Part shown: positions 1-46,747 of the stretch, piece after piece
Numbering within the stretch: position 1 is the first letter of the stretch
How the letters are laid out: every line of letters begins with the position of its first letter
Origin: a virus
IMG/VR virus record: IMGVR_UViG_3300045988_113737
Direction: 5' to 3' (one strand)
Length of the DNA stretch: 46,747 bases
Position numbers and translations under genes: made by a program
Notes under the pieces: model-generated
What the model was told of the DNA's origin: nothing
The model's input: the letters and a program-made list of their open reading frames with translations, nothing else
The model's database searches: none

Positions 1-55
1 GGGCCGTGGTCAAGGCCGATCTGACCGAAGAGCTGATACTTCTCACCAGCACCAA
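1..55. repeat. Terminal 55-nt direct repeat, copy 1 (identical to 46693..46747); circular-assembly overlap
   Basis: Window begins and ends with the same 55-mer gggccgtggtcaaggccgatctgaccgaagagctgatacttctcaccagcaccaa. The capsid reading frame is continuous across the join. Confidence 0.95.
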
Positions 56-902
56 CCTTGGCAAGAGGCTCCAAGAAGAAGTTACCCTTACCGGGAACAG
101 GCTGATAAACGGGAGCGATCACATTCAGGTTCAGAAGCAGAGCCGTACCAGCAGGAAGACACTCGCCAAGGTACAGGTAGACAACACCGATGGGAGTAAC
201 CACACTGGACAGAGCGATACCATTGATCTCCCGAGCGGCGGGAACCACAGTAAGACCGTTCTGCACAGCGTCAGCGTTGACCTGGAACAGAGTCACAGCG
301 TCACACCACAGGCACAGGCCATCGGTGGGGGCATTGGCACCGTAAATCTTCTTCACCATGTCGGCAATATCCCACAGGCCGAGAGGCTTGCTGGACATGG
401 CGGTGACATTGGTGGTAATGGCCTCCACCAGTCCACGGGTCTTGTTCACGGTAGCGTCAGAGTTGGCCTTGTTGTAGGTGCCCTGAATGAAGGTAAACTC
501 AATGTCCCGGTTGACCTTCTGCATTTTCGCCGCAACCTGGAAGTCCAGCTCATTGATCGGGTTAGCCTGCTGACCGGCCACATTCAGGCCGCTCAGAGTA
601 CCCATATTGGACTGCTTGGCATAGGAAATGCCTACGGACTCCTGGAAAATCTGAGTCACATTGGTCTTCTGAGTCCGGGTGACAACGGTAGCGTCAGGGG
701 CGGTCAGGGAGGCAGTTTCACTGATAGAGGGCTGTGCGCCGCCTCCGGTGGTGTACTCCTGACCGGTCACGAACTCAACATGATTGGTGGTCTTCGCCCT
801 GCCGCCGATGATGGAGGACAGGGGGCACCGGGTATTGCCCTTGTTGAAGAGCATACCGGAGTAGTTCAATACTCCAAAACTGGTAGCAAAAACATCTGCC
901 AT
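1..902 (-). CDS. Major capsid protein, N-terminal ~300 codons (gene wraps the junction and continues at 46578..46692)
   Basis: Minus-strand ORF absent from the track because it runs off the window. ATG at 902..900 follows AAGGAGA. Translation MADVFATSFGVLNYSGMLFNKGNT... Lies directly downstream of the scaffold gene. 115+902 nt = 339 codons across the circle. Confidence 0.8.
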   Translation of the reverse strand, partial: MADVFATSFGVLNYSGMLFNKGNTRCPLSSIIGGRAKTTNHVEFVTGQEYTTGGGAQPSISETASLTAPDATVVTRTQKTNVTQIFQESVGISYAKQSNMGTLSGLNVAGQQANPINELDFQVAAKMQKVNRDIEFTFIQGTYNKANSDATVNKTRGLVEAITTNVTAMSSKPLGLWDIADMVKKIYGANAPTDGLCLWCDAVTLFQVNADAVQNGLTVVPAAREINGIALSSVVTPIGVVYLYLGECLPAGTALLLNLNVIAPVYQPVPGKGNFFLEPLAKVGAGEKYQLFGQIGLDHG

Positions 903-921
903 GAGTCATTCTCCTTTACTG

Positions 922-1509
922 TCAAGACTTGTTCTGTTCAGCCTCTTCCTGCGCTCTCAGGCGGTTGTAGTAGGCAACAGCGGCCAGATCGCCGTTCTTC
1001 TGTGCCTCTTCAATCTTCTTGTCGTAGTCAATCGCACCGCCACCAGAACCAGCACCGGGAGTAGGCTTGGGGGTCTTCTTCAAAGCGTCAGCTTTGACCT
1101 TCTTCGCATACTCTTCGAGGAACTTGCTCTGATTGGCAAAGACCTTGGCACTGTCACCATCGGCAAAGGCCTGAGCGGTTTCCTCAGCCAGAGCTTCATC
1201 GTAGCCCTGAGCAACGAACTTGGCCTTATACTCCGAAACGGTCTTACCCTTACGGAGATCGGCAAGCTCTTGTTCCATCTGGGCCAACTTGTCAGCGTCC
1301 TCCTGCTTCTTCTTTTCCTCTTCGGACAGAAGAGCATTGTGCTTACGCTTCCACTCAGCGGCCTCAGAATTTGCCTTGGAAAGAGCGTTCTTCTGCTTTT
1401 CCAGCTCTGCGGCATTATCCTCGTACTCAAAAGCCTCCAAAGCGGCGAGCTTCTGTTCCGGGGTCATGTCCGCATAACCTTCGATCAAACTGGTGTCAAT
1501 CTTTGCCAT
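922..1509 (-). CDS. Head scaffolding protein
   Basis: 195-aa charged, coiled-coil-rich ORF (EQKLAALE..., EEEKKKQEDADKLAQMEQELADL) between portal and capsid genes. GGAGG RBS. Confidence 0.75.
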   Translation of the reverse strand: MAKIDTSLIEGYADMTPEQKLAALEAFEYEDNAAELEKQKNALSKANSEAAEWKRKHNALLSEEEKKKQEDADKLAQMEQELADLRKGKTVSEYKAKFVAQGYDEALAEETAQAFADGDSAKVFANQSKFLEEYAKKVKADALKKTPKPTPGAGSGGGAIDYDKKIEEAQKNGDLAAVAYYNRLRAQEEAEQNKS

Positions 1510-1626
1510 AACAAATACCTCCTGCGTTTAACAAGGCTGTTCCCTCAGCACTATTTTCCGTTTTTGGTAGGGTTTTCTCCCTTTTGCGTTTTTAGGTCTT
1601 CACTGACCATTTCAAGCCTTACGGCA

Positions 1627-1687
1627 TTAAAATCAAAAACAAAACGGGCTATCGGCAAGAGCGTTTCCACTCTCACCAATAGCCCGT
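1627..1687 (-). terminator. Rho-independent terminator-like hairpin
   Basis: Long imperfect stem (cgggctat..gg / cc..atagcccg) followed on the minus strand by gttttgtttttgatttt. Its 5' arm is homologous to the terminator at 5388..5422. Confidence 0.55.
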
Positions 1688-1701
1688 AATGGCTGTTACC
1701 G

Positions 1702-1815
1702 TTATCTCGCTATAACGGCCTCATATTTCTTTTTGCTGGCTGTTTCCCAGAGAACCAGCCTACCATTTCTCACGGCAAGTTCAACACCCTTGCCACGGGA
1801 AAGGATTTCATTCAT
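1702..1815 (-). CDS. Small hypothetical protein (37 aa)
   Basis: ATG overlaps the portal stop (ATGAATGA). Translation MNEILSRGKGVELAVRNGRLVLWETASKKKYEAVIAR. The longer track ORF start lies inside the portal gene. Confidence 0.45.
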   Translation of the reverse strand: MNEILSRGKGVELAVRNGRLVLWETASKKKYEAVIAR

Positions 1816-3262
1816 CGTCTGAACCGCCTCCGGTGTCACCAGAGCCGGACTTTTGACCTCCGGGTTCATTTCCACCATTCCCTCCATCCGGGTTCTGCTT
1901 AGAAGCAAGCTCTAAGGCTTTCTTCTCCTGCTCCTTTGCGTACTCCATACTCATGTTGTAAGCAATCTGCGGGTCAGTGAACATACCACAATGGGTAAAG
2001 GCCAGCTGCGGAGCAATCTTGGAGTTATTCAACATAGCGATCAGGACATTTGCCTTTTCGGTGATATTCTCATAATTGCGGCGGGTAAACCGAATTTCCA
2101 CCGCCGACAACTTCAACTCTAAGTCCCCAAGATCACTACAAATCCGAAGCAGGAGCTTTAAGAACTCCTTCTCGGACTTCTTGAACATCAGTTCACTGTC
2201 CTTGGCTCTGGCTTCTGCCGCCGACCAACCATCCCGCATGATGACTGCGGAACCGGTATCACTGGTGGAAGAACCACCATTACGGTTCGGCATTCCGCAG
2301 ATCGTAAGGACGGTATCATACATATCGTCCACCAGTGTTTGAGTCTGGCTTTGATTTAACTCAGCGGTCAAATACTGAATTTCCGCCTTTAGGGAAGGGT
2401 CAATATCCTTGAATTTGATTGCTCCCTCTTCCCGCAGCTCTTTATAATCCTTAGAGGTAATGTCCACATTGTGGAAGAGCATGAGGGCCTGAATGAACTG
2501 CTCCACGCCATCCAGCCGGTTAGACTCTACGGTATTGATAGCGTCCAACAGGGGAAGGACAATCTCAAAGGCACCCAGGCGAGCATTATTCGCCGGATAT
2601 TCTATAATGGGAATACCCAAAATCTGTTCTTCACTTCGCAGAATATTCCAAGTATTCGTGATCTCGAAAAAGTGATTATGCGTGTAGCAGCTGAACAGGA
2701 GGGTACCGTCTTCCAGCAGAACATACTTCACACCCATCTTGGCCGGAGTCCCAAGGGAAGTGCCGTACACCACGAAAGAATATCGAGGGTCAAGGGTGAA
2801 AATCTCTGCGGGGCACTCGTCCTCTTCCGCATTGGCTTCTCCATCAGGGAGAACCATACGGTAAGAAGTACCAGCAATATGCGACCAATCCGCCAACTCC
2901 TTGTCCTTGGCAGCTTTATCCTCAGAGAGCATATAATCGTTCAGTCTGGTCACACTTTCAGCAACGGCCTTATCGTCACCACGAGCGACATACTGAACCG
3001 GCTCTCCCATCAGATAGCCGACCTTGAAGGAAACAATCTCATTGGCCCGGTTTTCAACCACAGTGTTATTGATTTCAGGCCGAACCTCTTTCCTTCGGTA
3101 AAGAATGGGCTGATCTCCCTTGTAATACCGGTAGAGATAATCAATCTCAGCCCGATTTTGAAGGTGGATAGCGAGTGCCTTTTGCAGAACACTCACAACA
3201 TTTCCATCCGTGATTTCCTCTACATCGGTATAAATCACTCTACGACCGCACAGAGGCTTCAT
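1808..3262 (-). CDS. Portal protein (SPP1 Gp6-like)
   Basis: 484 aa. YRYYKGDQPI motif typical of SPP1-type portals. Positioned between terL and scaffold. Confidence 0.85.
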   Translation of the reverse strand: MKPLCGRRVIYTDVEEITDGNVVSVLQKALAIHLQNRAEIDYLYRYYKGDQPILYRRKEVRPEINNTVVENRANEIVSFKVGYLMGEPVQYVARGDDKAVAESVTRLNDYMLSEDKAAKDKELADWSHIAGTSYRMVLPDGEANAEEDECPAEIFTLDPRYSFVVYGTSLGTPAKMGVKYVLLEDGTLLFSCYTHNHFFEITNTWNILRSEEQILGIPIIEYPANNARLGAFEIVLPLLDAINTVESNRLDGVEQFIQALMLFHNVDITSKDYKELREEGAIKFKDIDPSLKAEIQYLTAELNQSQTQTLVDDMYDTVLTICGMPNRNGGSSTSDTGSAVIMRDGWSAAEARAKDSELMFKKSEKEFLKLLLRICSDLGDLELKLSAVEIRFTRRNYENITEKANVLIAMLNNSKIAPQLAFTHCGMFTDPQIAYNMSMEYAKEQEKKALELASKQNPDGGNGGNEPGGQKSGSGDTGGGSDDE

Positions 3263-3303
3263 TCCGCAAAGACACCTCCCCTCTACCTACTTCATCACTG
3301 TTC

Positions 3304-3332
3304 ATTATATCGAATACTCCAATGCTTGTCAA
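3304..3332 (-). promoter_or_regulatory. Consensus sigma-70 promoter upstream of portal gene
   Basis: Minus strand reads TTGACA-17 nt-TATAAT (-35 at 3332..3327, -10 at 3309..3304). Confidence 0.6.
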
Positions 3333-3345
3333 TGCCTAATTTTTT

Positions 3346-3374
3346 AGAATATCATTGGAGAGTGCAAAAGTCAA
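3346..3374 (-). promoter_or_regulatory. Second sigma-70-like promoter between terL and portal
   Basis: Minus strand reads TTGACT-17 nt-TATTCT. Confidence 0.4.
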
Positions 3375-3383
3375 TAATTTCTT

Positions 3384-5039
3384 TCAACAGGGACGCTTGA
3401 ATACCTCGATCTTACTCCCGGTCAGCATACGAATTTCATTTTCCAACAGGGCCAGGGAGTCAGGAGCGTCATCGTGAGGCACCTTTCCGCTTCTGGTATA
3501 AGTGGTCAATTCCTTCATGAAATTCCAATACTGGCTTCCCCGCTTATAGGTAGAGGGGTGTTTGAAGTAGAAATTCTTCTTGATGTTGTCGGAGGCGAAT
3601 TCAATCCGGGTCTGTTTGTTTGAAATCGTCCTCTTTGTCCGAATGCCAATCGAATATCCGTGCTGGCGAATGATCTCCGCTACATCTCTGGCATAATACT
3701 GACCAGCATTGTTCGCCTCAAAGGTGGCAGAGGCAACCTTGTTCGAGATCAGGCACTTGGCACACTCAGGCTTTGTCACCTCGGCGGGAGCGTCATCAAA
3801 GACCACATCGACAATGTAGACCTCTGTACCATAGATGACCGCAACCGGCATAGAGGTGGAGTCAGAACCGCTCTCTGCGGTATCACCTACGGCAATGATG
3901 GTGTCCGGTTCCCGGTCAGGGGGCAACTCGAAGAAATAATTCAGTTCATCTTTGTTGAACAGAAGACCCTTCGCCTCAAAGGGCTGTTGCTGGAACTCAC
4001 TCTCAAACTGCTCCGCAGACAGAAGTTCTCTCTGCTCCCGGAAATAAGCCGTGGTGAACACCTTCTGCCCTTCACGCTCATACTCATAATTGCTTTCGTC
4101 CGTGATCGGGTCAAGAGCCGGGATTTCAATAGCCCTCCAAGACCAACCCTCTCTCTGAGCGTGTTCCTGAATACGGCCAATAGGGTCATAGATAGAGTAT
4201 CGAGTACCGGTGAAGACCATGGGAGTACCCTCAATGGCACGGCCCATAATATCGCCGGAGATCACTTCCCATTTATCATCGAGCCGCTGGCGGTTCTTTG
4301 CCTCTTCACGACCTTCCACACAGTCATCCAGATAGAGAACATTGGTAGCCTCAGACAAACCTACCTGTCGAGCGTCAATAGAACGACACATAATAGTGGG
4401 GAACCGGGACTTGGATTTCAGATTGATAATCTTAGTGTCCGCTCCGGTCTGCACCAACCGGGACTCCGGGAACACATCATAGAACAGATACTCATTGGGA
4501 GTAATCAGATATTCCAGACACCCGTTGTAGAAGCTCTTTACAAGGTCATCTCCCGTTCCTTCCATCAGAGTTGACCGGTCAGGGTACTTCCCAGAGAGCA
4601 TATTGACAAAATTGATACCAGTTTGTGACTTACCCGCTCTTTTTGGCATGGATATTGTCAAAAGACGCAGTTTTCCGTCAAGTACATCTTGGAACCCCTG
4701 CACCATGGGTTTCAGGTAGTGCCGCCTGGGAGCATAGAACCGCTTCTCCGGCTTCCGGTCAAGTTCGATATAGGTCATGAAAGCGTCAAACTTATAGGGA
4801 GCGTCAAAGAGAAGACTCTTCCGCCATACCTCATAGAATTTGTCCGCCTCTTTCGGGGAAACAAGGCGTAGTTGTCTGGCACAGAGCCGCCGCAGCTCAC
4901 CATTCAAGCCATGTGCGCTCTGAAAATCCTCTTCCTCCCACTGACGGCACAGGGATAACAAGTCAACATAGGCCGTGTGGTCATTTGGCTTGTTTTCGAT
5001 ATATCTCTGAATGCCATCTGCGATCTTACGATAATCCAT
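3384..5039 (-). CDS. terL: Terminase large subunit
   Basis: 551 aa. Walker A-like MPKRAGKSQTG, Walker B-like LYLDDC, C-terminal nuclease-like region. Immediately upstream of portal. Confidence 0.9.
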   Translation of the reverse strand: MDYRKIADGIQRYIENKPNDHTAYVDLLSLCRQWEEEDFQSAHGLNGELRRLCARQLRLVSPKEADKFYEVWRKSLLFDAPYKFDAFMTYIELDRKPEKRFYAPRRHYLKPMVQGFQDVLDGKLRLLTISMPKRAGKSQTGINFVNMLSGKYPDRSTLMEGTGDDLVKSFYNGCLEYLITPNEYLFYDVFPESRLVQTGADTKIINLKSKSRFPTIMCRSIDARQVGLSEATNVLYLDDCVEGREEAKNRQRLDDKWEVISGDIMGRAIEGTPMVFTGTRYSIYDPIGRIQEHAQREGWSWRAIEIPALDPITDESNYEYEREGQKVFTTAYFREQRELLSAEQFESEFQQQPFEAKGLLFNKDELNYFFELPPDREPDTIIAVGDTAESGSDSTSMPVAVIYGTEVYIVDVVFDDAPAEVTKPECAKCLISNKVASATFEANNAGQYYARDVAEIIRQHGYSIGIRTKRTISNKQTRIEFASDNIKKNFYFKHPSTYKRGSQYWNFMKELTTYTRSGKVPHDDAPDSLALLENEIRMLTGSKIEVFKRPC

Positions 5040-5050
5040 TATACTTCACC

Positions 5051-5377
5051 TCAAATCGCTCCTGCCGCTCGAAAGGCCGCATAAATCTTGGGAGCCTGAC
5101 AAGCAAACCAATCTACCATTTCCTCGTTCTGCGCCCACTCACTGTTCTCAGCCAGTCCGCTTTCAAACAGAAAAGCATGAACAATCTCATGCCGGATATT
5201 TTTCTTCTCCTGTATCTCCAACCGGCCCTTTTCGCCCTGCTGACCTCGCTTATAATTCTCTACCACGATCTCTTTCGTAGTTTCGTCACAAAAGCCGTCA
5301 CACCCTTCAAGCCTTGGCTCGGCCTGTTCGGTGACAAGGTTGACTGTGTACTATGTTCCCAAAATATTTACTACCAT
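5051..5377 (-). CDS. Small HExxH (RHEIVHAF) phage protein interrupted by an in-frame TAG at codon 9
   Basis: ATG at 5377 follows GGAGGTC. Reads MVVNILGT-TAG(5353..5351)-YTVNLVTEQ...RHEIVHAFLFESGLAENSEWAQNEEMVDW. The track ORF 5051..5266 is the downstream part in the same frame. Confidence 0.6.
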
Positions 5378-5387
5378 AATGACCTCC

Positions 5388-5422
5388 AAAAAAAAAGGGC
5401 TACCGGATTTCTCCGATAGCCC
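5388..5422 (-). terminator. Rho-independent terminator
   Basis: Minus strand gggctatcgga-gaaa-tccggtagccc followed by T9. Confidence 0.85.
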
Positions 5423-5463
5423 GTAGTGGCTGTTACTCTTCCCTATTGAAAGAGCCTGTTTGC

Positions 5464-5922
5464 TTATGATGATATTTCTACTGTCAACAATTCGCTTCTA
5501 CTAATCTCAGCAAAATTTGCGTCATTAACGGATAACGAAAATTCCAATTCATCAATCTCACTATAATCAGAAATACCAGCAGTTTCATTATTAAAACTCA
5601 AAGTATATACGATTTCTTTTCCACCTTGCATTGTGGCCGGTACACCACTTACAAACTGCACCATTGTACCATTCACAGAAGAGTCCATAAACAAGACCGT
5701 TATTTCTTCATCACCAAGATTTTTAAGGGTCAAGTTTATTGCTGACATTCCATCAATAGAGGGTAATTCTCCAACTCCTTCAAATTTTACCTCAACATAT
5801 TGGTCTTTGTAAATGGTCTGTGCCGAAGTTTCCGTAGTAGGTTGTTCACTCTCAGAAGAAACAGTGCAAGAGCAAAGACCCAATAGCATAAATGAAAAGA
5901 CGAGATACAGATATTTTTTCAT
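5464..5922 (-). CDS. Lipoprotein (accessory/moron gene; possible surface or exclusion function)
   Basis: MKKYLYLVFSFMLLGLCSC signal peptide with lipobox. ATG overlaps the recombinase stop (ATGA). AT-rich compared with flanking phage genes. Confidence 0.75.
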   Translation of the reverse strand: MKKYLYLVFSFMLLGLCSCTVSSESEQPTTETSAQTIYKDQYVEVKFEGVGELPSIDGMSAINLTLKNLGDEEITVLFMDSSVNGTMVQFVSGVPATMQGGKEIVYTLSFNNETAGISDYSEIDELEFSLSVNDANFAEISRSELLTVEISS

Positions 5923-6509
5923 ACTCGGGCTTCCTTTCTTACCAAATTGTACCATGTAGAACGGCTTATGCTAAGTTCTCTGCAACAATCTCTCACAGTC
6001 ATGGAACCGTCTTTTTGTTTTTGAGCGATTTTCTGAAATTGCACCCGGTCAATAGAGATTGGCTTTCTCCCTTCACGATAGGACGGCTCATGTTCCCGCT
6101 TATATGCTTTTCCAGCAGAGGTTCTTTCCACAATCATATCCCGCTCGTACTCGGCAAAGGCGAATAGCACTGTTACCATCAGCCTACCCATGGGCGTGTT
6201 ATCCGCAACACCCATATTCAGGATATTCACCTTAACGCCCATGTCTACCAGTTGTTTTACCAGCAATGACCCTTCCGCAGCTGTTCTGGCAAGTCTATCC
6301 AGCTTGCACACTATCAACTCGTCACCGGAAGCCAATAAGGACAGAACCTTGTCAAACCCTTCACGGCTCATTTTCTTGCCGGTATATGTGTCGGTGTAAA
6401 TGTTTTCCTCTGGTACACCATGCTCTAAAAGAATATCCTTCTGCTCCTGATATGATGTGCCATATAATTTCTGACCTTTAGAACTGACCCGGCCATAGCC
6501 ATATTTCAT
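5919..6509 (-). CDS. Small serine recombinase (resolvase/invertase family)
   Basis: 196 aa. N-terminal catalytic YGRVSSKGQ, LDRLAR, C-terminal HTH (LSISRSTWYNLV). Confidence 0.9.
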   Translation of the reverse strand: MKYGYGRVSSKGQKLYGTSYQEQKDILLEHGVPEENIYTDTYTGKKMSREGFDKVLSLLASGDELIVCKLDRLARTAAEGSLLVKQLVDMGVKVNILNMGVADNTPMGRLMVTVLFAFAEYERDMIVERTSAGKAYKREHEPSYREGRKPISIDRVQFQKIAQKQKDGSMTVRDCCRELSISRSTWYNLVRKEARV

Positions 6510-6536
6510 TTCTAATCAACGCCTCCTTAACGATTG

Positions 6537-6869
6537 TTAAGTGAGTTTGATTTTACCTCCTTTGCTGATAGGGGACTCTTCTGAGGGTATATCGGTGGAG
6601 AGAAGAGAAGTGAGATCATATTTCTTTTCATCATTTGAAGTAACCTCAAATCCACCCTCTGGTAGACGAGATGTGGCAGGGACAACTACCACTTTATAGT
6701 CCATGGCTCTTACCATTTCACTCAGGAGAGATACTGGAATATCTTTTACATTTTTGTTGTTAAGTCTTTCCCAGATAGTAGCATTGCTTACATTGAGTCT
6801 TTTTGCTAAAACAGCATTGGAAATCCCGGTTGCTTTCATGATGGCTTTTAGAATTTCACGGCCTCTCAT
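6537..6869 (-). CDS. XRE-family helix-turn-helix regulator
   Basis: Start chosen at MRGREIL (AAGGAG RBS). HTH ATGISNAVLAKRLNVSNATIWERL. Confidence 0.75.
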   Translation of the reverse strand: MRGREILKAIMKATGISNAVLAKRLNVSNATIWERLNNKNVKDIPVSLLSEMVRAMDYKVVVVPATSRLPEGGFEVTSNDEKKYDLTSLLSTDIPSEESPISKGGKIKLT

Positions 6870-6891
6870 ACTATCACGCTCCTTGTGGATT

Positions 6892-6934
6892 ATTATAGCA
6901 TAAAGAGTTTTATTGTCAAGAGTTATATTGACAA
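6892..6934 (-). promoter_or_regulatory. Consensus sigma-70 promoter with palindromic operator
   Basis: Minus strand TTGACA-16 nt-TATAAT (6919..6914 / 6897..6892). The -35 lies in the dyad TTGTCAA-N8-TTGACAA (6913..6934). Confidence 0.65.
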
Positions 6935-7244
6935 CAATTCGCTTGAAATAAAGCCTTTTTATTTTTGTCGGAATTTTCGGCACTCACCCCGCCCCGGCTC
7001 CGGCTCGTATATCCCCCGCCCCGGTTCGAGCAGATCAGCCACACGAAAAGGAAAAAAAAAACATTGATTTATTGCAATCATGCCCCGGTCAAAACCAATT
7101 TCAATTTCAAAATCAAGGAAAATTTTAATTGAAAATCCTTGCAGCTTGCAGATCATACCAGAGAGAACAACAAAAAGCCCTTGTAATAGGCCACATAAGG
7201 CCGTAAAAAACCCGTTATATATAGGGGCAGTATCAGGACATAGG

Positions 7245-7282
7245 AAAACCCCTTGCAAGGCTTCCACGGCCTTACAAGGGGC
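7245..7282 (-). terminator. Strong (bidirectional) rho-independent terminator
   Basis: Minus strand gccccttgtaaggc-cgtggaa-gccttgcaagggg followed by tttt. The plus-strand reading is followed by tttattatttg. Confidence 0.8.
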
Positions 7283-7286
7283 TTTA

Positions 7287-7355
7287 TTATTTGTTCTTTC
7301 GCATACAATCATAGACCACCATAACAGGGAATAGAAGCAACGCTACAAGTACCAT
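7287..7355 (-). CDS. Possible 22-aa hydrophobic peptide
   Basis: MVLVALLLFPVMVVYDCMRKNK, double TAA stop, weak RBS. Last ORF before the terminator. Confidence 0.25.
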   Translation of the reverse strand: MVLVALLLFPVMVVYDCMRKNK

Positions 7356-7398
7356 ATTACACCGCCTTTTCTACCGGCTGAACCTCGAACAGCTGCAA

Positions 7399-7566
7399 TC
7401 ATAACCCGCCGATAACATAGCCACAAAAAACCGTTGTTCCGTCCTTCTTGTCCTGATACATTTTTTCCACATGGGAACAACAAAGCCTTTCGCAAAGATC
7501 TTTCCGGGGGTGCTTCAATCCGTGGTAAGTCTGGCCGTACTGGTCAATCGCCATATACATTTTCAT
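7399..7566 (-). CDS. Small hypothetical protein (55 aa)
   Basis: GGAGGG RBS 7 nt upstream. MKMYMAIDQYGQTYHGLKHPRKDLCERLCCSH... Below the track length cutoff. Confidence 0.55.
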   Translation of the reverse strand: MKMYMAIDQYGQTYHGLKHPRKDLCERLCCSHVEKMYQDKKDGTTVFCGYVIGGL

Positions 7567-7580
7567 TTTTCAACCCTCCA

Positions 7581-7757
7581 TTAGATCAACCCATTTTCCC
7601 GAAATTCACGCAATAGGCCATATCTCCGGCCCAGACGGTAAAACATATCTTGAAATACTGCCAAATCTGAATAACTGTAATTCTGATTTGAAAAATCCGC
7701 TTGCCAGTCAATAGCGAATTGCCTAACCTCTTCTTTGTTCTTCTGGTATCTGATCAT
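7581..7757 (-). CDS. Small hypothetical protein (58 aa)
   Basis: ATG overlaps the upstream stop (ATGA). MIRYQKNKEEVRQFAIDWQADFSNQNYSYSDLAVFQDMFYRLGRRYGLLREFRENGLI. Confidence 0.55.
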   Translation of the reverse strand: MIRYQKNKEEVRQFAIDWQADFSNQNYSYSDLAVFQDMFYRLGRRYGLLREFRENGLI

Positions 7758-8053
7758 AGCTGCGCCGCCTCTCTCACATAAAAGGCCGGATAACGGCCCG
7801 TTTCACCGTTACAATTATAGAACCGAAAAGCATTTACCACCGTTTCAAATTCCCTGTTGCGGGGCACAACAGTATTAAAACCATCCCCGGCAATAGGGGA
7901 AAAGGCTTCCCGCTTGCAATCACAGAAACAACCCCACATATTGACCGGGGACAACTTGCAAGCACAGAAACGGACTGTTTCCCCGGCATTATACCGGCGT
8001 TCTGCTTCCCGCTTGCTAATGCGGATAAATCCGCCCACTTGAATTTTATTCAT
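7754..8053 (-). CDS. Hypothetical protein (Cys-rich, 99 aa)
   Basis: Track ORF in a packed minus-strand operon. Confidence 0.6.
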   Translation of the reverse strand: MNKIQVGGFIRISKREAERRYNAGETVRFCACKLSPVNMWGCFCDCKREAFSPIAGDGFNTVVPRNREFETVVNAFRFYNCNGETGRYPAFYVREAAQL

Positions 8054-8065
8054 AGCTGCACCCCC

Positions 8066-8284
8066 TTAGAAAATCCGGAACAGGTTAGAAGAACGGGCCA
8101 GAATGACATAATAACCGCCTAACACATTATCCCAGATCAACCCACCATTTAGACCATAAATACCACGACTAAAACCCACTTTCGTATAACTGGCCGGTAT
8201 CTTTTCCGGCTCTGCCTCTGTCAGATCAACAGCCAAGCCAAGCCGCACGAACTCCCGCAACTGTTTTCTTGTGTACTGTTTCAT
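8066..8284 (-). CDS. Hypothetical protein (72 aa)
   Basis: Track ORF. Start overlaps the upstream stop. Confidence 0.6.
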   Translation of the reverse strand: MKQYTRKQLREFVRLGLAVDLTEAEPEKIPASYTKVGFSRGIYGLNGGLIWDNVLGGYYVILARSSNLFRIF

Positions 8285-8670
8285 TTTTCCGCCGCTCCTC
8301 TCTTCAATTCCCGGTAAATTAAATGAGTCAAGAGCTGTTCCGCCTCTCGTTCCGTGTATTTGGCTTTTTCCCGCTCCGACTGTTCTAAAATTTCGCCCAG
8401 ATCATCAACCGCCGAACGATTGTAAAAGTAACAGGTATCGAGGACGGACGGTAACCCTTGCGCCCAGTCAATGAAAACTTGCTCATTTGTGTACCCTTTC
8501 CGGCTCTGATATTCCGGGGAATAGGCTTTTTCCTCTGCATGAACAGCCAGAATAAACCGGGCCACATTTGGGAAGCTGCAAGGGCCGGAAAAATCATAAC
8601 CGCAAGGGTCGAAATGATCTAAAATGTATTGCCGGATATTCTGACGGGCTTCTTTTGTTGTCGTTTTCAT
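8281..8670 (-). CDS. Hypothetical protein (129 aa)
   Basis: Track ORF in the operon. Confidence 0.6.
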   Translation of the reverse strand: MKTTTKEARQNIRQYILDHFDPCGYDFSGPCSFPNVARFILAVHAEEKAYSPEYQSRKGYTNEQVFIDWAQGLPSVLDTCYFYNRSAVDDLGEILEQSEREKAKYTEREAEQLLTHLIYRELKRGAAEK

Positions 8671-8685
8671 CGTTCAAACCTCCAT

Positions 8686-8877
8686 TCAATCCACAAACTT
8701 AGCACCGGCCAGAATTAAGGCCATTGTGATAACTGTTGCCTCTGCTTCTCCGAACCGCATACGGTAAACAAGCATACTTTCAAATTGCGCACGGGTTATA
8801 GATTTATCAAAATATGCGGTTTTGTCTTTCCACTGATCTAAAATCTCTTTCGCCAACTTCTTTGTATATTGAGCCAT
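8686..8877 (-). CDS. Hypothetical protein (63 aa)
   Basis: Start chosen at MAQYTKKL. First gene after the promoter at 9027..9055. Confidence 0.5.
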   Translation of the reverse strand: MAQYTKKLAKEILDQWKDKTAYFDKSITRAQFESMLVYRMRFGEAEATVITMALILAGAKFVD

Positions 8878-9003
8878 AAGGGAAAACCTCTTTTCTTTAT
8901 ATATTCCGCTCCATTTTCCCGGCGTGGCCTTGATACGCCGAAATGCGTATTTCTCCGGCCTTGCGTGGGAAAAGTGCGGGGGTTCAATTTTCAAGGTACA
9001 ATG

Positions 9004-9090
9004 TCAAGTGTTTTATTGATGTTTGCATTATATCAAGCGTTTTATTGATTGTCAAGCGTTTTATTGAAAATTCTTCAATTATTTTATTGA
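9004..9090. promoter_or_regulatory. Four 16-nt operator-like repeats TCAAGCGTTTTATTGA
   Basis: Copies at 9004..9019, 9033..9048, 9052..9067 and a degenerate one at 9075..9090. They flank or overlap the -35/-10 of the promoter. Confidence 0.6.
9027..9055 (-). promoter_or_regulatory. Consensus sigma-70 promoter of the small-gene operon
   Basis: Minus strand TTGACA-17 nt-TATAAT (9055..9050 / 9032..9027). Confidence 0.65.
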
Positions 9091-9192
9091 CGCTTTACCG
9101 TGTCCAACAATTCAAGAGAAAATGAACATATACCAGAGGCGGATGGCTCCGGCCCATCTGCCCGGACACCTTCTGCCTGATCTGGGTATAAG

Positions 9193-9230
9193 AAACCGCC
9201 GAACCTCCTATCACGGGAGATCGGCGGTTC
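9193..9230 (-). terminator. Hairpin downstream of terS (weak terminator candidate)
   Basis: 9-bp stem aaccgccga/tcggcggtt with a 20-nt loop. Only a short T-rich tail. Confidence 0.35.
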
Positions 9231-9232
9231 TT

Positions 9233-9338
9233 TCATAGTCGATAGTCGCTGGCCGTTTTCAAAGTCGCTCGGCTCATAGTCGATAGTCGCTGGCGATAGT
9301 CGGAAAGTCGCTCACTCTTCCGAGTCATAGTCGCTGGC
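9233..9338. repeat. Three direct repeats TCATAGTCG(ATAGTCG)CTGGC at and after the terS 3' end
   Basis: Units start at 9233, 9274 and 9325. AAGTCGCTC is also duplicated (9262, 9302). The third unit lies in the last terS codons. Confidence 0.8.
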
Positions 9339-9896
9339 CGCAGCTTCGATATACTTCTGCTGTAACTCTTCCGCAGAAGCGGCCTCCCCAAGCTGATTAT
9401 TCGGGGTAAGAACAACCTCCTGTTTGTCCTGATAGCCAAAGTGATTTTTCATCAGGAAGATAGCGGCTACCGGATTGATCTTCCCGTTTTGAGCATAATC
9501 TTCCATCTGAGCGTTCAAAAATTGGTACGCCTTTTTTATAAAGTTACGGCTTTCATTGGGGAGATAGGCACTATCTACACCATTAGCCCAAGCCCAGATA
9601 GTTTTTCTATCCACTCCAAAGGCTAATGCTAACCCTGCTACACTTGGCTTCATATCATCCTCAGAACAGATTTGCAGATACATACCAATCCGCTCTTTCA
9701 CCTGTTCAGGTTCCTTCATGTCAACAGACGGCCAATCCCACATTCTCAAAGAATGTTGAAGATACTTCCGATTGTCACCCGGCTCAGTATGGACACTCAT
9801 AGCCTCAGTCCGATCAGGACGCTTATTCCCACCAGTACCCTTCGGACGGCCACGGCCCCGAGAGGGAGTCGGCAAATCTACCACTTTATCACTCAT
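9312..9896 (-). CDS. terS: Terminase small subunit
   Basis: 194 aa. Basic N-terminus. HTH-like PSVAGLALAFGVDRKTIWAWANG typical of TerS. Acidic C-terminus. Confidence 0.7.
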   Translation of the reverse strand: MSDKVVDLPTPSRGRGRPKGTGGNKRPDRTEAMSVHTEPGDNRKYLQHSLRMWDWPSVDMKEPEQVKERIGMYLQICSEDDMKPSVAGLALAFGVDRKTIWAWANGVDSAYLPNESRNFIKKAYQFLNAQMEDYAQNGKINPVAAIFLMKNHFGYQDKQEVVLTPNNQLGEAASAEELQQKYIEAAASDYDSEE

Positions 9897-9932
9897 AGTC
9901 GTTCTCCTTCCACTAATTATTTTCAGTTACCT

Positions 9933-10105
9933 TTAGTGAGTTTAGTGAATAATTTAGGCTTTTTGCAGTAAAGTCCTCTATATATCACTCTCTATAAGGG
10001 GGTTTATACAAAAATTTATAAAAATAGGGGGTAAAAACTGCCTCAAACCCTTGCGCCACAAGACTTTCCGGTAGTGGAGAGTTTATCACCAAATTCTTCA
10101 CCAAA
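9933..10105. repeat. ~173-bp intergenic element bounded by terminal inverted repeats (TIRs), copy A (inverted relative to copy B at 32728..32899)
   Basis: Plus strand of A aligns over its full length with the reverse complement of B. Ends carry paired TTAGTGA / TCACCAA motifs. Confidence 0.85.
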
Positions 10106-10151
10106 CCTCACCAGAAAAATATATTTAGTTGATTACACAAAATATATTTGA

Positions 10152-10328
10152 CTACGCCGGGTACAATACCACCGATGACGCTCCATCTTTTTCTAACCAC
10201 TGAAAATAAACCATCTTGTCTACTCGGCAAGCGTCCTCAATAGGGTTATCATTCTGGCACATAACCATTTCCACTTGTACGTCTTCGGGCACCGTACTCA
10301 ACTTGGCTCTCAATTCCTTAACAGTCAT
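10152..10328 (-). CDS. Hypothetical protein (58 aa)
   Basis: Start chosen at MTVKEL after GGGAGG. Confidence 0.5.
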   Translation of the reverse strand: MTVKELRAKLSTVPEDVQVEMVMCQNDNPIEDACRVDKMVYFQWLEKDGASSVVLYPA

Positions 10329-10525
10329 TCCGTTTCCTCCCAATTACAAAGTATCTTCCCTCGGAACTTTCTCGCTCTCCCGAGTAATCCCCACAGACCC
10401 TCAGCCTGTTCACCGCAGTTCGGGCAGGACATACCAGCAATATCTTCTAACCTCTTAGGAAAACTCTTACCCTCTTGAACAAAGAGCTGGTGGCCACATT
10501 TCCGGCATTCAAACACCGTCATCAT
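10325..10525 (-). CDS. Zinc-ribbon protein
   Basis: CRKCGH...CPNCGE double CxxC. Confidence 0.55.
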   Translation of the reverse strand: MMTVFECRKCGHQLFVQEGKSFPKRLEDIAGMSCPNCGEQAEGLWGLLGRARKFRGKILCNWEETE

Positions 10526-10694
10526 GGCTATCTTTCCTCCCACTTTCACAATACTCTCTCGCTCTCTTGCAAAGTCGATCAGTGTCTACGGCGTACCCAT
10601 CAGGCGCAACTTGGCAAGCTGCACACTCTTCATTACAGGTCAGGCAAGGGCACTCTCCCGAGTAATGTCCGCATTCCTCAAACAGCATAGTCAA
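10509..10694 (-). CDS. Cys-rich hypothetical protein (61 aa)
   Basis: Track ORF with 9 Cys. Confidence 0.5.
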   Translation of the reverse strand: MTMLFEECGHYSGECPCLTCNEECAACQVAPDGYAVDTDRLCKRAREYCESGRKDSHDDGV

Positions 10695-10879
10695 GGCTCC
10701 TTCTTCAAACCGAACATATCAATCAGTTCATTCATGAACATCTCTCCGCACTCTTCATTCCTGAAAGTTGCATAGGCGGTAACGCTGTTGCCCTTCTCAA
10801 CGCAGAGTCGGGGACGCTTCACATCGGGGAAGGTATAGACCCCGATCTTGACTTTACCATTGCTGATTACAAGACCCAC
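10691..10879 (-). CDS. Hypothetical protein
   Basis: Internal GTG start follows AAAGGAGGG. Confidence 0.45.
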   Translation of the reverse strand: MGLVISNGKVKIGVYTFPDVKRPRLCVEKGNSVTAYATFRNEECGEMFMNELIDMFGLKKEP

Positions 10880-11048
10880 GAGATACACCCTCCTTTTCAC
10901 ATCGAAGGGAGATCATCTTCTCCCTGACCAATTTATCCACTACCCGGCCAACCTCATAGTAACCGGACATAGCTGCGAGGCGGTCTAAATTCTTTGCCGT
11001 TTGTGCTGTTACCAGCATAGACACCCGGCGCATATTCTTCTTGTTCAT
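10854..11048 (-). CDS. Ribbon-helix-helix-like DNA-binding protein
   Basis: RVSMLVTAQTAKNLDRLAAMSG..VGRVVDKLV resembles a CopG/RHH pattern. Confidence 0.45.
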   Translation of the reverse strand: MNKKNMRRVSMLVTAQTAKNLDRLAAMSGYYEVGRVVDKLVREKMISLRCEKEGVSRGSCNQQW

Positions 11049-11049
11049 G

Positions 11050-12555
11050 TCAAACAGTTCCTTTCATACGAATATCCCTGTAAGAAGGGTAGCCATTATA
11101 AACGGTCTTTCCTCCGTGCCATTCTGGGTGTGCCTCCATGTCAGCATTAAACCGCTTTGCGCTACACACAAAATAGCCGTTAGACTTACACCAAATTTTA
11201 TAAGCGTCATAGAGTGCCTTGGCTCTTGTGTAGGCACCTCCGGCCTTTTCACACTTTTCCTCCAAAAACTGTAACACCATATCATTGTCCTTCTCATACT
11301 GCTTGACCACCTGACGCATAGCCGGGGACATTTTCAAGTCGAACCGCTTATACTTAAAGTAACCCTCCAAGAGCCAAGTAAAGATACCCTGCATAGCCTC
11401 TGGGGTTTGAAACTCTGTTTTAAGGTTCTTGTCCTGCTCGTCCTCAGAAAAATGCCGGTTGAACTCAATCACTCGCACACGGTCAGAGGCGAACAGGCTT
11501 TTGTCATTGACAGAGGGAAGGTCATTGCAGGAGAGCCAAAGAGTAAACTGCGGGAGGAAGGTGGTAGCGGCTTCATAGAGGTTCCGGGCCTTGATCTCTT
11601 CACCACCGGTAAGCTGCTTGATTGTTTCCTCGTCCAGCCGTCCATACTGATTGCTCTCTGCCATAGTGACAAACCGCTTGCCCTTCAAAGAGGCCAAAAC
11701 AGGGCTTGCAGCTTCGGCGTTCTTGGAGCGGTCGGACTTGCAGATAATGGACACCGGGGACACGGAGGCATAGTCACCGAGAAGATGATGAATGGCACTC
11801 AGAAGGGTAGACTTTCCGTTTCTGGTGGTCTTGCCATGCAGAATGAACATACATTCTTCATTGGCCGTACCTAACATGGAGTAACCGAGAGCCTTTTGCA
11901 GATAGTCGGCCTTATCTGCGTCATTACAGGTAACTTCCTGAATAAACCGCTCCCACCGAGGGCACTCAGCGTCTTGCAGAGTGTAGTCGAAATTGGTCTG
12001 CATGGTCAGAAAGTCGTGCCAATCATGCTCCCGGAACTCCATTTTTTGAAGGTCATAAGTTCCGTTCCGACAGTTAATGAGGTAGGGATTTGCGTCAAAT
12101 TCCTCTGCGGTGATCGGCATGACGCTGGCGGCGTCCTTCATGAGCCGGTCACGGAAACGGCGATCTCCCATCTTAGAGATGAACTTCATGTACTCCCTGC
12201 GGCGGTCTTCATTGTCAATCTCCCCGCAATAGAGAGCCATCAGGCGGCAAAATTCTTTGATTTTTTCCGCCACCAGAAGAGAGCCAATGTCCTTACGCCA
12301 CGCACCCTTTGAATAGGTGTACCAACACTTGGCTTCCGGGCAGAAGCGGGTGTCATTCTGATAGCACTCAGAAAACAGTTCCGCCATGCCAGACTCGTCC
12401 CAAGAATAACCGGTGCCGCTGATCTGGTGACTTCTCTCGGGCTTTGCCTCCTTGATGTAAAACATCTTCTGAGAGAGGTCTTTATCCATGATGTACCGGC
12501 CATTAGAGAGCTGAAAAAGTTCCTGCTCTTCGGTAGTCAAAATTTCATCTGCCAT
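11050..12555 (-). CDS. D5/P4-type primase-helicase (NTPase)
   Basis: 501 aa. Walker A HGKTTRNGKST. Architecture of the phage/plasmid primase P4-family C-terminal domain. Confidence 0.8.
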   Translation of the reverse strand: MADEILTTEEQELFQLSNGRYIMDKDLSQKMFYIKEAKPERSHQISGTGYSWDESGMAELFSECYQNDTRFCPEAKCWYTYSKGAWRKDIGSLLVAEKIKEFCRLMALYCGEIDNEDRRREYMKFISKMGDRRFRDRLMKDAASVMPITAEEFDANPYLINCRNGTYDLQKMEFREHDWHDFLTMQTNFDYTLQDAECPRWERFIQEVTCNDADKADYLQKALGYSMLGTANEECMFILHGKTTRNGKSTLLSAIHHLLGDYASVSPVSIICKSDRSKNAEAASPVLASLKGKRFVTMAESNQYGRLDEETIKQLTGGEEIKARNLYEAATTFLPQFTLWLSCNDLPSVNDKSLFASDRVRVIEFNRHFSEDEQDKNLKTEFQTPEAMQGIFTWLLEGYFKYKRFDLKMSPAMRQVVKQYEKDNDMVLQFLEEKCEKAGGAYTRAKALYDAYKIWCKSNGYFVCSAKRFNADMEAHPEWHGGKTVYNGYPSYRDIRMKGTV

Positions 12556-12706
12556 TTCTTGTCACCTTTCTAACTGATCTCGCTAAGGTCAAAAGCGCAC
12601 ACGCCTGAGAGTCTTCATCCCACCATGCACATTCATTCTTTTTGCAATTCATGAACGGGCACTCAGCAGGACTCATAATAGATAAAGGGCAAATTTTATT
12701 CTCCAT
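12545..12706 (-). CDS. Small Cys-rich protein (53 aa)
   Basis: MENKICPLSIMSPAECPFMNCKKNECAWWDEDSQACALL... Starts 4 nt after the toxin stop and overlaps the primase start. Confidence 0.45.
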   Translation of the reverse strand: MENKICPLSIMSPAECPFMNCKKNECAWWDEDSQACALLTLARSVRKVTRNGR

Positions 12707-12709
12707 CGT

Positions 12710-13057
12710 TTATACCCCCCCGTAGAAGAAAGCGTTTTTCAGAGCCTTGTCCACATAGGACATAACCTGCGGTGAAAGAGTACAGATACACTTTTTAACA
12801 CAGGCTTTGTCGATGACTCGTACCTGTTCACACTCCACCATGCTTGCTTTAATGCCCTTTCCTGTAACAATCACATGGGTAGGCATTTCCATTCTCTTTA
12901 ACTTGGAGGTAAGAGGGACTACAATCGTGGTGGGAGAGTGTCTGTTGCCAACATCATTCTGCACGATCAGCCACGGTCGGTTTCCGCCTTGCACCCGGCT
13001 CCCGTCCACGATGGGAACATCAATCAGAACAATGTCCCCACGCCTGAAAGACTTCAT
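12710..13057 (-). CDS. mazF: MazF/PemK/EndoA-family endoribonuclease toxin
   Basis: RGDIVLIDV..GSRVQGGNRPWLIVQNDVGNRHSPTTIVVPLTS...MPTHV...EQVRVIDK aligns motif by motif with B. subtilis EndoA. Confidence 0.85.
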   Translation of the reverse strand: MKSFRRGDIVLIDVPIVDGSRVQGGNRPWLIVQNDVGNRHSPTTIVVPLTSKLKRMEMPTHVIVTGKGIKASMVECEQVRVIDKACVKKCICTLSPQVMSYVDKALKNAFFYGGV

Positions 13058-13064
13058 ATTGAAA

Positions 13065-13853
13065 TTACCTCCTATATCTGGTAACTGAATTTACGATTGT
13101 TTCAATCTCACTCCGGGGAAGCGGGGGCTTACACGCTTGCTGATTTGCAAACAGCAACTCTTTGTAAATGTCTGCCTTGGAATACCCCTGATTATGAAGT
13201 TGACCGGCCAGCGAAGTAAGGCTCAGGTTTCGGCTTCCGGTGGTAATGGGCGGGTACTCAGGTTTGAGCGTGATCTTGCCATGTTCTGGCTTCCGGTAGA
13301 TAGGTGAGTATATCCGTTGAGAGGCGGAGCAACCGGCACTCTCTTTCGGAGCGTCAGGAAAATACTTGGACACCACATAGTCAACCGCTTCCTGATTTTC
13401 AATGATCTCCGAATAAAGCAGGACATTCCCGGTCATGATAAAGTATCGGCTACTCCGATAGATTTCTACGCCATTACGATTATTGCGGCCTTTGAAGGGG
13501 AGATTACCTTTCAGAAGGATATGAACCCCTCGTCCGCTCCGGCTCTTCTCGGTGTAGGAGTGGCAATGGCTGATAATGTCTGAGGCCAGTTGATTTAACA
13601 GGCTGTCGGCAAAACCATCGTCAATGTCAATCCCGATAAGACCATCATCGTTGAAAACATACCCTATCCCGTCATAAATGCCGTTTGCCACATTCAGCAC
13701 AGCACAGTCAAAAGTGCCCCAAGTGTCAGGTAGGACAGAGGACGCAGCTTTCTTCTGGCCGGTCTGCATGGGAACCTTAGAGCCGTTCCACACATTGACC
13801 CATTGTGTTTTCTGCTTTAGTTCGGTAGGTATCTTTTCATACATGACTGGCAC
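13065..13853 (-). CDS. Bifunctional primase-polymerase (Prim-Pol) domain protein
   Basis: GIGYVFNDDGLIGIDIDD and SGRGVHILL motifs. Confidence 0.75.
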   Translation of the reverse strand: MPVMYEKIPTELKQKTQWVNVWNGSKVPMQTGQKKAASSVLPDTWGTFDCAVLNVANGIYDGIGYVFNDDGLIGIDIDDGFADSLLNQLASDIISHCHSYTEKSRSGRGVHILLKGNLPFKGRNNRNGVEIYRSSRYFIMTGNVLLYSEIIENQEAVDYVVSKYFPDAPKESAGCSASQRIYSPIYRKPEHGKITLKPEYPPITTGSRNLSLTSLAGQLHNQGYSKADIYKELLFANQQACKPPLPRSEIETIVNSVTRYRR

Positions 13854-13856
13854 CTC

Positions 13857-14393
13857 TCAACTCTCATAAGGGGATTGCAGACTCCAATCCCAAATTTGAC
13901 CTCCCTCATAGGCATTGCGGAAATAATTGTGTTCTCCATCTCCGGTAAACCACATATAGTCCGAGGGGAGAACTCGGCCAACATCGGTTTCTCCGGCTTT
14001 CTCGGCATACCACCGGGTTAAAACATCTTCGCATAAGGCTTTAATTTCATCATCAATCGGGTTATCTATATCATATCCAGCGAATTGATAAGGAGAGGTT
14101 ACTACCATGACGATGTTCCCATAACCATAGTCCACCCGATTCAGCGCACACCACACACAGGCCGCTTTCTCTGTATCAGAGGGAATGCCCCTCGCCTCTC
14201 CCCATACCATCTTCGAGAGGACAGTGATCTCTTCCTCTGACCACGGTGAGAGAGAGGGAGAGGGGCTTTCTATCTGGTCAACCGGTTCGGTCTGAGTGGG
14301 AGGCTCCTGCTCATTGGGAACCGGCTCTGACGCACAGGAGGACAACAGGAGAAGGAAAATCGCAAGGAAGATCAACCAGACTTTATTCGTCAT
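13857..14393 (-). CDS. Lipoprotein with SleB/CwlJ-type cell-wall hydrolase domain
   Basis: Signal peptide with lipobox LLLSSC. VWGEARG...ACVWCALNRV...SPYQFAG. Confidence 0.75.
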   Translation of the reverse strand: MTNKVWLIFLAIFLLLLSSCASEPVPNEQEPPTQTEPVDQIESPSPSLSPWSEEEITVLSKMVWGEARGIPSDTEKAACVWCALNRVDYGYGNIVMVVTSPYQFAGYDIDNPIDDEIKALCEDVLTRWYAEKAGETDVGRVLPSDYMWFTGDGEHNYFRNAYEGGQIWDWSLQSPYES

Positions 14394-14604
14394 CGGTCTT
14401 TTTCTTCCGGGAAGAGGTCTTCACCGTAGCGAAGAAATACTTCCCGTCCACGCAGACCGGATAGCCGGGAAACCGGTTGCTGGCTCTCTTCTTGCCCTCG
14501 TTGTAAATCTGCTCCGCAGCTGCAATAGGCATTTCGCCGGACACATGATCGGCACCGGCCACCATGATATACGGGACTTTCCCGTTATTGTTCACGAATG
14601 TCAT
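14383..14604 (-). CDS. Hypothetical protein
   Basis: Start chosen at MTFVNNNG after AAAGGGGAAG. Confidence 0.5.
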   Translation of the reverse strand: MTFVNNNGKVPYIMVAGADHVSGEMPIAAAEQIYNEGKKRASNRFPGYPVCVDGKYFFATVKTSSRKKKTDDE

Positions 14605-14935
14605 GAAGACTTCCCCTTTCTCTATTCCACGCTTCCACATCGACACCAATTTTCTTCAACTGCTCCTTACAGAGCCATGTGTAGTCATCCGGCATTTCGT
14701 AATGCTGGATAAGCCGGTCATGTTCTACTGAAAAAGCCTCATAGAACCGGCGTAACCGCTTAGGGCCAAATCCAAGGTGAACCATGAGGGTATAGAGAAC
14801 CATAGCGTCAATATCATCGGTGTACCGTCTATCGGCCTCAATGATTTGCCGATTGATCTCCATATCCATAGCCTTTTTCTCGGCGGCGGTGAATATTGCC
14901 CCGTAAACCTTTCCTCCGGCCTTTTTAACAATCAT
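14585..14935 (-). CDS. Hypothetical protein (116 aa)
   Basis: Track ORF in the operon. Confidence 0.6.
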   Translation of the reverse strand: MIVKKAGGKVYGAIFTAAEKKAMDMEINRQIIEADRRYTDDIDAMVLYTLMVHLGFGPKRLRRFYEAFSVEHDRLIQHYEMPDDYTWLCKEQLKKIGVDVEAWNRERGSLHDIREQ

Positions 14936-14938
14936 GGC

Positions 14939-15562
14939 TTACACCTCAATGTCCTCAAAGAAGACCGGGTATCTGACCGATAAGAGGTCATAAAGCATTC
15001 TGGCAACCCGGCGCATATCCGGGTGAGCGGCGGGAGCGGTACGGAGTTTGATGAAGTGCCGCCATTCCCGGAGATTGGCCGTCATGACCACTTCGGTTTT
15101 CAGACTGTTCGGTAACACAGACCGGGCCTCCTGCGGAGAACAACCAATGTCCAAGAGGGTAAAGTAATTTTCCTCAGCCTCCGAACAAGCCTTTTTCCAC
15201 ACGGTATAGGGGTAATACCCAGGAGAAGTCCACGCCGGAGAGATAACGGTGATCTCCGTACCGAACTGCTCTTTGCTGTAATTGCAGTACCGGGTAGACT
15301 CCTGACAATAGGAGGCCAGCCGGTGGCGGACGATCTCATGACTCACTCCCCGATCACAGATAAACCGGACGGTCACAACACCGTGTTCAATGACGGCCTC
15401 ATGGCCTCGCTTCAAAATGTTCCTGACAAACTTCTCTGCACTGTCCTCGGTGATCTTGCTCTCGGATTTGTAGCAAGTGCGCCCAGCCTGTTCAATCAGA
15501 GAGAGAATGTTCGGATAAGAGGGAGCATTGACAAGCTCCACGCAGGGTTCGATAATCTTCAT
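14939..15562 (-). CDS. thyX: FAD-dependent thymidylate synthase ThyX
   Basis: ThyX signature RHRxxSxxxxSxR present as VRHRLASYCQESTRY. Start at MKIIEPC. Confidence 0.9.
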   Translation of the reverse strand: MKIIEPCVELVNAPSYPNILSLIEQAGRTCYKSESKITEDSAEKFVRNILKRGHEAVIEHGVVTVRFICDRGVSHEIVRHRLASYCQESTRYCNYSKEQFGTEITVISPAWTSPGYYPYTVWKKACSEAEENYFTLLDIGCSPQEARSVLPNSLKTEVVMTANLREWRHFIKLRTAPAAHPDMRRVARMLYDLLSVRYPVFFEDIEV

Positions 15563-15564
15563 GG

Positions 15565-16143
15565 TCAGACTCCTTCCACATGACTTGCCAGCATATCCGC
15601 TTGGTGCGTCCAAAGGACATTCGGATAGGCTCTTACCGCTCTGGTGTAATCGTTCCATTCCTCTTTCGGGCAAAAGGCTCCCATGTGATACCTGATACAC
15701 ATGATCTCTTCCTCAGTCAGAGCGTAGAACTGAGAGAGAAGCATGACTGACTTATCTCCGTGCCCTTTCAGAAGAGTGTCCGGGTTATATTCCCACTCAT
15801 GCTCGGAATACAGTTCAGTTCCGTCCAAAAGGTGAAGGTCTAACTTCGGGTGACGGTACTGGTCAATCTTACAGAGATCGTGGAACATTCCCACCAGATA
15901 GGGAGAGCGGCAATCCTTCCACTTTAACTGACAACTTTCGGTCAGGCCAACCAAGTGCTTTGCCACGGAGAGGGAGTGGTCAAAGAGGCCACCTTCATAA
16001 TTCCCGTGATACTTGGTGGAGGCAGGGGCACAGAAAAAGCCGTTTTTCGTAAGCCAGTCAATCATGTTGACTGTAACTAAAGGGCTTCCGTCCGGGAGTT
16101 TCATGAAACCCAAAAGGGCATTGAGCCTTTGATTGTCAGTCAT
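15565..16143 (-). CDS. HD-domain phosphohydrolase
   Basis: FDHSLSVAKHL and MFHDLCKI. ATG overlaps the mazG stop. Confidence 0.75.
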   Translation of the reverse strand: MTDNQRLNALLGFMKLPDGSPLVTVNMIDWLTKNGFFCAPASTKYHGNYEGGLFDHSLSVAKHLVGLTESCQLKWKDCRSPYLVGMFHDLCKIDQYRHPKLDLHLLDGTELYSEHEWEYNPDTLLKGHGDKSVMLLSQFYALTEEEIMCIRYHMGAFCPKEEWNDYTRAVRAYPNVLWTHQADMLASHVEGV

Positions 16144-16495
16144 GACAGGCACCTCCCTCGTATTCGGGCCGGTGAACGCTTCTCTCGGAGTCAAACCCTT
16201 CCGGGTATCTCTTCCGCAGCTTCGCAACATTGGCCGCAAAAATGTCATCCAAGTTCTTTCCGATTGCGGAAGCTGTAATTGCCAGATACCACGCTACATC
16301 ACCAAGTTCCTCAGCAATGTGTTCGGTATCGAGAGGGTGTCCCTGAAAGGTTGCTTTCTTGATAATGTCAGCCACTTCACCGGCCTCACCACATAACCCA
16401 AGTGCGCCGTTCATTATCATGCTGTGTTCGGAATAATTCATGTCAGCCGTTCTCAGAGCGGCCTTTTGGTACTCATTTACCGTCATGATTGGCAA
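16136..16495 (-). CDS. mazG: MazG-like nucleotide pyrophosphohydrolase
   Basis: EYQKAALRTA, LGLCGEAGEVADIIKK, EELGDVAWYL. Confidence 0.85.
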   Translation of the reverse strand: MPIMTVNEYQKAALRTADMNYSEHSMIMNGALGLCGEAGEVADIIKKATFQGHPLDTEHIAEELGDVAWYLAITASAIGKNLDDIFAANVAKLRKRYPEGFDSERSVHRPEYEGGACHD

Positions 16496-16769
16496 CCTCC
16501 ATTTCCAGCACAGTCATGATTGCGTAATTTGCAAGGTCAATCAGCGTATCCCTGATAGACTCGTCATCAACCTTCTGTTCCCCGGAACGGGAAAGGGTCT
16601 TAAACCGGTTGAACTTATCTCCCAACCTGATACGGGCCATAGCCATACCTTCTTCAACAAAGGTCTGGTGAAAACTGTCCCCGTAATCATGATTTTTCCG
16701 GGCATAGAGATCATTGATTTCCTCGCAAATCTCCCGGTGCATTTGCACCTTTGTCTTTGTCGTGGTCAA
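16473..16769 (-). CDS. DUF1599-like protein
   Basis: KNHDYGDSF motif. 98 aa. Confidence 0.6.
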   Translation of the reverse strand: MTTTKTKVQMHREICEEINDLYARKNHDYGDSFHQTFVEEGMAMARIRLGDKFNRFKTLSRSGEQKVDDESIRDTLIDLANYAIMTVLEMEVANHDGK

Positions 16770-16853
16770 AGTATCTTATCCTCACTTTCCACAGTTTTTT
16801 CAACAAACCATTGGAGAGGGAGAGGGTAGATAACCGCTCTCCCTCGTCCGGTT

Positions 16854-17336
16854 TCACCCTAACAGGGCATTCAGGTCAAAAGAGGGCTTCTTTACCGTCT
16901 GAGAGGCCGCAGGAGCGGGTTTAGAGGCCGGTGCGGGTGAGGGGGCTTCTCCTTCATCCCAGCCCTCAGAGGGCCGCTTATCGGCCAGCCGAGCGAATGT
17001 GACGGTCTTATCCGGCTTGTTCTTGTTCGGCTGAACATCATGCTCCACATCACACTCAATGAAGCACCCAACGAGGTCTTCATGGTCGATCTCAGTCAGG
17101 GAGAAATCATTGAGAGCGGTTTTGGCAAAGTAACTGAAAGCGTTCAGGGCACCTTCATTGGGAGAGCCATCGGTTTTCAGCAGGGAGAAGCGTTCAATGT
17201 GCTTGGCTCCGCTCTGAGTCTGCATGGTGATCTCCAACTTGCCAAAGGCTTCCTTGTAGTTGACCGCTGTGATTTTGAACACATGAGTCCCTTCGGGAAT
17301 GAGGGTAAATCCCTCACTCAGTCCAATTTTCGCCAT
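16854..17336 (-). CDS. Putative ssDNA-binding protein (DUF669-like)
   Basis: GFTLIPEGTHVFKI N-terminus, P/A-rich linker, C-terminal FDLNALLG tail. Next to recombination genes. Confidence 0.5.
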   Translation of the reverse strand: MAKIGLSEGFTLIPEGTHVFKITAVNYKEAFGKLEITMQTQSGAKHIERFSLLKTDGSPNEGALNAFSYFAKTALNDFSLTEIDHEDLVGCFIECDVEHDVQPNKNKPDKTVTFARLADKRPSEGWDEGEAPSPAPASKPAPAASQTVKKPSFDLNALLG

Positions 17337-17350
17337 TATAGGTGTCCTCC

Positions 17351-17839
17351 TTAAACTTCAAGGTTTACCGGGAAGATGATACCTACAAGTTCGTCTTCAT
17401 CATCCGGCAACTCGGGATATTGTTTGACCAACAGAGCCTTAGCCACGGTAGAATTCGTGTCAAGGTCATAGGCATACAGGATTTCACATAGGTCGGACTT
17501 CTCAATCAAAGACCAGTCATCATTGCTGATCTTGATAGAGATAGTGCCGTCCTTGGTCTTGAAGACCCGAATGCAATCCTTGATACCACCATCGGGGAAA
17601 GGCATAATGGCCTCTGCCAGTTCTGCGTATTCAGTATGGCCGATCTGGTCAATCATCTTGGAGATTGCTTTCGGCATTTCCTGAATGGCCGCAGCTGTCA
17701 CGCTTTTCACCGTGATGGGAATTCGCATGAATACGGAAGGAGAGGCCAGCCAGCGGTCATTGATGGGGAGATCACCGACCTGCTGATTGTAGATAACGCC
17801 GCTGGAAGCAAGGGACTTCACGAATTTCTCAAACTTCAT
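17351..17839 (-). CDS. Hypothetical protein
   Basis: Start chosen at MKFEKF after GAGAGG. Confidence 0.55.
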   Translation of the reverse strand: MKFEKFVKSLASSGVIYNQQVGDLPINDRWLASPSVFMRIPITVKSVTAAAIQEMPKAISKMIDQIGHTEYAELAEAIMPFPDGGIKDCIRVFKTKDGTISIKISNDDWSLIEKSDLCEILYAYDLDTNSTVAKALLVKQYPELPDDEDELVGIIFPVNLEV

Positions 17840-17849
17840 AGCGCACCTC

Positions 17850-17948
17850 TCACTTTTTCTTGCTGACCCAGATAGCATAGACAATGCTTGCCATCAACTC
17901 TACCATAACGGTAGCCAGAACACCGGCCACAAAGGGGTCAATATACAT
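17850..17948 (-). CDS. Small membrane peptide (32 aa)
   Basis: AAGGAGG RBS. MYIDPFVAGVLATVMVELMASIVYAIWVSKKK. Confidence 0.45.
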   Translation of the reverse strand: MYIDPFVAGVLATVMVELMASIVYAIWVSKKK

Positions 17949-17951
17949 CGT

Positions 17952-18992
17952 TCAGTCCTCCTTAATCGCTTTCGGGGTAATCCGGTAACTGTCTTCCATG
18001 GTGGTGTACTTCTCCAACACACCGTCCGCTTTCATAGCGTCCTTATTGATCTTAGAGGTAGAAGTACGGCTGACCTCCCAAGTGTAAGCCTTACCGGTGA
18101 TAGACACCTTCTTATCCCCATCCCGGAACTGCGACATAGCAGACTTTTTAATCATATCGGTCAGGGTCTTATACCGCTTCTCGTCCTCGGCCATCTCTGC
18201 GGCATGAGCGTCCAGTTTGGCTTTCAGGGCTTCCGCCTCGGACACTAGATCAGCCAAGTCCGTTTCCGGGGACAGGTTATTGGTACGGAGAACCTTCAAG
18301 ATTTCTGCGTCCTGCTTCTCGTCATAAGCGGGAGAGAGGCCGGTTTCCACATGGTCTTTCCACCATTTCAGAGCCGGTTTCACATACCGCTTCTCGAAGT
18401 CCGGGTAACGCTCGGACACCTTGAAAGGCCGAGTAATGGTGTTTGCGGAACTGCACACAAAGTTTTCCGGGGCCTCGTAGTCAGAGGGGTCAAGGAAGGA
18501 GGCCACCATGATAACGCTGTCCACTCCCAGAAGGTGAGCATAGAGCGCAGCTTGCAGGGCATAATACTCGGGAATGTCCTCAGCCCAATCCTCTACCCGC
18601 TTGGAGGTCTTCATTTCAAGGACAGCCATGGGCTTACCGGTCTTGTCGCACAGCAGGTAGTCCCACATACCACCGAAGACAGCCACATCAGGGAAGAAGT
18701 CACCAAAGGTTCTTTTGAAGTAATCCTCCCCGAACCGGTCAGTCGGAGTCACCAGATTGCTCATAAAGTAGGTGTTCTTCATGTACTCCGCCTGTTTCGG
18801 TTCGATGATCTTACCGGCTCTGGTGTAAATGGTGTCTTCAAAGGTCTTCTGGTAGGTACGAGTGATCTCGCACCATACCTCAAAGGGAGTAGACCACGGG
18901 TTCAGCCCCAAAACGGTAGCAAACCGAGTTGCCGTCAACTTCTTAGGACGCTTGGGCGGAACAATCTGAATTTTGTTGTCAAGCCATTCCAT
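17952..18992 (-). CDS. YqaJ-type (lambda Exo-like) recombination exonuclease
   Basis: LTATRFATVLGLNPWSTPFEVW and LEMKTSKR motifs. Adjacent to ERF. Confidence 0.8.
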   Translation of the reverse strand: MEWLDNKIQIVPPKRPKKLTATRFATVLGLNPWSTPFEVWCEITRTYQKTFEDTIYTRAGKIIEPKQAEYMKNTYFMSNLVTPTDRFGEDYFKRTFGDFFPDVAVFGGMWDYLLCDKTGKPMAVLEMKTSKRVEDWAEDIPEYYALQAALYAHLLGVDSVIMVASFLDPSDYEAPENFVCSSANTITRPFKVSERYPDFEKRYVKPALKWWKDHVETGLSPAYDEKQDAEILKVLRTNNLSPETDLADLVSEAEALKAKLDAHAAEMAEDEKRYKTLTDMIKKSAMSQFRDGDKKVSITGKAYTWEVSRTSTSKINKDAMKADGVLEKYTTMEDSYRITPKAIKED

Positions 18993-18994
18993 GA

Positions 18995-19747
18995 TTAACC
19001 CTCCTGTGCTTCATAGGCCGTCAGCATATCTGCAACTCCGGCAATCAACTGGTCACACACATCAGCGGTGATCTTTGTGAACCCCTCAGTTTTCACCGCA
19101 ACACTCTGGACAAAGGACTCCTGATCGGGGTCAAGTTCCATGAGCTTTTTCAGGGAGGTTTTCAGATTGGCAATCTGTTCCTCACTGGCGGCATTCTCAG
19201 GAGCGGAAGTCAGCTCAGACTTGATCTCCTGCCGCTGTTCCTGCGTGACAGGGGCTTTCCGGGTCTTCTTGGGAGCGGGAGTAGGAGCGTCCTGACCATC
19301 CTCTCCACCGGAGATATTGTCAATGCTGTCGGCCTCGATAATGTCAAGAACCAACTGCCAGAGATACCGGCGAATGTAGGTGATAGAACTGCCAAGGGCC
19401 TGCATTTCATTCGTAACCACCTTGCCGGTGTTCGAGATGATCGGGGCAATCTGGGTGAAAGGAACCTCAAAGACAACCGGCTCTTCCTCACGGTCATCAC
19501 AGTTATAGACCTTGGCGGTAGCGAAGTCCTTGCCAACGGTGGGAACCATCAGAAGACCAACCTCGGCAAAGATGGACTCTGCGGTGGGAACAATGTCTTG
19601 CAGCTCGAAGTACATGAACTCCAAGTGAATGTTCTTACCGGTCTTCTTCACCCCGGCTTGCAGGAACTTCAACCGGGCCAGCTGCAACTTTGCAAGGGCA
19701 TTCATGGTGCTGTAATCAACAGCGGGAGCGGGAGTTTTGGTAGCCAT
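18995..19747 (-). CDS. ERF-family single-strand annealing protein
   Basis: YFELQDIVP and QALGSSITYIRRYL motifs. Confidence 0.8.
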   Translation of the reverse strand: MATKTPAPAVDYSTMNALAKLQLARLKFLQAGVKKTGKNIHLEFMYFELQDIVPTAESIFAEVGLLMVPTVGKDFATAKVYNCDDREEEPVVFEVPFTQIAPIISNTGKVVTNEMQALGSSITYIRRYLWQLVLDIIEADSIDNISGGEDGQDAPTPAPKKTRKAPVTQEQRQEIKSELTSAPENAASEEQIANLKTSLKKLMELDPDQESFVQSVAVKTEGFTKITADVCDQLIAGVADMLTAYEAQEG

Positions 19748-19750
19748 CTG

Positions 19751-19885
19751 TTATACCTCCTGAAACTTCTTCAAAAATTTGTGAGAGCTGATATATTCGT
19801 TCATCTTAGCTCTCTGCTTTCCTGCGGCCCTGCGGCGGCTAAAGAAAAGCCGTCTGCGTTCCGCTCTTCCGGGATTTTTCTTCAT
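19751..19885 (-). CDS. Small basic protein (44 aa)
   Basis: ATG overlaps the upstream stop (ATGA). MKKNPGRAERRRLFFSRRRAAGKQRAK... Confidence 0.4.
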   Translation of the reverse strand: MKKNPGRAERRRLFFSRRRAAGKQRAKMNEYISSHKFLKKFQEV

Positions 19886-20157
19886 ATTGAACCCTCCAAT
19901 AATTTCAAAAGATTTCTTTTTGTGACGGCAACCATTGTGTCACCGCTCAACATCTTCCATCGGAACTTCCGATCTTTCGGTACGAGATCAAGGTCTTCTG
20001 CTTGGAAACGGAGATCGAAGTCATGAACCGTATGACCGTCTGCGTGAAAGGAAACAGGGGAGTCCCTATCCCACTTCAAGAGAAGTTTCCACAGGTCAGG
20101 GTACTCTTTTCTAAGAATTCGCAGCTGGTCTATCCCTTGATTGTGACAAAACCAACA

Positions 20158-20166
20158 CCCCCCCCC
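20158..20166. repeat. C9 (coding-strand G9) homopolymer, frame-switch point 2
   Basis: ...TATRGG in one frame continues as CWFCHNQG in the +1 frame exactly at the run. Confidence 0.9.
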
Positions 20167-20374
20167 GTGTTGCCGTGGTATAAATCGGAGATAGTAGTCC
20201 TCGCTCTTCACACCACTTCCGGCAATCGGCCTCTGTCCATCCGATTTCCACTAAGGGCATTTTGAACCCCGGTTTATCATGCCTCTGTATGCGCTCAGGC
20301 TCGTCAGCGGCTATGCCAAGGTACTGCACAATATTTGTTCCGGCTCCTTGTGCAAGGGAGCTGCGTGAAAACCC

Positions 20375-20542
20375 GGCGTTTGAGGTCGCTGGTACACCAC
20401 GGGCCTTTGATGATCGGGAACCCGAGGATAAGACCCGTCTTTGAGTTTCTTGCACCATGCGCTGACCGTAAACGGGAACCCGTTGCAGATTTCGAAGTTT
20501 GAGTCTGCTGTTGCACCATGGAGCGAGGCGGGGTGGGAACCC
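20375..20542 (-). repeat. Three diverged tandem 58-61-nt cassettes, each encoding GFP-x5-WC-x2/3-LK in a different frame
   Basis: Units begin gggttccc at 20542, 20481 and 20423. They translate as GFPPRLAPWCNSRLK, GFPFTVSAWCKKLK and GFPIIKGPWCTSDLK. Confidence 0.85.
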
Positions 20543-20556
20543 GGCAATCGGAGATA

Positions 20557-20565
20557 CCCCCCCCC
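20557..20565. repeat. C9 (coding-strand G9) homopolymer, frame-switch point 1
   Basis: Follows ...DRFGEGG. The three downstream frames each contain one motif cassette. Confidence 0.9.
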
Positions 20566-20889
20566 TTCACCGAAACGATCTAAGGTCTTTTTCTTCCTTA
20601 CCGGGATATGGTAAAACAGTTTCTCATAAGTCAACTTTTCACCGTTCCGAACGGCACATTGATGTTCTACCTCAATCCCATACCGCTCTCGAATGATTTC
20701 ATCGGCTTTTGCTTTGAATTGAACCATTGGAGGCAGATCAGCCGGAATATCATCGGTAGCCCAAACCTCAGCATGGGTAATTCGGTCAAGCGGCCAACCA
20801 AGCTCTTCAATGGCTCCCAAACAAGCCAAACTGTCCTTACCATAGGAGAGCGAAAGAACATACTCGGTGTTAGGTTCTCTTTGCATACC

Positions 20890-22734
20890 CTATCCCTCCA
20901 ATAAGGATAACAGGGTTTTCTTCACCTTGTTCACCTTCCGGGTATTCCTCTTAGGAGGCTTCTGCCCGAGAAAATCACGGACATACCGCTTTGCCAGCCG
21001 GATATACCAATCACGGTCAACTACATCAATGCTTAGGTGATTATCATTGTCCACTACACACCTTGAAGGAAGACCGGCAATCTTGACCGGAGTGCCGGTG
21101 GTGAGGTGCATTTTGTAGAGCGTCCCGAACCGGTGATCTTCGGTAGCATACACACGGTTGACCTTCTGCACAACATTCAATTCTCCGTCAACTTCATGAA
21201 GAGCGTCACCATACTTACTTCCGGCCTTGGCTACCAACTGGAAATCTAAGAGCCGATCACACTCCATAATGGTCTTCTCTACCGGTACACCGTAGGCCAG
21301 ATAATCCTTGACGGCCCTGGCTACCACACAAGCATTGTTGTTGATGTTGAACGCTCCTGCTGGTGCAATGCCCCGAACAAGAACCCCGCCTTTGATTTTC
21401 GGCTCCCCCTCGAAGGGAACCTCTACATAATTGTTCACATCTTTCTGGCAGATCATCTTTATCAGGTCTTCTTCCAACTCGAACCCGGTACGCTGTTCCC
21501 ATTCCTGAGTGATTTCCTGATACCGGGTAACATCGGAGTCATCAAGGCTAACCATGATACCATCAGTGTTAAGCTGGATGATTTTCAGCGTGGGGCATTC
21601 CTGAGTGAGATGGACGGCCATTTCAAGTAGCTGCAACTGGCCTGAGATACATACTGACCGGCCCATGAGAGAGTCATAGAGGTCATTGTACTGATTGAGC
21701 ATAGCCCCGTAGGTGGTGTTCAGAACCAGTTTCAGAGCGTTTGCCGTAGCCTTATCCCCTGACTTCTTCGCCTTGACACGCCGCTCAATGGTGGCGGCAT
21801 ACACATCGGGAGAGGGAATGTTCCGGCTACAATACCCATTCAAGATCATCTGGTGAGGGTAGTAACTGGCAACATCTTTATTCCGAATGGAGCGAGTTTC
21901 CGTGGCTTCTTCCCGGTAACAGGGAATTGCGCCGTGAATACCTCCGTAGGCAATCGTGCAAGGGCAATCTCCCACGGTGATCTCCAACTTTTCCTTGAAC
22001 ACTACCTCATTGGGAATGCTCATGTCTTTCAGCCGGTCAAAGAAGTCAAACACCTTTTGCGGGATATACTGCTTCAACAGAGCCGGTGGGTACTGGTACT
22101 CACGCTCGTCATAGTGGGGCTTCGGTTCTGCGTCAAGGTAAGCTGCGGTCAACTTGGCATTGGTCATATAGAGGGCCTTTGCTGGGTAAATTCCCTTTTC
22201 TTTCCCCAGAGTAAGTTTGCTGGAAAGATAACCCTGCCGCAGATCGTCCAACTGGTCAGTTGCGTCTACATCGTGCTTGCAGTAAAAAATGACTTCATCA
22301 AGTTCCTGCTGAGTGAGAGGCCGGTTGATGTTAAAACTTACCGTTGTTTCTCGAATATCCATCCCCAAGTGCGCTTCAATGGCTTTCAGGGATAGACCCA
22401 TCTGGCAGTCATCCATGAGATCATATTGGTCAAAATAGACCCGGCTCTCACACAGATCAGGGTGTTCCCACCCCTCATGTCCCTGCACGATGATAAAATC
22501 GTTGACTGCTTTGACCTGTTCCGGGGTATAATCACAGAGGACGGCTTTCAAAATGAACTGGTCATAGTGCTTATTATTGAAGCCTCCCAAAAGGGGTTCT
22601 TGCTCCATGAACTGGCGCACAGCCTCATTATCGTTGTGGATGACCGTGTACTCTTTCGTGGTCTTGTGCTTAAAAACAAAGAGCCAATCGAAAGCGAAAA
22701 CCTCACAGTCAAAAATATAGCGATCATCAATCAT
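20890..22734 (-). CDS. Family-B DNA polymerase with 3'-5' exonuclease
   Basis: Exo motifs FDCEVF, NKHYDQFIL, YCKHDVD. Polymerase motifs DVASYYPH (A), KLVLNTTYGAM (B), LNTDGIMV (C). Confidence 0.85.
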   Translation of the reverse strand: MIDDRYIFDCEVFAFDWLFVFKHKTTKEYTVIHNDNEAVRQFMEQEPLLGGFNNKHYDQFILKAVLCDYTPEQVKAVNDFIIVQGHEGWEHPDLCESRVYFDQYDLMDDCQMGLSLKAIEAHLGMDIRETTVSFNINRPLTQQELDEVIFYCKHDVDATDQLDDLRQGYLSSKLTLGKEKGIYPAKALYMTNAKLTAAYLDAEPKPHYDEREYQYPPALLKQYIPQKVFDFFDRLKDMSIPNEVVFKEKLEITVGDCPCTIAYGGIHGAIPCYREEATETRSIRNKDVASYYPHQMILNGYCSRNIPSPDVYAATIERRVKAKKSGDKATANALKLVLNTTYGAMLNQYNDLYDSLMGRSVCISGQLQLLEMAVHLTQECPTLKIIQLNTDGIMVSLDDSDVTRYQEITQEWEQRTGFELEEDLIKMICQKDVNNYVEVPFEGEPKIKGGVLVRGIAPAGAFNINNNACVVARAVKDYLAYGVPVEKTIMECDRLLDFQLVAKAGSKYGDALHEVDGELNVVQKVNRVYATEDHRFGTLYKMHLTTGTPVKIAGLPSRCVVDNDNHLSIDVVDRDWYIRLAKRYVRDFLGQKPPKRNTRKVNKVKKTLLSLLEG

Positions 22735-22755
22735 CTTTCACACAGGCACCTCCTT

Positions 22756-23370
22756 TTACAAATTTCCCCATTGGTCAACCATGGCCTTTGCAATACCGGG
22801 GAAGGTCTTAGACGCTGTTACAGGGTCATGTGCCGTTCCTTTTGACCCTCCGCCTCCACGAGAAAAAGCCCCTGTATTGCTGGGAAGAAATGGAGTGTGT
22901 TCAGTCATGATTTTTGTAGGTTGAAGAGGCGGCAAGCCTTTCAGCCACAAGAGCGTTGCTTTACTGTATGGATGACCATATTCGTAGGGTTGAATGACCT
23001 GTGTAGGGGGGGGAAGTCTTACAACTTTCAATGGCCTTGGGTTCTCAACACAAATTCTGGGACAATCGGCCATTAAAAATCTCATGAAAAACGCTTTCGC
23101 TTTCATAGCGAGGTCATAGCGTTCTTGTGACAACTCTCCCGCCTTGGGGTACATCCATCTGGCTCCTGCCTTGCTCATGTAGGTACAAGGTGGATGGGCG
23201 ATAATCATATCCCACCTGATTTTCAGAATTTCAAGAGCGTCCGCCCGAAGATGATACTCAGGGTGTCCACCACTACACTCTACAAGATCACAACTATAAG
23301 CCTCGTGCCCGGCCTCCCGGAATGCGTTCGCCACGGTCTGGCTCTCTTCACAAGCAACAAGAACTCTCAC
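22756..23370 (-). CDS. Cytosine-C5 methyltransferase-like protein (short form)
   Basis: HPPCTYMS (PPC) and CVENPR (ENV-like) motifs. GTG start overlaps the helicase stop (GTGA). Confidence 0.45.
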   Translation of the reverse strand: MRVLVACEESQTVANAFREAGHEAYSCDLVECSGGHPEYHLRADALEILKIRWDMIIAHPPCTYMSKAGARWMYPKAGELSQERYDLAMKAKAFFMRFLMADCPRICVENPRPLKVVRLPPPTQVIQPYEYGHPYSKATLLWLKGLPPLQPTKIMTEHTPFLPSNTGAFSRGGGGSKGTAHDPVTASKTFPGIAKAMVDQWGNL

Positions 23371-24767
23371 CTTACCGCCCCCTCTAACCAATGACAGCCA
23401 AGTTTGCGGTAAGTGGTACAGCGTTTCTTGAAGCTGCGGACGAGATACTGAATACCGTTGTCCACATAATCATAGACAACAGGTGTCACCTTTCCTTCAA
23501 AGGTACGGGCAACCCGGCCCACACTCTGAGCGATCACGGCATAATCTTTTTGGGGAGTCACTAAATAGAGCCGGTCAAGCCGTGGAATGTCCAGCCCCTC
23601 TTTTGCCAAAGCATAGGTGGCGAAGAGGAAGTGTTTCTTACCGGCTCTCATATCCTCAATGGCTTTTTCTCTTTGAGTTTTACCCTTTTTGGAAGTCATC
23701 TTCCCATCTACCATGACTGACTTATCTCTCAGTTCTTTTGGTAAATGCTTCATGAGATATTCCAAGTGAGAGAGCCTATCGGAGAGAATGAGATTGTAGT
23801 GACTGCCATTAGTCACCAGATCACAGACAATTTGCCCGTTCCGGCGAAAATCCTCAGCCAAATAATTTACCAGTTTCGCATAGATAATCGTGCCGTCAGT
23901 ATCAAGGAACTCTTTACTCAGGCCAATGTTTGTGTACCGGGGAAGAATGCTGACCGTCATGATCTTATCCGCTACGGCTTCGTCCGGCACCTGATAGGCT
24001 ATCTTTCCAAGTAAGGCATAGGTAGCTGCGATCATACCATCTGCCCGGTGAACCGTTGCAGAGAGGCCATATTTATGCCGTGCGGCCAGAGCATTCAGCA
24101 CCTTGGAGAACTGCGTGACTGCGGTAGGTGTACCGGCTACCCGATGGCACTCGTCCACGATGACACAACCCCAAGTGTTCTTATACCGATCAAGGTCGAG
24201 ATTGCACATGGTCTGAACCGTAGCAAAGGTGATACCTCTGCCAATGTGAACCCTTCCCTCGGTGATTGTACCGGTCAAGTCAGGGTTCATATACATCTCA
24301 GCCCGGTTTTTGCTTTGCAGAAGCAAATCTCTCGTGTGGGTCAGCCACAGTGTCTTTTCACCTATCGCACAGGCCAGAGCAATTCCGATCTGGGTTTTTC
24401 CTGAACCCGCCGCACTTTGCAAAATTCCCTTTCCGCTTTCCACCAGGGCGGCTTTCGCCTGTTCCTGATACTCATAGAGGGGAACAACACACTGGTAATC
24501 TACCGGTTCCTGCTTGGCAAATTCCATGGACACATCAATGAACGGGGATAGCCTGAGAACATCATTGAAGCACCCATAAGGGAGAACCAGTGTGTTTGCG
24601 TCCCACTCCATCAGATACAACTTCTGGGGAGTGTTCCCGAGCCAAAGGTTCATTCTGGCCTTTTTGGTGTAGTCCGGGTTTGCCAGTACCAGATTTTTCT
24701 TACACCACGCAATCAGTTCCGGGGAAGGGTCTTCAATGCGAAGCCGGTTTGATACTACCATCCGCAT
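23367..24767 (-). CDS. SF2 DEAD/DEAH-box helicase
   Basis: Walker A AAGSGKTQ, DECH box, QSVGRVAR. Start MRMVV overlaps the resolvase stop. Confidence 0.85.
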   Translation of the reverse strand: MRMVVSNRLRIEDPSPELIAWCKKNLVLANPDYTKKARMNLWLGNTPQKLYLMEWDANTLVLPYGCFNDVLRLSPFIDVSMEFAKQEPVDYQCVVPLYEYQEQAKAALVESGKGILQSAAGSGKTQIGIALACAIGEKTLWLTHTRDLLLQSKNRAEMYMNPDLTGTITEGRVHIGRGITFATVQTMCNLDLDRYKNTWGCVIVDECHRVAGTPTAVTQFSKVLNALAARHKYGLSATVHRADGMIAATYALLGKIAYQVPDEAVADKIMTVSILPRYTNIGLSKEFLDTDGTIIYAKLVNYLAEDFRRNGQIVCDLVTNGSHYNLILSDRLSHLEYLMKHLPKELRDKSVMVDGKMTSKKGKTQREKAIEDMRAGKKHFLFATYALAKEGLDIPRLDRLYLVTPQKDYAVIAQSVGRVARTFEGKVTPVVYDYVDNGIQYLVRSFKKRCTTYRKLGCHWLEGAVR

Positions 24768-25165
24768 TTCAACACCCACGCTTCCAGAGGAAGCCCATAC
24801 TGACGAATATCCGGGAGGTAGATAGATTTCCGGTTCAGCATGAAACTTTCCATATCTGCCAGAGATAGGAACCAGATTTCTTCGTTTGTCAGGAGAAGAG
24901 CGAACCACCCTTCACCGTTCCCAGTCTGCCTCCACAATCTCATAGCCGAATACTGATTTTCTTCAATTCGATCAAGACGGAAAATGTTTTTCTCGCACAC
25001 CTTACAGTCAATGGGATAGGTGTTACCGTGTCGAGCTGCGATCACATCGAAAGGCTGACCCTGCTTGTTCTGAGCGAGGTTGTGCGCCCAGAAGCCAAAA
25101 TCCGAAAGCCTACGGCATAGTGTCTGCTCGAAGGAAGTGCCTACCTTGCGGTTATCATTGGTCAT
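24755..25165 (-). CDS. Hjc-like PD-(D/E)xK Holliday-junction resolvase
   Basis: GTSFEQ..., QPFDVIA, YPIDCKV. Start MTNDN after GGAGAG. Confidence 0.6.
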   Translation of the reverse strand: MTNDNRKVGTSFEQTLCRRLSDFGFWAHNLAQNKQGQPFDVIAARHGNTYPIDCKVCEKNIFRLDRIEENQYSAMRLWRQTGNGEGWFALLLTNEEIWFLSLADMESFMLNRKSIYLPDIRQYGLPLEAWVLKCGW

Positions 25166-25400
25166 GGAAATCACTCTCCATTTCCGCAATGTGTACCGTC
25201 AGGTCGTGAACCTTGGCTTTCAGGTCTGTAATAGACCTTGCCAGATTGTTTTCTCGTTCGGCCTGTTCTTCCCGCAAGGCTCTGAAATACTTTAGAGCGT
25301 CAAAGCCCATATACTTGTCAATCAGGTATTCGAGATCGTCAACAGAGAACAGGGTTTCGTTCTTTCCGTTTATCAGCGTAATAACCCTTGGGTATTGCAT
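25155..25400 (-). CDS. Hypothetical protein (81 aa, coiled-coil C-terminus)
   Basis: Track ORF with AAAGGAGAAG RBS. Confidence 0.6.
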   Translation of the reverse strand: MQYPRVITLINGKNETLFSVDDLEYLIDKYMGFDALKYFRALREEQAERENNLARSITDLKAKVHDLTVHIAEMESDFHDQ

Positions 25401-25416
25401 ATCTTCTCCTTTCTCA

Positions 25417-25434
25417 CCGCCCCTTCCGGGGCGG
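25417..25434 (-). promoter_or_regulatory. GC hairpin downstream of VR2 (DGR target-recognition-type element)
   Basis: ccgcccc-ttcc-ggggcgg, 20 nt past the stop codon. Same sequence as 35956..35973. Confidence 0.7.
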
Positions 25435-25453
25435 GATGATACGGGATTTTGGA

Positions 25454-26269
25454 TTAAACGCAGAAGCCGAAGGACACACCATACGAGATGCTGGCGCCGT
25501 TATTGTTGGCGTCACCCGAGGCGTCCACAGGGCAGAAACTGGTGGTGTGGTCGCTACGAGGCGAACGCTCCCACCGCCAATCCCGCTCACCGTTCTGCTT
25601 GCACTTTCCGTATTCGGTATTCTCCTGACGATACCAGTCATACCACTTGCCTTCTCCGCCGATAGAGTAAATCTTCCGGCCAAAAATCTCCTGCTCGGAG
25701 AGGATAAACAGAGGATCAGAGGTCATCCCGATCTTCTGACTACCACCGCCCAGACAGGTTTCCTTCAAGCAAGGTTTGATGACACTGAGTAAATCGTCAG
25801 GAAGCAGTTCGATGATGGAATTGTTCAACATCTTGCGGAGCTGAGAATTCTGCCAACCACCCTTGTTCGTGTATTCCGGGTTCATCTGAAAATCATCATT
25901 GAGGGTTTCCACCGTTTCAAAGCTGATCGGGAGGATATTGCTGTGCTTGTCTCTATCATGATTGAAACCGATGATACGGACATGAATGGTGGTGCCATCT
26001 TTCAGCTGCACCGTCTTGGTATCACCCAGAGAGAAAACCTTATCGGCCATTCCGCTCTTGCCGTACATATCAATCTCGGCCCAAGAGCAATCGTCCAGTT
26101 TCATCTTCGGGAGATCAGGAATACCGTAAATCCGGCCATCGGCGGGAACCTTGCAACAGGGACAAACAGGAGGCTTCTGCATGGAGGCAATGACTTCTTT
26201 CTGGTAATTGATCGTCCGCTCCATGCGGTCAAACTCAGCTGCAAGCTGGGAAAATACATTCTTATTCAT
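25454..26269 (-). CDS. DGR target protein 2 (remote variable protein)
   Basis: C-terminus WRWERSPRSDHTTSFCPVDASGDANNNGASISYGVSFGFCV is encoded by VR2. Body is homologous to 35993..37138. Confidence 0.85.
   Translation of the reverse strand: MNKNVFSQLAAEFDRMERTINYQKEVIASMQKPPVCPCCKVPADGRIYGIPDLPKMKLDDCSWAEIDMYGKSGMADKVFSLGDTKTVQLKDGTTIHVRIIGFNHDRDKHSNILPISFETVETLNDDFQMNPEYTNKGGWQNSQLRKMLNNSIIELLPDDLLSVIKPCLKETCLGGGSQKIGMTSDPLFILSEQEIFGRKIYSIGGEGKWYDWYRQENTEYGKCKQNGERDWRWERSPRSDHTTSFCPVDASGDANNNGASISYGVSFGFCV
25460..25575 (-). repeat. DGR variable repeat VR2
   Basis: Gap-free alignment to TR 35343..35458. 16 of 17 mismatches are at TR plus-strand T (coding-strand A). Confidence 0.85.
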
Positions 26270-26309
26270 GTGAAAATCTCCTTTTCAATTTTCAAACATC
26301 GTGTTATAA

Positions 26310-26546
26310 TCAAATTGAGCATTTACGCTTGCCGCTTTTCGGTCTGCTACACCGGGAGCGGCTTTTCTTTTTCTGCGTGGGGTAAAAGGCTCCGGCCAGT
26401 TTGCAGAACACATAGAAACAGGCCAAGGCTAAGATCATGTGGATTGTCCCGGTGCCGAGGGATAACATATCCTGTTCCACAGCTCCGATTGTTCCATAGA
26501 GCCAGAAGAACGAGGCTACGGCTAAAAACCCAGATACTTTTCTCAT
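26310..26546 (-). CDS. Small membrane protein (2 TM, basic tail)
   Basis: Two hydrophobic segments followed by KKKSRSRCSRPKSGKRK. ATGA overlap with the upstream gene. Confidence 0.55.
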   Translation of the reverse strand: MRKVSGFLAVASFFWLYGTIGAVEQDMLSLGTGTIHMILALACFYVFCKLAGAFYPTQKKKSRSRCSRPKSGKRKCSI

Positions 26547-26998
26547 GCAATCACCTCGTCCATGGCTCGGAACACATCAGACAGTTCTTCCAAACTTTCA
26601 TACTTCGCTTTGAATACCTGCATATCCGCTTTGGCTTTCAGGAGCAAATTCGTTCTAAGTTCGTTATCCGACAGAACCCTTGAAATGCTTAGATAAGACC
26701 GGGTATCATTTACTTTGGTGTTCACAAAGGCTCTTACGGGAACGGACTCTTTTGAGGGTCTTTCCTCCACCACGGTTATCTGCCGGATGAAATATGCGGC
26801 CTGATCTTCTCGGTACTTTTCAGCTGCAACATTGTCATCCCATTCAAAGTCATCATGGAGGGGAGAACCAATCTCTCTGTTTGCGTCAAGCAGATTTTTG
26901 GGTGTAAGACCGCCTGTTTCTTCAAGCCGCCTCATTTGCTCTCCCGCCGCTTGTGGGTCTGCCTTAACACAAGCAAGCGGTTTCCATTGAAAAACCAT
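26543..26998 (-). CDS. Hypothetical early protein (151 aa)
   Basis: AAAGGAGGAAAA RBS. PLHDDFEWDDNVAAEKYREDQAAYFIRQI. Confidence 0.6.
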   Translation of the reverse strand: MVFQWKPLACVKADPQAAGEQMRRLEETGGLTPKNLLDANREIGSPLHDDFEWDDNVAAEKYREDQAAYFIRQITVVEERPSKESVPVRAFVNTKVNDTRSYLSISRVLSDNELRTNLLLKAKADMQVFKAKYESLEELSDVFRAMDEVIA

Positions 26999-27039
26999 AA
27001 TTTTCCTCCTTTCTTCAAACTACCGTACCTTGGCCCACG

Positions 27040-27440
27040 GCACCCCGAGATAACACACCTGAACCAACCCCGCCTGCCGTGCCTAACACCACCATGCCTC
27101 ACTTCACCTTGCCATAAGCGAACTCACCAAGCCTGCCTTACCGAAACTTACCTGAATTTACCTAAACCATCCTCGCCTCTCCAAACCTCACCTTGCCTGC
27201 CTTGAAAGAACCTTGCCTCAACTGACCAAACCTTACCTTGCGATAACAAACCGAACCATGCCTGCCATGCCAGATCACGCCACGCCATACCGAACCTTAC
27301 CCTTACACGCCGTACCTGCCATAACTGAACACTCCATGCCTTGGCTCTCCACATTAGACCTTACCGGAACCCGCCTAACCTGCCGAGCCGTAACCAGACA
27401 AGCCTAAACTAAACGCACCTGAACTAAACACACCTGCCAT
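27040..27440 (-). repeat. Strand-skewed spacer without credible coding potential, carrying 7 periodic CCTGCC (minus-strand GGCAGG) motifs
   Basis: Plus strand is C/A-rich and G-poor. CCTGCC at 27073, 27132, 27196, 27261, 27315, 27379 and 27433. Dense GG-N3-GG on the sense strand. Confidence 0.8.
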
Positions 27441-27442
27441 AT

Positions 27443-28078
27443 TCAGCACACATGGTATCTACCGTAATTTCCGCCCTTTTCCGGCCTCCACTCACCGATA
27501 CCAACGGCAAAACCGCCAAGATTGAAGAGGTTACACAGCTGAGCCAGAGAAAGAACACCGGCGTTGTATTTGACAGTGAAGGTGATAGACCAATCAGAGA
27601 ACTCAGCACGGTAGCGAATATCAGCCGTCCCCATGCCGACACGAACCATGTCCTCTCGAATTTGAGGAACCCCGTTGATCTCCACATACTCTTCGTCAAT
27701 GTGAAAAGCTCCGTTCATCTCGACTTTGTTCTTAGTGACACCGGCTCTGAAACCAGCGGACACAGCAGAAGCCTTTACGCCGACAGCGGGGAAGCCAAAT
27801 TTCGCTCCATTTTCAAGAGCCTTTTGAAATTCCTCCGGGGTATTGTGTTCGGGCTTGCCGGAAAGGAAGTAGATAGTATCGACAAAATCAGAGAAGGGGT
27901 CTTTTGCGTCATGCCCCTTAGTGGTAGCAACCTTCATCTGCTTATCCAACATCATCTTCTTAGCCTTTTCGCTCCACTTATGGACGATCAGGGGACTGTC
28001 ACCCTTGATGGTGATGGGGGCCGTGCGAATGTCGATTGCCGGGATGGTGATGACTTCGGTTTCCTTTTTAACTGCCAT
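27443..28078 (-). CDS. Conserved early phage protein, function unknown
   Basis: Start at MAVKKE after GGAGGA. ...GIGEWRPEKGGNYGRYHVC C-terminus. Confidence 0.6.
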   Translation of the reverse strand: MAVKKETEVITIPAIDIRTAPITIKGDSPLIVHKWSEKAKKMMLDKQMKVATTKGHDAKDPFSDFVDTIYFLSGKPEHNTPEEFQKALENGAKFGFPAVGVKASAVSAGFRAGVTKNKVEMNGAFHIDEEYVEINGVPQIREDMVRVGMGTADIRYRAEFSDWSITFTVKYNAGVLSLAQLCNLFNLGGFAVGIGEWRPEKGGNYGRYHVC

Positions 28079-28253
28079 TACTAATTCCTCCATTTATAGG
28101 TTTCCATTGATACTTCTTGCCATATTTTTGTTCATACCAACTCTCAAATGCTTTCCGGTGTTCTTCATCGGTGAAATACTCCCGGACTCTCTGAACCAGC
28201 AACAGGCTTGCGGCTCTGGCCTGAGCTTGCACCTCTGGTACAAACACACTCAT
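28068..28253 (-). CDS. Hypothetical protein (61 aa)
   Basis: ATGA overlap with the upstream gene. Confidence 0.5.
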   Translation of the reverse strand: MSVFVPEVQAQARAASLLLVQRVREYFTDEEHRKAFESWYEQKYGKKYQWKPINGGISNGS

Positions 28254-28549
28254 GGCTCCTTACACGGCCCCATGCGCTCCTGATACTCTCGCAGAATGGA
28301 AAGGGAACGGCGAAGAATTTCATCCGCCTTACTACCAGTTCGGACACCGGCCAGTGTTGCCGACATTTCAAACTTATCGGTCATCAGTCCTTCATCGGAC
28401 AACTGCCGAATGAGCCATGTGTAGGTCAGACTGAAACCTTCCACGAGGGTTCTGATCTGCTCTGCAATGCTGGTGCGCTCAGGTTCACTCAGCCGTACCA
28501 CAAGTGCGTCAGATGTCCAATAGGGGCGAGGGGTGGGGGTTGCTCCCAT
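28250..28549 (-). CDS. First early gene; possible RHH/Cro-like regulator
   Basis: Start at MGATPT after AAGGGAGG. VVRLSEPERTSIAEQIRTLVEG is RHH-like. Divergent from the repressor gene. Confidence 0.4.
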   Translation of the reverse strand: MGATPTPRPYWTSDALVVRLSEPERTSIAEQIRTLVEGFSLTYTWLIRQLSDEGLMTDKFEMSATLAGVRTGSKADEILRRSLSILREYQERMGPCKEP

Positions 28550-28597
28550 CGTGTTACCTCCCTTCATTCGATTTACAACAAAAGTTATAAATTATCC

Positions 28598-28626
28598 TTG
28601 CAAGGGAAACTCTCTTATGCTATACT
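28598..28626 (+). promoter_or_regulatory. Sigma-70-like promoter directed toward the repressor gene
   Basis: TTGCAA-17 nt-TATACT. Confidence 0.45.
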
Positions 28627-28753
28627 GAACTTGCCACAGACCAATAAGCATTCGAGATTTCCTTTTGACTCAGGAGCCGAATTTCTTTTCAAAGAAGAGG
28701 AATTTGACCCCTCGGATTAGTGTTGCCTGTTTGTAACTTTCGTTGTTGTTATG

Positions 28754-28782
28754 AGTATAATCCCTATATGGTGAATTGTCAA
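28754..28782 (-). promoter_or_regulatory. Early lytic promoter (consensus -35)
   Basis: Minus strand TTGACA-17 nt-TATACT. Its -10 overlaps a plus-strand TATAAT (28756..28761). Flanked by TCCCTAT/ATAGGGA dyads. Confidence 0.6.
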
Positions 28783-28827
28783 TAGGGAAATTAGGGATTT
28801 TTCAAAAAATTATTTGAGGTGCATACT

Positions 28828-29205
28828 ATGACTTTTATTGAGAGGCTTGAACAATTAAGACAAGAGAAAGGTATTACCCGGAAAAAATTGCTGGAAGACT
28901 GTAAATTAGGGAAAAATCAATTCACTTACTGGGAGAAAAATAATGCCATTCCGACACCATCTGTATTGTTTGTTTTGGCCCGTTACCTCAAAGTTACGCC
29001 CGAGTATTTATTGGGAGAGAGTGACGATAAAGAAAAAGAAACAAGTGATATAGAGGCATTGCCTGATCTTGAACAAACTCTTTTGTTTTGCTTTGAAAAT
29101 TGTGACGCAATGGGTCAAATGCGTATTATTCAACTTGCCATGAACGAACACGATAGAACGCAAAAAGAAAAAACAGGCTCTACGGGAGAGTCTGTTATCG
29201 GCTAA
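28828..29205 (+). CDS. cI-like XRE-family repressor
   Basis: HTH ITRKKLLEDCKLGKNQFTYWEKNN. GAGGTG RBS. Divergent from the early operon, upstream of the integrase. Confidence 0.75.
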   Translation: MTFIERLEQLRQEKGITRKKLLEDCKLGKNQFTYWEKNNAIPTPSVLFVLARYLKVTPEYLLGESDDKEKETSDIEALPDLEQTLLFCFENCDAMGQMRIIQLAMNEHDRTQKEKTGSTGESVIG

Positions 29206-29262
29206 GGTCATAGAATTAGACAAATGGCGTAAAACACTGTAAAGAACTTGTGGGAGGCAATT

Positions 29263-29418
29263 ATGGAAAAGAAAGAGATTTCTGAATTATTTGACCGATT
29301 TACCAATGAACCGGACAAAGAAAAGCGTCATGCCATGATCGACAATCTTACAGAGGAACAGGCAAAACTTATCCTGAAATCTATTGCCGATTTCAAATAT
29401 AGAACCTCCCCGTTTTAA
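29263..29418 (+). CDS. Small hypothetical protein (51 aa)
   Basis: GGGAGG RBS. MEKKEISELFDRFTNEPDKEKRHAMIDNLTEEQAKLILKSIADFKYRTSPF. Confidence 0.5.
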   Translation: MEKKEISELFDRFTNEPDKEKRHAMIDNLTEEQAKLILKSIADFKYRTSPF

Positions 29419-29430
29419 GAGGTGTGCTGT

Positions 29431-31086
29431 ATGAAGAAGTTCAAATTCCCCATCGACCTGTCCATGCTGACAGAGGAAGAGATCAACCAATTCCGGGAAG
29501 ACCCCTCCACTCTGTTTCAAGGCGAGATTGATGTATGTCTTTACCTCCGGTTTAGTTCAGAACGGCAAAAGGAACAGTCTATTGAAGGACAGCTACGGGA
29601 CTGTATAGCCCATTGCAAACGGAAGAGTTACCGAATTGTAGCCATCTTCGTTGACCGTGCTACCACGGCCCGAAAAGATGTAGAGAAACGAGTCCACTTC
29701 CAAGAGATGATTACGGCCAGCGTACACCAGACATGGAAACTGGTCATCGTGTGGAAACTTGACCGCTTTGCCCGGAACCGGGAAGATAGTGCCGTCTTCA
29801 AAATGAGGCTCAGGAAGAACGGTGTCAAGGTTGAATCCGCCACCGAAGGTATTTCCAAAAACCCGGAAGGTATCATCTTGGAAGCCGTCTTGGAGGGTAT
29901 TGCTGAATACTACTCCGCTGACCTCTCCCAGAAGATCACCCGAGGCATGAGAGAGTCCGCTTTGAAGTGTCACAGCATAGGAGGCCATGTTCCCCTCGGC
30001 TACAAGATTGAAGATCACAGACTGGTCATCAATCCCAATACCGCTCACATTGTCCAGGAGGCTTTTGAACTCTATGCCAATGGAGAAACCGTGGCCGATA
30101 TTTGCCGTATGTTCAACACAAAAGGCTACCGGACAGCCAAGGGAGCCGAATTCAACCGGAACAGTTTCAAATCCATGTTCCGAAACAAACGGTATATCGG
30201 GGTCTATACCTACAAAGAGATCGAGAAGGAAGGTGGTGTTCCAGCGATCATCGACAAGGAACTATTTGAAACCGTCCAAAGACGGCTCTCAGCCAATGCA
30301 GAAGCCCCGGCAAGGGGCAAGGCTAAGGTAGATTACCTCTTGGCCGGAAAACTGTTCTGCGGCCATTGTGGAGGCTCTATGAACGGGGAAAGCGGCACCA
30401 GTAAGACCGGAGCCATTCACCATTATTACTCTTGTTATTCAAGAAAGCGACACCACTCTTGCGATAAGAAGCCTCTCAGGAAAGAGTGGATTGAACAGAT
30501 CGTGGCTCAGGACGCTATGGAGCTGCTGACCGATGACGCTATTCAGGAAATGGCTGATATGGCAATCTCCCAAACAGAAAAGGACTTGCGGGAAAATACT
30601 CGCATTCCTGAACTGTCCGAAAGGATGAAGGAAACTGAGAGCGGTATCGCCAATATCACAAAGGCCGTGGAGAAAGGCATTGCCTCTGACGCTCTCATGA
30701 GCCGTCTGGTGGAACTGGAAAAGGAAAAGAAAAATCTTCTCCGGTTGATAGCCGAAGAAGAAAAGTATGTCTGTAAAATCGACAGAGATCAGATTGTCTA
30801 TTGGCTTACCAAATTCAAGAACGGCAACATTGAAGACGAGAACTTCAAGAGGATTATCATTGATCTCATGGTAAACTCAGTCACAGTATGGGACGAGCCT
30901 GACGACTTCCGTATTACCACCGCATATAATCTAACCTCCTGCAAAAACAAGACTTTCCGAATACCCTCTTCCTCTGATAAGGGGTTCGGATTTGAGGGGT
31001 TAGAGTCCACCATTGAACGCAAATCCGAACCCTGCTTTGTGTGGGGGACGATTTTCGTTCAAACAAAAAGACACTCCTTGCCGTAA
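29431..31086 (+). CDS. Large serine recombinase (integrase)
   Basis: Catalytic LYLRFSSERQ, resolvase plus recombinase domains, zinc ribbon CGHCGG...CYSRKRHHSC, coiled-coil C-terminus. Confidence 0.9.
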   Translation: MKKFKFPIDLSMLTEEEINQFREDPSTLFQGEIDVCLYLRFSSERQKEQSIEGQLRDCIAHCKRKSYRIVAIFVDRATTARKDVEKRVHFQEMITASVHQTWKLVIVWKLDRFARNREDSAVFKMRLRKNGVKVESATEGISKNPEGIILEAVLEGIAEYYSADLSQKITRGMRESALKCHSIGGHVPLGYKIEDHRLVINPNTAHIVQEAFELYANGETVADICRMFNTKGYRTAKGAEFNRNSFKSMFRNKRYIGVYTYKEIEKEGGVPAIIDKELFETVQRRLSANAEAPARGKAKVDYLLAGKLFCGHCGGSMNGESGTSKTGAIHHYYSCYSRKRHHSCDKKPLRKEWIEQIVAQDAMELLTDDAIQEMADMAISQTEKDLRENTRIPELSERMKETESGIANITKAVEKGIASDALMSRLVELEKEKKNLLRLIAEEEKYVCKIDRDQIVYWLTKFKNGNIEDENFKRIIIDLMVNSVTVWDEPDDFRITTAYNLTSCKNKTFRIPSSSDKGFGFEGLESTIERKSEPCFVWGTIFVQTKRHSLP

Positions 31087-31109
31087 ATGGCAGGGAGTGT
31101 CCTCTTTTT
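31071..31109 (+). terminator. Rho-independent terminator of the integrase gene
   Basis: 12-bp stem acactccttgcc/ggcagggagtgt followed by cctcttttt. Confidence 0.8.
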
Positions 31110-31161
31110 GCCTATTTTGGGGTTCGACTCTCCATCAAAAAAGTTCGACTCTTCAATAGGG

Positions 31162-31371
31162 TCAACCCTCTTCGCCGGTAAATCCGTTGGCCTTGGCACA
31201 TCGAAGTGCCCCAAGTATCATAGTGTCCTGAGCCAAAGTTCTCTTCTTCAACTCATAGAGCGGGGTTCTCCGGTGGTCATCCCATTCAATGAGCTGCTTC
31301 TTATCGTGGGTCACGATACCGACATACAGATTTATCAGCTTGTCCAATGTCAGGTCTGTCAGCACTTGCAT
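31162..31371 (-). CDS. Hypothetical protein (69 aa)
   Basis: Start chosen at MQVLTDL. Last gene of the lysis-side operon. Confidence 0.5.
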   Translation of the reverse strand: MQVLTDLTLDKLINLYVGIVTHDKKQLIEWDDHRRTPLYELKKRTLAQDTMILGALRCAKANGFTGEEG

Positions 31372-31375
31372 TTTA

Positions 31376-31618
31376 TCACCCCACAGCGTCATCCTCGGAA
31401 GACTTGTCCTTGATCTTGATACCAAACAGCAGGGCCAATTCCACCGTCCACGCTGAGAACCATGCCACGGTCAATTCTGAGGAAATCATGTGGTCGTGGA
31501 AATTGGCAACCAGAACGGCCACGGTGTACCAGAACAGATTAAACATAGAGAAAACCGTGAAGAGGGTTCTCTTCTTGATATTCTTCTTCGGCTTCTTGGC
31601 TACTCGCTTGCCGCTCAT
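31376..31618 (-). CDS. Membrane protein downstream of endolysin
   Basis: Basic N-terminus and two hydrophobic segments. Confidence 0.55.
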   Translation of the reverse strand: MSGKRVAKKPKKNIKKRTLFTVFSMFNLFWYTVAVLVANFHDHMISSELTVAWFSAWTVELALLFGIKIKDKSSEDDAVG

Positions 31619-31628
31619 GATCTTAACC

Positions 31629-32495
31629 TCACTTCTTCAAGTAGGACGCAGACGCAAATCCGATATAGGTCACGCCGTTGTAGGTGAACTTCACATACAG
31701 CCACTTCACGCCGCCTACCAGAGTGTAGTAACCGTAGTTCTGAACCTTAGTACCCTTGGGGATAGCCACCAGCACTTTGTTGTTCGTGCCAGCTGCATTC
31801 CGCACATTCAGGCCGCTTGCGGCGGTCACGGTATAAGTCCCGGCCAGAGATTTGTCAAAACCGGTAGCCACACCGGTAGCCTTGACCTCCTTACCGGAAG
31901 CGGGAGTAGAAGGAGTGTCTTTATCGGGCGTAGGAGCCTCCGTCTGGCCGCTGTACTCCACATAGGGGATATGACCATGCTTCTTCCATGTCCGGGCGTT
32001 GTAGCCGCTCTTGGAGCCGATATTGGCAACAGCGGTGATCTGCACACAGTTCTTCCACTTGGGCGTACACTCGACAGCCAGACCGTCACCGATGTAGATA
32101 CCGATATGGCCGGTAGTCCATACCACCTCACCGACCTCCATGCTGTCCCAGCCGGTGGTAGAAGCGTCAGGACACTTCTTAATCATGCTGTCTGCCCCAA
32201 TATCGGGAACATTGTTGGAGGCATACTTGGCACCGCCATAGGTAGCGTTCTTATCGCCATCCCAGCCCCATAAGATACCCTTGATAAGACACACACAGTC
32301 AAAACCAAAGGTGTCCTCAGAAGCGGCGTTAATCATCTTCACCCGAGCCGCAGCTTTGTTGTAGGAGTGATTGGTGGTGTACCGCTTCTTATTGGCCGAA
32401 GTCATGGGGGCACCGAAGCACCCCATGACATACAGCGTCTTGTAGTTCTTCGCAATGTCAATGGCCTTGCTGACCAGTTCACTTGCTTTCATCAT
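31629..32495 (-). CDS. Endolysin (NlpC/P60-like peptidase plus SH3b-like wall-binding domain)
   Basis: FDCVCLIKG (Cys), GHIGIYIGDG (His). C-terminal GLNVRNAAGTNNKVLVAIPKGTKV. Follows the holin. Confidence 0.75.
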   Translation of the reverse strand: MMKASELVSKAIDIAKNYKTLYVMGCFGAPMTSANKKRYTTNHSYNKAAARVKMINAASEDTFGFDCVCLIKGILWGWDGDKNATYGGAKYASNNVPDIGADSMIKKCPDASTTGWDSMEVGEVVWTTGHIGIYIGDGLAVECTPKWKNCVQITAVANIGSKSGYNARTWKKHGHIPYVEYSGQTEAPTPDKDTPSTPASGKEVKATGVATGFDKSLAGTYTVTAASGLNVRNAAGTNNKVLVAIPKGTKVQNYGYYTLVGGVKWLYVKFTYNGVTYIGFASASYLKK

Positions 32496-32498
32496 GGC

Positions 32499-32708
32499 TT
32501 ATTCCTCCTTACCGGCACTGTCCATCAGGTCTTGTGTACGCTGGCTCTGAGTGCCGAAGTAGAACGCAATGATGACCGCATAGATGGTCATGAAGTCCTG
32601 ACTGATTTGATTGGTACACGCCATGTACGCAAATACAGCGGTAAGAGCCAGTGTAACCAGACTCTTGACGGACAGAAGAGTGGACAGACGCTTAATGATG
32701 TTTTCCAT
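32499..32708 (-). CDS. Holin
   Basis: 69 aa, two TM segments, charged C-terminus. Start MENIIKRL after AAAGGAGA. Confidence 0.7.
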   Translation of the reverse strand: MENIIKRLSTLLSVKSLVTLALTAVFAYMACTNQISQDFMTIYAVIIAFYFGTQSQRTQDLMDSAGKEE

Positions 32709-32727
32709 GATAATCTCCTTTCCAATT

Positions 32728-32899
32728 TTAGTGAGTATTTTAGTGATAAATCTCCCACTACCGAAAGCCCTTGCGCCACAAGGGATTGAGGGCAATTTTA
32801 CCGCCCATTTTTCATTTTTCGTGTATAAACCCTCTTATAGAACGCTCTATATAGAGGACTTTTCTGCAAAAGCCTTAGATTTATCACTAAACTCACTAA
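32728..32899. repeat. ~172-bp TIR-bounded intergenic element, copy B
   Basis: Terminal inverted repeats TTAGTGAG(TA)TTTAGTGATAAATCT at 32728..32753 and 32877..32899. Interior is homologous to copy A in reverse orientation. Confidence 0.85.
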
Positions 32900-32941
32900 G
32901 ATACACTAAAATTATTTTGTGGGTACACTAAATCATTTCAG

Positions 32942-33166
32942 TCAATCCGGCTTATGGAACTCTTCTAAGTCAGAAATCCGATGATTGATGACCTTGATTT
33001 GTTCCTCTACCACGGGCATTCGCTTGGCAAAATTGTTGTGTTCCCGGACTTCACGGGTCAACTCTTCCAGTTTGGTGTCCATAACGGCCTGAGTTTTACT
33101 GTTGGCGATCAAGACTCCCACCAGAGTAATCCCACCGGAAACAAGTGCGACAATGATAGCCTCCAT
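32942..33166 (-). CDS. XhlA-like membrane protein (lysis-associated)
   Basis: N-terminal TM followed by a coiled coil (KLEELTREVREHNNFAKRMPVVEEQIKVINHRISDLE). Start after GGGAGG. Confidence 0.55.
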   Translation of the reverse strand: MEAIIVALVSGGITLVGVLIANSKTQAVMDTKLEELTREVREHNNFAKRMPVVEEQIKVINHRISDLEEFHKPD

Positions 33167-33168
33167 TA

Positions 33169-33636
33169 TCAGCCCTCCCATTTCTGCCAAGCGGCGGCGT
33201 AATCTCCGGGGCTATAAGCAGTCCCATTCGGGTCAATACACTCGTAGATATTCCCGTCCGTCCATACCATAAACTCTCCCTGGCGGTACATATCATGTGC
33301 GCCCTGAACAGGAACATAGGGACGGGCCGTGTCCGGGCTTTTGCCATGCAGAGGCCGGTTGAAGGTGTACCATGCGGCATTTCCGGGAACAATGTCCGGG
33401 TACACCGCATTGTCGTAAGCCTGAAAACACTCCCAGGTCTGCTCCCATTCAGAGCCAAGGCCGTCCCCGGCATGGGTGTTGAAAATTTCTCCGACAGTGT
33501 GATTTCCTTTCACCCAATCGAGGTAAAGCCCGGAAGCCTTGATCTTCTGGTCATCGTCCTCAACCTGTTTCCCTTCCAGCATGAGCCGGGACATATAAAT
33601 TGCACTGGACAGAGCGTTCAACATTTTCTCGTTCAC
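33169..33636 (-). CDS. Hypothetical protein (155 aa)
   Basis: Track ORF. Aromatic-rich. Confidence 0.55.
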   Translation of the reverse strand: MNEKMLNALSSAIYMSRLMLEGKQVEDDDQKIKASGLYLDWVKGNHTVGEIFNTHAGDGLGSEWEQTWECFQAYDNAVYPDIVPGNAAWYTFNRPLHGKSPDTARPYVPVQGAHDMYRQGEFMVWTDGNIYECIDPNGTAYSPGDYAAAWQKWEG

Positions 33637-33935
33637 AGAGATAACCCCCTCTCGATTGCCGCCGCAATAGCGTCCACATCGGCCTGTTCTGCCTTGCCTT
33701 TAAGAATGGCCTCTTGCTCCTTCTGGTAGGCAACCTCGCTGATCGTGGTCACGCTCACGGTTTCTTTTCCTTCCAGTTCACTCCTACCCTCAATGTGGTA
33801 CACAGACCCCTCGATCACAATGCCGTGTGCCTGTTCCTCTGTGCATAGGCCGTAGCACCCGTTGTTCTGCATTTTGACCCACACAGGGGTTGTCACCGTT
33901 GCCAGAGGTGTTCCATCTTTGAGAATTCGATACAT
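33633..33935 (-). CDS. Hypothetical protein (100 aa)
   Basis: Track ORF. Overlaps the low-complexity 3' tail of the RT ORF. Confidence 0.5.
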   Translation of the reverse strand: MYRILKDGTPLATVTTPVWVKMQNNGCYGLCTEEQAHGIVIEGSVYHIEGRSELEGKETVSVTTISEVAYQKEQEAILKGKAEQADVDAIAAAIERGLSL

Positions 33936-35079
33936 TTCTTTCCCAGCCTTTCTTGTTCGGATAGAAGCCGAACATGAATTTGAAATACTGATTGGTGTTC
34001 TCTCGCACCTTAAAACTGTTTCCTCGCTTCATGTGCCCGTGATAACTCTCTACGGAACTCCGAATGTCCGCAACCGTCATCTCACCTCTTTCCCACTTTC
34101 CATGAAAGGTTCGCAGCTTACGCCGAATGATCTTGGTAGAGTCAGGGTTCATCTTCAAAATGACCTTGCCGCTCGAGGTGAGAATGAATTTGGTCTTCAA
34201 CCACCGGTAGAAATCAGCCAGCGGAATAACCCGAGTTTTCTTCCAATTTAGCCGCAGACCTAACTTCCGGGTCATCTCTTCCAGCCCAAACATTCCTTCG
34301 GTTCTGAGAAAATCAATGTCCTCATGAATGGCATATCCATCGTCCATATACCGGGCGTAGCCTTTAATACGAAGTTTTTCCTTGAAATAGTGGTCAATCG
34401 GACTTGGAAGAAGCAGGGCATTTGTCTGAGAGATTTGACTTCCAAGCCCTAAGCCCACTGGCCCGAAATCCGCAATGAAGCTGTCATGCAGGGAGCGTAC
34501 ACGGTCATCATGGAGCCGCCGCTTTGCTTCCGCAGCTAAGGGGTCATGTGGTGCTTCATCGAAATAACTCTTGAAGTCAAAAATCAGAATGCCACCGGCC
34601 AGACCATGTTTCCGATAGTGCTTCTGCAAGTGGCAGATCATACGCCGCAGGGCGAAGTCCATACCACGGTGTTTCAAACTGGCCGAGTTGTCATAGATGA
34701 AAGAAGATGAATAAATCGGAACAATGCAGTAATCGCACAGGCACTTTTGCACGGCCCGTTCTGTGATATGGACAGAGCGGATATACCGTTTCTTACCACG
34801 CTCCATGATGGTGAACTCATGGAAGCCACGGTGGTAGAAATTACCCTCGTTCAGCGATCTCGCTGTCAGGGCAATGTTCGGGATGATATTGCCGATATAG
34901 CGTTGTGTAGAAGATTTCCAATAAACACCTTTACAGCACTTCTTTCCCGAAAGATATAGGTGTCGAAAAGAAAAGACCTCTTCAAAATCCCCACAGGCCA
35001 TACTTCGCTTTCTGCGAGCCTCTTCCCGTTTGGCCTTTCTTCTTTGATAACGGATTTCTCTTCTCTCCGCACTGGTCAT
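33790..35079 (-). CDS. DGR reverse transcriptase
   Basis: LGSQISQ (LGxxxSQ) and YMDD motifs. Start MTSAERRE after GGAGGG. Immediately downstream of TR. Confidence 0.9.
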   Translation of the reverse strand: MTSAERREIRYQRRKAKREEARRKRSMACGDFEEVFSFRHLYLSGKKCCKGVYWKSSTQRYIGNIIPNIALTARSLNEGNFYHRGFHEFTIMERGKKRYIRSVHITERAVQKCLCDYCIVPIYSSSFIYDNSASLKHRGMDFALRRMICHLQKHYRKHGLAGGILIFDFKSYFDEAPHDPLAAEAKRRLHDDRVRSLHDSFIADFGPVGLGLGSQISQTNALLLPSPIDHYFKEKLRIKGYARYMDDGYAIHEDIDFLRTEGMFGLEEMTRKLGLRLNWKKTRVIPLADFYRWLKTKFILTSSGKVILKMNPDSTKIIRRKLRTFHGKWERGEMTVADIRSSVESYHGHMKRGNSFKVRENTNQYFKFMFGFYPNKKGWERNVSNSQRWNTSGNGDNPCVGQNAEQRVLRPMHRGTGTRHCDRGVCVPH

Positions 35080-35342
35080 GAAAAAGATTTCCCTCCGTAC
35101 AGTATGATTGTGGGGTACGGGTTCTAACTGCGTAGTAATACCAGCCATGAAATGAGCTACCGTACAATCACTCACCATGCAAGAAGCGTCCGGCTGATTA
35201 CATCGGAGTGCCCCTTTCGGGGAGGGCGCATTTCAAACGATGTGCCCGGAAGTTTTAGCCAATAGGCAGGGTACAAGTCCTCCCTCTGCAAAAGGTACTG
35301 ATTTCACCCAATGGGGTTACTACGACTGACCTATACGAAGTT

Positions 35343-35473
35343 GCAGAGTCCGAAGGACACACCATTCGAGTTGCTGGCGTTGTTATTGTTGGCGTTACCC
35401 GAGTTGTTCACATTGCAGAAATTGTTGGTGTTGTCGCTATTAGGCGAACGCTCCCACCAGTTGTTCGCAGAAC
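35343..35473 (-). repeat. DGR template repeat (TR)
   Basis: 131 nt homologous to VR1 and VR2. Coding strand is rich in AAC/AAT. Followed by a structured spacer (ccccgaaagggg). Confidence 0.9.
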
Positions 35474-35512
35474 AGGCAAGGTTTAACAGGACTTGACCCA
35501 TATTAGAGAAAA

Positions 35513-35941
35513 CTAATCAGGAAGGTCTTTATACCTTTTCCGATCAGATTTCTTCACACTGGAAATCAGCTTGGCTTCATCTACGATATACTCTCCGAAC
35601 TCCTGAATAGCGTGGTCAATCCAAGGGTACTTTTCTGGGTTTTGGAGAATAGCGTCATAGAGAAGGGCTAACTTCGGACTGAGGTTTTGCAGGGCAATAT
35701 TGGCTCTGGTAAGACAGTCCCGGCGCATTTGTGCTTCATGCTTGTTTGTGGGGTAGATGTTATTGGCCGCTCTCACCTCGTCATGAACCGTAGAACACAG
35801 GTGCATGATCGGATAGAGAAGGTATGGGCCGTACCTTTTCGGTGCTTTGGTGACTACGGAGAAAGCGTGAAGTTCCAATCTCCTTGCGGTTTCAATGAAC
35901 TGCACATTGCTTTCTCCCCGCATAAATTTTGGGACTGACAT
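35513..35941 (-). CDS. avd: Accessory variability determinant (Avd-like four-helix-bundle protein)
   Basis: 142-aa helical basic protein between the target gene and TR, the canonical DGR position. Confidence 0.7.
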   Translation of the reverse strand: MSVPKFMRGESNVQFIETARRLELHAFSVVTKAPKRYGPYLLYPIMHLCSTVHDEVRAANNIYPTNKHEAQMRRDCLTRANIALQNLSPKLALLYDAILQNPEKYPWIDHAIQEFGEYIVDEAKLISSVKKSDRKRYKDLPD

Positions 35942-35955
35942 TTTACCCTCCTACA

Positions 35956-35973
35956 CCGCCCCTTCCGGGGCGG
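35956..35973 (-). promoter_or_regulatory. GC hairpin downstream of VR1
   Basis: ccgcccc-ttcc-ggggcgg, 20 nt past the stop codon. Identical to 25417..25434. Confidence 0.7.
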
Positions 35974-35992
35974 GATTTTTGTGGATGACAGA

Positions 35993-37138
35993 TTAAACGC
36001 AGAAGCCGAAGGACACACCATACGAGGAGCTGGCGGCGCTAAAGTTGGCGTCACCCGAGTTGTACACACTGCAGAAATAGTAGGTGTTGTCGCTACAAGG
36101 CGAACGCTCCCACCAGCTGTTCGCAGAACCATTGACCTTTTTGATCGTGGTGTTTCCAGCGGCATAATACTCATACTGAGTACCTTCACCAGCAAAAGAG
36201 TAGGTGGTAGCACCGAAAATCTCAATCTCAGACAGCAGGAACAACTTATCCTGAGTAGTCTGGATAGAAGAGGACTGATTGCCAGCGGAAGTCCGCTTAT
36301 TGACCGTCTTGATGACATTTCGCAGAGCCGCAGGGAGTTGACCCAGATAGGTACTCATACGGCTACGCATGGCAGAACTGTTCCAGCCACCGGCGTTCGT
36401 GTTAGAGCTGTTCATGTTTGCAGTCTGATTGAAGCAGTCCACAAGCTGGAAGGTGATACCGGCCATTCCACCAGAAGTCAACTGATCGTGGTCAAAGCCG
36501 ATAATCTGAACCTTGTAGTTCGTACCGTTAATGCTGACGGTCTTCTGATCGCCCACGGAGAAATAATTCTTGGCCTGTCCGAACTGAGAACACAGAGCGA
36601 TTTCAGACCAATCGGTCTGCTCCAAGGTGCCCGTGATATTGAAGGGGTAGACATACACAATGCCAATGACTTCCAGCGTATAGGTCTTGGTCTTCTGAGA
36701 GCCGCCGTAGGTGTATTTGATAGACCAATCTCCCAGCTCGGCGGGATAGAGAACGGCTTCTCCACCAGAGGCCACAGCGGAAAGAACAGTGTCCCCCTTG
36801 GTCATGGTGACGGTGGTGCCGTTATCGGCATAGACATGGCACTCAGCCGGAGAACCCTTCTGGCTCAGGGCGTAGAGAGCGTCATTCACCGTGGGGTCAG
36901 CCCCATCCAGTTCCAGTGCCGCTTTCGTAGTGTCATCCAGCAGATTTGCTTTACTCAGAGGTGTTCCCACCACATCACAACCGGCGTTTGCACCGGTGGT
37001 GTCGGTATTTAGAACAACATCTAAGTAGCCGTTTCCGGCGATCAGCTGTTGCCTCCATTCCTCGAAGGTAGCAGGCATATCGGAAGGTGCCCGAATAATA
37101 CTGGATTTTCCGTTGCCTTTGATGGTGGTGTCTTTCAT
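35993..37138 (-). CDS. DGR target protein 1 (tail fibre / receptor-binding candidate)
   Basis: Last gene of the tail module. C-terminus WWERSPCSDNTYYFCSVYNSGDANFSAASSSYGVSFGFCV is encoded by VR1. Confidence 0.85.
   Translation of the reverse strand: MKDTTIKGNGKSSIIRAPSDMPATFEEWRQQLIAGNGYLDVVLNTDTTGANAGCDVVGTPLSKANLLDDTTKAALELDGADPTVNDALYALSQKGSPAECHVYADNGTTVTMTKGDTVLSAVASGGEAVLYPAELGDWSIKYTYGGSQKTKTYTLEVIGIVYVYPFNITGTLEQTDWSEIALCSQFGQAKNYFSVGDQKTVSINGTNYKVQIIGFDHDQLTSGGMAGITFQLVDCFNQTANMNSSNTNAGGWNSSAMRSRMSTYLGQLPAALRNVIKTVNKRTSAGNQSSSIQTTQDKLFLLSEIEIFGATTYSFAGEGTQYEYYAAGNTTIKKVNGSANSWWERSPCSDNTYYFCSVYNSGDANFSAASSSYGVSFGFCV
35999..36129 (-). repeat. DGR variable repeat VR1
   Basis: Gap-free alignment to TR (offset 656). 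17 of 18 mismatches are at TR plus-strand T (coding-strand A). Confidence 0.9.
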
Positions 37139-37159
37139 AGCGTTTCATGTTCCTCCTTG

Positions 37160-37651
37160 TTATTGTCCGCAGTACCGAACCCCTGTGTAGGGGAAGGGAG
37201 CGGTTGTTTGTGTCACTCTGCTGTCGATCATGAAAAGCAACTGCTCAATGTCATTTGCCAGTTGATAGGTCATGTAGTCCATAGACCCAGGGACAGAAGG
37301 GGCATTTGCCGGTAGATTGAGTTTGGCTCTCAGTTTGGTCAGACAGGTCAGAAGATTGGAAATCTGACTCTGCGTGGGCCAATCTCCCACCGCCCAATCT
37401 ACCTTCGGGATAATGCTGTCATCATAGATAGCCAGGGCTTTCATGCGTTCTACCAGATAGGAGATTGCCTCCCCAATCCGGTTGAAATCGGTGTAGTTGT
37501 AAGCCCCTTTCATTCCGGCCATGTATTCTGCCTGTTCCTCCGAGGTGAGGGCGGAAAGCCCTCCCCCGGTCAGGATTTTGTTTTTCAGTTCAAATACACG
37601 GTCAACATCGGCTTGGGTTCTGTCGAAAATCAGATTATCAATTACACTCAT
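37160..37651 (-). CDS. Tail-associated hypothetical protein
   Basis: Track ORF between the tail-tip protein and the fibre gene. Confidence 0.55.
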   Translation of the reverse strand: MSVIDNLIFDRTQADVDRVFELKNKILTGGGLSALTSEEQAEYMAGMKGAYNYTDFNRIGEAISYLVERMKALAIYDDSIIPKVDWAVGDWPTQSQISNLLTCLTKLRAKLNLPANAPSVPGSMDYMTYQLANDIEQLLFMIDSRVTQTTAPFPYTGVRYCGQ

Positions 37652-39897
37652 ATCAAGCCTTTCACCGTCATCTTTCCGCTCAGAGAGCCGTCAAAAGTGA
37701 TTTCGTCCACCAAGATCAGAGCGTCCATTTCATCAGTGTAGAGGGTCTGCAAGCCGATAATGTCACCCACTTCCATTTCCGGGTTTCCCCGGTAACTGGC
37801 CTCATAGGTGTTCCGCATTTGCAGATAACTCTTTACATGATTGGCAAGAGCCTGGCACATCGTATCATTGGTGATAAGGGGATTTTCCTCCTTGTCGATC
37901 TCGCCGGACTGAGCAACGGGGTAGGAAACGACCACCGAATTCTCAGTCAGTGTTTTGCCTGTGATCGTTACGGTCTTAGTGCCGGAGGATAACACTAAGT
38001 CCGCAGCTCTGGCGTAGATATTGGAAGATACCAGTGTCCCACCAGATACAGAGATTTGAACATCTTGTGCAAGACCAGAGAACTCAACATGAAGCTCAGT
38101 TTCGGTGGTCGTTCCCTCATAAAGTGTGGAAGTGTCATTGGAGGCCGTGTAGGAATACCGAGCAACAGAAACAGATTTCAACTCGTCAATCTTGGAAATC
38201 TTCTGGCTGTTCTCTCCAATGGAGGTAAAGTCCAGAGTGAAATCAGTTTCCCGGTAATAGACCTTTGTGACTCGGCCTCTCCGGTAGGGGAGGTTCCCGA
38301 TCATGGTCACTTCAATTTTGGTACACTCGATTGCCAGATTGGAGGACACATACACTTCCACGGAGTCAATAGCTGCGGTTTGGGTATCAAGCAGAGTATC
38401 ATCGTGGTAATATTTCACCTGAACCGCACCGGGAAATTCATTGAGTACCGTATCAAAGCGAATTGCCAAGACCGGGAGATCGTGAGGCACATCGAAGGTC
38501 TTTGTAAAGACCGGAGGATTTGTGAAAGACCCGTCCGCTCCGGTCATGGCCTCACTGATATAACCTCTCTGACCGGCATTGCTGTCGGGAAGAATGATCT
38601 GACTGTCACCACCCAGCGTCCACCGGTTCAACTCGAAAGTGGCGTAGGTATTCTCTGCTGTGTTGCCCTTATCAATCGTGTCCCACTCACTGAACCAAAC
38701 ATGGCCGTTGTCGGCCCATACGCCGTTGTATATGCCGATGACCGTGACTCCGAATGGTCTGATATGGATGATATTGTCATCGTCCGTATAGAGGCGGCAA
38801 CAAGCCGCATGAGCGATCAGCTGCAAGCAGTTCATGTGAGTGTCGATGGGGAGAGCCGCCGTAGTGAACATATCCTTTAAGGCTTCATCAATCTCCCAAG
38901 GATTTGTCCCCTGCTCCGTCAGGGTCAACCCTGCGTCTAAAAGAACCTCTTCGGCCATGTTGTAAAGGCTCTTGGAACCCAGCTTACTCTTGTAGAAAGT
39001 TCCGGTCAGACTCCCGATCAGGCCGGTGCCGTTGAAGGTGGCTTGATTGTTCTGTGCGCTTGGCTTGGCATTCAACACATAATTATCCGGCTTCAACCAC
39101 TCCACAGAGCCGTCCGGTAACTCATAGCCAAATTGGATTTCAATGGGAGAATTCTTATCCACATAGGCATAGATACCAGCCGGGTTGTCGGGGTCGTACT
39201 TGTGTTCATAATCCAAGATCGTGAACTGCATTGTTTCTGTCGGCAACCTCCGGCTCAGAGGGTCAACATCATGTTTCTGCTGAGTGGAAACAATATCCTT
39301 GTTCACGAACTGGACATTCAGGCCGTAAAGCACATTCTCCAAACGGGGTCTGCGATAGGGTAAGCACCGGTCAAAGGTGATTGTCACCTTGTCTACCTCC
39401 GTGGCCGTGGTGCTGATCGTGGTCTGAACACTGGTAATGGAAACCGTCTGAGTGTCCACTACTTCTCCATTCAGGTAGAAATCAGCAGTCACTTCCAGCG
39501 GCCATTCCTGCTGTCTGGTGTCAAAGGTCAAGGTTAAGCCGGGGAATATATGCTTTAGGGAGAACTCCCGTGTAATGACAGGAGGGGTACTGAAATTTCC
39601 ATCAGCGTCACTCATGAGGCTCGAAATAAAGCCGTCCTGCACATCCTCCCCGGTAGGGACGATCAGGGTCTTGCCGTCCAAAGCCCAGCGGTTTAACTCT
39701 AAAGCGGCATAGGTATCTCCGTACTGATAGGCGTAATCCACCGTTTCAAATTCGGAGATACTTGCCGCACCATTGCTTTCCCACTCACCGTCCGTAGCTG
39801 CGGTGGTGTCCACATTGCCGAAGGTGATACGAACATAGGAACGGTTTCGGAGCATGGCTTTCATGCTGGCCTTATAAGCGTTGCTGACAGATTTCAT
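37648..39897 (-). CDS. Large tail-tip/baseplate protein with internal duplication
   Basis: 749 aa downstream of the tape measure gene. Duplicated module NRW(A/T)L.G...G(F/Y)IS..M..ADG.F..PPV. Confidence 0.6.
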   Translation of the reverse strand: MKSVSNAYKASMKAMLRNRSYVRITFGNVDTTAATDGEWESNGAASISEFETVDYAYQYGDTYAALELNRWALDGKTLIVPTGEDVQDGFISSLMSDADGNFSTPPVITREFSLKHIFPGLTLTFDTRQQEWPLEVTADFYLNGEVVDTQTVSITSVQTTISTTATEVDKVTITFDRCLPYRRPRLENVLYGLNVQFVNKDIVSTQQKHDVDPLSRRLPTETMQFTILDYEHKYDPDNPAGIYAYVDKNSPIEIQFGYELPDGSVEWLKPDNYVLNAKPSAQNNQATFNGTGLIGSLTGTFYKSKLGSKSLYNMAEEVLLDAGLTLTEQGTNPWEIDEALKDMFTTAALPIDTHMNCLQLIAHAACCRLYTDDDNIIHIRPFGVTVIGIYNGVWADNGHVWFSEWDTIDKGNTAENTYATFELNRWTLGGDSQIILPDSNAGQRGYISEAMTGADGSFTNPPVFTKTFDVPHDLPVLAIRFDTVLNEFPGAVQVKYYHDDTLLDTQTAAIDSVEVYVSSNLAIECTKIEVTMIGNLPYRRGRVTKVYYRETDFTLDFTSIGENSQKISKIDELKSVSVARYSYTASNDTSTLYEGTTTETELHVEFSGLAQDVQISVSGGTLVSSNIYARAADLVLSSGTKTVTITGKTLTENSVVVSYPVAQSGEIDKEENPLITNDTMCQALANHVKSYLQMRNTYEASYRGNPEMEVGDIIGLQTLYTDEMDALILVDEITFDGSLSGKMTVKGLI

Positions 39898-39911
39898 GCT
39901 CCTATCCCTCC

Positions 39912-40295
39912 TTAGAGCGGTTCGCCGCAGTCAATGAGATTGACTTTACAGTTAATGTAGTCAATGGGTAATTGTGTCACAGGGTCAAGGTGGAACGGCT
40001 CTGCGGTACGATCTCCGGGGTACATCTTCCGGGTAGTCCATGTGTTGTTCACCATGTCCGGGTAACTGACTGTTACATAGAAATTGGAGAACTCTTTCAA
40101 AATAGCCGACCACTGTTCCGCAGTCAGATAAGCCCATTCCAAATTGTTTAACTTCTGCTGTTCACGGCCTACTACCTGTCCTACTACCACGGCATTTGCA
40201 TTCCGGGCAGAGTCCACTATGGTAGCGACCATCATTTCTAAGCCCCTTCGGGGGCAGGGATAATCACGACCGTTGATCTTGATGAAAGAAGCCAT
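39912..40295 (-). CDS. Tail protein (distal-tail position)
   Basis: 127-aa ORF immediately after the tape measure gene. Confidence 0.5.
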   Translation of the reverse strand: MASFIKINGRDYPCPRRGLEMMVATIVDSARNANAVVVGQVVGREQQKLNNLEWAYLTAEQWSAILKEFSNFYVTVSYPDMVNNTWTTRKMYPGDRTAEPFHLDPVTQLPIDYINCKVNLIDCGEPL

Positions 40296-40309
40296 ATATC
40301 CCTACCCCC

Positions 40310-43300
40310 TTAGTAAGCGTTCGAGAATGCTCCGCTGTTCACACGGACACCTCTGTTTCTGCTGTACCGGTCATAAGACCGGCCAATCACATCATCACCG
40401 ATGGACACCGACAAATCCTTGTCCTCAATGAGGTTCATGAGTGCGTAGATAGCGGCGATCACGCCATCATTGGCAACGGTTACGCCTGCGGAGATACCTT
40501 CCACAATCTGTTCGTTATTGGCTACAACTGTTCTTCGCCCCATGGCACCGACCATCTCTGCTCCGGCCTCATTTGCGATAAAGAGCTGGCCTTCATCAAC
40601 GAAGCCACCAGTAGCAAGTCTTGGGATAGATACTTCCGGGATAAGATCAATGTGAATACCCAAAATTCCTACCAGACCGTTTATGAAGCTGATAACATTG
40701 TTGACGATACCAATTACACCGTTAATGAAATTCTCGAATAACCCAAGTCCTCCATTAACGAAGCCTTTGAAAACAGCTGTAATGCCGTCAAGCATTTGCT
40801 GGATTTTATCTGCAAAGAAATCCCAATTTAGTGCTACCGATGTGGCCATTGTTGCGGCACCTGCTAAAAGGAGGCCGATACCGAGAGGTAATCCAACACC
40901 GGTCACAATTAGCATGAGGCCGAGTGCAACTAATGCTCCACCAGCGGCAATTCCGATTTCTTTCAGAACATTTTTGATTGTAGTCAGAATGTAGTTCCAG
41001 TTCAGAGCCACACCCGCCGCAAGAGTGGCGGCACCAGCGGCAATCAAACCGATACCGAGAGGTAGGGCACCTCCGCTTAATGTCAGCATGACACCGAGAG
41101 CCAGTAAAGCGGCACCAGCGGCAATTCCAATTTCTTGCAAAATTGTTTTTACCGTAGTGACTACAAATGTCCAGTCAACCACAGCCGCAGTAACCAGTGA
41201 AATAGCACCAGCCGCCATAAGAGCCAGACCGAGAGGAAGGTTTACACCTCCAAAAGTCAGTAACGCACCAACAGCCAGCATTGCGCCTCCGACAATAGCA
41301 GTCAGCGTTCCCAAAACGGTAGACATGGTATCATTCGTAGACTGCCAATTTACGGTTGCCGAAGTCACAAGGCTTACAGCACCAGCCGCTAAGAGAGCAA
41401 GACCAAGAGGCAAACTTACTCCGGTAAACACAAAGAGCGCACCCAAAGCAAGCAATGCACCGCTTACCATACCAGTAAGAGTGCCAATGATTGTTCCGAT
41501 CTGTTCATTCATGCCGTTCCAATTCAAGGCCGCAGAGCCTACAATCGAAATAGCACCAGCCGCCATAAGTGCAATGCCAAGGGGAACGCTCCCTCCACTA
41601 AACGCCAAAAGTGCGCCTACTGCTAAAAGGGAACCCCCTACGATAGCGGTCAGAGTGGCAAGTGCGTCCTTTAACGGTGTGTCGCTTGCGTGCCAGTTCA
41701 CAGCTACCGCAGTAACAAGGCTTACTGCTCCAACCGCCATTAAAGCAATGCCAAGAGGTACATTTGCCCCTGTAAATGTCAGAAGCGCACCAAGAGCAAG
41801 GAAGAAGCCTCCCAGCATACCGGTAATCGTAGCAAGAGTGCTTGCCAGTTGACCGTTCATGCTCCCCCAATTTGCAGAAATCGTACCGACAAGGCCAGCT
41901 GCTCCCATGACCATAAGCCCCAATCCAAGAGGAATATTTGCACCGGTCAAAACCATAATTGTTCCGATAGCCAAGGAAAAGCCGGAAACCACAGCGGTTA
42001 TATCCGCAAGGCTATTCTCAATCATGGCTTTAATTTCACCGACTCGTGTTTGAATTGCTTCCCCGATAAAGTCATACTCGGGAAGCTCGAAATCAAAGCC
42101 GTTACCGCCTCCGGCCCCAACACCGGAACCGGCACTTCCGCTATCAGGAGAAAACACATTCAGTTCATCAAACCCAGCGGTGTACTGCTTCAACTTCTTA
42201 GCCGCTCCCGCAGCTTCATCAAGACTGTCGGCCATGCTACCGGCTCCGCTGGCTCCTGCCGTGATACCGGAGTAATCAACCTCAGTTAACTCGAACCCAA
42301 ACAGAGAGGCGATTGCGTCAGCGATCTCCCGGATAACTTCAACAACAGCGATTGCATAGGGAAGAATAGCATTCAGAGCCGGGATGAAGATATTGCCGAT
42401 GGATCGTGCCGCCATATTAAATTGAGCGGACAGAATACGAAGCTGATTGGCAGGGGACTCCAAGGTTCTTGCCAAATCCCCCTGGGCGGTAGTCACCTGA
42501 GTCATGATAGCGTAGTACCGCAACTCGGCCTTTTCAGCCTGAGTCATGGACATAACGCTCTTATCAATTCCCAGGGACAGGGCAACGGCTTCCAACCGGG
42601 CCTGAGAGAGATCGTAACCCAACCGGCGTAACGGCTCCAACTCACCGGAGATACCGGACTGTAACTTCTGCATTGCGTCCTCAACAGAAATGTTGAAGAA
42701 AGAGGATAGGTCATAACCCAGCTGAGTCAGGTTCTTACTCATAAGGGCCGCTCTCTCCGCCGTGTCACCAAAACCGGTCAGAAGGGTATTGAACACACCC
42801 TGATTTCTAATCCAGTCAGATAGGTCAATACCAAGAACCTCACTTACGGCCTGTCCGTAGTCAAAGGCTTCCTGAACATATTCACCCATAGCCACAGTGA
42901 ACAGGTTCAAATTCTCCTGATACTCATTGGACTTTGTGATAGCCGTGCCGATCATAGAGGCCAACCGACTTAGGCCATAAATCATCGTGCCGAATTTCAG
43001 GCCGTTTGCTACTTTGTTCCATGCGCTGGTACTATTGGTAGCCCGTCTGACTGTTCCGTTATACTGCTCCGTGCTTCTAATCAGCCTTTGAATTCTCGAA
43101 GGGAACGCAGAGAAGCCATTGGACACTTTCTGCATTTCATCCGCAAAGGGCTTCATAGCTGCGGCCAATTCTTTCATCTGCTGGGTAAACTTATCAATAT
43201 CAGCCTTTTCCAATTCCTCAATCACGGTAGGGAGCTTTTTGAGCTGATTGATAAAGGTGGTCATATTGGCCTTACCCAACTCAGACAGGGGGCGCAGACC

Positions 43301-43663
43301 ATCAGCAAGGGTTCTGAGCTTATCGCCGTCCGTCCACCGGACATTTGCCAGAGCCGCATTCAGGGCGTTTAACTGATTGGCAATAGAACTGGAAATCTTA
43401 ATGTTCTTGGCCGACTCCAAGGCTTTCAGACCCGTAGCGATCTGAGTCAACTTCTTAGACACATCTCCGCTATTCAGACCGGAAAGGGCATTCTTCAATT
43501 CCCGAATACTCTTACTGGTAGCATTCAGGCCGGTAACACTGGCACCAGTAGCACCCTTCAAACCGCTCAGAGCCTTTTTGAGATTGTTAATCCCGGAAAC
43601 AGCACCTTCACTGTTCTCCTGAATTTGAAACTCTAAGCCCTGAATTTCAACATTATCGGCCAT
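40310..43663 (-). CDS. Tape measure protein
   Basis: 1117 aa. Helical N-terminus, repeated hydrophobic core. Positioned after the G/GT chaperone. Confidence 0.9.
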   Translation of the reverse strand: MADNVEIQGLEFQIQENSEGAVSGINNLKKALSGLKGATGASVTGLNATSKSIRELKNALSGLNSGDVSKKLTQIATGLKALESAKNIKISSSIANQLNALNAALANVRWTDGDKLRTLADGLRPLSELGKANMTTFINQLKKLPTVIEELEKADIDKFTQQMKELAAAMKPFADEMQKVSNGFSAFPSRIQRLIRSTEQYNGTVRRATNSTSAWNKVANGLKFGTMIYGLSRLASMIGTAITKSNEYQENLNLFTVAMGEYVQEAFDYGQAVSEVLGIDLSDWIRNQGVFNTLLTGFGDTAERAALMSKNLTQLGYDLSSFFNISVEDAMQKLQSGISGELEPLRRLGYDLSQARLEAVALSLGIDKSVMSMTQAEKAELRYYAIMTQVTTAQGDLARTLESPANQLRILSAQFNMAARSIGNIFIPALNAILPYAIAVVEVIREIADAIASLFGFELTEVDYSGITAGASGAGSMADSLDEAAGAAKKLKQYTAGFDELNVFSPDSGSAGSGVGAGGGNGFDFELPEYDFIGEAIQTRVGEIKAMIENSLADITAVVSGFSLAIGTIMVLTGANIPLGLGLMVMGAAGLVGTISANWGSMNGQLASTLATITGMLGGFFLALGALLTFTGANVPLGIALMAVGAVSLVTAVAVNWHASDTPLKDALATLTAIVGGSLLAVGALLAFSGGSVPLGIALMAAGAISIVGSAALNWNGMNEQIGTIIGTLTGMVSGALLALGALFVFTGVSLPLGLALLAAGAVSLVTSATVNWQSTNDTMSTVLGTLTAIVGGAMLAVGALLTFGGVNLPLGLALMAAGAISLVTAAVVDWTFVVTTVKTILQEIGIAAGAALLALGVMLTLSGGALPLGIGLIAAGAATLAAGVALNWNYILTTIKNVLKEIGIAAGGALVALGLMLIVTGVGLPLGIGLLLAGAATMATSVALNWDFFADKIQQMLDGITAVFKGFVNGGLGLFENFINGVIGIVNNVISFINGLVGILGIHIDLIPEVSIPRLATGGFVDEGQLFIANEAGAEMVGAMGRRTVVANNEQIVEGISAGVTVANDGVIAAIYALMNLIEDKDLSVSIGDDVIGRSYDRYSRNRGVRVNSGAFSNAY
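40814..42001 (-). repeat. Seven tandem 174-nt (58-aa) repeats inside the tape measure gene
   Basis: An NW/DW landmark recurs every 58 residues (598, 656, 714, 772, 830, 888, 946). Each unit is a Gly/Ala/Leu-rich pair of hydrophobic helices. Confidence 0.85.
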
Positions 43664-44455
43664 TTACTCCACCACCCTTCTGCTCTTGAAATTTCCTGTT
43701 ATGAGCAAGTGCAAAGGCTTCCATATATTTCTTTGCCTTATCGTCACTTTTCTCTTCGGCTTTCTTTTGCTCGGTTTTATCGCCTCGACCATTCAAATCA
43801 AAAGGCTTTTTCGGATATGGCCGAGCTTTTGACCCTTTTTTTGCAAACGCTCTTAAAATAGGAGAAACATCGGCCAATGCTTCATAAAAATAAGCCCCTT
43901 GTAACCAAGCCTCTTGATTTTTTAAGTCCTGCCGAATTTGCGCAGCTTTGCGATAATATTTAACCAGATCACAGTCCTGTTCCCAGAACTGCTCATAGGT
44001 CATTCCGATAGCAAGATAGTACGGAAACAACTCGTAAAACCGCTCGTAAGCGAAACGGGGAGCGGGGCGATTGCCGCCACCGCCCCCCAGATTATCGGAC
44101 TGCGACTCGCTTACCAGTTCGCAGTCCAGTCCATGTTTCCCTCGTCATCACCATTCTGCTCAGGCTCTTCCATGAGGGACAGAATGGGTTCGTTATACAT
44201 CTCCACCAGCTTAGGCAGAAGCTCGTCTTTACGGGGCAGACGAGCGTAAATGCGGTCAACCACATCTTTCTTGACCCAGCGGTGGTGTGCAAGGAACGCA
44301 CCAGCAAACAGAGCGGGAAGCATGGTCATGGGCTTACGCTCAACATCTTCCGCAATAAAGCCCTGCTTCTCCATCGTTTCAACGGTCTTGCGGGTGTATT
44401 CCAGCGTATAACTCTCGCCGGAAACGGGGTCTTTAATTGTCAGTGTCTTAGCCAT
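43653..44455 (-). CDS. Tail assembly chaperone GT-type fusion (via -1 frameshift)
   Basis: The -1 frame is open from the slippery site through 43653 (...GKHGLDCELVSESQSDNLGGGGGNRPAPRFAYERFYELFPYYLAIGMTYEQ...). Confidence 0.7.
44111..44455 (-). CDS. Tail assembly chaperone (G-type)
   Basis: 114 aa between the major tail and tape measure genes. Acidic C-terminus. Confidence 0.75.
   Translation of the reverse strand: MAKTLTIKDPVSGESYTLEYTRKTVETMEKQGFIAEDVERKPMTMLPALFAGAFLAHHRWVKKDVVDRIYARLPRKDELLPKLVEMYNEPILSLMEEPEQNGDDEGNMDWTANW
44135..44141 (-). other. -1 programmed frameshift heptamer G_GGA_AAC
   Basis: In phase X_XXY_YYZ in the G frame, 8 codons before its stop. The -1 frame has stops just upstream and is open downstream. 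Confidence 0.7.
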
Positions 44456-44489
44456 GATAAATCCTCCTTATCATTCAGGCCGATTGTGA

Positions 44490-44921
44490 TTACTCAGCAG
44501 AGAAAGTGATCGGGGTGGAAGGGGCAATGGAGATGTTCATGTCCACAACCTCATTCACGCCGCCGCCAACGGGATAGACGGACAACTGGCCGTCAAACTC
44601 GAACTTGCCGTTAGAGCCATCAGGAGTCACAACACCGCCGCTCTCCTGACCACCAAACCAGACAGCGTAACTATCGGTCTTACCTTCCAGAGCCTTGAGC
44701 TTCTGAAAATCGGTCATATCATAGTTAGCGGTAAAGGACAGACCATCGAGGGACTGAATACCGGCAATATAGGTCTGCATATTGTCAGACAGCGTGGTAG
44801 TTTCCAGCATTTCAGGCTCGCCGCCCAGATCAGGAAACTCCTTAATGTCAACCAGCTTTTCATAGGTGTCAGGCTCGGTGCCCTTCTTCATAAGGAAGAC
44901 CTTGTAGGTGCTAATTGCCAT
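44490..44921 (-). CDS. Major tail protein
   Basis: 143 aa upstream of the chaperones. TP901-1-like features (KEFPDLGGEPEMLETTTL). Confidence 0.75.
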   Translation of the reverse strand: MAISTYKVFLMKKGTEPDTYEKLVDIKEFPDLGGEPEMLETTTLSDNMQTYIAGIQSLDGLSFTANYDMTDFQKLKALEGKTDSYAVWFGGQESGGVVTPDGSNGKFEFDGQLSVYPVGGGVNEVVDMNISIAPSTPITFSAE

Positions 44922-44926
44922 TTCTG

Positions 44927-45328
44927 TTACCTCCTGTAAAGATTTACACCATCCGTTTCAGCCCGATACCGGGCCACCAGACGGTAAATTGTTGCGTTCT
45001 CTAAATTGGGAACTGGGGAAAGGGAAATGCGAGTGAAGTTGCGCCGGTACATGAGATCATCAATGACTTTCATAATGCTCCGGCACTGTGCCTTTTTCCC
45101 AGAAGACTTATTGGAGTAGACATTTACCTCATACATGATCGTGGCATACTCTTCGCTGTCACTGGTACTCAGGTGAGTCAGTGTGGGGTAATTGTCCTGC
45201 TCCACAATGCTTACATGGGGAAAGGCGGAAGGGGCTTTGACATATTCCCCGCTTGTGTCAATACCCGGAAAGGCTTCCCGAAGGGCTTCGGCAATCGGTG
45301 TATAAATCTGATTTTCTACATCAATCAT
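44927..45328 (-). CDS. Tail completion/terminator-type protein
   Basis: Position between the neck and major tail genes. Confidence 0.5.
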   Translation of the reverse strand: MIDVENQIYTPIAEALREAFPGIDTSGEYVKAPSAFPHVSIVEQDNYPTLTHLSTSDSEEYATIMYEVNVYSNKSSGKKAQCRSIMKVIDDLMYRRNFTRISLSPVPNLENATIYRLVARYRAETDGVNLYRR

Positions 45329-45846
45329 CGAAACACCTCCTGAGCCAGCCGGGGCAAAACCCCTTCTAAATGCTTTACGGTTTCATACATAGACATATTG
45401 GCCGGGTTGCCGTGTGTGAGGACTACGGTATTCCCGTTCGGCTTGGTGAACTCAACGCCATTCGTACCGGCTTCACCGTAGTAACCCCATGTCTGTTGCT
45501 TACCATGACCGGCTCCATACTCTCCACGGCGCATACCGTGTTCCGCAGCTTCCGGGTGATTGTCTGGGTAAACAACACCTGTTCCGAATTCAATGAAAAG
45601 GACAGAGGCACCAACAGCGACAATCGCTCTGGCTCCGGTTGCCCTTTGCTCAACAGACACAGAAACATCATTCGTTCCGTCATATTCCGCTTTCGCAAAA
45701 TTGGCCGAAGCGACAGACAATCCCTCTTGAGCCAGCCGATCAAGCAGAAGGTTCGCTCGGGTTTTCAACCAATTCTGGTAGCGCTCAAGCTCCCGAATGG
45801 CATTATCAATCCCGGCCACAGACAGAGGTACTTTAATCGTCTTCAC
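45325..45846 (-). CDS. HK97 gp10-like neck protein
   Basis: Position and size. Overlapping start and stop with neighbours. Confidence 0.5.
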   Translation of the reverse strand: MKTIKVPLSVAGIDNAIRELERYQNWLKTRANLLLDRLAQEGLSVASANFAKAEYDGTNDVSVSVEQRATGARAIVAVGASVLFIEFGTGVVYPDNHPEAAEHGMRRGEYGAGHGKQQTWGYYGEAGTNGVEFTKPNGNTVVLTHGNPANMSMYETVKHLEGVLPRLAQEVFR

Positions 45847-46217
45847 GATACCGTCACCTTGCTTATAGCGTAGGAGATGGAATTTAGACTCTTAGCCACA
45901 CGCCGCACGATGTAGTCATAGAGGGGATTATCGTCAGCGTCATATTCCGGCTCTTTATCAACAAACAGCACGGTATTTTCATCAATGGGACAAGAGAGAT
46001 CATCAGTAACAATCACCTTGTCATAAGAGATGAAATTTCCAAACTGCTCCACCTGAGCCGAACCGGTAGCCGCCGACACATTATCCCGCCGCTGAACAGC
46101 GGCCTTGTAGACTACACGGCTATCTCCTGTTTCATTGCCGTCCTCGTCCCGAACCGGTTCTTTCTTGTCATAAAGCAAGTACCAATAGGACGATTTATTA
46201 CGCTCCATGATCTTCAT
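45843..46217 (-). CDS. Head closure/adaptor protein
   Basis: Position in the head-tail joining module. Confidence 0.5.
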   Translation of the reverse strand: MKIMERNKSSYWYLLYDKKEPVRDEDGNETGDSRVVYKAAVQRRDNVSAATGSAQVEQFGNFISYDKVIVTDDLSCPIDENTVLFVDKEPEYDADDNPLYDYIVRRVAKSLNSISYAISKVTVS

Positions 46218-46555
46218 GAGGTCGAGTCCCCCTTGATAACGCTGGCAAAGGGAACAATCTCACGCAACAGGGTAGGCGGTACATCTCCGTCCTCATAAGA
46301 CCGAGAAATGCCGTTTTCACTGTGCGCCGTTTCTCCCTCCGCACCACGCTTATTCACAAGGTAAGCTGCGATCTCTACCTGATTGAAGTCATACCGGGGC
46401 GGAACGGCGGTCACGGTATCGTCAAAGGGGTAAGCCCTCCGGCAAACCTTATTTGCGGCGATAGAAAGGTAGACAGAAAGCATGGCTTCATCTGTTTCGC
46501 CGGTCATGGTCTTCAACATGGACAGTTTTTCAGCGTCAGTCATGATTTCTGTCAC
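46214..46555 (-). CDS. Head-tail connector (gp6-like)
   Basis: 113 aa directly after the capsid gene. LSVYLSIAANKVCRRAYPF pattern of gp6-like connectors. Confidence 0.6.
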   Translation of the reverse strand: MTEIMTDAEKLSMLKTMTGETDEAMLSVYLSIAANKVCRRAYPFDDTVTAVPPRYDFNQVEIAAYLVNKRGAEGETAHSENGISRSYEDGDVPPTLLREIVPFASVIKGDSTS

Positions 46556-46577
46556 TCCTTTCCATCAGAATTTCTCT

Positions 46578-46747
46578 TTAACCCGCAGAACCACCGGGGA
46601 AGTCAGCCGCATTCGCCACATACACGCTACGGCTGTAAGTGGGAGCGGTAAACTCGGTAGAGATACCGGTAAACTTGCCGTGATACCACTCGGGGCCGTG
46701 GTCAAGGCCGATCTGACCGAAGAGCTGATACTTCTCACCAGCACCAA
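46578..46747 (-). CDS. Major capsid protein, C-terminal end (continues from 1..902 across the junction)
   Basis: ...GQIGLDHGPEWYHGKFTGISTEFTAPTYSRSVYVANAADFPGGSAG-TAA (stop at 46580..46578). The track ORF 46565..46747 is in a different frame. Confidence 0.8.
   Translation of the reverse strand, partial: GAGEKYQLFGQIGLDHGPEWYHGKFTGISTEFTAPTYSRSVYVANAADFPGGSAG
46693..46747. repeat. Terminal 55-nt direct repeat, copy 2
   Basis: Identical to 1..55. Confidence 0.95.

Follow-up and report, generated by a model that had tools for sequence, protein, structure and literature searches.

Phase variation is mainly an on/off device of bacterial surface and restriction-modification genes, and we know of it in phages only from the polyG tracts in receptor-binding genes of Campylobacter phages. 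Programmed frameshifting by −1 and −2 for nsp2TF of the arterivirus PRRSV takes place on the sequence G_GUU_UUU, with one site serving both shifts, and phage tail-chaperone G/GT genes employ −1 frameshifting. In the P/V/W genes of paramyxoviruses, the mRNA is edited at a G-run by polymerase stuttering. An A_AAA_AAG cassette was reportedly described by Wang et al. in 1999 in the Helicobacter pylori gene futC. This alpha-1,2-fucosyltransferase gene combines a poly-C tract with translational frameshifting (PMC2752801). Because homopolymer slippage and a frameshift site occur together in futC, off-frame alleles can still yield some full-length enzyme. Hypermutable polyG tracts are documented for Campylobacter phages (Sorensen et al. 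2021, Cell Rep 35:109214, via PMC10877375).

The sequence analyzed here, IMGVR_UViG_3300045988_113737, is a viral stretch of 46,747 nt (hereafter "the window") that contains a PP-loop ("PAPS-reductase-like") gene with two G-tracts. As in the SSR contingency loci of Campylobacter, Helicobacter, Neisseria and Haemophilus, an intragenic G/C homopolymer or dinucleotide repeat, whose length differs among near-identical genomes, shifts the reading frame of this gene, and the tracts reside in an accessory or modification-type gene; the polyG loci of Campylobacter phages share with it the occurrence of repeat tracts in a phage. However, known SSR loci switch genes on and off or between a few expression levels, whereas the window gene possesses three copies of a catalytic motif, one per frame, and adds own-frame selection, three-frame openness, and a putative downstream re-framing signal. 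It further differs from the Campylobacter-phage loci in being located in a prophage of a gut Firmicute (Oscillospiraceae) and in not encoding a receptor-binding protein.

With futC, the gene has in common homopolymer slipped-strand mispairing and a downstream ribosomal frameshift site, the latter being putative in the window. In contrast to the window gene, futC lacks duplicated alternative-frame cassettes and has a −1 site only, whereas the putative window site would have to lead two different off frames into one. A U-rich slippery run followed by a stimulator ~6–10 nt downstream is also found in PRRSV and the G/GT genes. In PRRSV, however, a eukaryotic system, a complex of protein and RNA serves as the stimulator, unlike the hairpin in the window, and G/GT sites give two products from one frame, which is the opposite of the several frames into one proposed here. 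The resemblance to paramyxovirus P/V/W lies in a G-run whose length decides which of three frames joins a common N-terminus, but there the change is at the RNA level and the C-termini are unrelated, whereas the window gene would rely on genomic variation and on copies of one motif. A literature search found no description of such an architecture.

On balance, we interpret the gene as a maintained contingency locus of a temperate phage of gut Oscillospiraceae in which repeat length picks the cassette that is read. Re-entry into a common frame at a downstream U-run and hairpin is an inference, not a demonstrated step.

A PP-loop gene in three frame pieces

The whole gene extends over positions 19882..20886 on the minus strand and consists of three frame pieces in the G9/G9 allele of the window. 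The N-terminal piece (ATG at 20886) contains, in the N frame, the PP-loop motif SLSYGKDS of the N-terminal domain (20830..20853, minus strand; residues 12–19 of the translation). The C-terminal domain, which starts with CWFCHNQG (19882..20157, minus strand; TGT at 20157), shares the frame of the N-terminus, whereas the middle domain (NIVQYLGIAADEPERI...TATRGG; 20167..20335, minus strand), which reads NIVQYLG... from 20335 and defines frame M, is offset by 2 relative to both. The frame breaks coincide to the base with G-tract 1 (20557..20565, minus strand) and G-tract 2 (20158..20166, minus strand), both of which are G9. A reconstruction with G10 and G8 gives a single 334-codon ORF that is 100% identical to a database protein of 334 aa (P0001), a protein also encoded in other assemblies, and the ORF is likewise intact in G7/G8 alleles. 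A preliminary description of the locus had interpreted three ORF fragments as one PP-loop gene, with terminal pieces in one frame, an offset middle piece, breaks at the two 9-nt runs, and a 334-codon ORF upon G10 plus G8 repair; coordinates, translation, and the match to P0001 agree with it on all of these points. In the window allele, the N-terminus reads cassette copy 2 (see below) and the C-terminal domain is off, so that the full-length enzyme cannot come from this allele.

The two tracts are the only G/C runs of at least nine nucleotides in the window, and both lie on the same strand of one 1-kb gene. However, at least two G9 runs occurred in 16 of 100 dinucleotide shuffles of the 46.7-kb window, and their number alone is hence not rare.

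Within the PP-loop, residues S14, Y15, G16, K17, D18, and S19 are invariant among 59 homologues, and the protein matches PHROG 424, annotated as "PAPS reductase", with E=1e-28. No Pfam or NCBIfam model reached the threshold in searches with fragments and full-length alleles, a match to PF01507 or a curated NCBIfam family being absent for both, and a PDB sequence search returned only noise. An AF2 model based on an alignment headed by P0016 (overall pLDDT 77) represented the N and M-C parts well, whereas the cassette and linker (residues 107–181) appeared unstructured with pLDDT <50 and no structural role of the cassette was legible from it. Top Foldseek matches were MnmA, TtuA, NcsA, LarE, and GMP synthase (E ~0.01–0.1). 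Judged from the predicted structure, the best PDB fold matches are PP-loop ATPases, at weak E values, and include PP-loop thiolases, some of which carry [4Fe-4S] clusters. The N-terminal SxSxGKDS PP-loop is common to the gene, the PP-loop ATP pyrophosphatases, and PHROG 424, and another feature shared with PP-loop relatives is a set of conserved cysteines, which occur as WC within the cassette, as C-x3-C within the middle domain, and as CWFC. The middle domain contributes invariant residues to the same fold, among them the GIAADEP motif. Unlike the window gene, canonical PP-loop relatives are ~250 aa long and have one cassette and no repeats. A search of an annotated phage collection found a single distant relative, in phage nd4.

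Three cassettes in three reading frames

Downstream of G-tract 1, units beginning with gggttccc start at 20542, 20481, and 20423, corresponding to spacings of 61 and 58 nt, and the third unit spans 49 nt up to GGGTT at 20374. Each unit has a length of 3n+1 nt, and the three together comprise 168 nt (3×56), so that successive cassettes fall into frames M, M+1, and M+2. Each contains the consensus GFP-x5-WC-x2/3-LK. Copy 1 (GFPPRLAPWCNSRLK; 20498..20542, minus strand) is in the frame of the middle domain, copy 2 (GFPFTVSAWCKKLK; 20440..20481, minus strand) is in M+1 and in the window in frame with the N-terminus, and copy 3 (GFPIIKGPWCTSDLK; 20379..20423, minus strand) is in M+2 at the canonical distance to the middle domain. 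A repeat search retrieved three occurrences of CGGGTTCCCG, 58 and 61 nt apart, and two of CATGGTGCAA, while Tandem Repeats Finder detected no array in the region because the units are too diverged. With G10 or G7 at tract 1, copy 1 is in the N frame, with G9 copy 2, and with G8 copy 3.

For comparison, we used 80 distinct gene regions from IMG/VR viral contigs, 51 metagenome contigs, and 1 Logan contig. The metagenome contigs with descriptive names are human-gut assemblies, and one relative, L232, is a prophage of the isolate Oscillospiraceae bacterium CM18GR_63; the sequences counted are not phylogenetically independent. Homologues number roughly 6,500 in all. In the intact 334-aa alleles (P0001–P0015), it is copy 1 that is read, whereas natural alleles exist in which copy 2 (P0069 and P0072) or copy 3 (P0016, P0066, and P0110) is fused in frame. 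Down to ~53% protein identity, the order of frames is kept: the last cassette lies in M+2 and its predecessor in M+1. Three tandem diverged units at these starts, one motif copy in each frame, and run-1 lengths of 10, 9, and 8 for copies 1, 2, and 3 had all been proposed from the window alone. Translation bore out the motif copies, the third unit proved to be 3n+1 as well, and lengths of 10 (or 7), 9, and 8 are found in nature. Whether homologues possess one cassette or three had been left open; the relatives retain the tracts and all three.

The pN/pS ratio of copy 2 was 0.18 in its own frame but 1.31 and 3.22 in the other frames, and that of copy 3 was 0.17 compared to 1.48 and 2.84. Own-frame values of the N, M, and C domains were 0.20, 0.13, and 0.13, respectively. 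At the level of sequence comparison, these ratios demonstrate that the hidden cassettes 2 and 3 are under own-frame purifying selection as strong as that in real domains. The earlier inference that retention of the motif in each copy's own frame argues against neutral decay, made before constraint had been calculated per cassette, is upheld by these values (0.17–0.18 versus 1.3–3.2). We rejected a role of the repeats as iterons or an origin, as their variation follows a three-nucleotide period set by the reading frame of the respective copy.

A 256-nt stretch (20312..20568, minus strand) is free of stops in all three forward frames. On the window's coding strand no stop-free stretch is longer; this one begins at G-tract 1. 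When the 175-nt cassette region was shuffled, 47 of 2000 sequences were stop-free in all three frames. Every relative with a G-tract lacks stops in all three frames from the repeat to a downstream T-run, and the stop-free stretch always begins at the repeat; where the tract follows cassette 1, off-frame stops are confined to the region upstream of the tract. Past the T-run, off-frame stops return within 5–65 nt. As one motif copy is present per frame and each is kept by selection, run length appears to select which cassette is read.

Plain on/off switching would not involve such a choice. Copies 2 and 3 would then be leftovers of duplication or mosaicism that function as linker only, and the hairpin described below would have an unrelated role. 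Such a device would agree with the tract polymorphism and frame switching established among the relatives, with the common occurrence of intact copy-1 ORFs among database proteins, with the mosaic structure of the first-cassette region between lineages, and with the polymorphic C-run in the adjoining methyltransferase gene. A mere linker, however, would not be expected to show pN/pS of 0.17–0.18 in the copies' own frames as opposed to 1.5–3.2 in linker frame M, nor three frames whose openness coincides exactly with the segment between repeat and T-run. The N-frame states were distributed 12/21/23 over the three frames (uniformity not rejected, p=0.16), "on" thus being the rarest state (12 of 56). 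M-to-C continuity was distributed 44/12/6 (p=2e-9) and kept on in 30 of the 39 genomes with an out-of-frame N-terminus, i.e., in 77% of the "off" genomes. Since the hairpin also tracks out-of-frame cassettes, we regard plain on/off switching as unlikely, though not without support.

A conserved U-run and hairpin downstream of the cassettes

The U-run and putative slippery site GGGTTTTC (20367..20374, minus strand) looks like the beginning of a fourth, truncated unit (GFS in frame M). Its GGGTTTT heptamer (20374..20368) is in phase (G_GGT_TTT) with the assembled N frame, as had been pointed out before, and both the window and most relatives have G_GGU_UUU in the phase of M+1. From M+2, G_GUU_UUC would require a −2 or +1 shift. 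Every multi-cassette relative has a T4–T6 run. The heptamer is not universal: several lineages have AGAGTTTTC, in which slippage would be possible at the U-run only, and some have A_GAG_UUU or G_AGU_UUU, which would allow re-pairing by tRNA-Phe only.

Beyond the heptamer lies a conserved hairpin with compensatory changes, GCUCC-C-UU-GCAC-AA-GGAGC (20343..20361, minus strand; 5+2 bp), which begins 6 nt 3' of the U-run. In 21 distinct sequences its pairing is complete (100%), and further variants were also seen; one pair occurs as UA/CG/AU/GC and a second as UA/CG, and none of 500 shuffles equaled this pairing. The hairpin is the local minimum-energy fold (−7 to −11 kcal/mol), short and of modest stability, and is separated from the first T of the run by a constant 10 nt. 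T-run and hairpin were present in 73 of 74 alleles with an out-of-frame last cassette but in only 3 of 16 other alleles. The alignments thus establish, for the RNA as predicted from DNA, both the covariation and the link to out-of-frame cassettes. Folding of a 56-nt window sequence around the site was no better than that of shuffles (z=0.39) and gave a different minimum-energy structure. Its alternative outer stem (CCGG/CCGG) is absent in relatives, and the covarying 5+2-bp hairpin was preferred. A search against Rfam returned nothing in 19800..21000.

We propose that the hypermutable G-run upstream of the array would change in length by replication slippage, and that this length would determine the cassette whose own frame is used for decoding. 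The remaining two cassettes would act as spacer, which is feasible given the absence of stops from all three frames. Thereafter, the frames would rejoin at the conserved U-run GGGUUUUC, with the conserved hairpin 6 nt on. Here, tRNA-Phe is inferred to slip back to the 5'-most UUU in frame M, by −1 from M+1 and by −2 from M+2, while ribosomes entering in M would not need to shift. G-tract 2, which immediately precedes the cysteine motif CWFC, is proposed to switch the C-terminal domain on (G8) or off (G9, as in the window).

Both the ribosomal re-framing at the U-run and hairpin and a functional difference between the cassettes are inferences. Shifts by −2 are rare in bacteria, which counts against re-framing. 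Moreover, L007-type lineages have cassette 1 upstream of the tract and thus always in frame, so that hidden copies are not required for having the motif. We put forward only tentatively, as a possibility that still falls short of being probable, that a heritable, hypermutable repeat acting as frame selector, three overprinted loops, and a frame-resetting U-run/hairpin with −1/−2 slippage constitute a three-part recoding module. In such a module, every tract length would give an enzyme with its own version of the active-site loop. This arrangement appears to be widespread in prophages of human-gut Oscillospiraceae and relatives.

For G9 and G8 alleles, the predicted trans-frame junction peptides are QTPGFSRSSLAQ and KRRVFSRSSLAQ, in the form ...QRPQTPGFSRSSLAQGAGTNIVQYLGIAADEPER (from G9) and ...WCTSDLKRRVFSRSSLAQ... 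(from G8). P0016 (...LKRRVFSRSSLAQ), a genomic fusion, is identical to the predicted −2 junction peptide. P0072 (...QTPGFLLAPLAQ) resembles the predicted −1 peptide but matches through the QTPGF take-off only, its landing side being that of a divergent homologue. The existence of these natural fusions indicates that proteins joined at the junction are viable. Alleles of the P0016 type, which carry a 2-nt insertion downstream, account for 3 of 80. DNA deletion between the 10-nt direct repeats was rejected as a general route to copies 2 and 3, because only a downstream indel could alter the frame of these copies with respect to M, and such an indel was found in these 3 of 80 alleles only. Bypassing of the T4 gene 60 type was also rejected: GGG UUC does recur at 61, 58, and 49 nt, but no stop follows any of the copies, and the region lacks stops in every frame.

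No frameshift would be needed if, in the M+1 and M+2 states, the N-terminal PP-loop domain with its own cassette, terminating shortly past the T-run, functioned as a truncated isoform, either alone or together with a separately initiated M-C fragment. This would account for the selection that copies 2 and 3 experience in their own frames and for the openness up to the T-run, and ORF callers indeed give a 191-aa M-C fragment with an ATG/GTG start inside copy 2 (P0095). However, this ATG is not conserved, with AGCTGG in other lineages, for which reason we discarded an internal start of the M-C part, and no Shine-Dalgarno sequence is present at the proper spacing. The middle domain also bears invariant residues of the same fold (GIAADEP), and the covarying hairpin and its constant 10-nt distance would remain unexplained. 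We consider a truncated isoform quite unlikely and retain the contingency locus as our interpretation.

Polymorphism of the repeat tracts

Among the 80 distinct alleles, run 1, the proposed frame selector, varied from G6 to G10 and also occurred in interrupted ("locked") forms (G9C and G6AGG), while run 2 varied from G7 to G12. The counts for run 2 in the relatives were six for G7, 35 for G8, 12 for G9, and one each for G11 and G12. Relatives that are 97–99.9% identical over 3.1 kb differed by 0–3 gap openings. These matched tract-length differences in L086, L083, L090, L136, L137, and L232, and two of the three gap openings in L094 were attributed to tracts. In L086 (99.87% identity over 3.1 kb, 3 mismatches), run 2 is the sole indel. 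Other lineages have polymorphic (AG)8/9/10, (AG)5/6, or G5/G6 at the equivalent junctions, and more distant relatives have (GA)n repeats at the position of the runs. Tabulation of tract length against frame state revealed that length changes carry the coding sequence behind a tract into or out of frame. These data demonstrate tract polymorphism among assembled sequences. The most frequent lengths (G9 in run 1 and G8 in run 2) could nevertheless stem from a mutational equilibrium and need not reflect selection. The Arg-Gly-Gly of run 2 is written as CGG/AGG GGG GGN in 46 of 76 multi-cassette alleles but in none of the 16 single-cassette alleles, which use mixed codons. Codon choice thus creates this run, in the multi-cassette clade only, and the repeat is retained against synonymous alternatives.

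The methyltransferase gene adjoining the PP-loop gene contains a polymorphic C-run of its own.

As no read data are available, some of the tract-length differences could be assembly miscalls. If the true allele were an intact G10/G8 (or G7/G8) ORF and G9/G9 merely a product of homopolymer errors, both breaks should coincide to the base with long homopolymers, and repair should yield an ORF that matches a known protein, as is the case (P0001, 100%). Yet dozens of independent assemblies, including many SPAdes-style NODE contigs, show this or another off-state, as does the genome of a cultured isolate (G8/G9). Tract lengths range from G6 to G13, dinucleotide repeats vary too, and interrupted tracts are locked in different frames. 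As miscalls also cannot produce conserved off-frame cassettes, three-frame openness, or a hairpin, an artefact is very improbable.

Decay of a pseudogene made of mosaic fragments, which the broken frame of the window allele and losses elsewhere (whole-array deletions in P0027 and P0039, and everything between the runs missing in P0106) might suggest, is hardly tenable and is refuted for the family as a whole by the constraint analysis, given pN/pS of 0.13–0.20 in every gene part, the absence of in-frame stops, close-relative indels that match the tracts in most cases (two of three in L094), and an architecture kept across hosts down to ~53% identity. The preliminary description had left undecided whether the locus is a decaying pseudogene or a contingency or recoding locus; homologues, tract lengths, own-frame selection, and the hairpin favor contingency.

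Implications for gut phages

A biological benefit of switching is inferred. It would probably consist in bet-hedging of a DNA- or nucleotide-modifying activity, an assumption that derives from the neighboring methyltransferase gene with its polymorphic C-run. As gene callers split or mis-annotate such genes, the family is largely invisible in current annotation. If confirmed, the locus would represent a compact new coding strategy that couples heritable switching with translational recoding, and it would allow −1 and −2 shifts of ribosomes arriving in different frames to be studied in a natural system. Should the three-part module prove true, it would be a new viral way to encode switchable enzyme variants in <200 nt. 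Confirmation would also suggest bet-hedging by gut phages of an activity that modifies DNA or nucleotides.

Organization of the PP-loop gene

The gene lies on the minus strand (20886..19882) in a replication module with the order helicase, DNA methyltransferase, DNA polymerase, PP-loop gene, 44-aa ORF, ERF and RecE-like exonuclease. It consists of three frame pieces. The N-terminal piece carries the PP-loop motif SLSYGKDS and shares its frame with the C-terminal piece, which opens with CWFCHNQG, and the middle piece (NIVQYLGIAADEPERI...TATRGG) is offset from both. Run 1 (20565..20557) and run 2 (20166..20158), each G9 on the coding minus strand, are the only G/C runs of at least 9 nt in the window and fall in one gene and on the same strand. 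At least two G9 runs occurred in 16 of 100 dinucleotide shuffles of the window and are thus not rare alone. Three tandem cassettes of 61, 58 and 49 nt (168 nt in total), starting with gggttccc at 20542, 20481 and 20423 (minus strand), encode GFPPRLAPWCNSRLK, GFPFTVSAWCKKLK and GFPIIKGPWCTSDLK in three different frames, denoted M (the frame of the middle domain), M+1 and M+2. These positions, the G9 runs, a GGGTTTT heptamer (20374..20368, minus strand) and the three-frame arrangement had been reported in the preliminary description and were all found in the window sequence. The 3n+1 length noted there for the first two units also holds for the third. A length of 3n+1 nt in every unit accounts for the constant M+2 frame of the last cassette.

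The site of the T-run (U-run), GCCGGGTTTTC (20361-20374), within which this heptamer lies, is homologous to GCCGGGTTCCC at a cassette start (20528-20545; 18 nt, 78% identical, 168 nt apart). It resembles the beginning of a fourth, truncated unit, in which GFS replaces GFP in frame M.

The gene product matched PHROG 424 ('phosphoadenosine phosphosulfate reductase', E=1e-28), and Pfam, NCBIfam and PDB sequence searches with the protein returned no match. An AF2 model (pLDDT 77), in which the cassette and linker were disordered, gave only weak best fold matches (E ~0.01) to the PP-loop ATPases MnmA, TtuA, NcsA, LarE and GMP synthase. We therefore classify the protein only as a member of the PP-loop superfamily, an enzyme whose substrate is unknown; its identity as a PAPS reductase is not proven. 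ERF is encoded separately downstream in the window (18995..19747), after the 44-aa ORF (19751..19885), and several database relatives (P0035, P0046, P0049, P0052 and others; 556-580 aa, PF04404) are called as one protein comprising the enzyme and an ERF recombinase domain.

Intact and alternative alleles

Changing run 1 to G10 and run 2 to G8 yielded a 334-aa ORF that is 100% identical to the database protein P0001, so the single 334-codon ORF predicted for this combination exists in nature. G7/G8 alleles are also intact (333 aa), and in some natural proteins with run 2 at G9 or G10 the products are truncated at ~272 aa. Which cassette shares the frame of the N-terminal PP-loop domain depends on repeat length. 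As had been proposed for run 1 lengths of 10, 9 and 8, the natural G10 allele is intact with copy 1, the window's G9/G9 allele reads copy 2, and protein P0016 (run 1 G8) reads copy 3, which according to its DNA is joined to the middle domain by a 2-nt insertion. Even with a -1 shift, translation of the window allele would stop after ...TATRGGVLVLSQSRDRPAANS, so that the C-terminal domain is off.

Copy 2 is fused in frame in P0069 and P0072. The entire array is deleted in P0027 and P0039 through an in-frame loss of 168 nt between GCCGGGTT of copy 1 and GCCGGGTT at the T-run, and in P0106 (7 member sequences) the deletion lies exactly between both G-runs, joining ...GEGGG to CWFC.... Since these endpoints fall at repeats, the repeats also mediate deletions. 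Translated repeats, GGG(G) or (RE)n, stand directly before or between cassettes in many homologues. The homologue in phage nd4 (L001 3718-3726, OR777945.1) has two in-frame cassettes and a TGA where the window has the TGG for the Trp of CWFC, and the nd4 annotation splits the gene there. This TGA could be a point mutation in a pseudogene or a reassigned stop codon; other nd4 genes also appear short, with in-frame stops unchecked.

A conserved hairpin where the frames must rejoin

A structured element is located at the point where the frames must rejoin. The hairpin GCNCC-N-UU-GCAC-AA-GGN'GC (20361..20343, minus strand) starts 6 nt after GGGTTTT(C). Across 21 distinct hairpin sequences all 147 of 147 pair cells were paired, with one pair occurring as UA (13), CG (6), AU (1) and GC (1) and an inner pair as UA (19) and CG (2); neither the observed pairing nor the covariation was reached by any of 500 shuffles. 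The variable 5' base is non-synonymous in frame M (Ser, Pro, Thr, Ala) and pairs with the third position of a Gly codon, so that constraint on the protein does not by itself account for the pairing. Genome loci contributed GCCCG/CGGGC and further loop variants. The hairpin was the local minimum-energy fold in six variants (-7 to -11 kcal/mol), and the longer window sequence did not exceed shuffles in stability. Counted from the first T of the run, the stem always begins at a distance of 10 nt (T4+6, T5+5, T6+4).

The T-run with a GC-rich hairpin was present in 73 of 74 distinct alleles with the last cassette out of frame M, compared to only 3 of 16 with it in frame. Two of these three are recent fusions of the P0016 type and the other, locus L022, has a degenerate off-frame copy; the sole out-of-frame allele lacking the element has a (GA)n repeat there instead. 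A model in which the gene merely yields truncated isoforms remains possible, but it leaves this hairpin unexplained.

Selection on the cassettes and open frames

All cassettes are selectively maintained. The last cassette lies in M+2 and the preceding one in M+1 across the clade, down to ~53% protein identity, and in an alignment of 15-17 diverged relatives variation within copies 2 and 3 falls on third positions of the codons read in each copy's own frame. Nei-Gojobori estimates of own-frame pN/pS were 0.18 for copy 2 (other frames 1.31 and, for frame M, 3.22) and 0.17 for copy 3 (1.48 for frame M and 2.84). The N, M and C domains gave 0.20 (1.47; 1.83), 0.13 (1.80; 2.62) and 0.13 (1.35; 2.77), respectively. 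The off-frame copies, which are read as linker in the 'intact' ORF, therefore evolve like real coding sequence, in line with the earlier argument that motifs kept in their own frames speak against neutral decay. In copies 2 and 3 pS was ~0.4 versus 0.7 in the flanks, which fits extra constraint by overlapping frames.

Every frame of the cassette region can be read through. The 256-nt stretch between run 1 (20568) and 20312 is stop-free in all frames and is the longest of its kind on the window's coding strand. No G-tract relative has a stop in any frame between repeat and T-run, a state matched by 0.2-5% of shuffles per sequence, and in six loci whose tract follows the first cassette (L007, L018, L026, L029, L030, L034) off-frame stops are confined to sequence 5' of the tract. 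Downstream of the T-run, M+2 stops follow at 5-8 nt in 12 of 80 alleles and at 65 nt in most others, and M+1 stops at 34-58 nt. Phase variation of a simple on/off kind, in which the cassettes would be relics, is contradicted by the own-frame selection, and a decaying pseudogene is refuted by the same constraint analysis.

Tract polymorphism among relatives

Relatives were collected as 80 IMG/VR loci found with a protein query, 41 viral plus 51 metagenome loci retrieved through a conserved DNA anchor (the descriptively named metagenome contigs being human-gut assemblies, many of them SPAdes-style NODE contigs), and 80 loci from species-representative genomes. Pooled, they comprised 80 distinct gene regions from the clade with multiple cassettes (multi-cassette clade), across which the homologue comparison suggested in the preliminary description found tracts and multiple cassettes retained. 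Run 1 ranged from G6 to G10, with the interrupted forms G9C and G6AGG, and run 2 occurred as G7 (6), G8 (35), G9 (12), G11 (1) and G12 (1); one MAG locus (L254) had a G13 tract. Over 3.1 kb, relatives with 97-99.9% identity to the window showed 0-3 gap openings, which matched tract-length differences in most. The tracts account for only two of three gap openings in L094, and in L086 the single indel, alongside 3 mismatches, is that of run 2.

In more distant lineages, which lack G-runs, the corresponding junctions hold (AG)n or (GA)n, again polymorphic. Unit numbers are 8, 9 and 10 among L116, L112 and L019 and 5 versus 6 in L129 and L117; L020 and L093 differ by G5 versus G6. Seven loci (L019, L022, L024, L031, L072, L179, L195) contain long (GA)n/(AG)n repeats of up to ~20 units, translated as (RE)n. 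Such repeats lie upstream of, between or downstream of cassettes, the repeat type depending on the lineage and the position remaining the same. The Arg-Gly-Gly of run 2 is encoded by CGG/AGG GGG GGN in 46 of 76 multi-cassette alleles, and codons are mixed in 16 of 16 single-cassette alleles. As far as sequences can indicate, this tract variation and codon choice are hallmarks of hypermutable contingency repeats, unlike random decay.

A 99%-identical prophage copy (L232; JAWQDX010000005.1, 143655-147655) with run 1 G8 and run 2 G9 resides on a contig of 230 kb from Oscillospiraceae bacterium CM18GR_63, a cultured isolate, and we therefore regard the phage as temperate with an Oscillospiraceae host. 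L172 lies on a 792-kb contig, and further relatives occur in MAGs of Faecousia, Ructibacterium, Lawsonibacter and other Clostridia. An assembly error would leave the hairpin, the open frames and the conservation of off-frame cassettes unexplained, and likewise the fact that off states recur between independent assemblies and in an isolate. The earlier alternative of a pseudogene with homopolymer miscalls was not borne out.

The DNA methyltransferase gene (PHROG 757; 22756..23391, minus strand) carries T+C8 on the coding strand at 23006-23013, in frame in the window. The corresponding site in relatives reads C9, C10 or, in 7 distinct loci, ACT+C8, which is one nt shorter. The module thus probably contains, with this methyltransferase, a second DNA-modification gene subject to phase variation. 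Long A-runs at 5388-5396 and 7052-7061 (T9 and T10 on the minus strand) lie outside genes and look ordinary: T9 is preceded by a hairpin and followed by GGAGG-ATG, resembling a terminator and then a ribosome-binding site, and T10 lies within a stretch with stops in all frames.

Frame states and a putative mechanism

Sorted by the frame of the N-terminus, the distinct G-tract alleles comprised 12 in M, 21 in M+1 and 23 in M+2, indistinguishable from uniform (p=0.16). The C-terminal domain was in frame with M in 44 and in the other frames in 12 and 6 (p=2e-9). The sequences are interrelated, and G8 and G9 tract-length equilibria may differ. As M-to-C continuity persists in 30 of 39 genomes with the N-terminus off frame (9 of 12 with it on), the pattern suggests that M-C is still translated when the N-terminus is 'off'.

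At N-UUU-UC, tRNA-Phe is inferred to re-pair on the 5'-most UUU, which would establish frame M. Ribosomes in M+1 would reach M by a -1 shift on G_GGU_UUU and those in M+2 by a -2 shift on G_GUU_UUC, and for ribosomes already in M the site would not be in a slippery phase. At the junctions, this model predicts the peptides QTPGFSRSSLAQ and KRRVFSRSSLAQ. P0016 encodes KRRVFSRSSLAQ exactly; P0072 (QTPGFLLAPLAQ) matches the first peptide only as far as QTPGF, its landing side being that of a divergent homologue. Run 2, directly 5' of CWFC, would act as a plain on/off switch.

The closest known systems are contingency loci built on simple sequence repeats (SSRs), among them the polyG tracts of Campylobacter phages (Sorensen et al. 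2021, as cited in PMC10877375), and H. pylori futC, which combines a poly-C tract with translational frameshifting (PMC2752801). Our literature search found no account of an array in which a repeat selects among copies of one catalytic motif placed in three frames and a signal rejoins the frames. The strongest reading of the locus, which we hold tentatively and with somewhat less than even confidence, is a module that may combine a frame selector with a frame resetter.

Follow-up and report, generated by a model that had tools for sequence, protein, structure and literature searches.

Can a single DGR diversify two proteins, one of them coded kilobases away among the early genes of a temperate phage, and if it can, what might a hypervariable protein do there? 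The question is raised by the window (the whole stretch of phage DNA that was analysed, 46,747 nucleotides long), in which a DGR cassette and its cassette-proximal target (T1) lie at the end of the tail module, and in which the gene of a second protein (T2), in the early region, ends in a variable repeat (VR2) of the same template repeat (TR). Two-target DGRs and remote targets are already established in the literature, and remote small DUF6273 targets have been published for Toutatisvirus, Lelie and CP11; the present case concerns another phage group and another small-target family. An earlier note on this DNA had proposed that one reverse transcriptase (RT) and one TR diversify both proteins, and that the second could be a variable binder made early or in the lysogen rather than a structural receptor-binding protein (RBP). 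The features on which the argument rests are collected in Table 1.

An ungapped scan of the whole window with the 116-nt TR segment 35343..35458 returned exactly two matches, VR1 at 35999 and VR2 at 25460, each identical to the TR at 99 of 116 positions. On the coding strand there are 17 mismatches between VR2 and the TR, 16 of them at TR adenines (seven A>C, seven A>G and two A>T) and the other a C>T change, which confirms the gap-free, adenine-centred alignment that had been claimed. The substitution pattern was also said to differ between the repeats, and indeed VR1 has the same mismatch totals but another substitution spectrum, partly at other positions. The last two mismatches (A>C and C>T) are the same in VR1 and VR2 and invariant in relatives, the TR reading GGACTCTGC and the VRs GGCTTCTGC; they are better read as a fixed IMH/IMH* distinction than as mutagenesis, a reading which leaves 15 mutagenic A-site differences per VR. 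The asparagine positions of the TR are coded by AAY codons, a typical trait of DGRs.

The two repeats also have their cis signals in common, as the earlier note had described. The stop-proximal block gcagaagccgaaggacacacc is identical at 25460..25480 in VR2 and 35999..36019 in VR1, and the hairpin CCGCCCC-GGAA-GGGGCGG stands about 26 nt past the stop codon of either target, at 25417..25434 and 35956..35973. No such hairpin was found in the 3' flank of the TR, and the TR has neither the GC-rich 3' block nor the hairpin in the form common to the VRs. The IMH is invariant among 11 close relatives, and the hairpin downstream of VR2 is identical in the nine close relatives with sequence reaching that far. 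VR2 thereby combines the features expected of a DGR target, namely VR-TR differences at A sites, a cognate RT, accessory protein and TR, an IMH distinct from IMH*, and a downstream hairpin.

Table 1. Features of the DGR, its two targets and the early region, with positions in the window and strand.
Feature	Position	Strand	Remarks
Hairpin/cruciform element downstream of VR2	25417..25434	-	7-bp GC stem, GGAA loop (folding)
VR2, variable repeat of the remote target	25460..25575	-	ungapped 99/116 identity to TR; codes the last 38 residues of T2
IMH-like GC-rich 3' block of VR2	25460..25480	-	coding sense GGTGTGTCCTTCGGCTTCTGC; two bases different from TR IMH* (…GGACTCTGC)
Target 2 (T2) CDS, 271 aa	25454..26269	-	N-terminal helix, Cys/Pro linker, DUF6273, C-terminal VR; 187 homologues
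DEAD/ResIII helicase, replication/recombination module	23367..24908	-	profile matches
RecU/Hjc-type Holliday-junction resolvase	24755..25189	-	profile matches
81-aa coiled-coil-like protein	25155..25400	-	downstream of T2; only in a subset of relatives (20/85 loci)
Small 2-TM membrane protein TM78, 78 aa, basic C-terminal tail	26310..26546	-	directly upstream of T2
Putative Cro-like regulator, 105 aa, first early gene	28250..28567	-	inferred; place conserved among relatives
Promoter-like site TTGACA-17-TATACT for the T2-containing early operon	28754..28782	-	11/12; consensus match only
HTH repressor	28819..29205	+	divergent from the early operon
Large serine recombinase (integrase)	29422..31086	+	prophage junction near its 3' end
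DGR reverse transcriptase	33790..35079	-	RVT_1; phrog_1423, E 3e-68
Structured RNA between TR and RT, Rfam RT-2 RNA	35071..35334	-	152 bits, E 4e-36; spacer part of the DGR RNA
Template repeat (TR)	35343..35474	-	VR1 matches the full span, VR2 only 35343..35458
Avd accessory protein	35513..35941	-	phrog_30516, phrog_3206
Hairpin downstream of VR1	35956..35973	-	folding
VR1, variable repeat of the cassette-proximal target	35999..36130	-	99/116 to TR segment 35343..35458
Target 1 (T1) CDS, 381 aa, DUF6273	35993..37138	-	end of tail module

The variation of VR2 in nature was followed in relatives of T2, of which a search of a collection of 5.8 billion proteins found 187, most of them full-length (~265-280 aa), at identities down to 43%. 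The 90%-identity clusters of these relatives hold 485, 1564, 2565 and 7308 distinct sequences, among others, and in the seven clusters that we sampled the variation was concentrated at residues templated by TR adenines, with up to nine different residues among 13 sequences at one VR site and the remaining protein nearly invariant. All 182 T2 family members with an intact VR had a unique one, as did 111 of 114 for T1. Among 11 genomes at least 91% identical in T2, the varying sites comprised 31 of 34 TR-A sites, 17 of 82 non-A sites and 81 of 700 sites outside the VR. Outside the VR, T2 has a dN/dS of 0.08-0.22, indicating purifying selection, and the pN of the VR amounts to 0.15-0.31 even where the dN of the body is 0.005. 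The earlier note had contemplated an invariant VR2 next to a variable VR1; run across genomes and metagenomes, this comparison found VR2 to vary as much as VR1, with IMH and hairpin kept. With its sequence features and a hypervariability at TR adenines equal to that of VR1, the proposal that one RT and one TR diversify two proteins is strongly supported, and these sequence comparisons equally strongly support VR2 as an actively diversified second DGR target in nature.

The same data bear on the possibility that VR2 is not a direct retrohoming site and acquires its variation second-hand, by gene conversion from VR1. With identical 3' flanks and about 80% identity, VR1 and VR2 are similar enough for recombination, and in contig L030 Avd and RT follow straight on from the T2 body, an arrangement that a VR1/VR2 crossover or a mis-assembly would produce. 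However, the IMH and hairpin of VR2 are its own and do not vary across relatives, and within every genome examined the two VRs differ at 17-34 positions. Moreover, no VR sequence is common to the T1 and T2 sets (114 and 182 VRs), and the homology of VR2 to the TR begins about 16 nt later than that of VR1, which reaches that much further 5'. We regard gene conversion as a very unlikely source of the variation and infer retrohoming into VR2 from these sequence patterns.

The body of T2 had been described as paralogous to T1, which is borne out by 44% identity over 227 aa (E 3e-56); both proteins are DUF6273 (PF19789), and the N-terminal 160 aa of T1 have no counterpart in T2. The DUF6273 match of T2 covers residues 125-265, with 48.8 bits against a cut-off of 23.5 (E 1e-12). 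A hydropathy scan revealed no transmembrane segment, nor does T2 begin with a signal peptide, its N-terminus being a charged helix. This helix is predicted at residues 3-30 and conserved in the family as MNxxIxQLxAEFEKMEKTIAxQKK, and in the family alignment the linker between it and the DUF6273 body varies in length, with CPC(C/G) often but not always there. As regards the distinct N-terminus pointed out in the earlier note, the helical segment stands as a prediction, whereas the CPCC motif is only partly kept in the family.

A first full-length AF2 model of T2 was poor (pLDDT 68.5); a model of residues 50-271, built on a 106-sequence alignment, reached a pLDDT of 82.6 and a pTM of 0.84, with the VR loop not resolved. 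Foldseek comparison of the two models with the PDB, the better model lacking a resolved VR loop, yielded no significant match and no C-type-lectin structure, and a profile search of PDB sequences with T2 gave chance matches only. Among predicted viral structures (BFVD), the model matches DUF6273 proteins with E down to 1e-13, among them several that are small and stand alone and one of 730 aa that carries the annotation tail-collar fibre (TM 0.82). The literature assigns a C-type-lectin fold to DUF6273, and a C-type-lectin/DUF6273-like fold had been anticipated for T2; DUF6273 was confirmed by Pfam, but a C-type-lectin structure, such as the Mtd-like one of Bordetella phage BPP-1, was not recovered from the PDB by Foldseek. 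The PHROG-function, NCBIfam and defence (PADLOC) libraries gave nothing meaningful for T2; for TM78 and the neighbours of T2, there was no PADLOC match and nothing meaningful in NCBIfam.

The surroundings of the gene speak to when T2 may be made. Going leftward on the minus strand, the tail genes lead to T1, Avd, TR and RT, then to unknown genes, a holin-like gene and the endolysin. Left of the endolysin lie the plus-strand integrase and HTH repressor, then the promoter-like site, the Cro-like gene, several small genes, TM78 and T2, and left of T2 follow the 81-aa protein, resolvase, helicase, methyltransferase and DNA polymerase, and then Erf, a RecE-like exonuclease and thymidylate synthase. 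T2 is divided from the late operon by the integrase and repressor genes, stands close to the genes on either side and has a good ribosome-binding site. A consensus scan found neither a promoter-like nor a terminator-like site of its own, so that, given the tight packing, T2 would most simply be a member of the early operon. The placement that had been described for it, among early genes, between a small membrane protein and recombination genes and outside the virion module, is supported by a gene order kept in 85 loci. Expression in the lysogen, which had also been suggested, is unsupported, since T2 runs in the same direction as the lytic early operon and away from the repressor, and has no promoter-like site of its own.

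The contig carries a 55-bp terminal direct repeat and is therefore a circular assembly, in which the 9.9 kb between TR and VR2 span the integrase/attP region. L001 (a 181-kb contig) and L005 (Oscillospiraceae bacterium CM18GR_63) are integrated prophages; in both, the integrase borders directly on host DNA, with T2 about 3.2 kb from that end of the prophage. Homology of the window with integrated prophages ends at 31012. In the integrated form the DGR core must lie at the opposite end, about 37 kb from T2. The distance of 9.9 kb from the DGR core, as first given, is accordingly true for the circular form, whereas in integrated prophages T2 and the core are at opposite ends, and homing into VR2 would therefore be a trans event.

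This arrangement is widespread. In IMG/VR, 382 contigs code for a T2 relative, 80 of which were examined. Some 30 loci have 8 kb or more of sequence upstream of T2; in 27 of them a TR lies ~7.3-7.5 kb upstream and VR1 ~660 nt beyond it, and in these 27 almost all TR-VR2 mismatches fall at TR adenines and none at VR2 adenines. The remaining three, with no DGR within 10 kb beyond the integrase, appear to be integrated prophages that have host DNA in that position. Over 85 loci the gene order is essentially fixed as integrase, repressor, Cro-like gene, TM78, T2, an optional 81-aa protein, resolvase and helicase, with the integrase at -3.0 to -3.3 kb, TM78 at -0.28 kb and the resolvase at +0.9 to 1.1 kb relative to T2. 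The Cro-like gene is found 0.67-0.76 kb upstream of T2 in 83 of these 85 loci and TM78 just upstream in 84. A two-gene insert upstream of the TM78 gene (26543..28093) is present in the window and two relatives. Genome contigs point to the following hosts: Oscillospiraceae bacterium CM18GR_63, Dysosmobacter segnis (strain BX15 carries a relative) and an uncultured Dysosmobacter.

Searching from the side of TM78, we found T2 directly after it in 76 of 80 loci; two of the other four are truncated, and in L131 and L149 the T2 slot is either taken by an unrelated 137-aa gene or empty. T2 is absent, then, from two of 78 otherwise syntenic phages. An obligate pair of TM78 and T2 is rejected by these two loci, where TM78 occurs without T2; the T2 slot is therefore accessory, and judged by gene order T2 is a near-universal but dispensable occupant of a slot in the early operon. 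These absences, together with the fact that no library searched gave a functional annotation of T2, could be taken to mean that T2 arose by duplication of the T1 C-terminal domain and is now decaying, a functionless off-target of the DGR. The purifying selection seen on the body (dN/dS 0.08-0.22), however, effectively refutes decay, which also sits badly with intact full-length ORFs down to 43% identity, a conserved N-terminal helix and the 382 relatives in IMG/VR, so that we consider this explanation hardly credible at all. In our view it is close to certain that T2 is a heavily used second DGR target and that it is a soluble DUF6273 protein under selection, with a fixed place in the early operon of a large group of temperate Oscillospiraceae phages.

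At the diversified positions T1 and T2 use residues in nearly identical proportions (Tyr 19/19%, Asn 19/21%, Ser 15/15%, Gly 12/12%, Asp 9/10% and Pro 0.1/0.4%, each pair being T1/T2), and this test can therefore separate neither the RT spectrum from selection nor the functions of the two proteins. The near-equal use fits a common mutational spectrum, similar selection, or both. It also fits the same kind of job, and so could be cited for T2 being an ordinary part of the virion, a second receptor-binding or decoration protein held on tail or head by its N-terminal helix. The 44% identity to the tail-adjacent T1 points the same way, as does a DUF6273 fold common to proteins annotated as tail-collar fibre or RBP, and receptor binding is the working assumption of the literature for small DUF6273 targets. 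We nevertheless hold a virion role to be unlikely. In 85 loci the T2 gene has its fixed place in the immediate-early operon, beyond the integrase and repressor from the late operon and not in the late structural module; T2 is without the N-terminal 160 aa of T1, and in place of an N-terminal attachment domain or any detectable virion anchor there is only the 30-aa helix and linker. Two syntenic phages do without T2, and the small targets of Toutatis (verified here) and probably of CP11 (by coordinates) also stand in the early region, not the structural one.

A conventional tail-fibre subunit is thus the less likely identity for T2, and a non-structural binder expressed early is plausible, fitting both the operon position and the lack of a virion-anchoring domain. 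Taken as a whole, T2 is probably a genuine, actively mutagenised second target of the single DGR that serves as a non-virion variable binder made early; for the non-virion role on its own, as read from gene order and domain content, we would put the chances at even or marginally above. More tentatively, and with rather less confidence, T2 might be a soluble early binder that acts in or on the infected cell, possibly with TM78, and recognises variable molecules of the host or of rival phages, an early function that would have arisen repeatedly. Possible roles of a non-virion T2 include receptor masking, superinfection exclusion and counter-defence, that is, an 'antibody-like' early function of the phage.

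The closest published parallels support the idea of recurrence. The iLund4u preprint (Egorov & Atkinson, 10.1101/2024.10.15.618418) describes, for 173 Toutatisvirus phages whose host is Faecalibacterium, a further DUF6273 gene with a VR, a core gene 17.5 kb away from the TR, and suggests that it codes for an RBP; the phages Lelie and CP11 have 'large and small' DUF6273 targets whose function was called unclear (Gulyaeva et al., PMC11792537). FP_Toutatis and Lelie resemble the window in having a single Avd-TR-RT cassette where the tail module ends and two DUF6273 targets, the proximal one large and the remote one small and part of the core genome. Checking FP_Toutatis directly, we found the remote gene, gp24 (11505..12152), among the early genes, with repressor genes on one side and the replication initiator on the other. 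Its VR (11932..12035) has 14 mismatches to the TR (49076..49179), and at 13 of these the TR has an adenine. FP_Toutatis differs in being a myovirus with a Faecalibacterium host, in the internal VR of gp24, which is followed by a C-terminal helix, and in having no TM78-like neighbour. Membership of T2 in the gp24 family was rejected, BLASTP between the two finding no similarity (best E 0.96), and the architecture is only analogous.

CP11 likewise has two VRs per TR, both in DUF6273 targets, with variation at both across cognate genomes (PMC11792537) and the remote VR, by coordinates, about 5 kb from the prophage end. Compared by its published description, it differs in a TR of 105 nt, a proximal VR 1.9 kb from the TR and a Faecalibacterium host; with these differences in TR length and VR spacing, and with Oscillospiraceae/Dysosmobacter hosts on our side, the window is probably not prophage CP11. 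From the placement of gp24 and the coordinates of CP11 it follows that the early small-target layout is recurrent across lineages: a DUF6273 target of the small stand-alone type, placed among early genes and diversified in trans from a DGR at the tail end, would recur in at least two and probably three of them. The papers on Toutatisvirus, Lelie and CP11 contain no remark on the early-region placement.

Other systems are more distant. The gut phages nd4 and nd12 (tentaclin and tgt2; Baykov et al., PMC10743442) share the use of one TR for two DUF6273 targets, one of them a small single-domain protein with flanking short helices, but both targets are described within the DGR cassette, the VR of target 1 is near its N-terminus, and the phages are myoviruses. 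The Hoc-like/tentaclin target of Mushuvirus (10.64898/2026.05.08.723808) sets a precedent for a DUF6273 DGR protein of a gut prophage with a role beyond the virion. It differs as a large Ig-domain protein in an accessory module adjoining the DGR and is expressed during lysogeny, for which T2 offers no support. With BPP-1 the window shares the adenine-specific transfer from TR to VR, a GC-rich IMH as opposed to the IMH* of the TR, Avd and RT, a GC hairpin with a 4-nt loop downstream of the VR, and the position of the VR at the C-terminus of the target (Mtd). Unlike BPP-1, which has a single adjacent tail-fibre target, it has a second target kilobases off and in another transcription unit.

By analogy with BPP-1, the late-region cassette would supply the TR with its RT-2 RNA, Avd and RT for the synthesis of adenine-mutagenised cDNA, and this cDNA would home in trans into any site with the IMH block and a downstream GC hairpin. 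Two such sites exist here, VR1 and VR2, and the latter would be reached across 9.9 kb on the circular replicative genome and about 37 kb in the integrated prophage. Going by gene order, T2 would be transcribed with the early genes, after the Cro-like gene and TM78 and before the resolvase, helicase and polymerase genes. Its DUF6273 domain, set behind the N-terminal helix of about 30 aa and the linker, may bind ligands, and the role of the protein could be, for example, to mask or engage variable molecules of the host envelope or of competitor phages.

Large DGR surveys did not look for remote targets, and searches confined to the vicinity of the RT miss them, as stated explicitly by Roux et al. 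(2021). Here, a remote target as intensely diversified as the canonical one lies in the immediate-early operon and is conserved in hundreds of contigs of gut Oscillospiraceae phages, and, as far as gene maps can tell, the case would exemplify DGR homing in trans across ~37 kb of integrated prophage. We believe that its interest lies in the conserved placement in the early operon, the recurrence across lineages and the question of what a hypervariable binder does there. If T2 is non-structural, phage DGRs diversify functions other than adsorption, and T1 and T2 would then form a tractable pair, with the same TR and fold but different expression timing, with which to probe hypervariable binders in or on infected cells.

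The surroundings of T2, the remote DGR target, were compared across 85 related loci. The gene of a conserved two-TM protein lies immediately upstream of T2 in all but one of them (84/85) and is a core early gene in this phage group. Its product has a holin-like topology and an invariant EQ motif in the loop, usually as GAVEQD, and found no match in Pfam, PHROGs, NCBIfam or PADLOC. Upstream of this gene, the window carries inserted DNA relative to close relatives, which is common only to loci L021 and L031; the integrated relatives L001 and L005 are without it.

Coordinates of features in the window
Feature	Position	Strand	Remarks
Terminal direct repeat	1..55 and 46693..46747		55 bp, exact
Two-TM protein	26310..26546	-	78 aa; conserved; two TM helices, basic C-terminal tail
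Insertion	26515..28101		two genes, 151 aa (phrog_15946) and 216 aa (phrog_4652), plus a 68-aa ORF
Region at end of homology with integrated prophages	about 31012..31100		probable attachment crossover at or near integrase 3' end
ORF next to RT	33633..33935		146-nt overlap with C-terminal tail of RT ORF
RT ORF	33790..35079	-	429 aa; odd C-terminal tail of ~45 aa
RT-2 RNA motif (Rfam)	35071..35334	-	152 bits; occupies spacer from TR to RT start

The exact repeat at both termini indicates that the assembly is circular and the genome complete (~46.7 kb), and feature-to-feature distances can therefore be measured in either direction. In comparison with the integrated prophages L001, L005 and L007, nucleotide homology ends at 31012, inside the integrase gene at its 3' end, and the integrase is longer in all three prophages (595 aa in L001). 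The attachment crossover probably lies there or close by.

Within the DGR cassette, the RT-2 RNA motif is presumably the structured portion of the DGR RNA. The RT is longer in the window than in the relative L003 (382 aa). The two targets differ in their database relatives: among the matches listed for T1, the cassette-proximal target, dozens (382 aa, about 71-72% identity to the query) are singleton 90%-identity clusters, whereas relatives of T2 fall into very large clusters. From these sequence comparisons, T1 seems to have additional diversity beyond its VR.

T2 is absent from two otherwise syntenic phages, L131 (3286..3699) and L149 (3195..3280); in one of them its slot is filled by an unrelated 137-aa gene, and in the other the resolvase comes directly after the two-TM gene. 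The database proteins P0104 and P0115, of 385-429 aa, carry an Hjc domain in addition to DUF6273; they appear to be read-through or gene-call products in which T2 is fused to the resolvase that follows it. In the 6.9-kb contig L030 (IMGVR_UViG_3300029406_000101; about 3115..6900), Avd and RT come immediately after T2, and a TR-like repeat is also present. Such an arrangement reflects either a crossover between VR1 and VR2 or an assembly chimera formed via the shared VR flanks, and it serves as a warning for the assembly of genomes of multi-target DGR phages.

What the first reader, a model, noticed from the sequence alone, without database searches (positions are those of the whole stretch)
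27040..27440. ~400-nt strongly strand-skewed spacer in the early operon, without credible coding potential, with seven periodic GGCAGG motifs
Seen in sequence.
- Between two early genes lies about 440 nt with no credible ORF.
- The plus strand is C/A-rich and G-poor, so the transcribed-sense (minus) strand is G/T-rich and C-poor.
- CCTGCC occurs seven times on the same strand, at 27073, 27132, 27196, 27261, 27315, 27379 and 27433. Spacings are 54-65 nt.
- The sense strand is packed with GG-N3-GG runs (for example ggtgaggtttggagaggcgagg) and AAGGT/GAGGT motifs.
- A cacctgaac(c/t)aa 12-mer brackets the region (27055 and 27416).
Inference, several options:
- a replication origin using an R-loop or G-quadruplex-prone non-template strand;
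- an iteron-like array for a phage DNA-binding protein;
- a cluster of oriented Chi-like sequences protecting DNA from AddAB/RecBCD;
- a protein- or ribosome-sponging non-coding RNA.
None of these matches a feature class I recognise.
Basis: partly seen in the sequence, partly recalled or inferred. Interest (0 to 1): 0.65.

Follow-up and report, generated by a model that had tools for sequence, protein, structure and literature searches.

The report
Phage VIPR guide-RNA array
The odd G/T-rich "spacer" is an array of seven guide RNAs built from 5-base GGYNN repeats, belonging to a recently described phage RNA-guided DNA-silencing system (VIPR), and one guide matches the DNA polymerase gene of more than 120 rival phages.

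Summary
The 444-nt gap has the most extreme GC skew in the window and carries seven same-strand CCTGCC motifs, against 1.1 expected.

The sense (minus) strand is a strict 5-nt repeat, GGYNN. GGCAGG marks a 4-nt step every 10-12 pentamers.

This is a vrRNA array of a VIPR system (Viral Interference Programmable Repeat; two 2026 bioRxiv preprints).
- **Vipr:** the upstream 216-aa gene is a Cas7-like RAMP. It matches the solved SUSP1 Vipr protein and keeps its GGY-contacting residues.
- **Accessory gene:** the downstream 151-aa gene accompanies vipr in 124 of 132 related loci.
- **Array conservation:** 129 of 132 loci carry the same period-5 array, and GGCAG-punctuated intervals fit 1-nt-overlapping ("staggered") vrRNAs.
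- **Targeting rule:** the published 1-nt-skip rule holds. Clade guides give 777 gapped matches to rival phage loci, against 1-3 for other skips.
- **Target:** vrRNA2 matches 22 of 24 positions, in frame, in an SPO2-type family A DNA polymerase gene of at least 120 viral contigs.

Targets of the other six guides were not found. This is a new member of a known, very recent kind.

The parts
28754..28782 (-). Promoter-like site (TTGACA-17-TATACT, 11 of 12) of the leftward early operon, divergent from the HTH repressor gene at 28819..29205(+). It is the likely source of the transcript that carries vipr, the array and vap.
   Evidence: consensus scan only; repressor identified. Transcription from here is inferred.
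27443..28093 (-). vipr gene, 216 aa. The true start may be the second ATG at 28078, because relatives are 210-213 aa. It encodes a small Cas7-like RAMP protein predicted to bind one GGYNN repeat per protomer.
   Evidence: The family profile hits PDB 36pp_D 'SUSP1 Vipr protein' at E=7.8e-6, with H38, R162, E201, W202 and R203 aligned to SUSP1 H17, R138, D177, W178 and R179. The AF2 model has pLDDT 73. Foldseek PDB top hits are all Cas7/Csm3/Cmr4 RAMPs. BFVD hits include a 'Cas system-associated RAMP' protein. PHROG phrog_4652 is of unknown function; there is no Pfam or PADLOC hit.
27434..27438 (-). Leading GGCAG pentamer, 4 nt after the vipr stop codon. Its last G is the first G of vrRNA1.
27020..27438 (-). 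The whole vrRNA array: 83 GGYNN pentamers in seven head-to-tail units, each overlapping the next by 1 nt at GGCA|G.
   Evidence: Pentamer logo: G1 0.89, G2 0.70 (T 0.25), Y3 0.94, N4 and N5 about 0.1 bit each. Periodicity; parse. The fold is no more stable than shuffles (z = -0.32). No Rfam match.
27380..27434 (-). vrRNA1, 11 pentamers, many of them degenerate GTYNN. NN string: GT TA CA GC TA TA TT TG AC TC (AG).
   Evidence: No target found. The seed used included the last variable pentamer, so this negative is weak.
27316..27380 (-). vrRNA2, 13 pentamers. NN string: TA GG CC AA CT GT GA AA AT GT CA AT (AG). Predicted guide against the family A DNA polymerase gene of rival phages, at the peptide YGPKLVENIVQ.
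   Evidence: At least 120 IMG/VR contigs match. NN1-11 match 22 of 22 in about 95 of 120 sites. All sites are in frame with the skip base at the wobble position.
27262..27316 (-). vrRNA3, 11 pentamers. NN string: AC GT AG AA TC AT GT GT CT AT (AG).
   Evidence: IMG/VR and metagenome scans gave only chance-level, out-of-frame hits.
27197..27262 (-). vrRNA4, 12 pentamers plus a 1-nt insertion before the terminal GGCAG.
   Evidence: No target found.
27133..27197 (-). vrRNA5, 13 pentamers. NN string: AA GA TT GA GA TG TA AA CA AA TC AA (AG).
   Evidence: IMG/VR hits did not extend beyond chance.
27074..27133 (-). vrRNA6, 12 pentamers.
   Evidence: Scans found nothing convincing; the seeds included the last variable pentamer.
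27020..27074 (-). vrRNA7, 11 pentamers. It ends GGTAG instead of GGCAG, 9 nt before the AGGAGG ribosome-binding site (27005..27010) of vap.
   Evidence: Scan gave no hit; the seed included the last variable pentamer.
26543..26998 (-). Candidate vap (vipr-accessory protein), 151 aa, PHROG phrog_15946. It is the conserved partner of vipr; its function is unknown.
   Evidence: tblastn finds it downstream of vipr on the same strand in 124 of 132 loci. The array lies between the two genes or after vap. The AF2 model has pLDDT 92, but no significant PDB fold match (best E 0.45; the weak list is mostly winged-helix domains). No Pfam, PDB-sequence or PADLOC hit.
27633..27655 (-). Site inside this phage's own vipr gene (codons E-D-M-V-R-V-G-M) that is matched 16 of 16 under the 1-nt-skip rule by a vrRNA of another VIPR phage (locus L079). 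This element is therefore itself a predicted target of a rival.

Best explanation
The region is the guide-RNA (vrRNA) array of a prophage-borne VIPR system. The module is vipr (27443..28093), the array (27020..27438) and vap (26543..26998), all on the minus strand inside the early operon.

**Proposed mechanism**
- The array is transcribed with the operon. This is inferred.
- It yields seven vrRNAs of 11-13 GGYNN pentamers each.
- By homology with the solved SUSP1 complex, one Vipr protomer binds each pentamer. It buries GGY and exposes the two variable bases.
- The exposed NN dinucleotides pair with double-stranded DNA that reads NNxNNx..., skipping one base per repeat.
- The resulting helical filament with its R-loop triplex blocks transcription of the target.

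**How this clade differs from the characterised type II systems**
- The vrRNAs have no structured 3' tail.
- Each ends in a constant GGCAG whose last G is the first G of the next vrRNA. GGCAGG is therefore a -1 register slip, which is the 'staggered array' layout of the preprint.
- The last variable pentamer and the terminal GGCAG do not pair with targets.

**Biological role**
The role is interference with competing phages. vrRNA2 is aimed at a conserved motif (YGPKLVENIVQ) of the SPO2-type family A DNA polymerase gene, which this phage itself lacks. Other members of the clade aim at the same replication module and at each other's vipr genes.
For: **1. Protein**
- The family profile hits the solved SUSP1 Vipr protein at E=7.8e-6. 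The G1, G2 and Y3 contact residues are conserved and invariant in the family alignment (residue roles from 10.64898/2026.04.26.720927).
- The predicted fold matches only Cas7-type RAMPs.

**2. RNA**
- The period is 4.93 nt and the logo is GGYNN, with about 0.1 bit at N4 and N5.
- The vrRNAs have 11-13 repeats, within the published 9-16.

**3. Linkage**
- 78 of 80 viral loci carry a same-strand period-5 array next to vipr, and so do 129 of the 132 viral and genome loci taken together.
- The DNA sequence itself is not conserved: blastn finds nothing, and relatives with 88% identical Vipr carry different NN strings.

**4. Punctuation**
- 397 of 558 GGCAG-to-GGCAG distances in related arrays are 4 mod 5, with modes at 44-74 nt.

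**5. Targeting rule**
- Clade guide words of 8 NN against 1.17 Mb of rival loci give 2 hits at skip 0, 777 at skip 1, 3 at skip 2 and 1 at skip 4.
- Against the VIPR loci themselves the counts are 0, 62, 0 and 1.

**6. Boundaries**
- In 26 natural guide-target pairs, matching starts at the first pentamer after GGCA|G: 1.85 of 2, against 0.5 upstream.
- It falls to 0.81 at the last variable pentamer and to 0.54, the chance level, at GGCAG.

**7. vrRNA2 target**
- At least 120 contigs match, where other 18-base patterns gave 0-3 independent hits.
- The 120 sites comprise 103 distinct 36-mers that differ at wobble positions.
- The target gene is DNA_pol_A.

**8. Self-avoidance**
- There is no self-target and no polymerase homologue in the window.
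Against: - Nothing here shows that the RNA is made, processed or bound by the protein, or that the target is repressed. All of that is carried over from the SUSP1 and P. fulva work.
- Similarity to SUSP1 Vipr is local (about 60 residues), and the AF2 model is only moderately confident (pLDDT 73; residues 41-63 are below 50).
- Six of the seven vrRNAs have no identified target.
- Many pentamers are degenerate (GTYNN, AATGT, CTCGG) and vrRNA4 has a 1-nt insertion, so some units may be decaying.
- The preprint did not confirm staggered arrays by sRNA-seq.
- The 120 polymerase hits are homologous genes. The independent statistical weight therefore rests on the 4-of-4 extension beyond the seed, the reading frame and the skip-rule controls.
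Confidence: 0.9

Rival explanations
1. The array is a regulatory protein-binding RNA rather than a set of guides. Vipr, or a TRAP-like ring protein, coats the pentamers in the operon mRNA and so controls translation or stability of the downstream vap gene, acting as an autoregulatory sponge.
For: The array sits inside the operon, directly upstream of the vap ribosome-binding site. No promoter or terminator was found within it. A 5-nt period with runs of 10-12 units resembles the 11 triplet repeats bound by TRAP; this resemblance rests on my own knowledge. Six guides have no known target.
Against: In about half of the related loci the array lies after vap or upstream of vipr, so its position before vap is not conserved. 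A sponge would not need hypervariable NN bases. It would also not show the observed skip-1-specific, in-frame matches to foreign genes. The protein is a RAMP, not a TrpBP fold. This could still be an additional role.
Confidence: 0.05
2. The region is a DNA-level element. It would be a replication origin or R-loop/G-quadruplex-prone zone, or an iteron or Chi-like array read on the DNA.
For: The strand asymmetry is extreme. The region lies in the early/replication part of the prophage, next to helicase, Erf and YqaJ genes.
Against: There is no AT-rich unwinding element and no inverted or long direct repeats. The G runs are only two long. The skew is explained fully by the GGY units. The feature travels with a RAMP RNA-binding protein across phyla, not with replication genes. 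The variable positions encode matches to other phages' genes.
Confidence: 0.02
3. The region is a neutral pentanucleotide microsatellite produced by slippage, or a Rho-loading (rut) site on the antisense C-rich transcript, with no specific function.
For: It is a short-period repeat. The + strand is C-rich and G-poor with CC every 5 nt, which is what Rho prefers; this rests on my own knowledge.
Against: Tandem Repeats Finder does not see a simple repeat, because two of the five positions are near-random while three are fixed. The pattern is kept in 129 of 132 loci from Bacillota to Alphaproteobacteria and Actinomycetota. Slippage would not maintain the GGCAG punctuation at 4 mod 5 or the target complementarity.
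Confidence: 0.02

Closest known systems
VIPR systems, type II (Escherichia phage SUSP1, Pseudomonas fulva prophage); bioRxiv 10.64898/2026.04.26.720920 and 10.64898/2026.04.26.720927
   Same: - A small stand-alone RAMP protein with the same G-loop (G-x-G-[DE]-W-R-P), the beta-1 histidine and the thumb arginine.
- vrRNAs built of GGYNN pentamers, within the 9-16 repeat range.
- A phage or prophage location with one accessory gene.
- The 1-nt-skip target code, with the skipped base at the codon wobble position.
- No self-targets.
- Targets in competing phages and in other VIPR systems.
   Different: - There is no ~structured invariant 3' tail or pseudoknot. The constant part is only GGCAG plus a semi-constant non-pairing pentamer.
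- The vrRNAs abut with a 1-nt overlap instead of being separate ~100-nt transcripts.
- The array lies between vipr and vap.
- Protein similarity to SUSP1 Vipr is detectable only over about 60 residues.
- The vap has no recognisable domain.
- The hosts are gut Oscillospirales-type Bacillota.
'Staggered vrRNA arrays' described in fig. S18 of the same preprint
   Same: [quoted passage not shown] That is exactly the GGCA|G junction found here and in relatives.
   Different: I could not see the figure, the type number or the accession list, so identity with that clade is inferred from the legend only. The preprint states that the hammerhead and single-vrRNA layouts were confirmed by sRNA-seq and does not say so for the staggered layout.
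Class 1 CRISPR-Cas backbone (Cas7/Csm3/Cmr4 filament on crRNA)
   Same: The RAMP fold, one protomer per fixed RNA step, a thumb that flips bases out periodically, and RNA-guided recognition of foreign nucleic acid (preprints).
   Different: - The period is 5 nt with 3 bases buried and 2 read, against a 6-nt period with 5 read.
- The guide information is non-contiguous.
- There is no repeat-spacer array, no Cas1/Cas2, no Cas6, no large or small subunit and no nuclease.
- The system is encoded by the phage.
TRAP (trp RNA-binding attenuation protein) and its 11 (G/U)AG repeats
   Same: A protein oligomer reads a run of about 11 short repeats with a 5-nt period on single-stranded RNA.
   Different: The protein fold is unrelated. 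The conserved trinucleotide is GGY, not NAG. The variable bases carry target information. The function is DNA targeting, not attenuation.

Membership tests
VIPR system | Vipr protein: a small stand-alone RAMP with an RRM core, a glycine-rich loop and a thumb | tested here: met
   The profile hits PDB 36pp_D SUSP1 Vipr at E=7.8e-6. Foldseek PDB top 50 are almost all Cas7/Csm3/Cmr4/Cas7-11 (best E 2e-4, probability 1.0). BFVD hits include a 'Cas system-associated RAMP superfamily protein'.
VIPR system | Residues that hold G1, G2 and Y3 (SUSP1 H17, R138, D177, W178, R179) | tested here: met
   They align to H38, R162, E201 (a D-to-E change), W202 and R203, all invariant in the 23-sequence family alignment.
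VIPR system | vrRNA made of tandem GGYNN (YNNGG) pentamers, at least 4 units and 9-16 per vrRNA | tested here: met
   83 pentamers in 7 units of 11-13. The period is 4.93 nt. The logo is G 0.89, G 0.70, Y 0.94, N, N.
VIPR system | GGY conserved while NN is hypervariable between relatives | tested here: met
   Across 270 distinct clade vrRNAs, N4 and N5 carry 0.08-0.09 bit against 0.7-1.6 bit for positions 1-3. Phages with 88% identical Vipr carry unrelated NN strings.
VIPR system | Minimal locus: vipr plus one accessory gene (vap) plus adjacent non-coding arrays, in a virus or provirus, without cas genes or a CRISPR array | tested here: met
   The 151-aa partner is present in 124 of 132 loci and arrays in 129 of 132. 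The prophage context includes a repressor, a serine recombinase, Erf and YqaJ. No CRISPR repeat was found.
VIPR system | Non-contiguous target code with a 1-nt skip, the skipped base usually at the codon wobble position | tested here: met
   Computational test only. Skip 1 gives 777 and 62 hits, against 0-3 for skips 0, 2 and 4. There are 26 in-frame guide-target pairs. vrRNA2 matches 22 of 24 in at least 120 polymerase genes.
VIPR system | No self-targeting | tested here: met
   The best skip-1 score of any of the seven vrRNAs in the window is at background level (at most 18 of 26, the same as the controls). The window has no polymerase homologue.
VIPR system | Invariant structured 3' tail or pseudoknot capping each vrRNA (a type II feature) | tested here: not met
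   Units abut without any non-repeat spacer. The fold z-score is -0.32. The only constant part is GGCAG. This argues against type II and fits the 'staggered array' layout.
VIPR system | vrRNAs are expressed and processed, co-purify with Vipr, and repress the target | not testable with these tools
   This needs sRNA-seq, pull-down and reporter or plaque assays.
VIPR system | Assignment to one of types I-VII (Vipr phylogeny, vap class, array layout) | not testable with these tools
   The supplementary tables and trees of the preprint are not held.
CRISPR-Cas class 1 | A repeat-spacer array with identical 25-40-nt repeats, together with adaptation and effector cas genes | tested here: not met
   No such repeats. 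There is only one RAMP gene. The neighbouring genes have no Cas domains.
TRAP-type RNA-binding attenuation | A TrpBP-fold ring protein and (G/U)AG triplets with 2-3-nt spacers | tested here: not met
   The adjacent proteins have no TrpBP domain. The conserved trinucleotide is GGY.

The most novel reading that the evidence does not exclude
In this widespread clade the pseudoknot tail of the characterised vrRNAs may be replaced by a minimal 3' end. That end would consist of a non-pairing, AT-biased pentamer, a constant GGCAG and a -1 register slip. The slip itself could be the signal that ends one Vipr filament and starts the next. Guides would then be defined, and perhaps trimmed out of the operon mRNA, by filament boundaries rather than by a dedicated processing structure or ribozyme. 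The co-conserved 151-aa Vap would be a new fold acting with this tail-less complex.
Probability: 0.35. Interest if true: 0.6.

Novelty: new member of a known kind. Interest (0 to 1): 0.45.

Why it matters
VIPR was described only in 2026 preprints and has been characterised in two proteobacterial type II systems. This locus shows the same machinery in a prophage of gut Bacillota. Its closest genome relatives are Ruminococcaceae and Oscillospiraceae.

- A tail-less, 1-nt-overlapping array layout that the preprint did not verify experimentally.
- Natural targets in this clade: the family A DNA polymerase and neighbouring replication genes of rival phages, and rival vipr genes.
- Boundary evidence that pairing starts exactly at the GGCA|G junction and that the last two pentamers do not pair.

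These points give a concrete design rule and a concrete test pair (vrRNA2 against the YGPKLVENIVQ site) for experiments and for engineering minimal guides. The protein family has at least 7961 members in the protein collection, all unnamed. It is absent from Pfam and PADLOC, and Rfam has no model for its arrays. Annotation pipelines therefore currently miss it.

Tried and rejected
**Explanations considered and dropped**
- TRAP-like ring binding, an SD-like ribosome sponge, G-quadruplex formation and a Rho rut site on the antisense strand were all considered after the 5-nt period was found. They were dropped once the Vipr homology and the target matches appeared.
- Coding potential is rejected. 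The period is 5, not 3, and no frame is conserved, because relatives share no sequence.

**Searches that found nothing**
- Rfam, at both gathering and E-value thresholds, has no family here.
- Tandem Repeats Finder sees only fragments.
- blastn against INPHARED phages gives no match.

**Target scans for the other guides**
- vrRNA3: NN1-9 in IMG/VR and NN1-10 in metagenomes gave only out-of-frame or low-complexity chance hits.
- vrRNA5: 11 hits in 3-4 AT-rich groups, with extension no better than chance.
- vrRNA6.
- vrRNA7.
- vrRNA1; its single hit (locus L269) was not inspected.
- vrRNA4.
- vrRNA2 NN3-12 in GTDB genomes gave no hit. That pattern included NN12, which does not pair.
- I learned only afterwards that the last variable pentamer usually does not pair. 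The seeds for vrRNA1, 6 and 7 included it, so those negatives are uninformative.

**Vap**
- Pfam gave only a sub-threshold match (Q4D059-like, E 0.0088). The PDB sequence, PADLOC and Foldseek searches gave nothing significant.
- 'Winged-helix-like' remains only a hint.
Full report
**1. Checking the observation**

The 444 nt between the minus-strand ORFs 27443..28093 and 26543..26998 contain no credible ORF. The plus strand is 39% C and 13% G. GC skew is -0.51, the most extreme value in the 46.7-kb window (mean -0.08, sd 0.10).

The other 14 copies in the window are scattered over both strands. Dinucleotide-preserving shuffles of the 444-nt region itself give a mean of 1.1 copies and never reach 7 in 5000 trials. 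The bracketing 12-mer is present at 27056 and 27416.

**2.

Read on the minus (sense) strand, the region is a strict 5-nt repeat. The Fourier peak of GG positions is at 4.93 nt, with power 2286 against a maximum of 661 in 500 shuffles. No other place in the window shows this signal on either strand.

When the sequence is cut at each GGCAGG, it falls into GGCA followed by 10-12 in-register pentamers. The spacings of 54, 64, 54, 65, 64 and 59 all equal 4+5k, apart from one 1-nt insertion.

The pentamer logo is:

| Position | Main bases | Frequency |
|---|---|---|
| 1 | G | 0.89 |
| 2 | G (T as the alternative) | 0.70 (0.25) |
| 3 | pyrimidine, never G | 0.94 |
| 4 and 5 | any base | about 0.1 bit each |

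The skew, the 'GG-N3-GG' runs and the AAGGT/GAGGT words all follow from GGYNN units.

**3. Conservation**

The upstream 216-aa protein (PHROG phrog_4652, unknown function, no Pfam hit) has at least 7961 unnamed relatives in the protein collection. IMG/VR holds 313 relatives, of which 80 loci were kept.
- In 78 of those 80 viral loci a G-rich, C-poor period-5 array lies on the same strand next to the gene.
- When the 52 loci from GTDB genomes are added, 129 of 132 loci have such an array.
- The hosts span Oscillospiraceae and Ruminococcaceae (the closest relatives), other Clostridia, Alphaproteobacteria, Planctomycetota, Acidobacteriota and Actinomycetota.
- The DNA itself is not conserved: blastn finds nothing.
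- Phages whose protein is 88% identical carry different variable dinucleotides and different numbers of units.

GGCAGG is the commonest hexamer in most related arrays. Of 558 GGCAG-to-GGCAG distances, 397 are 4 mod 5, with modes at 44, 49, 54, 59, 64, 69 and 74 nt.

**4. Identification**

A literature search for pentanucleotide repeats in phage non-coding RNA returned a 2026 bioRxiv preprint (10.64898/2026.04.26.720920). It describes VIPR systems:
- a small phage-encoded RAMP protein, Vipr;
- vrRNAs of 9-16 YNNGG repeats, in which GGY is conserved and NN is hypervariable;
- an accessory gene, vap;
- target recognition in which the NN dinucleotides pair with DNA reading NNx, the '1-nt skip rule';
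- seven types with several array layouts, including 'staggered arrays' whose vrRNAs overlap by 1 nt.

The structural companion paper (10.64898/2026.04.26.720927) shows one protomer per repeat and names the residues that hold G1, G2 and Y3.

A profile of the 216-aa family independently hits PDB chain 36pp_D, 'SUSP1 Vipr protein', at E=7.8e-6. In that alignment SUSP1 H17, R138, D177, W178 and R179 correspond to H38, R162, E201, W202 and R203. All five are invariant in the family alignment.

The AlphaFold model (pLDDT 73) matches only Cas7, Csm3, Cmr4 and Cas7-11 RAMPs in the PDB. In BFVD it matches a 'Cas system-associated RAMP' protein.

**5. The accessory gene**

The downstream 151-aa protein (PHROG phrog_15946) is found downstream of vipr on the same strand in 124 of 132 loci. 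The array lies either between the two genes, as here (57 or more loci), or after vap (49 or more loci).

Its model is confident (pLDDT 92) but has no significant structural or sequence relative. The best Foldseek E-value is 0.45, and the weak hits are mostly winged-helix domains. I treat it as the vap of this clade, function unknown.

**6. Parsing the array**

GGCAGG is read as a terminal GGCAG pentamer whose last G is also the first G of the next unit. This is the 1-nt overlap of the preprint's fig. S18. The array then gives seven vrRNAs:

| vrRNA | Coordinates (minus strand) | Repeats |
|---|---|---|
| 1 | 27434-27380 | 11 |
| 2 | 27380-27316 | 13 |
| 3 | 27316-27262 | 11 |
| 4 | 27262-27197 | 12, plus a 1-nt insertion |
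| 5 | 27197-27133 | 13 |
| 6 | 27133-27074 | 12 |
| 7 | 27074-27020 | 11, ending GGTAG |

A leading GGCAG follows the vipr stop codon by 4 nt. vrRNA7 ends 9 nt before the vap ribosome-binding site.

The RNA is no more structured than shuffles (z = -0.32), so there is no tail or pseudoknot. The only promoter-like site is the early promoter at 28782..28754, and no terminator-like site lies in the array. Co-transcription with the operon and later processing are inferred from this.

**7. Testing the targeting rule in this clade**

I took every in-register run of 8 pentamers from the related arrays, which gave 2324 distinct NN words. I looked these up as gapped words in the local sequences.

| Searched sequences | Skip 0 | Skip 1 | Skip 2 | Skip 4 |
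|---|---|---|---|---|
| 80 VIPR loci plus the window | 0 | 62 | 0 | 1 |
| 120 rival phage loci, 1.17 Mb (see section 8) | 2 | 777 (49 words from at least 14 VIPR loci) | 3 | 1 |

The skip-1 hits in the first set fall inside vipr genes of other phages.
- A vrRNA of locus L079 matches 16 of 16 the codons E-D-M-V-R-V-G-M of 53 vipr genes, including this window's (27633..27655). Its own vipr matches only 12 of 16.
- The hits in the second set are in frame in conserved polymerase motifs (LDQEINDRG, RQKGKIAELALGYG, VPVEKHGINGHL) and in neighbouring replication genes.

Aligning 26 distinct natural guide-target pairs on the GGCAG boundaries gives the mean matched bases per NN, out of 2:

| Position relative to the vrRNA | Mean matched bases |
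|---|---|
| Upstream of the boundary | 0.5 (chance level) |
| First pentamers | 1.85, 1.73, 1.88, 1.92 |
| Last variable pentamer | 0.81 |
| Terminal GGCAG | 0.54 |
| Downstream | about 0.6 |

This validates the boundaries. It also shows that the last two pentamers act as a non-pairing 3' end. The last variable pentamer is also slightly biased towards AT.

**8. Targets of this window's guides**

None of the seven guides matches the window itself above the level of the controls.

Equivalent patterns from the other guides gave 0-3 independent hits.

Properties of the vrRNA2 sites:
- All 120 are in frame in a ~655-aa protein, at the peptide Y-G-P-K-L-V-E-N-I-V-Q.
- NN10 matches in 95 of 120 sites and NN11 in 119 of 120.
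- NN12 never matches, as is usual for the last variable pentamer in this clade.
- The 120 sites comprise 103 distinct 36-mers that differ at the skipped wobble positions.
- Several target contigs come from the same metagenome (3300045988) as the window's identical UViG.

The target protein is a family A DNA polymerase (Pfam DNA_pol_A, E=3.5e-21). Its closest cultured relatives are Brevibacillus phage Emery (64%) and Bacillus phage SPO2 gene L (63.5%). The window encodes no homologue, and the fetched rival segments carry no vipr or vap.

The other six guides have no target in those loci. Their collection scans gave only chance-level hits. The seeds used for vrRNA1, 6 and 7 included the pentamer later found not to pair, so those negatives are weak.

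**9. Mechanism**

*Shown here*
- The sequence anatomy of the array.
- Its linkage to a Vipr homologue and to a conserved partner gene.
- The conserved 1-nt-overlap punctuation.
- Skip-1-specific, in-frame complementarity to genes of other phages.

*Taken from the preprints by homology*
- One Vipr protomer binds each pentamer.
- GGY is sequestered by the beta-sheet histidine, the thumb arginine and the G-loop [DE]-W-R.
- The NN bases are presented for pairing.
- An R-loop triplex forms and transcription is repressed.

*Inferred*
- Transcription from the early promoter.
- Release of seven guides.
- Silencing of rival phage replication genes, to the benefit of this prophage.

**10. Comparison with what is known, and novelty**

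All testable defining features of VIPR are met. The exception is the structured 3' tail of type II, which is absent. The layout matches the 'staggered array' mentioned in the preprint but not experimentally verified there. The locus is not a CRISPR system, because it has no repeat-spacer array and no other cas genes. It is not a TRAP-like system either.

This is therefore a new member of a very recently described kind.

Confidence that the region is a VIPR vrRNA array is about 0.9. Confidence that vrRNA2 targets the polymerase gene is about 0.8.

Noticed in passing
window 33790..35334 (-): There is a strong Rfam match to RT-2 RNA (RF03077; 152 bits, E=3.9e-36) at 35071..35334. It overlaps the 5' end of a 462-aa reverse transcriptase ORF at 33790..35178 (Pfam RVT_1, E=2.9e-8; PADLOC gives only a generic RT and weak Drt3a/Drt9 hits). 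This is a second RNA-plus-protein module in the same prophage. Its type (DGR, retron-like or defence RT) was not determined.
   Followed up: partly
window 27633..27655 (-), inside vipr: This phage's own vipr gene (codons EDMVRVGM) is matched 16 of 16 under the 1-nt-skip rule by a vrRNA of another VIPR phage (locus L079, about position 5081). The same guide matches 53 of the fetched vipr genes but only 12 of 16 in its own. VIPR systems of this clade seem to target each other.
   Followed up: yes
related loci L001-L147, 26 natural guide-target pairs: The last variable pentamer before GGCAG is usually unpaired with the target (0.81 of 2 matched bases) and is biased towards N4=A and N5=T. The terminal GGCAG is at chance level. 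The effective 3' end of these tail-less vrRNAs is therefore two pentamers long.
   Followed up: yes
loci L149-L268 (IMG/VR contigs with the vrRNA2 target): Guides from at least 14 different VIPR loci of the clade converge on this group of phages. They hit several conserved motifs of the SPO2-type DNA polymerase and neighbouring genes, for example the peptides CVFFGTTN, KPQGKPTL and GKSRCGAMGMYP. Those neighbouring genes were not identified.
   Followed up: partly
window 27197..27262 (-) and 27380..27434 (-): vrRNA4 carries a 1-nt insertion just before its terminal GGCAG (GGTTC TTTCA A GGCAG). These may be decaying or recently duplicated units.
   Followed up: no
loci L047, L048, L052, L106, L115, L140, L146, L147: Some related loci carry a second period-5 array upstream of vipr as well as the one downstream. 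One (L140) has only an upstream array, 1 kb long with 26 GGCAG. In Alphaproteobacteria the array typically follows vap rather than preceding it.
   Followed up: partly
window 28819..31086 (+) and 17952..25189 (-): The lysogeny and replication context is as follows. An HTH repressor (28819..29205) and a large serine recombinase (29422..31086) face the early operon. That operon also encodes a DEAD/ResIII helicase (23367..24908), a RecU/Hjc-like resolvase (24755..25189), Erf (18995..19747) and a YqaJ exonuclease (17952..18992). The 614-aa ORF at 20890..22734 has no Pfam hit.
   Followed up: partly
window 25454..26269 (-): A 271-aa DUF6273 protein lies two genes downstream of vap. It is present in only 2 of the 132 related loci, so it is not part of the VIPR module.
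   Followed up: partly
window 28068..28567 (-): Two small ORFs of 105 and 61 aa lie between the early promoter and vipr. They occur only in the 7 closest loci and have no family match. The 61-aa ORF overlaps the annotated vipr start, which suggests that vipr really starts at the second ATG (28078).
   Followed up: no

Follow-up and report, generated by a model that had tools for sequence, protein, structure and literature searches.

The cassette described here is, with a probability of roughly 0.93, a complete diversity-generating retroelement (DGR) carried by a temperate, siphovirus-like phage whose host is an Oscillospiraceae bacterium of the gut. It lies in a stretch of 46,747 nucleotides (IMG/VR record IMGVR_UViG_3300045988_113737), referred to as the window throughout. 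On the minus strand, the order is a target gene (T1, 35993..37138), a GC hairpin, an Avd-like gene, a 131-nt template repeat (TR), a 263-nt spacer, and a reverse transcriptase (RT). This core of avd, TR, and RT, as in BPP-1, is architecture B of Wu et al. A complete DGR had been placed at 33790-37138 by the original prediction; its coordinates for T1, the Avd-like ORF, the TR, the first variable repeat (VR1), and the RT hold, as does the presence of the RT motifs. All of these parts are in place, but the cassette is larger than proposed, with a second target about 10 kb away. The features of the main locus are the following.

35993..37138, minus strand: target T1, an ORF of 381 aa, last gene of the tail module
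35999..36129, minus strand: VR1, 131 nt, T1 codons 338-380, in ungapped alignment to the TR
35991..36019, minus strand: IMH-like 3' end of VR1, GGTGTGTCCTTCGG-CT-TCTGCGTTTAATC
35956..35973, minus strand: GC hairpin CCGCCCC-GGAA-GGGGCGG, 25 nt past VR1
35513..35941, minus strand: Avd-like accessory gene, 142 aa, pI 9.06, between target and TR
35343..35473, minus strand: TR, 131 nt, aligning to the VRs
35080..35342, minus strand: spacer, 263 nt, between TR and RT
35071..35334, minus strand: RT-2 RNA (Rfam RF03077), beginning 9 nt after the TR and ending at the RT start codon
33790..35079, minus strand: DGR-type RT, 429 aa, with LGSQISQ and YMDD
34426..34446, minus strand: LGSQISQ motif, RT aa 212-218
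34339..34350, minus strand: YMDD motif, RT aa 244-247

Adenine-specific TR-to-VR mutagenic retrohoming is the defining signature of DGRs, as in the mtd/avd/TR/brt system of BPP-1. Of the 38 adenines in the TR, 37 precede the IMH* differences; read in the frame of the VRs, the TR has 16 AAY codons. The formal ungapped alignment of TR and VR1 over 131 nt yields the 18 mismatches that had been counted originally, 17 of them at TR adenines; the sole exception is a C-to-T change at offset 125 (window position 35348), in the terminal block where it had been reported. These differences comprise 16 mutagenic changes and two fixed ones (A to C at offset 124, C to T at offset 125). At offsets below 124, every mismatch (16/16) is on A, a base that accounts for 37 of the 124 positions (p about 4e-9), and VR1, which ends 3 nt before the T1 stop codon, recodes 12 of the Asn (AAY) codons of the TR. 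The same pattern is found in the second target, whose features are given below.

25454..26269, minus strand: second target T2, an ORF of 271 aa with DUF6273 and VR2 at its end
25460..25575, minus strand: VR2, 116 nt, TR offsets 15-130, at the end of the T2 ORF
25417..25434, minus strand: GC hairpin identical in sequence to that of VR1, 25 nt past VR2

The second VR region spans 25460..25590, and homology to the TR begins at offset 15, which delimits VR2 proper. VR2 differs from the TR by 17 mismatches, 16 at adenines and one being the same fixed C-to-T change at offset 125; upstream of the IMH, 15/15 are at A, a base found at 33 of the 109 positions (p about 2e-8). As in T1, the VR ends 3 nt before the stop codon. 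Neither VR1 nor VR2 carries a mismatch at a non-adenine TR position outside the terminal IMH block. Each of the 16 AAY codons can be converted into 15 amino acids and never into a stop, giving about 1e21-1e22 possible C-terminal surfaces on the DUF6273 domain.

The adenine bias extends to related genomes. Thirteen genomes carry a TR together with one or two VRs; of the 326 cognate mismatches counted in them, 324 lie at TR adenines, the other two being at thymines (L009, L012). Expressed as rates, 324/628 adenine positions differ versus 2/1526 other positions (Fisher p 3e-203). TR identity is 98.5-100% in 9 of the 11 related genomes holding a TR and 93% in the other two (L003 and L026), and the VRs differ. 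TR variants at non-adenine positions are mirrored in the cognate VRs, as observed for A69C in L007 and for G106T and T112C in L014; likewise, the TR of L003 and L026 has ten adenines replaced by other bases, and these replacements reappear in their VRs. Such mirrored variants point to a flow of information from TR to VR. Together with the DGR-type RT and a TR/VR similarity that survives formal alignment, the confinement of mismatches to adenines supports the DGR reading put forward initially.

The 3' end of VR1 consists of a 14-nt adenine-free block, common to the VRs and the TR, after which come bases with fixed differences from the TR. Past the block the VRs continue with CT...GTTTAATC and the TR with AC...AACTTCGT, so that the TR has AC in place of CT and diverges from the VRs past CTGC. 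VR2 ends with the identical 29 nt of IMH-like sequence. Searching with these 29 nt as anchor, and thus irrespective of the variable part, yielded 32 distinct VR copies. Offsets 124 (A to C) and 125 (C to T) are the same in 32/32 of them, a uniformity that marks fixed differences between IMH and IMH* and not mutagenesis, and a constancy that, CT included, is partly produced by the construction of the search. The difference between the VR and TR ends matches that expected of a DGR IMH and a non-identical IMH*, with a putative role in homing.

Both VRs are followed at 25 nt by a hairpin (or cruciform) with a 7-bp G+C stem and a GGAA loop, with a DNA folding energy of about -11 kcal/mol. The window has no other perfect 7-bp G+C stem capped by a GRNA loop, the TR is not followed by one, and the 25-nt linker between VR and hairpin differs between VR1 and VR2. 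DGR hairpins have been described as having stems of 7-10 bp, GRNA loops, and a spacing of 4-34 bp (PMC3240598), and both hairpins fit in stem, loop, and spacing.

The RT matches Pfam RVT_1 and PHROG 1423 (E 7e-68). RTs of the DGR clade carry a motif 4 of the form [ILV]GxxxSQ together with YxDD. In a profile search against solved structures, the only significant match is the RT of BPP-1, bRT (8ub7; 60.6 bits, E 1.5e-15), and the best group II RT reaches 13.5 bits. The protein is 26% identical to Brt, with LGSQISQ aligned to IGSLTSQ and YMDD to YMDD, and 42% identical to the RT of Roseburia phage Shimadzu; its phage relatives are the RTs of known DGR phages. It thus groups with DGR RTs, and the grouping with retron or group II intron RTs that had been named as a possible objection is not seen. 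A group II intron was considered and rejected: the RT reaches 43 bits with the NCBIfam model TIGR04416, whose cut-off is 300, and no group II RNA is detected in the window at Rfam gathering thresholds. A retron was also rejected, as Rfam scans detect no retron RNA and no retron RT appears among solved-structure matches up to E = 10.

At the RNA level, what had been described as a structured non-coding spacer of about 260 nt is indeed structured and 263 nt long, and can now be given a name. It matches RT-2 over the full length of the model at 152.3 bits (gathering score 40, E 3e-37), and in a scan of the whole window with Rfam, RT-2 alone was found among these, with neither a group II intron nor a retron RNA. 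The 3' strand of an RT-2 helix contains the ribosome-binding site of the RT, GGAGGG. RF03077 is in the same position in four related DGRs (L014, L035, L036, and L037). By analogy, RT-2, an orphan Rfam family, would appear to act as the priming or scaffold RNA in a whole lineage of Clostridia-phage DGRs, structurally distinct from the DGR RNA of BPP-1.

The 142-aa ORF is identified as Avd with moderate confidence. The protein itself matches the PHROG family 'Avd protein of DGR' at E 1e-3, and 26 of the 29 members of its own family match it, the best at E 7.5e-7. Comparison with Shimadzu Avd by hhalign gives a probability of 90.7% (E 1.3e-6). AlphaFold2 (AF2) predicts a four-helix bundle (pLDDT 81), for which the top Foldseek matches are the Avd-family structures 2gsc, 8ube_D, 2rld, and 4dwl, with probabilities of 0.9-1.0 and weak E values of 0.14-0.8. 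The pI of Avd proteins has been given as 9.5 +/- 0.7 (PMC5758913). The proposed Avd identity therefore stands on the PHROG family, the Shimadzu profile, and the fold, but not on Pfam, where the protein has no match and the best among family members is bAvd at E 0.095 in one member, nor on sequence matches among solved structures, of which there are none, nor on BPP-1 Avd, to which the family shows no similarity by HMM or hhalign.

By analogy with BPP-1, a complex of RT and Avd would bind an RNA that covers both the TR and the structured RT-2 spacer next to it, and would copy the TR faithfully into cDNA, with random nucleotides only opposite adenines. This cDNA would replace the homologous VR of a target gene. 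Targets would be marked by the IMH at their 3' end and the GC hairpin with GGAA loop 25 nt beyond, and the TR, having neither, would be kept unchanged. Both marks are present in two genes, T1 at the end of the tail module and its shorter paralogue T2.

The nature of these targets is where the most credible alternative arises. The C-terminal part of T1 is a DUF6273 domain (Pfam, E 2.3e-18, aa 237-377) in which VR1 lies, and tape-measure and major tail genes lie upstream. The labels 'fibre-like' and 'receptor-binding' originally applied to T1 rest on where the gene lies and on its 30% identity (E 1e-13) to the Shimadzu target orf22, annotated as 'tail fibre protein'. No annotated relatives were found for its N-terminal 158 aa, its profile finds no match among solved structures, and it shows no sequence similarity to Mtd. 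In the VR domain the AF2 model is poor, with a mean pLDDT of 54; it drops under 50 across aa 277-349 and through much of the rest of the C-terminus. DGR variable proteins are expected to display their VR residues on a C-type lectin (or Ig) fold, which for T1 is a putative one; DUF6273 targets have been modelled by others as lectin folds (PMC10743442). T2 is a paralogue of aa 159-381 of T1 (44% identity over 227 aa) with an N-terminal segment of only 44 aa, as against the 158 aa of T1. It lies about 10 kb from T1, outside the structural module and without a virion-attachment domain, in an early/replication block where its neighbours are a Holliday junction resolvase, a helicase, a methyltransferase, and a DNA polymerase.

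It is thus conceivable, if rather unlikely, that the DGR is real but that T1, T2, or both are not host-receptor-binding tail fibres, and instead bind mucus or host-surface glycans in a Hoc-like form of adherence or, in the case of T2, an intracellular or non-virion ligand early in infection. The sole named PHROG match of T1, over its DUF6273 part, is 'Hoc-like head decoration' (E 1.4e-11), the location and short N-terminus of T2 point the same way, and published work has left open what small DUF6273 targets, and targets that come in pairs, do (PMC10743442, PMC11792537). Against this, T1 occupies the tail-fibre position directly past the tail genes, its Shimadzu homologue is a DGR target annotated as tail fibre, and BPP-1 Mtd is a precedent for a receptor-binding target. 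A receptor-binding role for T1 is the probable reading. A more specific proposal, that T2 is an early-expressed soluble binding protein directed against a variable host or competitor molecule and not a virion receptor-binding protein, is doubtful; if true, a single TR would diversify two functionally distinct proteins.

The DGR is apparently active, as judged from comparison between samples. Compared with the window, two near-isogenic contigs (L031 and L032) show 0-1 differences in 1009 nt upstream and 8 in 2300 nt downstream, but within VR1 21 of 110 positions differ, all of them at TR adenines. Divergent VR1 copies beside near-identical flanks imply VR turnover on a very recent time scale. 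This, together with intact parts (an open RT with YMDD and LGSQISQ, 38 TR adenines, perfect IMHs and hairpins, and a full-length RT-2), makes it very improbable that the TR/VR pattern is a relic of past activity in an element that no longer diversifies its targets here, even though the TR lacking ten adenines in L003 and L026 indicates that decay occurs in this lineage. Hardly any weight can be given to the idea that ordinary duplicated gene ends (the C-termini of T1 and T2, plus a pseudogene fragment as the 'TR') are diverging by normal mutation or recombination next to an unrelated group II or retron RT: the targets are true paralogues, the 'TR' lies within a small 56-aa ORF, and a group II model is weakly matched, but the adenine-specific, one-directional mismatches refute it, in line with the low group II score, the presence of RT-2 as the only such RNA, and the bRT match.

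The DGR reading is also borne out by comparison with known elements. Like the prototype BPP-1 (mtd-avd-TR-brt), the cassette has target, avd, TR, spacer RNA, and RT in this order, followed by lysis genes, with a 381-aa target that has the VR at its 3' end, TR and VR of about 131-134 nt, adenine-specific mismatches, VR and TR ends that differ as IMH and IMH*, a GRNA-looped GC hairpin past the VR, a homologous RT, and a small basic accessory protein forming a four-helix bundle (predicted here). Unlike BPP-1, it has RF03077 RT-2 (222-nt model) as spacer RNA instead of RF03022 Phage_DGR (127-nt model), a DUF6273 target domain instead of the Mtd type, an Avd and a target with no detectable sequence similarity to their BPP-1 counterparts, a second, non-adjacent target, a hairpin 25 nt from the VR, an RT about 100 aa longer, and a Gram-positive gut anaerobe as host. 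Closer are Roseburia phage Shimadzu and the Faecalibacterium phages Pioen, Roos, Taranis, Lelie, and CP11, whose RTs are 30-42% identical and whose targets carry DUF6273 with a C-terminal VR as here; the host family here, Oscillospiraceae, differs. The Shimadzu order of tail fibre, Avd, TR, RT-2 RNA, RT, lysis, and integrase is syntenic with this cassette. Lelie has one target adjoining the RT and a small one of 215 aa some 16 kb off in the early region, an arrangement matching T1 and T2, but in Lelie the target next to the RT is downstream of it and has an internal VR, unlike T1. In the gut phage DGRs nd4 and nd12, with RTs about 29-33% identical, one TR also serves two VRs, but the targets are a tentaclin (an N-terminal lectin domain, then Ig domains) and a DUF6273 'tgt2' (PMC10743442); the present phage has no tentaclin, its two targets being DUF6273 paralogues of which the second is located outside the cassette. 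Among GenBank phages, similar DNA was found in only one unannotated 7.9-kb fragment (76%).

This type of DGR is already well known and common in gut phages, the same layout having been published for Faecalibacterium and Roseburia phages, and the general understanding of DGRs is unchanged by this case. It is a very clean natural example: a single TR serves two targets, both targeting signals are perfect, and together with the many near-isogenic relatives these features show adenine-specific turnover, with TR variants at non-adenine bases recurring in the cognate VRs. It could act as a reference for the DGRs of Oscillospiraceae phages. In addition, it could tie the Rfam RT-2 RNA to a putative function as a TR-adjacent DGR RNA, and offer a way into the question of what role small, remote DUF6273 targets play.

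The retroelement under study lies on the minus strand, where ORF and sequence checks confirmed every feature position of the original prediction and a second, remote target gene (T2) was located. Its parts are as follows, with TR and VR denoting the template and variable repeats, Avd the accessory protein of diversity-generating retroelements (DGRs) and offsets the positions along the TR.

Features of the DGR in the window
33790..35079, minus: reverse transcriptase (RT), 429 aa, with LGSQISQ at aa 212-218 and YMDD at aa 244-247
35080..35342, minus: spacer, 263 nt
35343..35473, minus: TR, 131 nt
35513..35941, minus: Avd-like ORF, 142 aa
35956..35973, minus: hairpin after VR1, perfect 7-bp G+C stem and GGAA loop
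35993..37138, minus: target ORF T1, 381 aa
35999..36129, minus: VR1, aligned to the TR without gaps
25417..25434, minus: hairpin after VR2
25454..26269, minus: target ORF T2, 271 aa, with VR2 at its end
25460..25575, minus: VR2 proper, with TR homology beginning at offset 15 (full copy 25460..25590)

Formal ungapped alignment over the 131 nt reproduces the 18 mismatches originally counted between TR and VR1, 17 of them at TR adenines and one a C->T change at offset 125 (window position 35348). Scanning of the whole window for TR copies retrieved one copy beyond VR1, at 25460..25590; its TR-homologous part, VR2, carries 16 adenine mismatches and the identical C->T change. Before offset 124, all mismatches affect adenines in both VR1 (16 of 16) and VR2 (15 of 15), an outcome whose chance probability is about 4e-9 and 2e-8, respectively, with adenines making up around 30% of the TR. 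Read in the VR frame, the TR contains 11 AAC and 5 AAT codons, which account for 32 of the 37 adenines lying before the differences between the homing-initiation sequence at the VR 3' end (IMH) and its TR counterpart (IMH*). Each of these AAY codons can give rise to 15 possible amino acids and never to a stop codon, and together with five further single-adenine codons they yield about 7e21 computed protein variants. The TR is also enclosed by an Asn-rich 56-aa ORF (35331..35501, minus strand; …NNFCNVNNSGNANNNNASNSN…), a by-product of this AAY codon design that is unlikely to be a gene.

The 3' end of the repeats follows a different pattern. Offsets 110-123 (GGTGTGTCCTTCGG) form a block devoid of adenine and common to TR, VR1 and VR2, after which both VRs read CT..TCTGC GTTTAATC and the TR reads AC..TCTGC AACTTCGT. 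The change at offset 125 (35348), originally noted as the one exception to adenine specificity, and the seventeenth adenine mismatch, at offset 124, are together best read as the IMH/IMH* difference. The CT dinucleotide is constant in 32 of 32 distinct VR copies from public collections, partly by construction since the 29-nt anchor used for their retrieval contains it. Exactly 25 nt after VR1 and after VR2, and not after the TR, there is a hairpin of sequence CCGCCCC-GGAA-GGGGCGG, and the 46.7-kb window contains no further perfect 7-bp G+C stem closing a GRNA loop, whichever strand is read. These hairpins fit the target-site hairpin/cruciform defined experimentally in Bordetella phage BPP-1, the prototype DGR, which has a 7-10 bp GC stem and a GRNA loop and is situated 4-34 bp from the VR, a structure that has also been observed in other phage DGRs (PMC3240598). 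A role as sense-strand terminator was rejected, as only the VR1 copy is accompanied by a T-run, which lies on the antisense strand, and no T-run accompanies the VR2 copy. In two distant relatives (contigs L033 and L023) the stem after the VR is retained and its loop is GTAA or GTCA instead of GRNA; in another related contig, L010, a poly-C/poly-G run, probably an assembly artefact, takes the place of the hairpin.

The enzyme itself matches Pfam RVT_1 and PHROG 1423 (E 7e-68). Among 177,635 distinct solved-structure sequences, its sole significant match was the BPP-1 DGR RT (8ub7; 60.6 bits, E 1.5e-15). A group IIC enzyme came second among the RTs (13.5 bits), and retron RTs were absent from the matches. 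The NCBIfam group II model reached 43 bits, below its cut-off of 300. BLASTP aligns the protein with Brt at 26% identity (E 2e-18) and brings the SQ and YMDD motifs of the two into register. Its phage relatives include Roseburia phage Shimadzu (42%), several Faecalibacterium phages (28-36%), and nd4/nd12, Vibrio, Bordetella and Bacteroides phages. At its 3' end (33790..33935), the RT ORF shares 48 codons with the next ORF (33633..33935, 100 aa), which is read in a different frame; the PHROG RT profile match stops at aa 380, and the nearest relative, MT837512, has its RT frame open to aa 421.

The Avd-like protein has no Pfam match, scans of all 29 members of its family returning noise alone. 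Searching solved structures by sequence and by profile retrieved nothing, and hhalign detected no sequence similarity to BPP-1 Avd. The PHROG 'Avd protein of DGR' is matched by 26 of the 29 family members (best E 7.5e-7), and hhalign aligns the protein at full length with the annotated Shimadzu Avd (90.7%, E 1.3e-6). Its AF2 model is a four-helix bundle (pLDDT 81) whose top structural matches, with probabilities of 0.9-1.0 and TM scores of 0.5-0.74 at weak E-values, are 2gsc, 8ube chain D, 2rld and 4dwl, all of them Avd-family structures. The pI of the protein, 9.06, falls within the 9.5 +/- 0.7 published for Avds, which have been described as very poorly conserved (PMC5758913). The ORF product is assigned as Avd with moderate confidence.

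Between TR and RT, the spacer contains a full-length match to the RT-2 RNA family (RF03077) at 35071..35334 on the minus strand, scoring 152 bits for a gathering score of 40 (E 3e-37). Starting 9 nt past the TR, the match extends as far as the RT start codon; the ribosome-binding site of the RT gene falls within the 3' strand of a long-range RT-2 helix. RT-2 is also present in four related DGRs, 5-9 nt past an adenine-biased TR and directly before the RT. Its carriers are Shimadzu, Faecalibacterium phage Pioen, the GenBank fragment MT837512 and an Oscillospiraceae prophage (contig L014). RT-2 lies at 9747-10009 in L014 and, in the other related contigs, at 3685-3908 in L035, 3790-4010 in L036 and 6101-6326 in L037. 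At the equivalent position BPP-1 carries a different family, RF03022 (Phage_DGR), known from Weinberg et al. as the RT-10 motif; those authors offered the speculation that further RT motifs act in other DGRs (PMC5737381). A literature search found no paper naming RT-2 as a DGR RNA. From this sequence evidence, RT-2, an 'orphan' family in Rfam, is probably the DGR RNA scaffold of the window's DGR lineage.

Both targets contain Pfam DUF6273 and share 44% identity between aa 159-381 of T1 and aa 45-271 of T2, preceded by 158 and 44 aa, respectively. The C-terminal half of T1 shows 30% identity to a Shimadzu target annotated as tail fibre, and the sole match of its N-terminal 159 aa in the phage collection was an unannotated fragment. 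Neither a profile search of T1 against solved structures nor its comparison with Mtd found anything, and its AF2 model is poor in the DUF6273/VR domain; DUF6273 DGR targets have been modelled elsewhere as C-type lectin folds (PMC10743442). T2, which lacks the N-terminal region of T1, sits about 10 kb from the TR in the early/replication gene block.

An exact 55-nt direct repeat at both window ends (1-55 and 46693-46747) indicates that the window is the circularly closed assembly of a complete 46,692-bp phage genome. Its minus strand carries, in order, major tail and tape-measure genes, three tail genes, T1, the DGR, holin-like genes and an endolysin; the lysis genes are followed by a serine integrase on the plus strand, the early genes (T2, resolvase, helicase, methyltransferase, DNA polymerase, Erf, exonuclease and primase) and, last, terminase and portal. 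Oscillospiraceae bacterium CM18GR_63 encodes an RT with 99% protein identity on a contig of 230 kb (JAWQDX010000005.1), where 9.6 kb around it are 96% identical to the window at the DNA level, a prophage match that identifies the host as an Oscillospiraceae bacterium and the lifestyle as temperate. Homology between the window and L014 ends at ~30999, inside the 3' end of the integrase ORF (29422..31086), and in L014 the corresponding point adjoins a tRNA gene and the SRP RNA gene (region 14071-14435). Window position ~30999 probably marks the phage attachment site. The DGR core is arranged in the commonest way, as avd-TR-RT with the target adjacent on the upstream side, and targets non-adjacent to the core have also been documented inside a prophage (PMC5758913). 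For Faecalibacterium phages, published work describes DUF6273 targets as well as target pairs of the 'large plus small' kind (PMC11792537). In one such phage, Lelie, the window's layout was confirmed, with TR and VR adjoining the RT and a second VR in a 215-aa ORF ~16 kb off, in the early region. The initial interpretation as a DGR was correct and the element is real; taken together, its architecture, DUF6273 targets, target pair and Lelie-like layout make it a further DGR of an already documented type.

Adenine specificity was also evaluated in relatives. The initial collection search employed a TR pattern with N at adenines, which is circular because non-adenine positions are forced to match; relatives were therefore re-collected from viral and metagenome contigs with the 29-nt IMH anchor. 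In 13 genomes with TR and VR(s) on one contig (19 TR/VR comparisons), 324 of 326 mismatches fall at TR adenines (628 adenine positions compared; Fisher p 3e-203) and two at T, among 1526 non-adenine positions. Naturally variant TR bases recur unchanged in the cognate VR(s) in all cases found: A69C in L007, G106T and T112C in the prophage contig L014, and ten adenines replaced by other bases in L003 and L026. Such marker copying is what one-way TR-to-VR transfer would predict.

Two near-isogenic contigs (L031 and L032) depart from the window at 0-1 of the 1009 T1 nucleotides that precede the VR and, on the downstream side, at 8 of 2300 nt, and show 21 differences in the first 110 positions of VR1, all at TR adenines. 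This comparison was anchored and ungapped, the VR columns of BLAST identity being set aside as confounded by TR/VR cross-matching, and the indel-inflated downstream counts of three other contigs (L016, L029 and L021) were left out. Near-isogenic flanks around a diverged VR1 argue, on sequence comparison, that the DGR has been active very recently in the window's lineage. L003 (TR at 8993-9101) and L026 share one TR variant whose ten replaced adenines match the cognate VR bases, which looks like partial TR decay, or else VR-to-TR conversion or self-homing. Loss of these ten TR adenines would lower the diversifying capacity of the element.
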